From NCBI GenBank assembly GCA_002269645.1, contig NIVC01001064.1, positions 37,159-101,158 on the forward strand: a stretch of 64,000 nt of DNA. Direction: 5' to 3'. The position numbers and the translations under genes are program-made. The notes below the pieces were generated by a model. It had not been told where the DNA came from, did not search any database, and worked only from the letters and a program-made list of their open reading frames with translations. How positions within the stretch are numbered: position 1 is the stretch's first letter; each line of letters begins with the position of its first letter. Source of the DNA: Macrostomum lignano (taxonomy: Eukaryota). Positions 1 to 64,000 of this stretch are shown here, piece after piece.

Positions 1-27
1 TAGGGTGAGTTTCGTCCGACTGACTTC

Positions 28-228
28 GGCCTCTCTCCTTACTGCTCTCTCATTGGCTGAGCCAGGTTAGGCCTGCCCCTTCCCTAGGCTGAGCTTCGTA
101 CATCTGACTTAGGCCTCTCTTCTTACTGCTCTCTTATTGGCTGAGCCAGATCGGGCCTGTCCCCTAGACTGAGCTTTGTACGTGACTTTGGTCTTACTCC
201 TAACTGCTCTCTCATTGGCTGAGATAGA
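28..228. repeat. Three degenerate ~80-bp tandem units containing CTCTCTCATTGGCTGAG
   Basis: The motif ACTGCTCTC(T/C)(C/T)ATTGGCTGAG recurs at about 41, 124 and 204; each contains a reverse CCAAT box. Resembles LTR U3 enhancer repeats (inference). Boundaries approximate. Confidence 0.5.
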
Positions 229-654
229 TTGGGTCCAATTGGTGACATCTAGAAAAATTAGGGTATTTATCCGACCCCTGACACACTTGTTGAAAATGAT
301 TTTTACAATATAAACGATCGTTAATAAACCAGTTTTCTGGGAATTACTATTTATTCCAATCATATAATCCTTACAAAACTACTTGCACTAGCTTACAAGC
401 ATCCATTGAAAAAATAGCTAACTATTAAACTTGGCAAATCGTAAATCAATATGACTGCTGGCTAGATTTAAAGCTAATAAAGCACAAAATTGAAGGCAAA
501 TCAAAGCGCTTGGAAACAAGAATATCTGGACAGGTTAAAATAAGCAGGAAATCAAAAATATAGCAAACGTTCAGGCACACTCAGACGGAACAAACTACAA
601 CATTGTATAATAAAAATGGAAGAGTTAAGATAGTGGCTTCGGGGGCAATTGAGA

Positions 655-1130
655 TAGGGTCTAGGGGAGAACTAGGACAGGGGAGCTGTAGGGTATTAAC
701 ACAATGGATATGGAGAGGATTTATGCAGGAGATCTAGGGGAATCAATATACAGGCGATCTAGAAGGAAATTAAGACAGTGGATCCAAGGGGAATTAAGAA
801 ACAGAGGATCTGGGGGAATTAAGACGCAGGGGATCTGTGGGAATTAAGACAATGGATCTGAAATGAATTAAGACACAGAAGGTCTGGGGGGATTATGACA
901 AAGATGATCTGAAGGGGGGAATTAAGACAGTGGGTCTGGGGAGAATTAATACAGTGGATCGAGAGGCAATTAAGATATAGAGGATCTGGGATGGGGGAAT
1001 TTAAGACAGGGGATCTGGAGAGGAATAAGTCGGGACTGGACGGGATTAAGACAAGACAGCTAGGGGGGGGGGGTTAATACTGGGTAGGGTATTTAGCGGG
1101 ATTGAGAAAGGGGACGTAAGACAGAATTAA
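655..1130. repeat. Degenerate G-rich ~30-bp tandem repeat (GGATCT..GGGGAATTAAGACA)
   Basis: Repeated GGATCT and GGAATTAAGACA motifs seen through the interval; boundaries approximate. Confidence 0.6.
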
Positions 1131-1259
1131 GAAAAGCAAACTAATTAACAAATATAGATGTTCAGCAAGAAATTGTCTGGGACAAACATAGAAGGGCAAT
1201 CTGATAATACTACAAGCCCAATAGCGTCACTCTCTAGAGTTAAGAACAGGGTTAGATCT

Positions 1260-1754
1260 CTAAGACACCCGGTCCCGCAGCTCTGCATAATCCAGCAAGC
1301 TCTGGTAGAGCATCTCGGACTCATCCTGGCTGCCAGATATCGGCTCGACGCCCATGTAGGGCCGTCCCAGCAGACCGGTCCGGCTGAAGTACTTGCAGTC
1401 TGGCCGCAGGCGCTCGCCAGGATGTGCCACCTGCGCCAGCGCGTGCACCCCGTTCTCCGCGGTCAGGTTGTAGCTGGTCACCAGCAAGCGAAGCAGGCAC
1501 AGCAGCGGCCAGGCCAGGTACCAGAACCACAGCGACACGATGCCTTCAGCCAGGTTGGTGACCACCAGGCCCGGGTCCACCGGGCAGAACTGCACACCGG
1601 CAGGCTGGTAGCGCCGGTTGAGGTGCAGGCACAGCAGGTCGATGGCGTGCTTGCCAGCGGCGTAGGGCGCCATGGAGTGGCGGCACTCGGGGTCGGACAG
1701 CTTGAAGTGACGGCGCGACGCGTTGCAGGATGAAGTCCACACAACTCGACTGGC
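1260..1754 (-). CDS. HSD17B7: HSD17B7-like 3-keto-steroid reductase (SDR), exon 3 of 3
   Basis: Translation ASRVVWTSS...PYAAGKHAIDLL...PGLVVTNL...LTAENGVHAL parallels vertebrate HSD17B7 (LIWTSS, PYSSSKYATDLL, PGTALTNL, LTPYNGTEAL). CAG acceptor at 1757-1755 (minus), phase 0; TAG stop 1262-1260. Confidence 0.85.
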   Translation of the reverse strand, partial: ASRVVWTSSCNASRRHFKLSDPECRHSMAPYAAGKHAIDLLCLHLNRRYQPAGVQFCPVDPGLVVTNLAEGIVSLWFWYLAWPLLCLLRLLVTSYNLTAENGVHALAQVAHPGERLRPDCKYFSRTGLLGRPYMGVEPISGSQDESEMLYQSLLDYAELRDRVS

Positions 1755-1769
1755 CTGTTGCGGGTTGTC

Positions 1770-2070
1770 AGGGCGATTCTTGGAGATTTAGGGCGATCTA
1801 AATGGGCGATTCTTGGGGAGATTCATGGCGATCTAAATGGGCGATTCTTGGAGAGATTCATGGCGATCTAAATGGGCGATTCTTGGGGAGATTCAGGGGC
1901 GATCTTGATGGGCGATTCTTTGGAAGATTCAGGGGCGATGGTAAAGGGCGATTCTTGGGGAAATTTAGGGGCGATTCTTGGGGAGATTCAGGGCGATTCT
2001 TGGGGAAATTTAGAGGCGATTCTTGGGGAGATTTAAGGCGAGCTTAATTGGCGATTCTGTGGAGATTCAA
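1770..2070. repeat. Intronic minisatellite built on GGGCGATTCTTGGGGAGATT(C/T)A (~22/33-bp units)
   Basis: GGGCGATTCTT and GGCGATCT motifs repeated more than 15 times inside intron 2 of the SDR gene. Confidence 0.8.
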
Positions 2071-2170
2071 GGCCTATTTAATTTTGATTCAGATGGTTCA
2101 AACGGGATTCTCAAACACAGGTACAGAGACAATTCCCAGGAAGTTCTCAGGCTCCGGCCCCTGTTCTCAC

Positions 2171-2447
2171 CTGACCCGTTGCGGAATGCCGACCAAGAGG
2201 CGATGGCGCGCCATCAGGCGGATGCAGCAGCCCCATGGTGAGCAGGAAGTGGCCGCCAACGTTAGTCTTAAAGACGCCCCGCCTGCCGTCCTGGCAGTCA
2301 AAGTCGGCCTGCACGAGAACGCCCAGGCCTGTGGTGAGCATGGACCAGGCCTCCCGGCTGATGAAATTACGGATCAGATAAAACCAATCGACTCGGCTGA
2401 CCAGCAGAATGCCGGCATTCAGGTAGAGCATATCTATTCGCTTGTAC
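2171..2447 (-). CDS. HSD17B7: HSD17B7-like SDR, exon 2 of 3
   Basis: Reads (R)YKRIDMLYLNAGIL...VFKTNVGGHFLL, matching RFQRLDCIYLNAGIM...VFETNVFGHFIL. CCTAAC branch-like motif and CAG acceptor at 2450-2448; GTGAGA donor at 2170; phases join exons 1 and 3 in frame. Confidence 0.85.
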
Positions 2448-2584
2448 CTGCGGGTTAGGAAGACTCTTGCGGCCTGGGTTTACTGGAATTTGAGTACTTG
2501 GACCCTACCTAGTACCTCCGATTATAACACTTATGGCAGTAGAATTACTGAGTAGCTAAATACCTGTACTCTTGATAATACAGA

Positions 2585-3290
2585 CAGTACAAAAAAGCCA
2601 TATATAAAGTGCACTCAAAACAGAAAGTACAAACAAGGTCCTGCTCAAGTACACTCAAAACACAGAAAATACAGTCATACTTGAAGTGCACTCAAAACAC
2701 AGAAAAAGTGCAAACAAAGCCATATTTAAAGTACACTAAAACACAGAAAGTACAAAGGAATACTTAAAGTACAATCAAAACACACAGAACGTACAAACAA
2801 AGGGGTACTTAAAGTGCACTCAAAACACAGAAAGTGCAACAAAGCCATAAAGTGCAATCAAAACACAGAAATTACAGTTATGCTTTAAGTACACTACAAA
2901 CACAGATAGTCATACCTAAAGTACACTCAAAACACAGAGAAAGTACATACAGTCATACTTGAAGTGCACTTAAAACACAGAGAAAGTACAAAGTCATACC
3001 TAAAGTACACTCAAAACACAGAGAAAGTACATGCAGTCATACTTGAAGTGCACTCAAAACACAGAGAAAGTACATACAGTCATACTTGAAGTGCACTCAA
3101 AACACAGAGAAAGTACAAAGTCATACCTAAAGTACACTCAAAACACAGAGAAAGTACATGCAGTCATACTTGAAGTGCACTCAAAACACAGAGAAAGTAC
3201 ATACAGTCATACTTGAAGTGCACTCAAAACACAGAGAAAGTACAAAGTCATACCTAAAGTACACTCAAAACTCAGAAAGTGCAACAAAGC
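2585..3290. repeat. Intronic satellite, ~41-44-bp units (AAGT(A/G)CACTCAAAACACAGAGAAAGTACA...GTCATAC)
   Basis: Unit visible about 15 times; homogeneous from about 2910 to 3270 with a 129-bp higher-order period. Confidence 0.85.
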
Positions 3291-3417
3291 TACACTAGAA
3301 CTGCAGAGCACAAACGCAGCACACTAACTAAAAACACAGATAGGGAAAACCGAAGTACAGCACAATCTACAATTCATAACTTAAGCACCAAAAGTACAAA
3401 GTGCAAAAATAGCCAAC

Positions 3418-3755
3418 CGATTAAGTAGCCACTGCGTGCAATCGCGAACAGAATCGAAATCGCTGGTGTCCAGTTTGCACAGGTCAATGCGACACCAAGA
3501 AGAATCTGATGTTAAATTTCTACCACTAGAAGCAGAATTAAAAGCAGCCGCAGCCAAACTGCGCAGCGACTCCGCGGCAGCTCGAGCTGCTTGCAAATTT
3601 CTGCAGCACAGACACAGAGTCAGCTGTGGCGGCTTCTCCAGGGCTGAGGAGGCAGATTCGCTGGCTGCATCAGCGATCAGCTTGCGGGCAAGGCAGAACC
3701 CGATGCCCCTATTGGCACCAGTGATGACAATCACCCGCCCGTCTGAGCTGCCCAT
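3418..3755 (-). CDS. HSD17B7: HSD17B7-like SDR, exon 1 of 3 (spliced product about 369 aa)
   Basis: ATG at 3755; Rossmann motif VIVITGANRGIG and LCLCCRN (cf. LCLACRN). Phase-2 GT donor after the CG of an Arg codon at 3417, in frame with exon 2. Confidence 0.85.
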
Positions 3756-4487
3756 TGCTTCAAGCGATTCAATCCGATTGCTAAAATCTAATTAGCAAAG
3801 GATCTGTAAAAGAGTTGCCAGTTGAAGTAAATAAACCAATTTACTACTGAATCTCCGTCTGAGCAAATGTGTGTTAAAAGGCGTAAATACTATTTTAACC
3901 TTTTGCTATCTAGTTTGCCAAAACTGCGACCTCTGCCACTAGCTGCCGCTATATTCACCCTTCCTCATCAATCCAGCTGAGTGCGCAGCATCAGCACTAA
4001 AGTTGGCAGTAAACCAGAAAATTCAGGTCACTGCCATCCAATGTGAAGTGAATGACAAAAACTTGTCTTAAGCAGCGAATGCTATGATGGAACAGCATCA
4101 CATGTTAGTGCATTCAAAAGAAGAAAGAAATGCATTCAGTGGGTGAACCATATTCAAGTGTACTTTCAGAGGTGTCTAAAGCTGGTAAGCATCTTTATCT
4201 GCACGATAACTAATTGACATCTCTTTCATTTCAGTGTCTATTGTGAATCTGTATAACAAATACTATGCTTATTGCTTACTGTTTCTTTTTAGTTCATCCA
4301 CTATTAAATGAATTCTAAATAAACATTCTTCTTGGGCAAACTGGGTCATAGTTTTGGCAAAATACAGTGCAGTTTAGCTCTATTGTTGCTATCAAAGACC
4401 ACATGATCTTTTATAACAATGTTTTTAGTCTAAATTTTTCTAAGCAAAAAAATCATACTAGTAAAAAAGATAGGCCAAATCAAGTTG

Positions 4488-4729
4488 AAATATACCTAGC
4501 AACATATTAAGAACTCACTGCAAAAATAGTGCTATGGTCAAAAAGTGGCAGTTTAAATCTAACTTTATGCAATAAATTTTGACTATCTTCACTAGCCAAA
4601 AATCATTGCTCATAATTAAGCTAGGAATTATAGACATGGTGGGACTTGTATCATTTTGGGACTAAGATTTAAAAAAAATTAAGTTTTATTTTTTAGGGTG
4701 AAAGCTTAAATATGTTGCCTAGTATATTT
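4488..4729. mobile_element. Possible old MITE with ~24-bp imperfect terminal inverted repeats
   Basis: AAATATACCTAGCAACATATTAAG (4488-4511) versus the reverse complement of 4705-4729, AAATATACTAGGCAACATATTTAAG. TSD not clearly resolved in AT-rich context. Confidence 0.3.
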
Positions 4730-5996
4730 TATATGAAGCAGTAAAGCAATGAATGAAAAAGACAAATAATGAGAAATAATAAAAATATAGAGTTAATAGA
4801 TCTATGGGACTCTAGGAGCATTGTCTATTCAATATTTAAATCAATTTGAGTTTGACTAGTAATGCCCATATAGTGGCTATAATCTTATAACTCAGGATAG
4901 TTCATGACTAGAGCATTTATTAAATCATATACAAAGCTAACTAGCCTATTGGCTACCTTTTCTATGAGTAGCTATGACCTACTTATGACATTATAAAAAC
5001 TAATAATAAACAGTAAGAGATTTAACCAAAACCATAGCAAGATGAAACACAAACCAGAGCAGAGTAGCTCAGGGCCCAAACATATATATTCAAGTTAATA
5101 AACTAAAGATAAGATAGGGGTGGGGTGGAATGCGGGACTAAGGAAAGAGGCAAGAATGGAAAGCCAATCAGAAGGTGGCAAGGGAGAAAGAAAGATAAGA
5201 AATAACTAAATTATCATACTAGGTATTATTAAGCCATTCTATATAATTATGGTCGTAACATGACAGACTATTTTTACTTATAAAATCAAATCTAATAATA
5301 GAATATACTAAACCAATATTTTGAATGAAAGATTATTTTGTCAAGAATATGTTTATAAAGTTTCATATAGATATCATCATTAGTATAGATGCTATTAAAC
5401 CTTGAATGGCACTTATGGTTGTAACAACAAGATTTTTGACATATAGAAACTAAAAGGTAAAAGTCTTATAACATTTTTCATTTTTGATATTTTGCAATAA
5501 TTTTTTTTTAATTTGACTAAGAACATCTTTAGAAGTCATACTTTTTTATTAGAATATATAAACTCAAAAAGGCAACAAAGATACAAAAGAAAAGGCAGCC
5601 TTATGGTTGTAATATATTTTTTTCTGTCAATTCAGTAACTTTGAAGTACTAATATATTAAAACTATAATAGATTATATGGTTGCTAATGTTTTTATCTGA
5701 TGATGTAAGTACTATAATTTTATATATAGTTTGTTTTAACCTTCTAAAGCTTTCTATTTGTTTTTAAAAGGTACATAAACTTAATGATGTCTTTTGCTTA
5801 GAAAATGTCCAATTTTTTACAAAAATAACTTTTTGCCAATTGATAACATACTAATCCAACATTTTATCATTTATTTATTCTTAGATTGTATATATTACAT
5901 ACAAAAAATATTTGGTAAAAAAATTGGCTGATAAGGCAATGACAAGCAAAAATATTAACTTTTTTCTATTTTCCAAATATGTCCATCTTATATGGA

Positions 5997-6960
5997 ACAA
6001 GCTGTTGAAACCCGCGGAATTTGAACCCGGGGAATTCCAATCCCCAGAACTACTTTTGCGTGTATTCAGAAAACTGAGCCCATACTCAAAACAAATACTT
6101 GTTAATAGTTAATGGGTTAGAGGTAAACAAAATGGAGCACATTTGCATAAAATTAGGATTTGAGGTAAACATTGATATTGTTGGCTGGGGTGCCTTTAAC
6201 TTTAAATAGGCAATTAATGTCTGTCTGACTCTAAAACATGTATCGGCAAACTCTGGCCTCTGCCTCTGACTCTCCCTACGTCCCTTGGATCCTTTGAAAC
6301 TTCTATCTACTCTTCTGTTTCCTCTCTTCTCTCTTGTCCCTCGTCTCTCCTCTCTCCCCTCTTATATTCCCTCATTTCTCTTCTTTTTCATCTCTCTTAT
6401 CTCATCTCTTTTCTCTTCTTTTCCCTTTCCTCTCCTCCCACTCTTCTCTTGTCTTTTCCTTCACCTCTCTTCTCTCTCGTTTTTATTTGCTCTCTGATCT
6501 CTCCTTTCTCTTCTTTCTCTTCTCTTTTATCTCTTTTCATTTCTCTCTGCTTCCTCCCTCTCTCTCTGCCTCCCCTCTCTCTCTTTGCTTCCCCCTTCTC
6601 TCTCTGCTTCCCCCTTCTCTCTCTGCTTCACCCCTTCTCTCTCTGCTTCACCCCTCTCTCTCTGCTTCCCCTCTCTCTCTTATCTCTCCTCTACCATCTT
6701 TCTTCTCCTCTCTACTCTCTCCCCTCCATTCTCCTCTTTTCTCTCCTCTCGCCTCACTCACTTCTCTCTCCTTTTGTCTCTCCTCTCGTCACTGTAATCT
6801 CGTCTCTCTTATCTCTCCTCTGTTCTCTCTACTCTCCCATCTCTCGGCTGTTCATTTTCGTCTCTGCTCTCAGCTTATCCCCCCTCTTTCATTTGTCATC
6901 TTTACTGTCTTATATGATCTCTCATTCTGTCCTCTGTACTCTTTTATTTCACCTCTTTTG
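5997..6960 (+). repeat. Dispersed repeat copy 1: ~290-bp head (ACAAGCTGTTGAAACCCGCGG...) followed by a CT-rich low-complexity tract; the tract resumes at 10811-11215 after the hAT insertion
   Basis: Head is clearly homologous to 15153-15420; both are followed by long pyrimidine tracts. Confidence 0.7.
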
Positions 6961-7442
6961 CAGTGGCGTATCCAAGGGGGGGGGATGGGGGGGATACATC
7001 CCCCCCGAAGGGCTGAAGAAAAAAAATTTAGGTAATGAATTTTTTACACTTTTGCTTATTTTATCAGTGACTGGAGTGACGGGAGCCTGCCTGCCAAGTG
7101 CCACTGCCAGTAAATGTACGAGCAGATTACAGAATAGTGAGAATACAGATGGCATAATGAGATTTGAAAAGACCCTTGCCCTTCATTTAGAGTTAAGTTC
7201 CTCAACTCTAAGTTCCTTGCCGGGGGGAGGGGCAAGGGGACGGGCGGGGGAGGGTTGAAGGAAGGAAGCTAGCTATTTTTCAATTCCTGCCCTGTCTTAT
7301 AGATTATATGTACTATCATACTATGTATGTACATTAACATTTCCTTCCAATCTGTGGGCTAGCTTAGCTGTGGTTAACATGTTTTAAAGGCCCTGCCCCA
7401 GCCCAGGCCTAGCACAAACCACGAATTAAAAAGCTAACCAAT

Positions 7443-9200
7443 ATGGCTTCACCTCCAAGCAAACAACTGAAGCTTGATCAGTTCTTTAGAGCTTGTACTC
7501 CTCCGGCTCCTATGCAGCAACAACAATTACAAAACGAGGACCAACATCAATCAGCTCCTGTTCCTGAAGAGATTATTCTCAATGACGACAATGACAGTGA
7601 CTGCCATCCTAATAGTGACACTGACAGTACTAATAGAAGTTCTACTTCTGCGACTGCAACTGCAGAACCTCAATGCCAAGACCTACCAGCACAACCACCA
7701 GCAGCAGCAGCTATAGAGCCTACAGCTACAGGATTAGCTGGAATTGCCTCTCGTGATATTGATGATGCTGTACAACTGCGCATCCAAGGCAAGCTGACTG
7801 CCGAAATTCGACGGCTCTTCATGAAAGAAACATTAAAGGTTTCTGTGGAATACGAGCTACCTTTCACAGAGGGAGCAAAGCAGAAATTTAGACTGAATCA
7901 CCATCACCTTAATGGGGCAAACAGCTGCTTCTACTTTTCGCCAAGGAAACAAGGTGTTTACTGCCTGCCGTGTGTTCTTTTTGCACCATCGACTGGCGCA
8001 GGCCAGAAGAACAATCAAGAGTTAGGCAGACTGGTCACTATTCCAGTTACTAACTTTAAGAAGATCACTGACTTCTACTCTAAGCATCGAGACTGCCAGT
8101 ACCATGCGCAAGCATGTGACGCATTCCAAAAAGTTCTGCAGCAAGAAGAATCTGGTGATATATCGGCGCAGCTAAAGACAACTGCCCATGCAGCTCTTCA
8201 GGACAACAGGTACATCTTCAAGGCTGTTCTACATGCTATTGAGTACCTTGGTCGCACAAACCAGGGTCTTCGTAGCCATCGAGAAGATGTTGGGTGGCTT
8301 AGGCTTCCAGATGCACCCGAACTTGTTGATTACACACAAGGTAATCTACGTGCCCTTTTGCAGAGAGATGCTCTAAAGGATAGCAAGCTGGCTACACTGC
8401 TCCAAAATAGGCCTTTAAACTCTACTGGTCTGTCACCTGTTGTACAGAACAGGATGATTGAGTGTATTGAAGCTGTAGTTATTCATGACGTAGTTAAGCC
8501 AATCAAGTCATTCTACGCCATAATTGCTGATGGAACTAGCGATATATCCCATAAGGAGCAGCTGTCGATTAACATACGCTATGTTGACGAAAGTGGAAAT
8601 GTCCAAGAACGCTTTATTGGTTTCGTTGAACTCAAGAAGCAAGATTCAGTGGCAATTGTCGATGCCATTAACCAGAAGCTCGATATTCTTCAGCTTGACA
8701 AAGATCGGCTTGTTGCCCAAGGCTATGATGGTGCCTCTGTCATGAGTGCTGAAGGAGGAGTTCAGGGCCGGATACGAAGAACTTGTCCAAATGCAGTCTA
8801 TGTACATTGCTTCAGTCACTGCCTGAACCTGTGCATTAAGGCTGCAGTGGATGGCCGGCACGGCATTCGAGAACTCAAGGCTGCATTTGCAACAATTGAT
8901 GCTGCATCAAATCACTTCTCACATTCTTCCGTAAGAACGCAGCAATTTTCTGAAGTTGTGGCAAGAAGTCAGAATAACTCAACAAACAAAACACGACTAA
9001 AGCGGTTCTGTCCCACGCACTTCATTGATGGCCTGGATAGTGTGTTTAACTTTCTCGAACTCTTTGATGCAGCAGTAGAGTACTTCAATGATGCTGACCA
9101 GTCAGTGTACAATAACATTGTCAATCCGGTGACAATTGTGGCACTGCACGTTCTTCAGGCCTTGCTTGGTGCAATACGCGGTCTTGCAGTTGTGCTTCAG
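7443..9200 (+). CDS. hAT transposase (ZMYM1/THAP12-like, DUF4371 region), exon 1
   Basis: Motifs IIADGTSD (first catalytic D), QGYDGASVM (second D), VHCFSHCLNL (CxxH); N-terminal CLPC...H zinc-finger-like segment. GTAAGA donor at 9201, phase 0. Confidence 0.92.
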
Positions 9201-9493
9201 GTAAGAGGCACCTACAACAAATGCAATAAAAATATAATTTTACAGATAAAATACATGTATGTGCTATGTGTATCAATAACAATATCAAATATAAAGTACT
9301 GGTTTCCTCACCTATCAATATCTAGCTTATATAATACCAGTATGTATGGTGTATATTTTACATGAGAGTGTTGATTACGTAGTAGCAGTACATAACATGT
9401 ACATATTTGAGGTACTTACAATGGTATATTCAAGGTACAGCAAACAAGCAAATACTAAATTATATATGCTTTGTCTATGCATCTTTATTTCAG

Positions 9494-10273
9494 GGAAAGG
9501 CAATGGATCTTATTGCTGCCAGTGAGGAGGCCGATCGCATTCTCCATCTCTTGAAGGCTTGGCGTAGTGACTGTGAAGATGCCAAATTCAAGGAAGTCTT
9601 TGCCGCAGCTGAGGAACTTCACAAGAAGCACCACGGAGATCAGCCAATTCCAGATAAGTATCGGGCATCAGCATCCCATCGCAGCCAACATCGTAGCAAT
9701 GCCCAAGGCGCTAGTGTTTCTGATACATTCAAGCTGAACATCTGGTATCCAGCCCTTGATCTAATAATTATTGAACTCAGCGAGTGCTTTTCTAAGTCGG
9801 CCAAGGTTGCCATGCAAATGGCAAAGCTGCTACTGGCTTTTTGTGCAGGCCCTGACTCAGCTGAGTCTACTCTAGCAGCAGCCAAAGCATTCGAGGAGTA
9901 TGCGGCATTTTTAGATATGCCTGCAGTTTGCCTGGCAGAATTCGAATGCTGGCAAGCATTCTGCTGCGATTTGCCAGAAACTGAGCGAAATGATATGACC
10001 ATCTCACAAGCAATCAAGCGGTGCAATCCTAGCTTGTGGCCAAATGTCTGCAAACTGCTGACAATCTTCCTTACGACTCCAGTCACAACATGCACTGCTG
10101 AAAGGTCATTCAGCACCTTGCGCCTTCTGAAGACGTATACCCGATCAACCATGGGCGAACGCCGGCTTAATGGACTTGCCCTACTGGCTGTTCACAAAGA
10201 TATCCTGCTTGACTACAATCGAGTAGTCGAGGAGTACTCACGGAGGTTTGACCCGCGGCTCCGTCTACTTTAA
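9494..10273 (+). CDS. hAT transposase exon 2 (hATC dimerisation domain); spliced product 845 aa
   Basis: TTTATTTCAG acceptor ending 9493, in frame; TCTAERSFSTLRLLKTYTRSTMGERRLNGLALL contains the catalytic E and the dimerisation signature. Confidence 0.92.
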   Translation, partial: GKAMDLIAASEEADRILHLLKAWRSDCEDAKFKEVFAAAEELHKKHHGDQPIPDKYRASASHRSQHRSNAQGASVSDTFKLNIWYPALDLIIIELSECFSKSAKVAMQMAKLLLAFCAGPDSAESTLAAAKAFEEYAAFLDMPAVCLAEFECWQAFCCDLPETERNDMTISQAIKRCNPSLWPNVCKLLTIFLTTPVTTCTAERSFSTLRLLKTYTRSTMGERRLNGLALLAVHKDILLDYNRVVEEYSRRFDPRLRLL

Positions 10274-11899
10274 GCCATGGACTCAATGACTCATAATCAT
10301 GCAAAAGTAATGTAATATTGTAATTTAAATTTAAATTTTACTAAAAATTTTCTAACTTGCCATCTTGTATCAATCATATTTCTATTTTTTAATTTCTATG
10401 GCCTATTGTACTACTTGTTATTTCTGATTTACATGTACATGTAAACGTAAAATTGTAGTGGTGAATGTCTGGTGAATTATTCATACTCATAGTTTAATAC
10501 TTAATAGTTTATCCAAATTATTATCCTACTTATCCAAGTTTGAATTTGCTTATCTGATTAGCTAATTAACTGGAATAGAATGCATAGCTGGTCGACTTTT
10601 TACACGCTCAATAAAATAAACAATGATTGATGTTGATGTCTCATCCTTAGTAGCAACATTTAATTGAGTTAAACTTGGAGAGGTCCGGTCCTCATCAATT
10701 TTGTTTTATACGAGTACAATAAGGATAAAAGAAAAACGAAAATAGAGTGCAATCGTTTTCAAAAGTACTTTTGCATCCCCCCCCGAAACAAAATCCTGGT
10801 TACGCGCCTGCTCTTTTGTCTCCTCACCTTCCTTTCTCCTTTCTTCTCTTTTCTTCTCTTCCCTCTTCTATATACTCTCTCCCTCTCTTGTCTCGTCTCT
10901 TTTCTCTCCACTCTCCTCCTTTATCTCTCATCTCTCCTTTCTCCTCTTTATTAACTCCTCTCTGCTCTTCTCTTTGCTCTCTTCTCATCTGCAGCTCTCT
11001 ACTCTCTCCTCTCTACTTGCTCCTCTACTCACTCCTCTACTCTCTCTTCTCTACTTGCTCCTCTACTCTTTCCTCTCTACTCACTCCTCTACTCTCTCCT
11101 CTCATCGTCCTCACTCCCTCATCCCTCCTATTATCTTTTATCTTATTCTCTCTCACACCTCTCCTCTCTTTTCGAATAGTCTATTCCTTCTTCTCTCCAC
11201 TCTCAACTGCCCCTCAGCCATAAGCAGGATTCTTTTCTGGCCTTTGAGGTAAAAGTATGCCCATTCCTGCTTGGAAAGCCAGTTTGTGGGACGTAGTACT
11301 CTCATGGCTGTTCTCATGCTTTGATCATGTTATCTTTCTTGCCAATTTGCAAGCCCTGAAAAGAATTTGTATATCTTCAGCTCCACTGCAGTCTGCATCA
11401 GTCTAACAACCAAGGAAATATGCATTTCTTAGGAGGCCATTTAAATTTTAAAGTACCTTTAAGAGAAACCTTAAATTTCCATGATGTGACTAATTTAGTA
11501 GGATTATATTGCATTGCATCGCCTTTTCATAAATCTTTCGCTTTTACAAACCATGCTGGATTACCTTGATTTGCCATCCACTGTTAAACTGCTGCAGAGT
11601 TTGCCAATACAGAAGGGAGGGCAATGGTTAGAATTTCTCACTAAACTGTTATGGCCAAACGTAGCCTCTCCACTCTCGGGGTGCAGAGAAGGCTATAAAT
11701 AAAGTTATTCCAAAACACTGTACATTTGCTATGTACATTCAGTCCTATTGCCTGACCTTTCGTCTGGCTCTGGGGGAATGAGTGAGTGGGTGGCACAAAC
11801 AACAGAAAAAGCAGACAAACTTCACATGTTTACAGTTTCTTTTTCGGTTGAGTTGCAGAGTTGAAACTTTACATTTAGATAGAGAATGAGTCAATGAAG

Positions 11900-12417
11900 A
11901 ATTGTGTCAAGTTTAAAGTCAATCGCTTCATGTGGAGCAAACTTATGGCAGCCGAAAGTTAGTCAATTTTGAAACCCCTTTTACACATCTGGGCCCAGAT
12001 CGGTATTTGGAAAGAGAAGCAGGCGGGCGGAGGTTGAGGTGGTTGCTACGCTGAAAAAAACTGCCTAACTTTAAAAGTGCATAGCACCGCTCAGGATTAA
12101 CTTTAAGACTTGAAATTTTACACGATTGTGCCAAAATAGTTTAAGATTATCTGTGTCAAATTTGAAGAGGATCGGTAGAAGTGGAATGGCGCTATGGAGG
12201 ATTTAGTGAAAAAATCGCGCATTTTGAGCAGTTTTTTGCACTTTTAGGTAGGAAGGCTCAAATTTAGGAAATTTTAAGGTAGCCTAAGACATTCTCCGTA
12301 GTGAGGTTTAGGGCGGGTGCAAAATTTGGTGGCATTTGGTTGGGCGGTTTGGGAGTCTATAGCGAACAAAATTGTCCACAAACACACACACAGAGTTTTG
12401 ATTTTTATATGTAGAGA
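11900..12417 (-). mobile_element. Non-autonomous Helitron-like fragment (5' end)
   Basis: Minus strand begins A|TCTCTACATATAAAAATC near a (CA)n microsatellite, similar in layout to the 5' end of the Helitron at 42035. The 3' CTRR end was not found; left boundary approximate. Confidence 0.35.
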
Positions 12418-14221
12418 TGGGCCTATTAAGATTTAAAATTATCGTAATGATAATTTAATCAAGCTATATATAGTCTATATATTCAGCTGGCAACTCTCTT
12501 ATAGATCCTTTGCTTATTAGATTTTAGCAATGTCTATATTATAGACATTATAGTTGGCTTATTTTTTGCTAAAATTTAATGGCAAATAAGATTTATCAAT
12601 GAAAAAAGGAAGAAACTATAATCAGCAAAATAGATACATTATACAATATTACAAATATAAATAAAAAATTAACTGAGTCTCTAATCATATTCACTAGAGA
12701 TTACAGACAGTTATTGATTGATACAAATTTATTTGACTAAATAAAATTTAATTCTATAGATTTAGAATTCTAGGAATCCAGAATTCTATATTAATTCTAT
12801 GCCTCATGCCCTACAAAAAGTGACAACAGTATTAAAATTATAATATTTAGTATAGTTATAGTTATACTAATAAAGTTATGCTTATCTTTTTCTTCTATTT
12901 ACAGTATAAGAAACAACTACATTGTCATTAGGCCCTACTACAATATAATAAAAATGCAAAATGGTGAGTAATAATATTTAGGCTGTTAAATTTGACCAAA
13001 CAACTCCTCATATAATTGTGACGACACATGTTGCAAGGGCATAATTTATTTTATCCCAAAAATAACTTATACAAAAACTGTGATAGGGGTGACTTAACTT
13101 CAATTTGAATCTTACTATTCGAAATTCGAATTCGAATCAAGGAAAAATAGGCTTTTCACAAAGATTAGTTCTAAAACCAAAATAATTCCAATTTAAGAAC
13201 CAGAATTGGTAGGAAAATGAAAAGCTTTGAACCCATTATATGTTTGCCAGTCTTTATAATTTAGGCCTAATTTTGTCTTTTGTTGACTTTGTTTCTTCTT
13301 GAATAATGGATATGACAAAAAATGGAATATTTATATATCAATAATAAAAAAATTGACAATTTCAAATCTATTTTACTATTAAAGTGTAAACATGAAAATT
13401 GATCAAGAAATTTTCTCAATCCAAATTCTAGAACCAGAACATGGTTTGGGAACTGATTTTGAAAATGGAATAGACAATATGAAAAGCTTCAATTGAATGT
13501 GCAGGAGTCTTTTTTGACTTAGAGTTGAGCAGGAAGTATACAATCATGCATTAAACGAAAAAAGCTGCTTAGAGGAAGCACAATATAGTATCTGTGACAC
13601 ATATCCTTGTTGCTGAGATGGGCATAAAGGTGTAGAAATTAATTTCTGTTCAAAAGGATCATTATAAAATTTGTAAAAATCCCTTTAAACTTAAAGCAGA
13701 GTTGAAACAATGCAAAATTTTTTGTTGCTAAACTGTAGTTTTTTTTACAGTTTTTCTTTAATTTGTAGTAGGGCATTATTTTAGGGATGGAAATAGACGC
13801 GGGACAAATAACAAACTACAGAGCAGTTGGGCTCTTGGGAAAGCATCCTGCGGAGATTCCATTTGTGATCTTGCATATGCGAAATTTCTAAAAACTCAAG
13901 GAATTGGTAAGAAAACTAAAGAGCGAAGAAAAGGGGAAATATAATTTAGGAAACGCACAGAGGAGTCTTGCCTCTAAAACTAATTGGGAGTCTTGCCCAG
14001 AGCACATAGGGAGAATAAGGGATTAATGTACCAAACCAACTTTTGTACAAGTAACATATTCTTTTCTTTATTAAACTTGTGTTAACTAAACTTATTGGTA
14101 TCCTGACTTGATTCTTTAATATCTAACACTAGAATTAGGGAACTCACGGACCTGGTGGCAGCGAATCTACCAATCTCATTTTATCTCAACCAGTATAACC
14201 AGGAATTCCACCAGAAAATCC

Positions 14222-14600
14222 GGGTCTCCCTAAAACACGCCCCGCACCGCCCTGCAGCGCTACACATTAAAACAAATTGGACTATAACTGAAGACACTTC
14301 AAAATGCGTTTTCTGTTAAGCTTCAAAGTTTTTATTAAATTAAGTTTTTTTACTATGAAATATAAAATTCGGTGAATAATAAGTGATATTAATAATAGTA
14401 TTAATAAAAAATTAATAACATAATTTAATAATGAAACGAGAATATAAAAAATAATAATAATATTTATAATAATAATTAAAGATATTTAATCAATTACTCG
14501 TACAACAAATAGTTTTCTTTGCAATCAGATACTGCATTGACAAAAAATGTTATAATGTGTAGCGGTTCGGGGCGGTGCGGTGCGTGTTTTAGGGAGACCC
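14222..14600. mobile_element. MITE (379 bp) with ~48-bp TIRs and 9-bp TSD (Mutator- or Merlin-type)
   Basis: TIR GGGTCTCCCTAAAACACGC...GCTACACATTA at both ends; TSD AGAAAATCC at 14213-14221 and 14601-14609; AT-rich non-coding interior. Confidence 0.88.
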
Positions 14601-15152
14601 AGAAAATCCTCAGCACAGAAACCAGTAGCTTAGCCGCGAGGTTACACGCCCATTCCAAATTCGACCATAAAAATTAAAAACTTTTACATATAAAGAAAGC
14701 TCACAAATGCGTAAAAAGATGGTTAAAGTACAGTCTGCATTGAGCATCTTTGTTAGACAGAACACCCGTTTATTTGAATTGTCTGTCCCTGAATATCTGT
14801 CGGGAAATCACTACATAAGCAGCTGCGTATCTAGTCTTTCGCGAAATTTCTTTTCGTTTCTGATTGGCTGTAAACGCGTGAATAACGAACCCTAACGAAT
14901 GGAGTGCTTAGTGCCTACCCTGTCGGAGAAATCCACGATTGGTTAGGATTTTCTAAGCTGCGTCTTTCACCCTGCCTCCCCCCGCGCGGTCAAGTCTATA
15001 AATTCAAGCAAGCTGGCAAGCAAATATATCAAGTTTCTTTGACTAACGAAGTCTTCTATAGTTGGCGGGAATTCAAACTCCGGAATACGCGGCTACAAAA
15101 AGCCTACTTGAATAATCCCACCACTGCTACCAAGCTGTTACTATAGGAGTAC

Positions 15153-16245
15153 ACAAGCTGTTGAAACCCGCGGATTTTGAACCCGGGGAATTCCAATCCC
15201 CGGAATTATTTTTGCATGTATTCTAAAATCTGAGGTCAAACTCAAATAAAAACTTGTTAATAGTTAGGAAAGAGTTAAACATAAAAAAGTGTACATTCAT
15301 GTAAAATTAGGATTTGAGGCAAACATTGATATTGTTGGCTGGGGTGCTGCGCAGAATGTTAGGTAAACTCAGGCCTCTACCTCTGCCTCTCCCTATGTCC
15401 TTTGCATCCTTTGAAACCTCCATCTTCTTTTCTGTTTCCTATCTTCTGTCTCGTCTCTTCTCTCTCTGTCTCCTGTTATCTTTTCTTTCTTCTCTCCTCT
15501 GTCCTCTCTCCTCTCTCGTCTCTTCTCTCATCTCTTCCCTCTCCCCTCTATTCTTTTCTCTCTCCTCTCCTCTCTTCTCTCTGGTCTCTGGTCTCTCATA
15601 TCTCCTTTTTCCTCTTTTATCTCTTCTCATTTCTCTCTGCTCTCTACTCTCTCTTCCCTCTACTCTCTACTCTCTCTTCCCTCACCTCTCTTCTCACTCC
15701 TTACTCTACCCTCTCTCAACACTTTCCTTATCTCTACTCTCTCCTTTTTCCTCTCTTCTCTCAACTCTCTCCTCTCATGTCTTCTATCGTCTCTTCCCTC
15801 ACCTCCTCTCTCGTCTTTGCTCTCTTATCTCTCATTTCTCTTCTTTTATCTTCTCTCTCTTATCTTTTCTCATTTCTCTGCTCTCTCTCCTCTCCCCCCT
15901 CTCTCTCTCATCTCTCATCTCTCTGCTCTCTCCTGTCCTATCTCTCTTCTCTCTAATCTCTTCCCTCTTTCCTCTCCTCTCTCGTCCTTTTCACCAATTT
16001 CCCCTGTCCTCTCGATTCTCTCCCTTCCCCTCCTCTCTCCTCACTCACTTCTTATCTCTCCCTTGTCTCCACCTCTCATCTTTTATTTCTTATAGTTCTC
16101 CTTTTTTCTCTCTACTCTCCCATCTCTCGTCTGTTCACTCTCGTTTCTGATCTCTCATCTCCCCTCTCTCATCTTTCATCTTTACTCTCAAATGTTCTCT
16201 CACCTCTCTCCCCTTTTACTCCTCTCTTTCCCCTTTTTTGACTCA
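15153..16245 (+). repeat. Dispersed repeat copy 2: head plus CT-rich low-complexity tract
   Basis: Homologous to 5997-6290, followed by about 800 bp of pyrimidine-rich sequence. Confidence 0.7.
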
Positions 16246-16639
16246 GGAGGACTCGATCCTCGATCCAGGAACCCCTTTTCCACCTGGTGGCTCGTCCAGT
16301 CTTTAAAAGATTCTGTGCTCGCCCCGCCTTGGCCAGACGATCGTCACGTAGAATCCCCATCCCGCCTTATTGTGTGGATCGAACAATTGCATGAACCTGC
16401 ACTTGTCTTAATTTCCAATACCCGAGGTCCCGTACCTGTAAGCCCAATTTACCAAAATCCCGACCAGAATTCTTTCCCTGACCAATAGCCAGTTGCGTTT
16501 AATTATTTGGTTCTGCATTGATATTTTAACACTTCTAATAAGTTTATCCGTAACAGCCAACATCTTTCCTGGCCGCAGCAATTTTCGACGTCGGCGACGT
16601 TGGCCTACCTTCCTGACGTCTATCTCAACCTCTATGCTT

Positions 16640-17162
16640 GCACCGTTCCTGTTCGTCCTGGCGCTTGACTGGGTGCTGTGGACTGCTCTCCCTTCTAACG
16701 ACGACCGCGTCGAGGGCGCCCAGCGCCATGCAGCTGGACCGGCTGGTGAGCGTTGCGGCGAGCGTCGACCTGGTGGTCAACACGCAGAAGACCGTCGTGC
16801 TCTGCGTGTCAGACGACATCGAGGCTGCTATTTTCTGCCGAGGCGTCAGCATGCAGTTCGTCTACCTTGGCGATCTGGTGCCTGACGTTCGCTAGGACCT
16901 GCGATGTTGCTGTGGACTTGGCTGAGCTGCTTTCTGCTCTATGAGAGCTGTCCTGCAGTCCGAGGCCCTGCTTGACCGCCAGAGGGCGGCGTTGTTCCAG
17001 GCAGTGGTCGAGACCGTCCTGTTGGTTCAACACCGACGAGACCTGGACGCTGACGGATTCGTTCGAACAGCAGGTCGATGCGACGCACGCTGGCCTGCTG
17101 TGCGCTGCCTTCAAGATTGGCTACAAGCGAGTCACCAACGCGGCAGTTTATCGCCGCACCGG
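16640..17162 (+). pseudogene. Degraded RTE-like RT fragment, relative of the LINE at 18021-20761
   Basis: Aligns by eye to about 19840-20470 (APFLFVLALDWVL, VVNTQKTVVL, QFVYLG) with deletions and frameshifts. Confidence 0.8.
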
Positions 17163-17444
17163 GCCTTTTAAATTTTCCCTAGTTAAATAATTTTGAGCGA
17201 GGTGTCGAACGGCTACACTGCAGAACTGCAGAATTTTAGTATAGTGGATGTGATGTGCCTATCCATATATACGAAAAATGGTCTGTCGGTAAGTATGTGG
17301 GTATGTGATCGATTTTAGTGCCTATCCGAGCTATAGCAATTGCATATGAATAGACCAAATATGCGTACTTTCACTACAACAGCAACAGTTCATTTATCTG
17401 TTAAGTACGCCCTACTGTTTACACTGAGCAGATAATGCAAAATC

Positions 17445-17820
17445 TTTAAATATCTTCAAACTTAGTAGTCTAGTGCACTAAAAGTAGTAAGATAGAAATA
17501 CGCAAAATAAAAAGTAGAATTATTCATCAAGTAAACAGTATGAAACAAATCTAATTTCGGTTATGCATGCAACATCTAATCAGTGAATGCTAGAATGCCT
17601 GCTGGTTCTCAACATCTATTTTAGAATTATATAAAGGTAAACATTAAACTGACATTGACTCTAAATTTCCAGAAGTTTTCCTAATTTCCTTTTACAAAAC
17701 CCCACCGGTCAAGTGTTAAGGTTAAAACCATGATCAAAAGAAACCAGTAGGACCTAAGGTCAAGCCTAAATTTTTTATAAATACAATATAATCCGAGCTA
17801 ACATATCAGACTGTGATCAG
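17445..17820 (+). mobile_element. Truncated, diverged relative of the LTR family at 26583 and 61089
   Basis: Shares ACTAAAAGTAGTAAGATA, GGTTCTCAACATCTATTTTAGAA and ATAAATACA...AATCCGAGCTAA..ATCAGACT blocks with those LTRs; boundaries approximate. Confidence 0.5.
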
Positions 17821-18020
17821 TCCCTTAAAGAAGACATTACAATACATCGCTGAATAACGATATCATATGTTGCCTAAAAGTTGGTGTAATGTAAAAGTAC
17901 ATATTTGTCAACTACTGTTATCTATATATATGCGGGTGCACGTCAAAACGGCCACACGTAAAACGGCCTCACGACGTCTAATACGTCTAATATGCGTCTA
18001 ATACGAGCGTACGTCTGTTT

Positions 18021-19365
18021 CGTTTGGCGCCACCTCACCGAAAAGCACGCGGTTCATCACTCTGGCGACCTCAGTGGCCACGCAGTGGATCCGCAGCGCC
18101 TCGGTGGGCACCTCGTCCGGACCAAGCGCTTTGCCGCCCGGCGTCTGCCGAGCGAACTTCACAACGTCGGCTGTGCTGACTGGGGCAACATTGAAGCTCT
18201 CCTCCGCCGGCAACGGCGTCTCCGGCGGCAGCCTCAGATTTTCTGGAAGCGGAGGGGGCGGCGCGTTGACAATGGCGGCGAAGAACTCGCGCAGCTCGTT
18301 CCTGCGCTCATCCGGAGTGTCGCCTGCCAGGTTGAGCGCAATGCGCCGCTTTCGCCCCGTCAGAGTGTTGATGGCGGACCAGGCCACGCGCCCTCTGGCA
18401 TCGGGCCCTGCGGCAGAGACGGCTTGGATGGCGTCATCGACAGCGGACTGCTGCCGCTGCAGGTAGACAGCCGCCAGAGCCTCCTCCGCCTCGCGAGTTG
18501 GCCGCCCACTCAGACGAAGCCTCTCCAGATCTTCCCTCGCTTCGTCGATCGCGGGGTCGTCCTGCCAGACCGGCTGCCCGCGCTGGGCCGGTCGCATCAG
18601 CGGGACTGCTTGCTCCGCAGCGGCTCGAACTGCAGCGCTCACCTCCGCGTACTCGGCTCCTCCACGCTTGTCGCCCAGCGCAGTGACAAAGGCACCGGCA
18701 AAGCGACGTCGCGTCTCGGCGTCTCTGAGCGCGCGGTAGTAGCGCCGCGGTGGCCGCTTTGGCGGACGGTAGAGCGGGTCCCGAAGCCGAAGGTCGCAGA
18801 TGAGCAGCCGATGGTCGGACCGCAGAGCCAGCGGCGTAATGGTGTGGCAGTTGGTGGCGCGGCGGCGCTCACGAAAGCGCACAAGCACGTGGTCGAGCTG
18901 TGCCAGCCTCCGCGTAGCGTTCCGGCCACGCGCGTTCCGCCGCCTCCGCTTGCAGCCCACGAAGGTCGCGAGCCTGCCCGGCGACTTGCGGAATCTGGTG
19001 TTGGCCGACACCATGTCCTGTCTCTCCAGGAAGTCCTCTAGCGCTCCGGTGTTGCCGTTCTCGCGCGCTGTCACAAACAGCGATCGCTCGGACCTACGCA
19101 GAACTGCGTTCAGGTCTCCGAGAATGACCACTGTGTCACGTTGCGCCATCTCCTCCACCCGCACCGAGAGTTGCTCGAAGAAGGCCTGAGCCTCATCGGA
19201 GCGGGTAGCAGGCGGCGCATACGCGCAGAACAGGCGGGTGTTCCGGCCGCGAAGCCGGACGTCGACCCGAAGCAGCCGAGAAGACAGGGAGATGCAGCGA
19301 CAGCTCTGCTGCAGCCTCGGTCCGATCAGCGCTCCAACTCCTCCACGGCCTCGCTCATCCGCTGA
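18021..19365 (-). CDS. Inverted 5' segment of the LINE ORF: AP endonuclease (N-terminally truncated) plus linker
   Basis: APE motifs GVGALI, CAYAP, VILGDLNA, QLDHVLV, SDHRLL; linker ends KALGPDEVP...VLFGEVAPNE; no stops. Confidence 0.9.
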
Positions 19366-20719
19366 GGCGCCAAACGAATGGACCACGGCGCACATCGTCG
19401 CCATTCCAAAGAAGCCGGGCACCACCAAGCTCGAGGAGCATCGAGGCATCTGCCTACAGTCCTGCGCCGCGAAGCTGTTCAACCGCATGCTGCTATCGCG
19501 GTTACAGCCTGTGCTGGACCCGTACCTGCGTCCTGAGCAGAACGGATTCCGGCCCCATCGCGGCACAGTGACGCAGATCCTGGCTCTTCGACGAGTCATC
19601 GAGGAGGCGCGCATCCGCCAGTTGACCCTGATCCTGATCTTCGTCGATTTCAGGAAGGCTTTCGACTCGGTCGTGAGGGACGCGCTCCCAGAGGTGCTCC
19701 GTGCGTACAACGTGCCAGAGCTGCTGATTTCTGCTGTCATGGCGCTGTACCACGGCACGACGGCTGCTGTCTCAACACCGGACGGCCTATCGGATTTCTT
19801 CGAGACATCCTCCGGGGTGCTCCAGGGAGATACGCTAGCGCCGTTCCTATTTATTCTGGTGCTTGACTGGGTGCTACGGACTGCTCTGCCTTCCAACGAC
19901 GACGGCTTCCTGCTGCGGCGACGCGTGGGTCGACGCCAACCGGAGAGACGGCTCAGCGTGCTTGGCTACGCCGATGACCTCGCCCTGCTGTCCTCGACCG
20001 TCGAGGGCGCCCAACGACAGCTGGATAGGCTGGTTGCCGTTGCGGCGAGCGTCGGCCTGGTGGTCAACACGCAGAAGACCGTCGTGCTATGCGTGCCGGA
20101 CGACACCGAGGCTGCAATCTTCTGCCGAGGCGCTGACGGACAGGCGAGTGAGCTTCCAAGATGTCAGCAGTTCGTCTACCTCGGCGGTCTGGTTCCCGAC
20201 GTCCGCGAGGATCTGCGGCGTCGCCGAGGACTTGCTTGGGCTGCCTTTCGTTCTATAAGGTCAGTCCTGCAGTCCGAGGCCCTACCGGACCGCCAGAGGG
20301 CGGCGCTGTTCCAGGCGGTGATCGAGACCGTCCTGTTATACAACGCCGAGACCTGGACGCTGACAGACTCGCTCGAGGCTCAAGTCGACGCGGCGCACGC
20401 TGGCCTGCTGCGCGCCGCCTTCAAGATCGGCAACGAGCGAGTCACCAACACGGCGCTCTATCATCGCGCCGGCCTGGCCCGTCCTAGCGATCTGCTGCGC
20501 CGTCGGCGACTCCAGCTGGCAGGCCACGTCATCCGCGCCGAGGCCTACTGTCCGGAGCCGGTGCAGGAGGTGCTGCTACTTACGTTGCAGGCACCCTACC
20601 GGCGGGGACAGGCGAGGACTCGGCGCTACGTCGACTGTCTGCTGGCTGACGCCGGCGCCCCGGACTCTGCCGGCGGTGCGGCTTTTGTTCGCGCCCAAGC
20701 TTTGAAGCGCGCCATCTGA
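19366..20719 (+). CDS. Sense 3' segment of the LINE ORF: reverse transcriptase
   Basis: Starts APNEWTTAHIVAIPKK; RT motifs QNGFRP, FVDFRKAFDSV, GVLQGDTLAPFLF, YADD, FVYLG; open to TGA at 20717-20719. Confidence 0.93.
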
Positions 20720-21234
20720 CGCTGCTTTTGTGAACTGGCAGCGTACTCTGTTGTTGTTGTTGTACGTCTGTTTGATCGGCGAGAGCAGATGCAGATTTGA
20801 GAGACCGATTTCCGTTGATATTTTAATCCCATTTTTTAATGAAAATATTTGAATCGGTTCTAACTCTCTTCGATTTTCATTGATTTTTTATAACAATTTC
20901 CTAGAATAATATAGACAGCACAGATTCTTCGCTTTAGCTGGTGTCAGAAATCTGCACGCACTGTTCTGTGAGCATGTTCTGTGTTTGAGTTCAGGGCTCG
21001 AGAAATAAATTAGACTTCGACTATAAAATTGCCTTGCTCTGTAAACTGAACTACTCTCGTATCCGACCACCATCAGAGAGAGAGAACTAATCGAGACTCC
21101 TGACGCCAAGAAAGTGAACTCCTGCTAGTGAAACTTTGAGACTGTTCTCCGACCCATCGGTTTGAAACTGGGATTTCTGTGCGCTCAGACACTGTCGTTA
21201 TATTGAACTCCCCAGTGTTATTCACTTATAGCGT

Positions 21235-22276
<1,042 letters not shown>

Positions 22277-23246
22277 GTTTCGATAGCGAATTTTTCAGCT
22301 GCTAGCACTTTCTGCACTGGAAATCGAGTCCCAAAATCCTCAGGTAACGATAGCAATTAGAGTGTTTAATATTCGAGTGAATTAGAGTTGAATAGCGGAG
22401 GTCGGAGGACAGTCTCAGCATTCTCATCGCAGATGACTGGAACAGAAACCATTTTAAACTATGTAATTATATAATTATGTTATACTCTTGACTACCGTTT
22501 CGGACTTTAATTTTTTTAAATGCGTAATTAACAAACAGACTTTAATTGAAATTGATTAGAATAACCATGACATCTTTGAAAATAAAAGCGAGAAGGTTGT
22601 ATAGCAGCCGTATAGAATTGAGTGCGCTTGATAGGGAAGAAAACCCACGTATCATCTGCCACGTATCGATCGAAATAGGGTGGGTGAAGGTAGGATCACT
22701 TTTACGATGCTTTTTTGTGCAAAATCTTGCCTGGACTGGACCTGAGATTTGCAGCCTCATTTCTGTATGGTCTGCGTGTGCACTAGCGGCCTTGCCGAGT
22801 TAAGGCTGAGGTACGCAAGGTGAGGGTTGACTCGAGAGAAAATTTTCCTGAGCACTCTGTCCCCACGACTCTCTTCCGCGTACACCGGCCGAGTCGTGCC
22901 AAGACGTGCTCAAAAGCCTTACTCTCACTCCTACTCCAATGTACACCTATCTGCAAGTGAAGGACTCCGACTTTAGGCCTTGAGTTCTGATATTTCGCAC
23001 ATCCCGTTTCCTCTCTAAGTACATCTAGTCGAGCCTATAGTAATCGGTCAGTATATAGTAGTTTCGCTCTGTTTTCCTGATGCACTCTTGCACCACCAGT
23101 GCTTGAAGTGATTATTTCGTTAACTTTGGTTTCAAGTCTACAGATTCGGGTCCTGGTTCTGGTTCTAGTCCTAATCCGAGTGAATCTTGAGAAAAGCGTA
23201 TGGGGCAGTTTAATAATTCAATTGTAGGTCTCAAAAGCACATCACA

Positions 23247-24431
23247 TCAGCCCACGTTAGCAGCCCTGACTCGCAGCCGCATCTGCGGGTCGATGTACAC
23301 CTCGTCCAGCTGCCTGGATAGCGTGTTGTGCTCGCACATCCACTCGCCCTGACTCCTCTCGTAGCGCAGCCTGCGGGCCGCCAGAGCCGACATCCGGTAG
23401 AACGACACGCCCTGGAAGCAGCTCTCCACCTTCACCGGCGGCAGGCTGCGCGGCGCGTCCCGAAGCGACTTCTCGTAGCTGACCACAGGGTACTTGGTGT
23501 CCTCGCCGAAGCGCTTGTTCAGGTGGAAGCTCAGCGTGCACGCGTCGTAGAGGTGGCTGTCCTGAGTAGTGTGGGCGCACAGCTGCTGCAGCTTGGGCTT
23601 GGCCGCAAAGTAGTAGAGTCCCTGGGCGATTCTGTCTAGATCCCAGTCCTGCCAGGTGATGTCCGGGTCGATGATCAGCAGGAGCGATACCCGGTCGGCC
23701 AGGTGCTCGTAGATGTAGTCCAGGTACAGGTTGCGGAGGGCGGACATGGCCAGGCCGCGCTCGACCTCCTCGGTAAAGTTCCGCTTTATGTAGGAGCCGG
23801 GCACGTGCCGTCGCCCGCTGCTGTAGCGGATGTCGATGCGGCACGGCAGCGGGGAGTTGACCCGGCCGCAGCCCAGCAGCCGCACATTCGGGTCGGTCAG
23901 CGTCGTGTTGTACAGAAAGCTTCGAGTCGAGTCCGTCGAGTCGTTCTCAACCAACACCAGCCAGGACTCGTTGAACAGAGCTCTGAGGCGCTGGACATTG
24001 TGCATGGAGCTCGGCAGGCCGGCCATGCCGTTGCGCACGGTGGCTGCCACCATCACCGACTGGCTGCGGAGCCACGCCCTGCCGGCCACCACCCGGTGCG
24101 AGCGGCTCCTCTCGGCTTCGGAGAGCCGCATGAGCGGCAGCAGCCGGCCCGGTCGGTCGAAGCGGTACAGCGACTCACGCATGCGGCGGACGAGACGCCC
24201 GTATTGCTCTTGAAAGGCCCTATCGCTCTGGTTTATGCCAAAGTCAGTGCCGGCAGAGAGTGGCGCGTGAGGCGCTTTGAAACCTTTAAAACTGAAGGCT
24301 GCTGACTGAACACAGATTAGCAGTAAGACGAATGCGACACCAGCTGCCGCACTAACTGTTAGGAACAGGTAGAAGATTTTCGATCGAGGACCAACGCTCC
24401 TGCAGTTTTTCAATGAAAATCCGCAGTTCAT
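23247..24431 (-). CDS. Intronless type II membrane glycosyltransferase, GT-A fold (CAP59/CMT1-like or GT2-like), 394 aa
   Basis: ATG at 24431; N-terminal hydrophobic helix IFYLFLTVSAAAGVAFVLLLICV; VMVAATVRN, VLVENDSTDST, DxD motif (IIDPD), VESCFQGVSFYR and CEH C-terminal motifs; GC-rich coding bias. Confidence 0.72.
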   Translation of the reverse strand: MNCGFSLKNCRSVGPRSKIFYLFLTVSAAAGVAFVLLLICVQSAAFSFKGFKAPHAPLSAGTDFGINQSDRAFQEQYGRLVRRMRESLYRFDRPGRLLPLMRLSEAERSRSHRVVAGRAWLRSQSVMVAATVRNGMAGLPSSMHNVQRLRALFNESWLVLVENDSTDSTRSFLYNTTLTDPNVRLLGCGRVNSPLPCRIDIRYSSGRRHVPGSYIKRNFTEEVERGLAMSALRNLYLDYIYEHLADRVSLLLIIDPDITWQDWDLDRIAQGLYYFAAKPKLQQLCAHTTQDSHLYDACTLSFHLNKRFGEDTKYPVVSYEKSLRDAPRSLPPVKVESCFQGVSFYRMSALAARRLRYERSQGEWMCEHNTLSRQLDEVYIDPQMRLRVRAANVG

Positions 24432-24744
24432 TTTTATGGCCGAACGGCTTTTTGCTGAAAACTTTCGATATTGTCTTTCTCTGGATAGAAATTTCAATAA
24501 AGTTGATAGTGAAGCGAGCACATCACACTGTCGGACTCCAGTGTCTTTCAACACTCGTTTTTTCTCTCAACAGATGGAATGATTCCAAATTTAGAAACAA
24601 ATTTTCTTGCCCCTCCGCCAATGGGATTTCGTGCAGCCAGTTCAAAGTGCAGCGGGGAGGGGTTGCTGCTGTGCGAGCATGAGCACCTGCATCCTCCTCG
24701 AAAAAGCGGAGGACAGTATAAGCAGGACAGTTTGCTGTCCTCAG

Positions 24745-25030
24745 ACCACTGTCTTTGAGTTGCAGTCCTCGAGTCGCAGTCCTCGAGTCGCTGTCTTTGA
24801 GTTGCAGTCCTCGAGTCGCAGACCTCGAGTCGCAGTCCTCGAGTCGCTGTCTTTGAGTTGCAGTCCTTGAGTCGCAGTCCTCGAGTCGCTGTCTTCGAGT
24901 CGCTGTGCTCGAGTCACCGTGCTCGAGTCGCTGTCCTCAAGTCGCTGTGTTTGAGTTGCTGTCCTTGAGTCGCTGTGCTGGAGTCGCTGTGCTTGAGTCG
25001 TTGTCCTCAGGTCGCTGTATTCGAATCACT
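24745..25030. repeat. Minisatellite of ~14-16-bp CTCGAGTCGC(T/A)GT(C/G) units
   Basis: GAGTCGC repeated about 15 times, upstream of the glycosyltransferase start. Confidence 0.8.
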
Positions 25031-25558
25031 GACTTTATGTCGCCGTCGTCATGCCGCTGTCGCTGTGCAAAAAACAGATAAAAAAGCCACTTTGAACAAT
25101 TAGCCTAAAGTGTCATAAAGGACAAAGGAAAATTACAGACAGCAAAGCCCCTGAGCTCGCCAAAAGAAACCAAAATCAAAATAATACGAAACCTTTTTAT
25201 TTAGTGAAGCATAAATCTCTGTCTTTGCTTTTCTGTCCGTCAGTACGCATGCTCAAATATACAAACATATACGCATGCTCAGTACGCATGCTCAGATGCA
25301 TCCTTGAACTCTGCTGAAATTACTCTAGGTAGGGCTTCCACAGGCAGGCTGCTTGTAGAACACTGCTTGTAATAAGTACTCAAAATAATTTAAAGGGTTG
25401 TAGAGACATATGCGTGAAGGTATTAGCTTTCCCAAAAAATTAAACCGAAGTAACGACCTAATAGAGTAATATAGAAGGACTGTCCTACGTGTTTTGCTTG
25501 GCACACATGGCGAAGTTGTTCGAATATCCTGTGTCTGTCTGGCCTCACAAGAAAGCCT

Positions 25559-26740
25559 CCTTATATATGTTCAAATTATCACCGCGTATCGGAACCTGCT
25601 TGAGTGATGCTCATTATTGTAATAAATTGTATTTGCAGTGCAAAAACGCTTGGCCCTCCACGTAGGGCGAGAGCGCCTATATATATTTGGGCCTTCATTC
25701 CTCAGCCATTCATGTGCGGCCACGTGGGCATAACAGGAATAAAAGGGGGAGGTAAGCCGGGGGTAGAGAGTACAATAAGGAGCACAGTGCGCGAGCACCC
25801 GGCACTGCTAGGCACCCCGTTTAACAACAGCAAGTGAGTGCAGGGCTGCGGCATGACAAATATATTAAACTGCAGAGATACATTAAAAATGCTACTGTAA
25901 GTAGAGCAGCGCAAAAAGTTGCAGCAGAAGTTAAACTTGAATCATGTTAATATGTATAAAGATGAAGATAAAGATGAACCTGTAGAGATCTCCAGACATA
26001 GTAGCCTACTAAAAGTAATAAGATAAAACTATGAATACAAATTAAAAAATAACTATGCGTCATACTCTATTTTTTGTAATATCACGTAAACAGCGAGTGA
26101 CTATGCTATTGTGATGTAACCGCCCTTGTCGCCTGTCCTCTCGCCTGTCGCTTGAACATTCCTTATATATGTTCAAATTATCACCGCGTATCGGAACCTG
26201 CTTGAGTGATGCTCATTATTGTAATAAATTGTATTTGCAGTGCAAAAACGCTTGGCCCTCCACGTAGGGCGAGAGCGCCTATATATATTTGGGCCTTCAT
26301 TCCTCAGCCATTCATGTGCGGCCACGTGGGCATAACAGGAATAAAAGGGGGAGGTAAGCCGGGGGTAGAGAGTACAATAAGGAGCACAGTGCGCGAGCAC
26401 CCGGCACTGCTAGGCACCCCGTTTAACAACAGCAAGTGAGTGCAGGGCTGCGGCATGACAAATATATTAAACTGCAGAGATACATTAAAAATGCTACTGT
26501 AAGTAGAGCAGCGCAAAAAGTTGCAGCAGAAGTTAAACTTGAATCATGTTAATATGTATAAAGATGAAGATAAAGATGAACCTGTAGAGATCTCCAGACA
26601 TAGTAGCCTACTAAAAGTAATAAGATAAAACTATGAATACAAATTAAAAAATAACTATGCGTCATACTCTATTTTTTGTAATATCACGTAAACAGCGAGT
26701 GACTATGCTATTGTGATGTAACCGCCCTTGTCGCCTGTCC
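25559..26740 (+). repeat. Direct duplication: two ~580-bp copies with 602-bp period
   Basis: 25559-26138 matches 26161-26740 with no differences seen by eye; the ORF track shows identical ORFs offset by 602 bp. Confidence 0.92.
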
Positions 26741-28954
26741 GCTCCGTAGAGAGACGAACGCATGACTAGAGGGGGCAATGACCGTAGGCTGCCTATGACC
26801 GGGCAATGACCTGACGGACCTCCAGCACCAGACTGTCCCGCCCACATGATTGATAGCTTTGGTAGCGCTTTGTGACCAGAGGGCCAAGGACCCACATGGA
26901 CCCCACCTGTAGCCAAGGTGCAATAGTTGGTCACTCGGTCATAGTATGACTGAGTGGCTGCCACCACTCTATGTGACCTGGCGCACCTGGATCTTTCTAC
27001 CAGACCTCTCGAGGCTAGAGCCCCGCCTGGGATGGTTACCAGGAGATTTAGGCTAACAGGGGAGACACATGCAGCCGAGTACAGGGACTCTGCTTGGGGC
27101 ATGATCGGGAACTCTGGGCTCAATCTGGAGAATTTCTCAGCAGGGGATCCTTTGTGGCTGTGAGCGAGGCTGACTTGCGACTTTGATTACTAAGAGTAGT
27201 ATGAGACGAACATGTACTGTCTATAGTTTAGATTGCTCAGGGCGAAGGGACGCGTCAGCATGGGGTTGCAACCTTCCTACTGCCATTCTGTGCCAAGACT
27301 CGCTAATCCCTCTACTGCACGCACACGCGGCCCCGCAGCACGCACTCACAGGCGGGCTTTGCACGGGGAGAGGCCATTTGCTTACCCAAACTTCCTTATG
27401 CTTTGCCACCCCGGGAGAAAGGCTTAGCAAGCCATGAGTGAAATGATGGTGAAAGAGTGAATAATGATGGGGTTAGTTAATAGTTAATAATTAGGCCCTT
27501 AGGCGAATAATCAGGCAATTAGGCGGCTTCACTGTTGAGTAAAATACAGCAATAAGTTACGGTATCACAATTGGCTCAGCTCTCTAATCAGACAATGGAA
27601 AATAGGCAAACCCCGGATAAGCAAAGGTAATTAGAGCACAAATTAGTAACAGGAACTTACCGGCAGCGGCACAGAGAGAGAGAGAGGCGGAGTGACCGAG
27701 GGCGGCTGTAGGCTGCAGTCAGGCAGACGGTGAAGCGGCGATGCGCTGAAGCGACGAGGCGCTGATGTAGATCAGGTGATGCTGATGATGCTGGGCGGTT
27801 TCAGACCGCTGGCCGATAGGCGAGCTCACTTGGGGAGCTAAGGATAACTTGGCGGTAACAGACCGCGGACCGGCAGGGATTCGTCTTATAGACGAATGGG
27901 TCAGAACTCAGTCTGACAGCAAGTCCAAAGAAGGACGAGGAGCCGAAAGGTTGAGGATTCTCCTGCCGAAATCGCTTCCTTTTATAGACCTCACAGCCGC
28001 CTCCTCAAGGTCGTTACCATGGCTCCCTCTCTCTGATTGGCTGCCGGCAGAATGACGTCAGAATGAGTCATGATGAGAAGCATGAGACCGGCATAGCAAC
28101 ATGAGAAATCGGGAAATTGCGCAATCCGGAGGTGGGGTGGGGGATAATTGGCGCAGCGGGTGGTCGCGAAAGTGTTGCGCAAGCAAACATTGAGAACAAT
28201 AGGGCTGGGGTCGAGAACAAAGGAATTGGAAATCGGGGATAATTGGGGAGAACTGAGAACAATGGAAAAGTAAACATTGAGGAAAAGGTGATAATTAGGT
28301 GCGAAAACGAGAACAAAAGAAAGAGAAAATCGGAGAAAATGTGATAATTGGTGGGGGTCGAGAGAACAAAAGAATCAAAAACGAGAACAATAGAAGTGGA
28401 GGTGGGGTGGGTGTCGCATGAGAAATTTGGGAAGGAGAACAATGGCGTGAGAAAAGGTTGCGCAAGAGAGGGGGATGAGTCATCGATGAGTCACCGAGGG
28501 GGGGAAGGGGTCACACGACTTGCGTCACCGTTTGGGAGTTTGAGAGGGGATAGGGAGACGGTGAGCACACAAAATACTGTAAGTAGACACAGGGAAAGAG
28601 GGGACACAGGACACTGCAGGACAGGACACTGCAGATCCTGTGTAGACACAGGAAAAGAGTGCAGAGGGAGACGAAAAGAGGGGGGATAGGGAAAGTACAG
28701 GAAGAATAGGGCGAAAAACAGAAGAGATAGGGTAGAGGGGGAGATACAGAGAGGGGTGGGGAGCTCCGGAAAGGCAGGTGTGGCGGCAGGGGAGACGGAA
28801 CCAAGGCAGCAGGAGGGGTGCAGCAGAGCGGGAGTCTCCAGGCCTGGTCGGAGACCTGGCCGAGTCTCGACAGCTCTGTGCAGGGGGTGCACGGGATAGG
28901 AGGCACTTTCGAGAAAGTTCCCATGCCCTATCCCGCAACCAGAGCGTGGTTACA
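26717..28954 (-). mobile_element. Nested 2.2-kb LTR-like element with TGTAACC...GGTTACA termini
   Basis: 7-bp inverted termini; splits LTR A; carries a minus-strand Pol II promoter. No TSD found. Confidence 0.55.
27978..28070 (-). promoter_or_regulatory. TATA box (TATAAAA, 27986-27980) with upstream CCAAT (28040-28036), CRE (TGACGTCA, 28053-28060) and AP-1 (TGAGTCA, 28064-28070) motifs
   Basis: Four canonical motifs in promoter order within 90 bp; GGTAAGT donor-like site about 320 bp downstream on the minus strand. Function inferred. Confidence 0.55.
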
Positions 28955-29842
28955 TCAATTGTTCGAAAAACCGGTTCTCGACATCTATTTTTAGAACTTC
29001 CAAATATGGTAAATGTTAACCTAAATGTGACCCAAGTCTCACCCTTTTCTATTCAAAAACCCCACCTGTCAAATAATAAAATTTCTTTCGTGAACTCATA
29101 AAAAACCGGTTCTGAGCTCAAGGTCGACTCAAGGCCGACAAATGGTGTATAAATACAAACGTGAAATCCGAGCTGAAATCTCAGACTCGGAGCAGCCTCC
29201 AAAGATCTTGGGCTTTGCAAGAGAGCATCCAAACGAGGCTATATCTCTGAGGAAGAGATTAAATACCAATTGGTAAGCTTTGATTGAGTCTTCGTTATTT
29301 TGATTATTTGAGAGCGATTGTTATTGCCGGCCGTTACTGTTCAGTTGATTGTACTGAGTCTATTGAGTTTGAGGCCTCCCTTTTCCTAAGGGATTGGATA
29401 GTATCTGCGGACCGATTCCGATACCCTTAGAGGATTATCGAGTTATTGATTTTGGATTATCCTAGATTAACCGATAGGAGCACACGACTCCGATTCCGTT
29501 AGTTCTAGAAGAAGACGCCCTTTCTGGAGGACCTCGTATTGTTATAGATGTTGATTTTGTTATTAGGGCGCATCGTTGACATTGATTTCTGCACTCGAGG
29601 AATACTGCGATGTCAATTTTATTGTTACGCTCTCGCTTTCGGCCGATTCTAGACTTCAAGAAGACCACCCCAGGAGGAACAGCTCTACGGAGACGAGCTC
29701 TACAGACACGCGCGACAAAGAAGAGGAGCCCGCAACAGTAAGTGATCACTGATTTTGTTCCCAGGCTTAGGGTCTGGAAGTGGGAGTTTTCGGGTGACTG
29801 ATCACCTCCTCGAATCAACTCTTCAAATCAACATCGACAACA

Positions 29843-30406
29843 TTGCCAAGGCAAAAATTCCTAGAACAAATCGATCTGTCACAAAGTCCAATCACCGAAG
29901 AACAGAAAAACCAAGTTAACGATCTTGTATGGAAGTACAACGACGTTTTCTGCCACCACGACTACGACATTGGACGAGCCAAAGACATCAAACAGAAGAT
30001 CACCTTGCTACCACACCAGGAACCAATTCAGTGCAAACCATATCCGATTGCGAAGCACTTGCAACAACACTTTGACGAGATCATCGAGAAAATGCTCAAA
30101 GCCGGTATCATCAAAAGAACAGTTTCAGCCTATTCTTCGCCATGCTTGCTTGTAGAAAAGAAAGAAACAAACGAGAGAAGACTTGTCTGCGATTTTGGAG
30201 TCCTAAACAAGTACATCCCGACAGACCAACAAAGTCTACCCAAGATTTCAGAACTTCTGGCAAGACTCAACACAGCAACACTCTTCACAGTCTTCGATCT
30301 ACGTCATGGATTTTGACAAATCGAGCTAGAAGAAGAGTCCAAACAATACACAGCCTTCAAGACGTACAAAGGAGAAGTCTTCGCTTACCAAAGAAGTCCT
30401 ATGTGA
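29843..30406 (+). pseudogene. Ty3/Gypsy reverse transcriptase N-terminal fragment
   Basis: PIQCKPYP, MLKAGII, SAYSSPCLLVEKK, RLVCDFGVLNK, FTVFDLRHGF*Q (W to stop), TAFKT. Confidence 0.88.
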
Positions 30407-30500
30407 ATTTCTAACTCACCAGCTACAATGAGCCGACTAACAGCCTACATGCTTGCTCTTCCTGTTCTTCCATGTTCTTCCTAATTTGAGTTCCGGAACT

Positions 30501-31163
30501 TACCAAGACTTATTAGGCATCGATTACCTGTCCCAACTAAATCAGGGCATGCTCATAAACTATCCGCAACAGAATATCCATCTCAACGGGAAATGCTATG
30601 AAATCCCTGCTATCACTTTGAAAAAACCCGTTAACTGCATCAGATTAGTTTCCACAGTCAATCTTAACCCATGGGAAACAACTCGAATCCCCGCAAAAGC
30701 CATCGCTAGAGAAAAACTACCTCCAGCCATGCTTTTCGAACACAACGAACGAATCCTGGAGAAGAAACCCATCTGCCTCACACCCGAATTGGTATACCCT
30801 GACGAGACAGGAGAGGGTCAAGTCATCATTTCAAACGAATCTTCAACCCCTATGACGCTATATCCAGACACCAACATAGGATCTTTCGACACAGAAATCC
30901 AAGCTTTTGAAATAGCCAAAATTCAACCAGAAACCCCAACGATGACGGAACAAGAGTTTAAGAACGCCAGTGATTTCGAAGGATCCAACCTGACAGAATC
31001 CCAGAAAGAACAGCTGATTAAGGTTCTTTGGGACAACAAGAAAGCCTTTTGTCTATCCGAGGATGAACTAGGATACACAGACGTAGCGAAACAGGAGCTT
31101 CACATTAAGCCTAACGTGGAGATCAAGCTTAACAAATGGTACCCAATCCCACACCACCTCAAA
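30501..31163 (+). pseudogene. Second Gypsy pol fragment: protease C-terminus, dUTPase-like spacer and RT N-terminal linker
   Basis: LLGIDYL (protease end), then SNLTESQKEQLIKVLWDNKKAF...ELGYTD...WYPIPHHLK, which is fused by deletion to the integrase tail. Confidence 0.65.
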
Positions 31164-31576
31164 GTGGCTCAGGAAAAAAATACCAGCAGAGCTAACAAAA
31201 ATCGAATGGCCCCTACACTAGCTATTGGAACCAGAGTCATGCTACAGATCCCAATGAGACAGGGAAAGCACCAAGCTTTACGGGCCCATACGAAATCGTG
31301 AAAAGAAACAATGCCACGTCCGTCATAATAAGGAAAATCGACGATCCGACGCAAGAATCTTTCCAGGTACACACGGACAGGCTAAAGCCAATAGCATCGC
31401 CAACACTCAAGGTACTGCTCCCCGATCTGCGACCAAGTGATCCGCGAAGAATGCAACGCCAACACAGGCAACTGTTCAGTAAGGAATTGGGCGTACAAGC
31501 TGACGATAAGACGCTCGCGGACACAGTTCGAAAGAAGTACAATCTGAGGAGCAAACCCATACTCCCAGACAAATGA
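31164..31576 (+). pseudogene. Gypsy integrase C-terminal (GPY/F) fragment
   Basis: LAIGTRVML...FTGPYEIV...VHTDRLKP across one frameshift. Confidence 0.75.
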
Positions 31577-31963
31577 TGTCAGGAGATGGGGGGAGAGTAC
31601 AAAGACTATAATGACTATTTGATTTACGTATTCATTCGTTGGCGTGCTGAGCACACTAGAATTAGAAACTCACATTAACTATTTACTCAAATATCAACAC
31701 TTAATTTAACCCCTCTAAAAACTACTCAATATACCATATGTATGACCGACAACTCGATACGCTAGATGACTGCATCCTGGGAGACGAAGATACCCAGACA
31801 CCGTGTCCTATAGTTCAACCCCTTTTCAAATCAACATCTCACGCCGGAACTAATGACCAGAAGTGGCCCGAACAAGACTTGTCAACGTGGATAGAACAAC
31901 AGCAGCACAAACTAAATGCAAACATAGCACTATCCACGAGCAACGACTCCCACAAAGCAACAA

Positions 31964-32224
31964 TAGTATGTAAAAGTACGAGTCTAGGACAGATGACACC
32001 AATTAAACAGCACATTTGAAGCTCTAGAGGGGGGATACGAGGAGGAATCAAAAAAACACCAACCAACACATCCAATCACACCAACAATCGAAAAAATCAA
32101 AAAACACAATAAACACACCAATCATGTTTGCCCATCAGAATCTTCCCCCTCGTATCCCCCCTCTAGACCTTCAAATCCATTGTTTGATTGGTGCACAGTC
32201 CTATAAACGTACTTTTACATACTA
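31964..32224. repeat. Fold-back (inverted repeat, ~85-bp imperfect arms) at the left end of viral copy 1
   Basis: TAGTATGTAAAAGTACG and ATTTGAAG(C/G)TCTAGAGGGGGGATACGAGG each recur inverted at 32208-32224 and 32147-32176. Confidence 0.88.
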
Positions 32225-32861
32225 CTCTCAGTCTCATCTATTTCTTCCAAACACTAACCATCACTTCCAACACTAATTAACACTCTTAACCCCAGTCCGC
32301 GCCGCAGGCGCAAAGGGTCTGAAATGGTAGAGAAAGAATAGAAGCTATTTTTAGCCAGCTCACCCACGCACTCAACATTCCATTAAGGCCAGATTTTTCG
32401 TTTTGGTTTTCGTTTTAAAAAATCTGGTCTTAATGGAATGTGGGCATTCATCACCCCACCCACGCAGCCAAATGTTATATATATGCTTATAAAAAGAACT
32501 CAATCTTATCACGAAGCGCAAAAATGAATTCATCCACTAATGCTCACAGCGATTGAAAATGCCATCATATAGCACCCTCAATGCAATGAGCGTTTAAGAG
32601 CCGCCAGGCAAATACTTGCAACTCGAACCCAAACTCTTCGACGGCACCACCAAAACTCCATGTTTCGTTACATCGAGCTTAATAATTTTATTAATGTAAG
32701 AATGACAACGTGGAGAAACGAAGAAAGATTTATCAACGTAATAAAGGTAATAAATAAAATCATATTCATTTAATAACTACATCTAGCTAATAAACACTTA
32801 CTAATTTATATTTTAGAAATATCATCAACAGCCACAAGCGTGTCAGGAGGCACAGAGACGA

Positions 32862-33242
32862 GTGGATGAGTTCATGGAAGAGATCCAAGATGAAGCAACT
32901 CAAGCTATGACTCCACAAAACCAAGGTCAACCAACTCAAGCTATGACTCCACAAAACCAAGAACCAACTCAAGCTACGACTCCACAAAACCAAGAACCAA
33001 CTCAAGCTACGACTCTACAAAACCAAGATCAACCAACTCAAGCTATGACTTCACAAAACCAAGATCAGCCCACACAAGTAAACAAGGAACCAGTCTGCCC
33101 AATCTGCCACCACCCACCAACCACACCCATTAGTATGACATGTTGTCGGGTAATGCTATGTCAAGTGTGTCACCTACAAGCATCGGTGAATGGTGCATTA
33201 ACCTGCCTGAACTGTCGCGCCGAATCAATGAATGTTGATTGA
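32862..33242 (+). CDS. RING-like zinc-finger protein with N-terminal 11/12-aa TQAMTPQNQ repeats (126 aa)
   Basis: CPIC-x11-CC-x4-CQVC-x11-CLNC; five tandem repeats of 33-36 bp. Confidence 0.65.
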   Translation: MDEFMEEIQDEATQAMTPQNQGQPTQAMTPQNQEPTQATTPQNQEPTQATTLQNQDQPTQAMTSQNQDQPTQVNKEPVCPICHHPPTTPISMTCCRVMLCQVCHLQASVNGALTCLNCRAESMNVD

Positions 33243-33434
33243 GAAAGAGGAAAAGAATCAATGACATATTGACAAATATCTCTCTTAAAAAAGGCTCACA
33301 AAAGTAAAATATAAAATATCTCTGTATTCAAACTAAGTTATTACTATCTTTGGATTGAAAAAATAAACAATCTTTATGTCTACCCTTTTTGTGTCCACTT
33401 CGTCTCATTTTTCTGTTACTAAAAATAGACAAAA

Positions 33435-33845
33435 ATGACACACCATACGCAAGTATACAATCTGAATGAATTACAAATAGGAGACCCAGTAGAATACAGA
33501 GGTGAGGGTCTTTTCGACATAATAGGCGCTGCAGCAAATACAATAAAAGATAATATGCCACTAATAGCACAAGCAGGCTCAGCAGCAGGCTCTGTAACCA
33601 ACGCAGTCAAGGGTGGAATAGAATCAGCTAAGGCAGCAGAAGAGCTCAAGAAATTGAGAGAATTTAACGACACCCTCTCGCAAATAAAAGCAATAAAAGA
33701 TTTAAAGCTAGCACAAAAAGTTGCTCAAGCCGCACAACCTACTGAAACACCTACTAAAAGTAACCCATTGAGCAATAAAGATATCCAAGATTTTAATAAA
33801 ATGTTAACCTCAATTAAAGGCGGAAAAGGATTAAAGAAGTTTTAG
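33435..33845 (+). CDS. Viral core or membrane-lytic candidate protein, copy 1 (136 aa)
   Basis: RGEG followed by an amphipathic LFDIIGAAANTIKDN helix and a terminal GGKGL motif, typical of small Polinton virion proteins (inference); conserved in copy 2. Confidence 0.55.
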   Translation: MTHHTQVYNLNELQIGDPVEYRGEGLFDIIGAAANTIKDNMPLIAQAGSAAGSVTNAVKGGIESAKAAEELKKLREFNDTLSQIKAIKDLKLAQKVAQAAQPTETPTKSNPLSNKDIQDFNKMLTSIKGGKGLKKF

Positions 33846-33953
33846 TAATATAAAAATGGACCCAGTTAATGATGAAAATAGTTTATATTTCATAGCAGAG
33901 GTAGTAGACACTTTAAATTTAGATGATACGAGCGTAATAAACATAGCCACGCA

Positions 33954-34866
33954 ATGTTAAAAAGATTAGATCGATTAGGTAAAAAATTGGATTATGATAT
34001 TGATACTTTTAAACTCGCTGCAAAATATGCACAAGAAGACAGACCCATTTCATTTAAGCATAATCGTAAAAACTATAGGTTAACAGAATCTGATGTTAAA
34101 TTCTTATTGGAGACTCACACTAAAAAGGACGGTGGGCTGTTATCCATTTTACCCATTCTTTTAGGACTCGGGGCGGCAGGGCAACTGGATTAGCAGCCAA
34201 AAGAATTCATGACAATCGAAAACAGTTAGCGGAATTAAAAGCAAAACAGGGGGGTGCACTACCACTTGCAACTTTGCTCCCAATAATTTTTGGAGGAATT
34301 GCCGCAGCTGGAGGAGTCGCTGGTGGAGCAGCCGGAATAGCAAAAGCCGTAAATGACAAAAAAGCAGCGGATGAACAAGCTAAAAGAGATGCCGAATTTC
34401 AAAGACAGCAAATAACGCAGGATGCTCAATTTAAGCAAAAACTAATAGATACCATTAATAGTAGCTCAGTAACAGCAGAGCAAAAAAGAAATGCGGAAGC
34501 TAGATTAGCAGCTGGAAAAGGTTTAATATTAAAAGGAAAAACTCACGGCGATGGCTTAATTTTAAAAGGAACGCCCACGGAAGTGGAATTGTAGCAGATA
34601 AATTACATGAATTCGGTCAAACCTTGGGAAAAACTGTTGAAAAAGCAAAGCGATTTTTTGACAATATTGGAGCCAACTTTAGGCCACTTCACTTGCCAGC
34701 TGTTCAAAAGATTTTTAATAAATTGGGAAATGATTTTAATATAATTGAAAAACATGATGGAAGTGGACTATATCTTGAAATGAGACCAAAAGCAGGATCA
34801 GGCATCTTTTTAAATGCAAACGTTTCGGGCAGCGGATTGCTGTTACCAAAAGCGGAACTCGAATAG
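33954..34866 (+). pseudogene. pX-like core polyprotein, copy 1 (two frameshifts)
   Basis: GGLLSILPILLGLG and GGALPLATLLPII...GGAAGIAKAVNDKK...GKGLIL...GSGLYL motifs, typical of Polinton proteins resembling adenovirus pX. Confidence 0.7.
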
Positions 34867-35200
34867 GTTCCAGTGGGGAAGGTCTAGACCAATAAAACAC
34901 AAAATTAAAAAAAGCAAGGGTCAAATATTATCTAAATTTTATTCTATAAAATGGAAGCTCTTTTAGCCCAAATCGACAACCCAGAACTTAGAGCTCAAAT
35001 AGAAGCACAGCTAATGGCCGAAAGGGCAGAAATAGAAGCTAGAGTTAGAGCAGAAAATCAGATACATATACAAAGACAATTAGATAAAATCGAACAACCA
35101 CCAGCAAATGGGGCTGAAGTACTAAATACAGATATTGGAATAAATACAGCTGATAAAGAATATTTTAAACAAATGAAAGAAAAATTAAAGTCCATACTAG

Positions 35201-35643
35201 TGTAACGTCGTCACTTCTGTATTGAAAATGTTCAATTTCGTATTTAAGGTTTTTTTGCAATTAATATTTAAAACTATATTTATTTTGGTCTAATTTTTAT
35301 AACTATTTTTAAGTTACTTTCCCATTTAGTTTAATTTTGTTTATCTAATTTTCAATTAGTGCGGTTATTCAAATTTGCTTCTTGATAGTTTTTGTGTGAT
35401 TGCTCGCGCGCGGTGTGTGGTCTTAGCTCCCGTAGGCTTGGCGGCAGTAGCATTATATTAACGTCTCAGATTACCCTTTGGTAAATAGTTGGCATTGCCA
35501 TACCGTTTCTGACCTACCCGCCATTATCCAGACTAGCAATTGAGCTGTTAAATTAATAATACGCCTAGGAAAAGATTAAAACTAAGACTCAGCACGCGCA
35601 CGCGCATTAGTCCCATGTTCTCGAACTAAATAAACTCGTCACA
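35201..35643. mobile_element. Solo LTR (443 bp) inserted in copy-1 polB
   Basis: TGTAACG...CGTCACA termini; 4-bp TSD CTAG at 35197-35200 and 35644-35647; absent at the equivalent site of copy 2. Confidence 0.88.
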
Positions 35644-36502
35644 CTAGATAGATATACTATGAGGCCAAATAACAAACGACAACCAATTAAGTATAAAATA
35701 GAAATTGAAACAGAATTTAAAAAACCAAATATGATTAGTGCAGATTCAGAAATTGAAGTAATAAATACCTTTTCACAAGAATCATATAAGTCACTTCTAT
35801 CCATGGGAACATACGACAATCAATTTGATCAGATAGAAGCAGAGTTTGATGAATGGATAGATAAGATGACAGAAAATGGATCAGGGTTTGTATTTGTTTC
35901 TTGTAATTCATCCACAGTAAAGATTGTTCCCATAGAAATTCTTAAAGGAATATCACACCTGCTTTTAGGATTTAAATCTCCAAAAATTATAAACCCCAAG
36001 AATATGGATAATAAGTGTTTATTATGGTGTTTACTAATTTATAAGTACCATGAACAAGTAACATCACATCCCGAAAGAATATCTAATTATACAAAGTATG
36101 AGGATGAAAAACATTGTATCAAAAATCAAAAAAATACAATGACAAAAATCGGCAAAATTGTAATATATGCCGATTTTGAAGCAACAAATATTCCCCTCGA
36201 ATACCACAAACAACAAGAAACAACTGAAAACACAAAAATTTGGCGCAGCAGTTTCCAAATAGTTATTGTATATATGTAGACTCCGTAGCAGATAATGTTT
36301 TTAAATCGAGGACATTTACTCATTTTGGTAGTGACTCAGGCAAACACATGGCAGAAACATTAGTAACAATACTAGCAATCTTCGCCCCCCGTTGGGGGAC
36401 ATCTGGATAGAATCTCTGTTCTCTACAAGTAACAAAAAGACAGCCAAATAAAGCCTTCACAAAGACGACAGACAAACTGCTCAAAAAAGTGTAATGCAAA
36501 AA

Positions 36503-36730
36503 GAAATCATCCCCCAGATAGCAAGCATCCCCCAGATTGCAAGCATCCCCCAGATTGCAAGCATCCCCCAGATAGCAAGCACCCCCCAGATTGCAAGCAT
36601 CCCCCAGATAGCAAGCACCCCCCAGATTGCAAGCATCCCCCAGATAGCAAGCATCCCCCAGATTGCAAGCATCCCCCTCCCGGATAGCAAGCATCCCCCG
36701 GATAGCAAGCATCCCCAAATAGTAAGCATC
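36503..36730. repeat. 18-bp minisatellite (ATCCCCCAGAT(A/T)GCAAGC), about 12 copies, inside the Helitron
   Basis: Directly visible; produces the IPQIAS artefact ORF. Confidence 0.9.
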
Positions 36731-36829
36731 CACCATACAATAAGTAGCTAGTGCTACAATTTCCTTAGCTATAGTGGCTCCTTTAAAATTAGCATGACGC
36801 TTACTTTTACGTTTGAAATTGTGTAAATT

Positions 36830-39800
36830 TTATGTTTGACATGGTGGCTCTTTAATGTTTGACATGGTGGCTCTTTTATGTTCTACATGGTGGCTCTCTT
36901 ATGTTTGATTCGGGGTTTTTTTAATGTTTGAAATAGTGGCTCTTTTATGTTTGACATGGTGGTTCTTTTATGTTTGACATGGTGGCTGTTTTATGTTTGA
37001 CATGGTGGCTCTTTAATGTTAGACATAGTGGCTCTTTAATGTTTGACATGGTGGCTCTATAATGTTAGACATGATGGCTTTTTAATGTTCGACATCGTGG
37101 CTCTTTAATGTTCGACATGGTGGCTCTTTAATGTTCGACATGGTGGCTCTTTTATGTTTGACATGGTGGCTCTTTTATGTTTGACATGATGGCTCTTTTA
37201 TGTTTGACATGGAGTCACGTATATGTTTGACATGGTGGCTCTTTAATGTTTGACATGGTGGCTCTTTAATGTTTTACGTGGTGGCTCTTTAATGTTCTTC
37301 ATGGTAGCTCTTTTATGTTTGACATGGAGTCACGAATATACTTGACATGGTGACTCGTTATTGTTCGACATGGTGGCTCTTTAATGTTAGACATGGTGGC
37401 TCTTTAATGTTAGACATGGTGGCTCTTTAATGTTTGTCATGATGGCTCTTTAATGTTTGACATGGTGGCTCTTTTATGCTTGACATGGTGGCTCTTTACT
37501 GTTTGACATGGAGTCACATATATGTTTGACATGGTGGCTCTTTAATGTTCGACATGGTGTCTCTTTAATGTTTGACATGGTGGCTGTTTTATGTTTGACA
37601 TGGTGGCTCTTTAATGTTAGACATGGTGGCTCTTTTATGCTTGACATGGTGGCTCTTTACTGTTTGACATGGAGTCACATATATGTTTGACATGGTGGCT
37701 CTTTAATGTTCGACATGGTGTCTCTTTAATGTTTGACATGGTGGCTCTTTTATGTTCGACATGGTGGCTCTTTTATGTTTGACATGATGGCTCTTTTATG
37801 TTTGACATGGAGTCACGTATATGTTTGACATGGTGGCTCTTTTATGTTCGACATGGTGGCTCTTTAATGTTTTACGTGGTGGCTTTTTAATGTTCTTCAT
37901 GGTAGCTTTTTTATGTTTGACATGGAGTCACGAATATACTTGACATGGTGGCTCTTTTATGTTCGACATGGTGGCTCTATAATGTTAGACATGGTGGCTC
38001 TTAAATGTTCGACATGGTGGCTCTTTAATGTTCGACATGGTGGCTCTTTAATGTTAGACATGATGGCTCTTTAATGTTTGACATTGCGGCTCTTTAATGT
38101 TTGACATGGTGGCTCTTTTATGTTCGACATGGTGGTTCTTTTATGCTTGACATGGTGGCTCTTTAATGTTTGACATGGTGGCTCTTTGATGTTTGACATG
38201 GTGGCTTTTTTATGTTTTACATGGTGGCTCTTTAATGTTGGACATGGTGGCTCTTTAATGTTCGACATGGTGGCTCTTTAAAGTTAGACATGGTGGCTCT
38301 TTAATGTTAGACATGGTGGCTCTTTAATGTTCGACATGGTGGCTCTTTAATGTTAGACATAGTGGCTCTTTAATGTTAGACATGGTGGCTCTTTAATGTT
38401 AGACATGATGGCTCTTTAATGTTTTACATTGCGGCTCTTTAATGTTTGACATGGTGGCTCTTTTATGTTCGACATGGTGGCTCTTTTATGTTTGACATGA
38501 TGGCTCTTTTATGTTTGACATGGAGTCACGTATATGTTTGACATGGTGGCTCTTTTATGTTCGACATGGTGGCTCTTTAATGTTTTACGTGGTGGCTTTT
38601 TAATGTTCTTCATGGTAGCTTTTTTATGTTTGACATGGAGTCACGAATATACTTGACATGGTGACTCGTTATTGTTCGATATGGTGGCTCTATAATGTTA
38701 GACATGGTGGCTCTTAAATGTTCGACATGGTGGCTCTTTAATGTTCGACATGGTGGCTCTTTAATGTTAGACATGATGGCTCTTTAATGTTTGACATTGC
38801 GGCTCTTTAATGTTTGACATGGTGGCTCTTTTATGTTCGACATGGTGGCTCTTTTATGCTTGACATGGTGGCTCTTTAATGTTTGACATGGTGGCTCTTT
38901 GATGTTTGACATGGTGGCTTTTTTATGTTTTACATGGTGGCTCTTTAATGTTGGACATGGTGGCTCTTTAATGTTCGACATGGTGGCTCTTTAAAGTTAG
39001 ACATGGTGGCTCTTTAATGTTTGACATGGTGGCTCTTTTATGTTCGACATGGTGGCTCTTTTATGTTTGACATGATGGCTCTTTTATGTTTGACATGGAG
39101 TCACGTATATGTTTGACATGGTGGCTCTTTTATGTTCGACATGGTGGCTCTTTAATGTTTTACGTGGTGGCTTTTTAATGTTCTTCATGGTAGCTCTTTT
39201 ATGTTTGACATGGAGTCACCAATATACTTGACATGGTGACCGTTATTGTTCGATATGGTGGCTCTATAATGTTAGACATGGTGGCTCTTAAATGTTCGAC
39301 ATGGTGGCTCTTTAATGTTCGACATGGTGGCTCTTTAATGTTAGACATGATGGCTCTTTAATGTTTGACATTGCGGCTCTTTAATGTTTGACATGGTGGC
39401 TCTTTTATGTTCGACATGGTGGCTCTTTTATGCTTGACATGGTGGCTCTTTAATGTTTGACATGGTGGCTCTTTGATGTTTGACATGGTGGCTTTTTTAT
39501 GTTTTACATGGTGGCTCTTTAATGTTGGACATGGTGGCTCTTTAATGTTCGACATGGTGGCTCTTTAATGTTAGACATGGTGGCTCTTTAATGTTAGACA
39601 TGGTGGCTCTTTAATGTTCGACATGGTGGCTCTTTAATGTTAGACATGATGGCTCTTTAATGTTTTACATTGCGGCTCTTTAATGTTTGACATGGTGGCT
39701 CTTTTATGTTCGACATGGTGGCTCTTTACTGTTTGACATGGAGTCACATATATGTTTGACATGGTGGCTCTTAAATGTTTGACATGGTGGCTCTTTAATA

Positions 39801-41440
39801 TTCGACATGGTGGCTCTTTAATGTTTGACATGATGGCTCCTTAATGTTTGACATGGTGGCTCTTTTATGTTCGACATGGTGGCTCTTTTATGCTTGACAT
39901 GGTGGCTCTTTACTGTTTGACATGGAGTCACATATATGTTTGACATGGTGGCTCTTTTATGTTTGACATGGTGGCTCTTTTATGTTTGACATGGTGCCTC
40001 TTTTATGTTTGACATGGTGGCTCTTTTATGTTTGACATGGTGGCTCTTTAATGTTTGACATGGTGGCTCTTTTATGTTAGACATGGTGGCTCTTTAATGT
40101 TAGACATGGTGGCTCTTTAATGTTAGACATGATGGCTCTTTAATGTTTGACATTGAGGCTCTTTAATGTTTGACATGGTGGCTCTTTTATGTTGGACATG
40201 GTGGTTCTTTTATGTTCGACATGGTGGCTCCTTAATGTTCGACATGGTGGCTCTTTAATGTTCGACATGGTGGCTCTTTTATGCTTGACATGGTGGCTCT
40301 TTACTGTTTGACATGGAGTCACATATATGTTTGACATGGTGGCTCTTTAATGTTCGACATGGTGGCTCTTAAATGTTCGACATGGTGACTCTTAAATGTT
40401 CGAAATGGTGGCTCTTTAATGTTTGACATAAAGTCACATATATGTTTGACATAAAGTCACATATATGTTTGACATGGTGGCTCTTAAATGTTTGACATGG
40501 TGGCGTTTTTTAATATCTGACATGGTGGTTCTTCTATGTTTGACATGGTGGCTCTTTAATGTTTGACATGGTGGCTCTTAAATATTTGACATGGTGGCTT
40601 CCAAATCTTTGACATGGTGGCTCTTTAATATTCTACATGGTGGCTGTTTAATGTTCGAAATGGTGGCTCTTTTTTGTTCGACATGGTGGCTCCTAGTTGT
40701 TTGCCATGGTGGCTCTTTAATTTTTGACATGGTGGCTCTTTAATGTTCGACATGGTGGCTGTTTAATGTTCGAAATGGTGGCTCTTTTATGTTCGACATG
40801 GTGGCTCTTTAATGTTTGACATGGTGGCTCTTTAATGTTAGACATGGTGGCTCTTTAATGTTCGAAATGGTGGCTCTTTAATGTTTGACATGGTGGCTCT
40901 CTTATGTTCGAAATGGTGGCTCTTTAATGTTTGACATGGTGGCTCTCTTATTTTTGACATGGTGGCTCTTTAATGTTCGAAATGGTGGCTCTTTTATGTT
41001 CGACATGGTGGCTCTTAAATGTTTGACATGGTGGCTCTTTAATGTTTCACATGGTGGCTCTTTAATGTTTAACATGGTGGCTCTTTAATGTTCTTCATGA
41101 TGTAGCTCTTTTATGTTACACATGGTGGCACTTTAACGTTCGACATGGTGGCTCTTTATGTTCGACATGGTGGATCTTTTTTGTTCTACAGGGTAACTCT
41201 TTATGTTTGATACGGTGGCTTTTTAATGTCTGACATTTTAGCTCTTTTATGTTCGACATGGTGGCTCCTAATTGTTTGACATGGTGGCTCTTTAATGTTC
41301 AAAATGGTGGCTCTTTAATGTTCGAAATGGTGGCTCTTTAATGTTCGAAATGGTGGCTCTTCTATGTTTGACATGGTGGCTCTCTTATGTTTGACATGGT
41401 GGCTCTTCTATGTTTGACATTGCGCTTCTTTAATGTTTAG
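36830..41440. repeat. 23-bp minisatellite (ATGTTTGACATGGTGGCTCTTTA), about 200 copies with higher-order blocks, inside the Helitron
   Basis: Unit visible throughout; variant blocks recur 713 and 574 bp apart (38071, 38784, 39358). Confidence 0.97.
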
Positions 41441-42808
41441 CAGTTTTGTTGTGTTTTTAAGGTGTTTTAATAAAAAAATCTTTTTGCACTACTAAGATTT
41501 GAACCCAGGTTGCTACATTAGCATTCCAGTCTGTTCGCATCAGGGCTATTTCTTTTCAATTGGAGAACATGAATTGTGGCCCTTATAATTCAATTCTTAC
41601 AGCAAGTCAATTGGAGTAAAAAGTTATGACATAATCAATTTCTCAGTCAGCCAGTATCAGTCTCACTTCAAGTTAGCAATATGGTTACGCAATTTAAATC
41701 ATGTCGTATGTGCATTTCCTCGGCACTGTTTTCAACTTGTTGTGATGCAATCTTTATCACAATCGGAATTCAGTCAGTCAGTTTTTTCTATAGCATTCTT
41801 ACAATGCATTTCAAGTCGAAAATTTTGCTTGACCTTTGCAAAAAAGCATGTTTTTCGAATATTTAATCCCTTTAGCATTTAGCAATTTCTTAGCCAAGAT
41901 GCATGTACCGTCCCAGGAAAATTTCTGAATGAATGGTGCAAGTTTGAAGAAAATCGGTTGAGCCAATTTTTCTGAAATCTATCGCATACCTACCTACCTA
42001 CCTACCCACAGACAACTCATTTTTAGTATATAGGATTTGAGCAAATCCAATGTCAATATGAAGAACTATCAAAGGAGATAAATATGACTAAAAAGGATAG
42101 AGATAATTACAAGAATGCAACAAATTGTTTTCTATGCAACAGAGAGTTAAATAAGAAAAATAAGATACTAGAACATTGTCATCTAACGGGAAATTATCGC
42201 GGGGCAGCATGCAGATCATGCAACGCAAAAGAAGGAAAAGGATGTGAGGAAATACCAGTATTTTTATAATGATTCTGGTTATGATTTTCATTTCCTTGTT
42301 TGCGAATTGCTACATTTAGGTAAAGATGAATATGAAGTAAATATTTTACCAAAAACATCAGAAAATTACATTTCAATAACGTATGGTAAAAAAAATTCCA
42401 CCTAGTTTTTCTAGATTCCTTGAGATTCTTATCAACCTCACTAGCTAATGTTGTTTCCTCATTAGTTCCAACCCCAATGGATTTAGAAACAGTAAAGAAA
42501 AACTTTCCAATTCTATTGAATAAATTTAAAAAAGAAAAACTGTCCGAGGAAGAACTAATACTATTAACTCGCAAGGGTGTATATCCATATGAATATGTAT
42601 CATCTGAAAAGGTATTTAATGATACTCAACTAACCCCAATTGAAAAGTTTTATTCAATACTATCACAATCAAATACAACTGAATCGGTTTATGAACATGC
42701 AAAAAAAGAATGGAACTATTTTAATTGTAAAACATTTAAAGATTATCATAACATCTATCTTAAAGCAGATGTTCTCCTATTAGCTGATGCTTTTGAAAAC
42801 TTTATAAT

Positions 42809-42979
42809 TGTACGCTCTGCGCGGTAATAATGTACTTGGCTTGGTCGATGAACTAACTCGTAGCAATACTCTTATTACGCAATGCTCTCGTGCCTATAAA
42901 TATATTGAATTGAGCAGTCGGCTCATTTAAGTGCATCGTTTTCTCTCGCCAAACTAAATAGCTAGTCTGAGTCATTACA
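42809..42979. mobile_element. Short solo LTR (171 bp) inserted in copy-1 polB
   Basis: TGTA...TACA termini; 5-bp TSD ATAAT at 42804-42808 and 42980-42984; absent in copy 2. Confidence 0.85.
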
Positions 42980-44458
42980 ATAATCATACATATGAGAATT
43001 TTAAAATTGATCCCGCCTATTGCTTTAGTGCACCCGGATTAACATGGGCATGCGGATTGAAATATACAGATGTGAAAATTGATTTGCTAACTGATCATGA
43101 TATGTTGTTAATGATTGAGCGAGGAATTCGCGGCGGATTCTCTGGGGTTTTAGGAGATAGATATACTAAAGTAAATAATAAATATTTACCAAATTCTAAT
43201 AAAAAACAGAAATCATCATATGTATTATATCTAGATGCAAACAATTTATATGGAGGCTGCATGAAACAAAAATTACCAATTGCCGATTTCCAATGGGAAG
43301 ATGATCCCAATTATTATAAAAACATTTCCAAAGGAAGGGGATGCATAGTTGAAGTAGATTTAAAATATACTCGGCAAGCAAAAGCAGCAACATATAAATA
43401 TCAACTAGCTCCAGAGCATTGTTCAGTTAATGAAGATGAATTATCAGAAACACAAAAAGGCTATCTAAAAGCAGAAAACTCAAAACACCTAGCAACAAAA
43501 AAGCTAATTCTAAATTTATTCGATAAGAAAAACTATGTAGTGCATTATAACCTTCTACAATTTTATGAAAAGCAAGGACTAAAGGTAACCAAAGTACATC
43601 GAACAATTTCTTTTATAGAAGAAGATTGGTTAGCCAAATATATTGACTTTAATTCAAATCAGAGACGGATGGCAAAAACAACTTTTGAGAAAGATTATTG
43701 GAAATTAATGAACAATGCATTTTATGGACAAACAGTTGAAAATATTAGAGATAGAACCCAATTCCATTTAGAAAAGGATATTGAAAAAGCAAAGAAATAT
43801 TTTACCAAACTAAACTTTAAAGACTTTATAAAATTTGATAATGAATTTATGGGAATACATATGAGAAATAAAACAACAAAATTTCTTAAACCAATCTTTA
43901 TTGGAATGGTTGTTTTAGATTATGCAAAGCTAGTAATGCATGAATATTATTATGATGTTATAAATAAAACTTGGCCAGATAACTATCCAATATATGCAGA
44001 CACCGACAGTTTGGTATTTAAGGTTGAAACTGACGATCGGGCACAGCCCGCGAACCAAAGGTTCAATGTCTATAAAGATATGGAAACAATTCAGGATACA
44101 TTAGATACATGTGATTACCCCGATAATCATCCTCTAAAATCAAATAAAAATAAGAAAGTTGTACTTAAAATGAAAGATGAATTAAATAGCAAAATCATAA
44201 CTGAGTTTATAGCAATAAGATCAAAATGCTATGCATTTAAAGTTTTAGGACAGGAGGGGGAAATTAAAAAATAAAAGGGGTTTCAAGAGCAGCAGTTAAA
44301 AAGATAACTTTTGATGATTATAAAAACGTACTATTAGATTACCTTAACACAATTGAAAAATATCATGCACTACAATATCGATTAAATTCAGATCAACATA
44401 AAATGTTTGTTATTGAGACTGATAAAAAACACTAAATCCATTTGATGATAAGAGGTAT

Positions 44459-44748
44459 TAGTAATATGTAAATGTACGCTTCTAGACCCAGAGGCACAAA
44501 TTAAACAGCACATTTGAAGGGCTAGAGGGGGGACACGGGGGGGAATCAAAAAAACACATTAAGACACTAAACAGCACCACTAACACCCCCAATACCCACC
44601 AATAGCCTCAAAAAATCAAAAACACTATTAACATACCCAATCAAATCCACCCATCAGAAATCAAACCCCCGTGTCCCCCCCCTTTAGCCCTTCAAATACC
44701 CATGTTTAAATAGGATCTGATCTAGAAGCGTACATTTACATACTACTA
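44459..44748. repeat. Fold-back (inverted repeat) at the left end of viral copy 2
   Basis: TAGTA(A/G)TATGTAAATGTACGCTTCTAGA and ATTTGAAGGGCTA(G/A)AGGGGGG(G)ACACGGGGG recur inverted. Confidence 0.88.
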
Positions 44749-44818
44749 CATTCAAACACTCTATAACCCACCGCCAGCGCCGCAGGCGCAAAGGGTCTGA
44801 AATGCTTGGTTTTTTCTG

Positions 44819-45087
44819 ATGACTAACACAGGAATTCGGGGATCTATTCGCGCTACACACAAACAAGTTTGCATTGCAACAATATAGATGGCTATAGCAA
44901 ACTTTATTCTATCGCCCCGAAGGGTCGCAGACACAGTCTGATGACTAACACAGGAATTTGGGGGTCTACTAACGCTACTCACAAACAAGCTCGCATCACA
45001 ACAATAGGGTCGACTATAGTAAACTTCATTTTATCACCCGAAGGGACGCAGACACAGTTTATGACTAACACAGGAATTCGGGGTCTC
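44819..45087 (+). repeat. Tandem ~121-bp repeat (two full units and one partial) starting ATGACTAACACAGGAATT
   Basis: Unit starts at 44819, 44941 and 45061. Confidence 0.85.
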
Positions 45088-45358
45088 GAGTGCCCATCCA
45101 CCCACAGCACAATATTCTGAGTCTTGCATTTTATTCAAACCAAAACGTGAGGCTACATTTTATTTTTTTATTTTCGAAAAAATTTTCTCACGTTTTGCTC
45201 TCACCATGTGACTTAAATGGAATGCATGAATTCTTTCTATTAACATGAAAAAATATATATGAGCACTCCAGAGCATGAATTAGCTCACATATTTTATCTT
45301 CGCAAATTTTTCATCTTTATTAGTTCTCTCACTATCTTATCATTAAGCAGCTAGTAAA

Positions 45359-46090
45359 ATGAACGACAAGGAAATTGAAAGCATTGTGAGCAATTTGAAG
45401 AGTCTAACAAAGAAAAGCAATACATCAATTGCTCTATTTTTGAATCGCCTTCCAAAAGAAAAACGCGGTTCCTTCAATGATACTTTGGTAAGCCTTGTTC
45501 ATCAAGCCATCGATAAGACGATTGAGGATGACGAATCTAGTAGCAACAAGAAGAAATCAAACAAAGCCGAACAAAGTGCAAGATTCATTGTCAACTTGAA
45601 AGCGTGGCTATCTAAGCATCACACTGAGGCAATTCATTTCAAGACAGACTATCGAGAGCTGGAGGAGCTGATTAAGGCTGAAATCACATCGGACGACACC
45701 GCCACTAGATTATACGCGGATCTATGCATCATTGAAGAAAAGGTCGATGAGATTAAGGGAGTGATTGGCGCCAAAAAAGCCGACACCATCGCGTTTCTAT
45801 CCGAGACTATGAGCAATCAGGAAATTCAAAGTCGTCTTAAGTGCGGCGACAACTATGTTTCACGAATGAAAACTTTCCACAAACTTTGTGAAGACTATCC
45901 GGCTCTTCGTTTCGCGCCATACGCATACAACACAATTTTGCAGTATAAAACCACCATTGAGTCTGCTGCAAACTCAGACGAAGACTTTTGCTCGATGTTG
46001 AAGACACCGCTGACGCCACAATTCAAAGGACGCGATGACGACACAGTGGTGGGGAGCAGCCGGAAAGTTTCTATTAGCCACCGGAAATGA
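45359..46090 (+). CDS. Hypothetical viral protein, possible C-terminal HTH-like domain (243 aa)
   Basis: Intact ORF with higher GC than the viral core; MSNQEIQSRLKCGDNYVSRMKTFHKLCEDYPAL resembles an HTH plus (K/D)YP motif seen in Polinton accessory ORFs (inference). Confidence 0.6.
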   Translation: MNDKEIESIVSNLKSLTKKSNTSIALFLNRLPKEKRGSFNDTLVSLVHQAIDKTIEDDESSSNKKKSNKAEQSARFIVNLKAWLSKHHTEAIHFKTDYRELEELIKAEITSDDTATRLYADLCIIEEKVDEIKGVIGAKKADTIAFLSETMSNQEIQSRLKCGDNYVSRMKTFHKLCEDYPALRFAPYAYNTILQYKTTIESAANSDEDFCSMLKTPLTPQFKGRDDDTVVGSSRKVSISHRK

Positions 46091-46322
46091 TTGATTTTAT
46101 TTGTTTTAAATAACTGATAATAACTGAATCGCTTGTTTTAGACATTATTCAATAACAGTTTAAAATTCCACACCGTTTTAACCACCATCAACAGTTTTAT
46201 AATGTATAATATTTATAAAGAAAAGCGCTAACTGATTCGAACTAAACTAACACTTAACAAAATTATTTACTCTCTTACTCCTCATTGTTCCTTTTTCATA
46301 GATAAATGGGGCAACTCAACTA

Positions 46323-46414
46323 GCGCCAATCTTTATAATTATAAAGAAAAGCGCCAATCTTTATAATTATAAAGAAAAGCGCCAATCTTTATAATTATAA
46401 AGAAAAGCGCCAAT
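46323..46414. repeat. Three 28-bp direct repeats, each with the perfect palindrome CTTTATAATTATAAAG
   Basis: GCGCCAATCTTTATAATTATAAAGAAAA at 46323, 46351 and 46379, partial at 46407; degenerate unit near 46205. Confidence 0.9.
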
Positions 46415-46500
46415 TCTAGCAACACTATGTTCCTGTGGAGTCTAGCCTATTCTTTTGTGTGTTCACGCATTCATTTTTCTGTTACTAAAAATAGACAAAA

Positions 46501-46911
46501 ATGACACACCATACGCAAGTATACAATCTGAATGAATTACAAATAGGAGACCCAGTAGAATACAGAGGTGAGGGTCTTTTCGACATAATAGGCGCTGCAG
46601 CAAATACAATAAAAGATAATATGCCACTAATAGCACAAGCAGGCTCAGCAGCAGGCTCTGTAACCAACGCAGTCAAGGGTGGAATAGAAGCAGCTAAGGC
46701 AGCAGAAGAGCTCAAGAAATTGAGAGAATTTAACGACACCCTCTCGCAAATAAAAGCAATAAAAGATTTAAAGCTAGCACAAAAAGTTGCTCAAGCCGCA
46801 CAACCTACTGAAACACCTACTAAAAGTAACCCATTGAGCAATAAAGATATCCAAGATTTTAATAAAATGTTAACCTCAATTAAAGGCGGAAAAGGATTAA
46901 AGAAGTTTTAG
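46501..46911 (+). CDS. Viral core or membrane-lytic candidate protein, copy 2 (136 aa)
   Basis: One amino-acid difference from 33435-33845. Confidence 0.55.
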   Translation: MTHHTQVYNLNELQIGDPVEYRGEGLFDIIGAAANTIKDNMPLIAQAGSAAGSVTNAVKGGIEAAKAAEELKKLREFNDTLSQIKAIKDLKLAQKVAQAAQPTETPTKSNPLSNKDIQDFNKMLTSIKGGKGLKKF

Positions 46912-47019
46912 TAATATAAAAATGGACCCAGTTAATGATGAAAATAGTTTATATTTCATAGCAGAGGTAGTAGACACTTTAAATTTAGATGATACGAGCG
47001 TAATAAACATAGCCACGCA

Positions 47020-47922
47020 ATGTTAAAAAGATTAGATCGATTAGGTAAAAAATTGGATTATGATATTGATACTTTTAAACTCGCTGCAAAATATGCACAA
47101 GAAGACAGACCCATTTCATTTAAGCATAATCGTAAAAACTATAGGTTAACAGAATCTGATGTTAAATTCTTATTGGAGACTCACACTAAAAAGGACGGTG
47201 GGCTGTTACCCATTCTACCAATTCTTTTAGGACTTGGGGCAGCAGGAGCAACTGGATTAGCAGCCAAAAGAATTCATGACAAGCGAAAACAGCTAGGGGA
47301 ATTAAAAGCAAAATAAGGGGGCATATTGCCACTTGCAACTTTGCTCCCAATAATTTGTGCAGGAATAAGAGCAGCTGGTGGAGTAGCAGGTGGAGCGGCT
47401 GGAATAGCAAAAGCCGTAAATGACAAAAAAGCCGCTGATGAAAAAGCTAAACGAGAGGCTGAATTCCAAAGACAGCAAATAACGCAGGATGCACAATTTA
47501 AACAAAAACTTATAGATACCATTAACAGCAGCTTATCAACAGCAGAACAAAAAAGAAATGCAGAAGCTAGCTTAGCAGCTGGAAAAGGTTTAATATTAGA
47601 AGGAACAACCCAAGGCGATGGCTTCATTTTAAAAGGTACAACTCACGGCGAAGGAGTTGTAGCAGATAAATTACATGAATTCGGTCAAACTTTGGAAAAA
47701 ACCGGCGAAAAAGCTAAAGGATTTTTCGATAATATCGGAGCCAACTTTAGGCCAGCGGTTCAGAAGATTTTTAATAAACAAGGAAAAGATTCTAACATAA
47801 TTGAAAAACATAATGGAAGCGGACTATATCTTGAAATGAGACCAAAAGCAGGTTCAGGCATCTTTTTAAATGCAAACGTTTCAGGCAGCGGATTAATATT
47901 ACCAAAAGCGGAACTAGAATAG
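47020..47922 (+). pseudogene. pX-like core polyprotein, copy 2 (one in-frame TAA at 47314-47316)
   Basis: The two ORF halves are in frame; copy 1 has CAG at the equivalent codon, implying one ancestral ORF of about 300 aa. Confidence 0.72.
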
Positions 47923-48003
47923 GCTCCTGTGGGGATGTCTAGGCTACTAAAATTCAAAATTAAAAAAGCACGAAAAAACATTGTATAAATTTTATTCTAT
48001 AAA

Positions 48004-58679: not shown

Positions 58680-59348
58680 ATGGCTAACACATTCGAATGC
58701 CCTGTCTGTCTAGACGATACTCTCACCAAGAAACCTCCGTGTATATGTGTAAATAACCACCGCGTATGCGGATCCTGCTTAAGTGATGCTCACCATATCC
58801 AGCCCTGGCAAGTCTGCCCCATGTGTCGTGGCGCCCTACGACAATGCATGATTTGTACATCATGGCGCACCCAAAAGTTCTGTACAAATGAACATTTCGT
58901 ATGCATGCAGTGTATCAAGAAATTAGCCAAACGAACAGTGCTCACGTGCCCTGAATGCGATGCTTTTCCTCTAGTAAAAATGCGCGATCAACTTTTACGT
59001 ATACAACCGGTACAAACGGTTCAGTTATCTGCATCCATAGTGCATCAACTCGCTCCAATAGACGTTATTCGCCGACTAGACGAGTGGCCCCTCCCTAGAA
59101 ACTCTCGCTCCGCATATGTGCACCTCGTTATGTACGCACATCATAACAGACACCAATTAATACTCTTTCCGTTACAACGTATTCAGCAACGTCTTTTACG
59201 GTACCTATCAATATGCGAGCAACCAAGTCTCCCATTTCACTGTGCTATAATACCTCTACTTATCAAAAAGCATGCCGAATTAACGATGCTATTAACCTAC
59301 AGCGAGATAACAGCCTGGCAAGGCGATACGTATGATGAAGTAGATTAG
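58680..59348 (+). CDS. Double-RING zinc-finger protein 1 (222 aa), putative E3 ligase
   Basis: CPVC...CVNNHRVCGSC...CPMC then CMIC...CTNEHFVCMQC...CPEC; C-terminal EWPLP motif. Confidence 0.8.
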   Translation: MANTFECPVCLDDTLTKKPPCICVNNHRVCGSCLSDAHHIQPWQVCPMCRGALRQCMICTSWRTQKFCTNEHFVCMQCIKKLAKRTVLTCPECDAFPLVKMRDQLLRIQPVQTVQLSASIVHQLAPIDVIRRLDEWPLPRNSRSAYVHLVMYAHHNRHQLILFPLQRIQQRLLRYLSICEQPSLPFHCAIIPLLIKKHAELTMLLTYSEITAWQGDTYDEVD

Positions 59349-59389
59349 TAAAGTTTACCAGTACCTTCTATTCTCTCACCCCCCCCCAG

Positions 59390-59899
59390 ATGGAGTCATG
59401 TCCCGTGTGCTACGACGAGGACGTCACACCGTTTGTCTACTGCCAGAACGGACACAGATTATGTTTCTTCTGCTGCACCACACAACTGATCGACAAATGT
59501 CCCTTGTGCCGAGCACCACCTACGAACTGCAAAGTGTGCAACGCCGTCCCACAAATACAGCTCTGCGAAAATAAGCACTGGGTGTGCCACGACTGCGCAC
59601 TATCGATACAGCGACACGACATCACGACCTGTATCACCTGCAACCAACAAATTCTCAACGACAACTTGCCGCAGCTGGACACGAACGAACAAAAAATCAA
59701 GCTGACGATGGAAAGCATGAACGGCATGACAACCACTCACCTAGCACAAATCATCCGGAACTGGCCTATTCCCCACGACCGACAACCGCACCTAACCTCC
59801 CTGTTTCAACGGGCCCGTTTGTACGCAATGACAGCAACTACGATACCGGCGGAGGAAATCTACCTACAACTACTACAGGACACCAACACTGCCGAGTAA
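59390..59899 (+). CDS. Double-RING zinc-finger protein 2 (169 aa)
   Basis: CPVC...CQNGHRLCFFC...CPLC then CKVC...CENKHWVCHDC...CITC; NWPIP motif. Confidence 0.8.
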   Translation: MESCPVCYDEDVTPFVYCQNGHRLCFFCCTTQLIDKCPLCRAPPTNCKVCNAVPQIQLCENKHWVCHDCALSIQRHDITTCITCNQQILNDNLPQLDTNEQKIKLTMESMNGMTTTHLAQIIRNWPIPHDRQPHLTSLFQRARLYAMTATTIPAEEIYLQLLQDTNTAE

Positions 59900-60206
59900 G
59901 TGCCGGTCCAACATCTCATCTGGCCGATTGCGGTATTAACAGCGAATTTAAATGACTACTTTATAATGATGCTTAACGATCACTTTGCGTCATGCTACTA
60001 ACAGTTCAAAATGTCTAAATATCACTTACGTTTAAGTAACGAAGGCCAATTAGAAGCTACACAGGGACACCCCTGTCTACCCACACCTACCCATTACAAA
60101 CAATGACGCTTTTAATACGGACCACTATATAAGTAGCTACACCGAATACCAGTCCATACCCTCACCCACTCCCTTACTCACCCAATCCAACGAGAAAAAT
60201 TCACAA

Positions 60207-60815
60207 ATGGATCACAACGACGACTGCCCCGTCTGCCTTGAGAGCAAACCCTTTCAAAGGCCAATGTGCCAGTACGGCCATCGGGTTTGCTTCTCCTGTT
60301 GTGACAGGGGGCTTTTCGACAGATGTCCACTCTGTCGAGACCCCCTAATCAACTGCAGCCTCTGCGGGGACGATCCGCAACTGAAGCTGTGCAGTTCCAG
60401 GCACTGGAGCTGCTTTAGCTGCCTGCAGAGGCTGGGGCGGCAGGGCATTACATACTGCCCAACCTGCACCAATTCCCTGGAAGCGCCGGCCGCAGAAATC
60501 GCCCGACGGGAGGACTTTCAACCGGAGCTCACACTCCACGATCTGGAAGCCCTCACCGCCCTGGAGATCTCCGCCAACGTGCAAGACTGGCCACTACCGA
60601 CCGAACTACACGGAGCACGGCGGAGTCTCATGACAGCGGCCCGGCGCTGCACCCTGACCGAAACCCTACTAAACCCACAAGATGTATATTACCACCTACT
60701 AGAAGCCGCAGAATCCCACCACCATCACCAACTCCAATTCCTCATTTACCCCATAGCAGTATTAATGGTCAGGGTGCAAAGACTCTTCCACAGCTTCCTA
60801 GCCGAACACCTTTAA
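60207..60815 (+). CDS. Double-RING zinc-finger protein 3 (202 aa)
   Basis: CPVC...CQYGHRVCFSC...CPLC then CSLC...CSSRHWSCFSC...CPTC; DWPLP motif. Confidence 0.8.
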   Translation: MDHNDDCPVCLESKPFQRPMCQYGHRVCFSCCDRGLFDRCPLCRDPLINCSLCGDDPQLKLCSSRHWSCFSCLQRLGRQGITYCPTCTNSLEAPAAEIARREDFQPELTLHDLEALTALEISANVQDWPLPTELHGARRSLMTAARRCTLTETLLNPQDVYYHLLEAAESHHHHQLQFLIYPIAVLMVRVQRLFHSFLAEHL

Positions 60816-61060
60816 CCCCAGTCCCCATACCCCATAGGTTCCTACACGATTGTATATATTATCAGAATAAACAATAAATTACGGTTCTCATTATTGCTCT
60901 GTTACGGAATACACTATACTGTGCTTGTTGCCATATTCAAATCTGCGTATACAATGTAGCTTCGCAAATAAACAATAATTATCAAGAAGCTTGTAAACCG
61001 TGTAACCTGTTTAATTCCTCATTGTACACCTAAAATCACCCGAGGTATTGTAAATTCGGG

Positions 61061-61088
61061 ACGAATTTTTCGTAAAAAAGGGAGATAT
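61061..61088 (+). other. Polypurine tract preceding LTR B
   Basis: GACGAATTTTTCGTAAAAAAGGGAGATAT directly abuts TGTAGAG, the usual layout at the 3' end of a Gypsy internal region. Confidence 0.6.
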
Positions 61089-62096
61089 TGTAGAGATCTC
61101 CAAATAAGATACAAAGTATACTACTATAAGTAGCAACATGAAGATGCGAAAAACTCGAATGTTACAAAAATTGCAAATTGTCATACTCTATTTTTAAAGA
61201 CCACGAAAACAACAAGTGACCATCTTTTGCAAAATTTAAATTTAGAACTCCGAATATGGTATCGGCGCTCAAAGCTAATGTATTCCATAGGGGTCAAATT
61301 TCCAAAGCGCTAAACTGTCACCTACTAAAAATAATCTGTTTTTCAAGAAGTTTTCCTATAAATACAAGCCAAAATCCGAGCTAAAAATCTCAGACTCGGA
61401 GCAGCCTCTGAAGATCTTGAAGCTTGCTGGAGCAGCTAAGCGAGGCTACATCTCTGAGGAAATACCTACCGTTCGGTAAGCTCTTGTTCGAGCCTTTGTT
61501 ATTGATTTTGAGAGCGATTTATTGCCGGCCGCTACTGTCCAGTCGATTCGACTGAGTTCATTGAATTTGAGGCCTCCCATTTTCCTAAGGGATTGGATAG
61601 GATCTGCGGACCGATTCCGATACCCTTAGAGGATTATCGAGTTAATTGATTTTGGTTATCCTAGATTAACCGATAGGAGCACACGACTCCGATTCCGTTA
61701 TTGCTAGAAGAAGACGCCCTTCTTGGAGGACCTCGTGGTTATTACAGAAAGTTGATTGTGTTATAAGGGCGTCTCGTTGATATTGATTACTGAGCTTAAG
61801 GCCTATATTGATTTTTGCATTCGAGAAATACTGCGACGTCGCCTGATCTGATTGTCACGCTCTCATTCGGCCGATTCGAGACTTCAAGAAGATTCCTCCG
61901 GAGAAGAAGAAGATTTGAAGAAGCGAACTCAACAAACGGGCACAACAAAGAAGATACAAGGAACGAGATCGGAGAACCTGCCCGACACAGAAGAGGAGCC
62001 CGCCACCGTAAGTAAACACTTTAATCTGTTCCCAGGCTTAAGTGTCTGGAAGTGGGAGTTTTCGGGAGACTGATCACCTCCCGAATCAACTATTCA
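61089..62096 (+). mobile_element. LTR B (1008 bp), same family and orientation as LTR A
   Basis: TGTAGAGATCTC start, TCAACTATTCA end; long shared blocks with 29160-29825 (e.g. CCGATTCCGATACCCTTAGAGGATTATCGAG). Confidence 0.78.
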
Positions 62097-62683
62097 CGCT
62101 CTCTAGTGTGCTAAAGCGAATTCGGAAGTATTTCTGTGGCTTATTTCAATTGTTTTACAGAAATAGTAAAAATACTCGAGACCTGGACAAACAACCAAGC
62201 CCCGAGTAGTTTAACCTCACCCCCGTAGTAACCCGCCTGTCCATTTTTATAAACCGGAGAAACGTGCCATTCTATAAAATTCTATAAAATGCTCAGTATA
62301 CACCTAGAGAGCGATCTCGATGGAAAGCCCTCAGGAATGTCAGAGTATCACGCTGCTAGAGACAATCCTACGAGCGTATATTCGTGGCCCTATTGGGCAT
62401 AAGAAATGGGGAAATAGAGAACTTTTTTGTTAATTGTTATTACCCCCGATTTTTACAAAACGTGGTCAAAGGAAGAAGAATTGAACCTAATTGTATTATA
62501 TTTATATAAAAAATTACCTATTACTTCACCTCTAAAGTTCACAGAGGAAGACGTTGAGAGAGCATTATTTCTCTTATATATAAGACCAATTACAATGTCA
62601 AGTAGAAATGAATTTTTTAATGTTTCCTCATATTTATTGTGTATTATATTGGAGAGAGAGTACCCTATTAAAGAAATTCTGAG

Positions 62684-63284
62684 AACCTGTTGCCTGTGAA
62701 ATATACCACAAGCCAATGTCCCCTCATGCTCTCAACCTGTTGCCTGTGAAATATACCACAAACCAATGTCCCCTCATGCTCTCAACCTGTTGCCTGTGAA
62801 ATATACCACAAGCCAATGTCCCCTCATGCTCTCAACCTGTTGCCTGTGAAATATACCACAAGCCAATGTCCCCTCATGCTCTCAACCTGTTGCCTGTGAA
62901 ATATACCACAAGCCAATGTCCCCTCATGCTCTCAACCTGTTGCCTGTGAAATATACCACAAGCCAATGTCCCCTCATGCTCTCAACCTGTTGCCTGTGAA
63001 ATATACCACAAGCCAATGTCCCCTCATGCTCTCAACCTGTTGCCTGTGAAATATACCACAAGCCAATGTCCCCTCATGCTCTCAACCTGTTGCCTGTGAA
63101 ATATACCACAAGCCAATGTCCCCTCATGCTCTCAACCTGTTGCCTGTGAAATATACCACAAGCCAATGTCCCCTCATGCTCTCAACCTGTTGCCTGTGAA
63201 ATATACCACAAGCCAATGTCCCCTCATGCTCTCAACCTGTTGCCTGTGAAATATACCACAAGCCAATGTCCCCTCATGCTCTCA
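62684..63284. repeat. Homogeneous 50-bp tandem array, 12 copies
   Basis: AACCTGTTGCCTGTGAAATATACCACAAGCCAATGTCCCCTCATGCTCTC repeated, with one variant base near 62762. Confidence 0.97.
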
Positions 63285-64000
63285 CCCTCGGTGTTCAACC
63301 CCTCCAAAAAATTACAGGTCTCCTTTCTCTCCAGATATTTTACTTTCACACACAACTCCCCATTGTAAATGTCGTGTCGTAGCAATAAGTAGGACTCTTT
63401 TCTATTTGAGATAGCTCTTAGCTGAGCACAGAATATACGAGACTTCAACTGATAGCCAAACCGGCCTTTATATTAACTTGACAACAACCGACGGCAACAT
63501 GCCGCCTACATCTCGAGTACAGAGCGATCCAACTTCAAGCTTTAGCATATAGATAGAAAGATGCAACGTGCCGCGCGCACACTAAGTACATTGGTAATGA
63601 GTACACTAGATATTAAGTACGCAGATACGCAACGCGAGTCAGAGATAGTTAATGGGCCCCGCCAAGCGGCGCCACAGTAAATATGACCTCCTGGTAATAA
63701 TAATAGTTTTATATAAGGGGGTGAGTCGACTCGCGAGTGCGCGAATGCGCCGAGCAATAAGATGGAGCTCACCCCCTCATACTCGTATTAAACTACTACT
63801 ACTCCTTACCGGACGTATCCTGCCCCACTTACCTGACCCACCTGTTCTTCCCTATCCTGTTCGTTGAGATCCAGTCTGAATGGTGCAGCTTTTCACTACT
63901 GCATAAAAGACGGTATCGAGAAGGCCAGCAGTCGCCGTCCGGAAATTGACCAGCCAGAGAAGGTCTGCGCCTATCTTAATGACAAATTGGAATCTGAACA

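Follow-up and report, generated by a model that had tools for sequence, protein, structure and literature searches.

Double-RING accessory genes of a gag-env-pol Ty3/Gypsy LTR element in Macrostomum lignano, predicted to encode ubiquitin ligases

Introduction

Complex retroviruses and large DNA viruses characteristically carry accessory genes that turn ubiquitin on the restriction factors of their hosts, and to our knowledge few counter-defence proteins from LTR retrotransposons are known. Flatworms harbour Ty3/gypsy elements of the order GAG-ENV-POL, the 'ancient errantiviruses', whose env is of the gB type (eLife 108449, PMC13524379). One of these, among the rows examined, is Mlig_errantivirus_2, with an LTR of 864 nt, a length of ~10.6 kb and 16 copies. 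The LTR families of M. lignano have also been catalogued in PMC12801592, whose main text holds no match for RING, ORF or splicing and whose supplement has RING matches. In the giant Gypsy elements Burro/GYPSM1 of planarians, as described in the part of PMC6431247 covered here, Env lies in frame between gag and pol, as in the element analysed below, and extra domains related to ubiquitination and apoptosis are present (AIR1, MATH/TRAF, BIR, BCL2-like and Ubi/SUMO). LTR elements of bdelloid rotifers carry after pol a non-env, family-specific accessory ORF (ORF3), again as here, and accessory ORFs in this position are typically made from spliced messages (PMC5408684, in the portion covered). Compact pseudoknotted RNAs that precede an ORF, as one does in our element, include the HDV-like ribozymes at the 5' ends of R2, L1Tc, RTE and Baggins (PMC6765202, PMC13725137). 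In the sections of these papers covered, ribozymes at the 5' position in LINEs release the message and help to translate it (PMC6765202), and ribozyme cleavage can yield translated subgenomic RNAs in viruses (PMC13725137).

Here we analyse a locus of M. lignano for which an earlier reading of the sequence (the original prediction) had proposed a tandem array of paralogous double-RING genes carried by a mobile element.

Results

A cassette of three double-RING genes

The window (the whole stretch of DNA that was analysed, 64,000 nucleotides of contig NIVC01001064.1) contains the cassette and its surroundings as follows.

58113-58476, plus strand: 5' part of a gene of a Polinton-like virus; context, outside the cassette, cut by the LTR-element fragment
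58470-58481, no strand: junction of virus DNA and LTR-element DNA, a short A-rich stretch common to both sides
58475-58571 (end approximate), plus strand: polyprotein remnant, last ~30 codons (integrase tail)
58584-58652, plus strand: structured RNA with an H-type pseudoknot, an A-rich linker and a helix that closes around an invariant hairpin core (58626-58644)
58680-59348, plus strand: gene 1 (type A), RING1-RING2-helical WP domain, 222 aa, open
59365-59389, plus strand: splice acceptor (pyrimidine tract and CAG), directly 5' of the gene 2 ATG
59390-59899, plus strand: gene 2 (type B), same architecture, 169 aa, premature stop at 59897-59899
60125-60133, plus strand: TATA-like box, candidate internal promoter of gene 3, 74 nt 5' of it
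60207-60815, plus strand: gene 3 (type B), same architecture, 202 aa, open
61074-61088, plus strand: polypurine tract (PPT); the same tract precedes the 3' LTR of sibling elements
61089-62096, plus strand: 3' LTR, TG...CA, 1008 bp, matching both LTRs of the C391 element at 80-88%

The three intronless plus-strand ORFs of the original prediction were recovered, each with two C3HC4 RINGs and a WP(L/I)P motif, and all 16 zinc ligands and the WPxP align among them. As had been proposed, they are strongly diverged, ORF2 being 25% and ORF3 27% identical to ORF1. The further claim that all are open holds for ORF1 and ORF3 but not for ORF2, which ends at the premature stop; the homologous frame, open in sibling copies, ends at 60001, leaving the window copy 34 codons short.

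Among 29 members of the family, each of the eight C3HC4 zinc ligands is retained in 25-29, in both RINGs. Sina_RING is the best Pfam match in 25 of the 29 and the spacing of RING1 is SIAH-like, in agreement with the core noted originally; in the window, the match exceeds the curated cut-off for ORF2 only. The E2-binding marks of a RING are a hydrophobic loop-1 residue, a loop-2 proline and an arginine after the last cysteine, and this arginine helps to activate E2-ubiquitin. RING1 carries a loop-1 V/I in 23/29 members, the loop-2 proline in 27/29 and the arginine in 29/29, whereas RING2 has the proline in 15/29 and the arginine in 0/29. This difference in the arginine suggests that RING1 is likely the catalytic finger and RING2 likely a scaffold. 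Ubiquitin-ligase activity of the double-RING proteins is predicted from these features and seems to us quite probable, bearing in mind that RING folds also occur without such activity.

The structure model of gene 3 (pLDDT 90.7, pTM 0.81) consists of two RINGs and a helical domain. Profile and fold searches match the RINGs of the E3 proteins TRIM21, SIAH1 and RING1B, every match being to a single RING; the fold matches also include arenavirus Z, with weak ones to viral RINGs. For the helical WP domain the best fold match has a Z of 5.7, within the common range, and the ESM Atlas returned generic RING matches below 0.9 only and nothing for residues 95-202 of gene 3, results that show neither absence nor novelty. 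A BIR-like reading of the WP motif was rejected, the domain being all helical in the model. The SIAH features (two zinc fingers and a beta-sandwich substrate domain) were not found, as the arrangement is RING-RING-helical and SIAH1 matches RING1 only. No named family spans the whole protein, which agrees with the initial description of the family as an unrecognised one. A word-index search yielded two single-RING proteins only. Single SIAH-like RING proteins with coiled coils and RING1-like spacing were seen on small contigs (P0001, P0002), and at 32817-33242 the window has a single-RING ORF that follows Q/T-rich repeats and shows no DNA relationship to the cassette.

When 1.84 billion representatives were searched with a profile, four proteins matched at E up to 1e-30: a gene model of Macrostomum lignano and three Logan proteins that have the complete architecture. 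The Logan relatives are ~30-42% identical, over their full length, to their best matches in the M. lignano genome, and the family therefore likely extends to other genomes. None of the 131 pattern matches from a metagenome scan with the gene 1 alignment was confirmed. A tree built from 29 proteins sets the 9 rows of first-position genes apart (100/100) from the 20 rows of genes in second and third position.

The cassette belongs to a Ty3/Gypsy element

The three ORFs belong, as 3' accessory genes, to a Ty3/Gypsy LTR element of the gag-env-pol type, an assignment that we regard as practically certain. The proposal that a mobile element encodes them could thereby be made specific: with family pol, LTR and RNA motif as neighbours, the genes are cargo of an LTR element. 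In this family a single polyprotein of ~2,500 aa contains zf-CCHC, a weak viral fusion glycoprotein match, protease, RT, RNase H and integrase, and three sibling elements have the order PR-RT-RH-IN after gag. Open polyproteins stop ~130 nt 5' of the first RING gene, and 3' of the integrase the sibling flanks hold one to three RING genes, then the polypurine tract and then the 3' LTR. TG...CA LTRs, a PBS, a PPT and target-site duplication are all present in siblings. Their LTR pairs are 99-100% identical and come with 4-bp target duplications, indicating that the family, which has ~100 copies, moved recently. The env segment lies between gag and protease and has two hydrophobic segments and a furin-like site; it matches Monjiviricetes_fusion at E 4e-5 to 3e-4, below the curated cut-off, and gave no match to PDB sequences. 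PTAP and PPP-rich motifs were seen by eye in the polyprotein 3' of the env part.

In a protein search of the M. lignano genome, 150 of 208 candidates were scored and 150/150 matched. Context was counted in 69 regions selected from the genome matches, which together hold 103 cassettes: family pol lies within 700 nt upstream of 62/103, a family LTR within 1.2 kb downstream of 80/103, and the RNA motif adjoins 62/103. At least one of these three marks was found for 87/103, the association with LTR elements for which the original prediction had proposed to look. Of the 16 cassettes without marks, 12 lie on contigs where copies of the family form nested clusters, and four are lone fragments; two of the 16 (C356 and C1588) are decayed. 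Ordinary intron-containing host genes, the outcome that would have spoken against the prediction, were not encountered: full-length RING-gene matches are single pieces, so that no intron-containing version was seen among them, and the features of an ordinary host gene (introns, a single locus, no element context) were not found.

The genome also has dense nested or tandem clusters, with 5-10 copies of the family within 60-80 kb (C2121, C87, C1130, C272, C4009, C669), which are possibly piRNA-cluster-like traps or the result of the element targeting its own copies. A second, distant gag-env-pol-like element of 13.9 kb was observed at C1405:256064-269953 (L043-L044); its LTRs are 99.9% identical and end in TA...TA, with a 5-bp target duplication, and it carries a 266-aa 3' ORF of no assigned kind and no RING.

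Selection on the cassette and its possible role

Pairwise dN/dS was computed by the Nei-Gojobori method for 24 pairs of natural copies, a crude measure in which pairs are not independent and several are near saturation. Three of the 24 were saturated, and 19 of the 21 computable pairs lie at 0.12-0.30, in line with the selection that had been suspected from the open frames. Two near-identical young pairs gave 0.42 and 1.28, neither significant. The RINGs and the helical domain have similar dN/dS. In one polyprotein pair, gag, protease, RT, RNase H and integrase have values of 0.02-0.05, env has 0.10 and the spacer 0.57; the RING genes thus stand well above pol (0.02-0.05). An arms-race excess of replacement changes appeared in none of the dN/dS pairs. 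Judged from these ratios, the RING genes are under purifying selection.

Subfamilies carry three RING genes, two, one truncated, or a stub. At least 44 genome matches have a truncated gene 1 (by frame length, 23 rows with a 144-aa gene 1 and 21 rows with a 70-aa stub), and the 15 such loci examined have gag-env-pol parts, lack a second RING gene and continue directly into the LTR, so the cassette is dispensable in cis. Derivatives without pol, of 6.9 kb and 4.7 kb, retain both RING genes, and their LTRs are 100% identical. A trans-acting shared good fits the truncated copies and the pol-less derivatives; recent loss fits too.

The reading that we favour, with a probability of roughly 0.6, is that these are selected accessory genes of a gag-env-pol element whose products would act as RING ubiquitin ligases on host proteins, most probably those that hold the element in check. 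RING1 would bind and activate a host E2, RING2 and the helical WP domain would hold a substrate or partner, and the proteins so marked would most likely be those restricting the element. The ligases would act in trans, so that copies that lost them could still spread. Taken by itself, the identification of the targets as host-defence factors is slightly better than an even bet.

Several other roles have to be weighed. We consider it rather improbable that the proteins serve the element's own life cycle (ubiquitin/ESCRT budding, Gag turnover, RNA export or an arenavirus Z-like matrix role) and not the countering of host defence. The steady purifying selection with no sign of rapid change would suit such a function, as would a small RING fold that resembles arenavirus Z and the PTAP and PPP-rich motifs after env in an env-bearing element; however, gag-env-pol subfamilies without most of the cassette have spread recently, and repeated duplication and divergence into two or three paralogues fits several targets better than one structural job. 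Still less credible to us is the view that the cassette profits the cell or animal in which the element resides, perhaps by preventing cell death or suppressing rival elements, so that the element gains indirectly. It could explain why the 6.9-kb and 4.7-kb derivatives keep both RING genes between identical LTRs, although this retention may reflect where deletions fell, and the apoptosis and ubiquitin domains of planarian Burro elements (PMC6431247, in the part covered) offer a parallel; the young near-identical pairs, on the other hand, show no measurable selection (0.42 and 1.28, not significant), and the search of the M. lignano genome turned up no host version fixed as a single copy. Passive cargo that was captured a single time and is in decay would account for the many copies with stops or truncations, window ORF2 included, and for the two high-copy subfamilies that lost most of the cassette, but it is very improbable and largely refuted by a dN/dS of 0.12-0.30 between subfamilies up to synonymous saturation, by retained splice acceptors and by relatives in other datasets that retain the whole architecture.

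The window copy and the adjacent virus

Of the hallmarks of an LTR element, the window copy retains the PPT and 3' LTR only; in this LTR a TATA lies at 61356, and sites resembling splice donors lie at 61476 and 62008. The remnant from 58475 is an 87% DNA match to C391:137235 onward, where the translated tail is the integrase tail. The copy is a 5'-truncated relic of the LTR element joined into a gene of a Polinton-like virus, and the adjacency is a rearrangement. GC is 0.33 on the virus side of the junction and 0.48 on the LTR-element side, and the 185-aa ORF at 58113-58670 is a chimera of virus gene and LTR-element DNA. The array had been described as lying between the virus and a PPT-LTR, which is right by position, but the cassette is in fact joined into the virus gene at ~58470-58481.

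This virus gene, with a weak match to the Eco47II restriction endonuclease (Pfam E 3e-4, below cut-off), has 40 other matches in the genome. Six of six other copies run on as ORFs of 161-171 aa with a different C-terminus, and a RING match was found near none of the six (3.2-3.5 kb around each), so the link to the virus implied by the original prediction is not supported. That the genes belong to the adjacent Polinton-like virus, like the adintovirus oncoid RING genes, is suggested by their position and by a weak fold match to such a RING (E 0.055), but was rejected for the window and has hardly any probability left, given a junction that interrupts a virus gene, the lack of a RING match around the sampled virus copies, the GC jump and cassette DNA that matches the LTR family.

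The virus itself is an AT-rich Polinton/adintovirus-like element (42300-58470 and 33400-36300), with broken pieces of a protein-primed polymerase with an endonuclease VII domain, an A32-like ATPase at 55030-55740 and likely capsid genes, partly duplicated. A 100% identical copy of the cassette and virus junction is present at C1063:100470-103770 of the same genome, either assembly redundancy or a recent duplication. Elsewhere in the window, 29148-31914 holds LTR and RT fragments that belong to the RING-bearing family and, after them, parts of a different Gypsy family. There are also a hAT transposase in two ORFs (7443-10273), a non-LTR element with endonuclease and RT parts in opposite orientation (17998-20719), and tandem arrays of (GTTA)260 at 21235-22276, of a 23-bp unit x200 at 36828-41438 and of a 50-bp unit x12 at 62684-63288.

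Possible routes of expression

Each gene of the putative ligase cassette likely has its own route of expression. Read-through of the pol stop codon into gene 1 was rejected, as frames differ between subfamilies or stops intervene. A 70-nt RNA element starts ~12 nt past the pol stop and gene 1 follows it; between subfamilies the RNA is 71-95% identical and its flanks 50-73%. The pseudoknot structure has 97.6% of cells paired, with two pairs in which both partners differ, although just three sequence variants contribute them, and RNAalifold recovered the nested helices without covariation. Rfam 15 gave no credible match, a result with which a variant of a known ribozyme class is still compatible. 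The 19-nt core occurs 99 times in the M. lignano genome versus 0 times for a control, and the sites compared by eye precede a first RING gene.

The core was also found at 120 or more metagenome loci, of which 80 were taken, giving 79 usable instances. Chance matches in a bacterial gene, with no structure over shuffles, make up 47 of the 79; the other 32 form the closing helix in 26 cases (8.7 in shuffles) and the pseudoknot in 16 (1.8 in shuffles), with different letters. A model trained on host copies alone gives nine instances 45-55 bits. The motifs of L233 and L199 stand directly before endonuclease or endonuclease-RT ORFs of non-LTR elements, which we read as RTE clade. A RING or pol match was found in 0/80 of the metagenome loci with the core, and the RNA pattern was found in no viral contig. 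Pseudoknot-hairpin RNAs in unrelated metagenome contigs were noted at L233:140-232, at L199:1670-1836 (two in tandem) and in L172, L182, L189, L221 and L224; in L182 a good RNA match lies within a contig of bacterial genes.

The segment 58584-58652 is therefore presented as a candidate ribozyme or internal translation start for gene 1, which would be expressed through this RNA after the pol stop, by self-cleavage or by internal initiation. Self-cleavage, predicted by analogy, we would put at somewhat under even odds. One contig of run X1 is identical to 58584-60468 and starts at the first base of the RNA element, but contigs break where copies diverge and cannot show RNA ends, and we gave it no weight.

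For gene 2, a message spliced from a start in the 5' LTR is proposed. A CAG lies 0-2 nt before the ATG in 12/12 second-position genes, against 53/835 background ATGs; an adjacent AG was found for 2/7 later genes and 0/9 first genes. In run X3, on a sibling element, the LTR donor L162:3043 is joined to an acceptor at 7385, 2 nt before the gene 2 ATG (GT..AG), a joint seen in one contig with a short side of 29 nt, in one of three RNA-like runs and in a sibling subfamily. X1, X2 and X3 all show splicing of an intron within the LTR (L162 2604-2915). Run X16 has neither joint (3043-7385 or 2604-2915), and the X runs, none of which is listed as RNA, were treated as RNA by guess. Gene 3 would be served by the candidate internal TATA promoter; TA-rich boxes were seen by eye before 5/5 third-position genes.

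Discussion

This selected, young, multi-gene candidate set resides in a laboratory flatworm with RNAi, and if the putative ligases act as we propose, its targets could name host anti-retroelement factors. For the dynamics of helpers and cheaters, the subfamilies with three, two, truncated or stub genes offer a series provided by nature. A lead of its own is the structured RNA, which recurs with wide covariation in unrelated contigs and is not in Rfam. A bolder picture may be entertained, although we find it doubtful as a whole: an invertebrate 'complex retrovirus' whose ligase cassette would destroy restriction or silencing factors of the host in trans, with cheater subfamilies that lost the cassette and exploit it, and with gene 1 released and translated via a LINE-derived ribozyme-like RNA that came to lie within an LTR element.

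The element family appears to have been catalogued already (eLife 108449). Mlig_errantivirus_2 matches our subfamily with the 144-aa gene 1 (C440: LTR 864, 10,588 bp; PBS on C460, C2219 and C1310) by dimensions and PBS, not by sequence, and the rows of PMC13524379 that were examined contain none of the 11.3-12.5 kb subfamilies in which two or three RING genes are full. Its main text has no match for RING, ubiquitin, accessory, zinc finger, splic or ribozyme. We found no description of RING accessory genes after an integrase, or of the RNA core, in the literature covered, outside which lie most subscription journals, figures and Repbase. The accessory cassette reported here is selected, belongs to an element of a known kind and has a form for which we found no description in that literature.

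The proteins share with SIAH/Sina and with viral RING E3s (ICP0, p28, iridovirus and giant-virus proteins) the RING1 spacing, the Sina_RING match and weak fold matches; they differ from SIAH/Sina by a second RING and an all-helical domain, in place of the SIAH zinc fingers and TRAF-like substrate domain. Compared with the HDV double pseudoknot, the helix order of the window RNA could not be fitted (by hand); unlike the HDV-like ribozymes of non-LTR elements, it lies within an LTR element and has no Rfam match. The bdelloid ORF3 is a single ORF, not a paralogue array, and its cargo is a GDSL esterase, a DEDDy exonuclease or TM proteins; PMC5408684, in the portion covered, has no match for RING or ubiquitin. 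In the Burro elements, as far as the covered part of PMC6431247 describes them, the extra domains reside in the polyprotein or in upstream ORFs of a 30-kb element, whereas here separate double-RING genes follow the integrase in an element of 11-12 kb.
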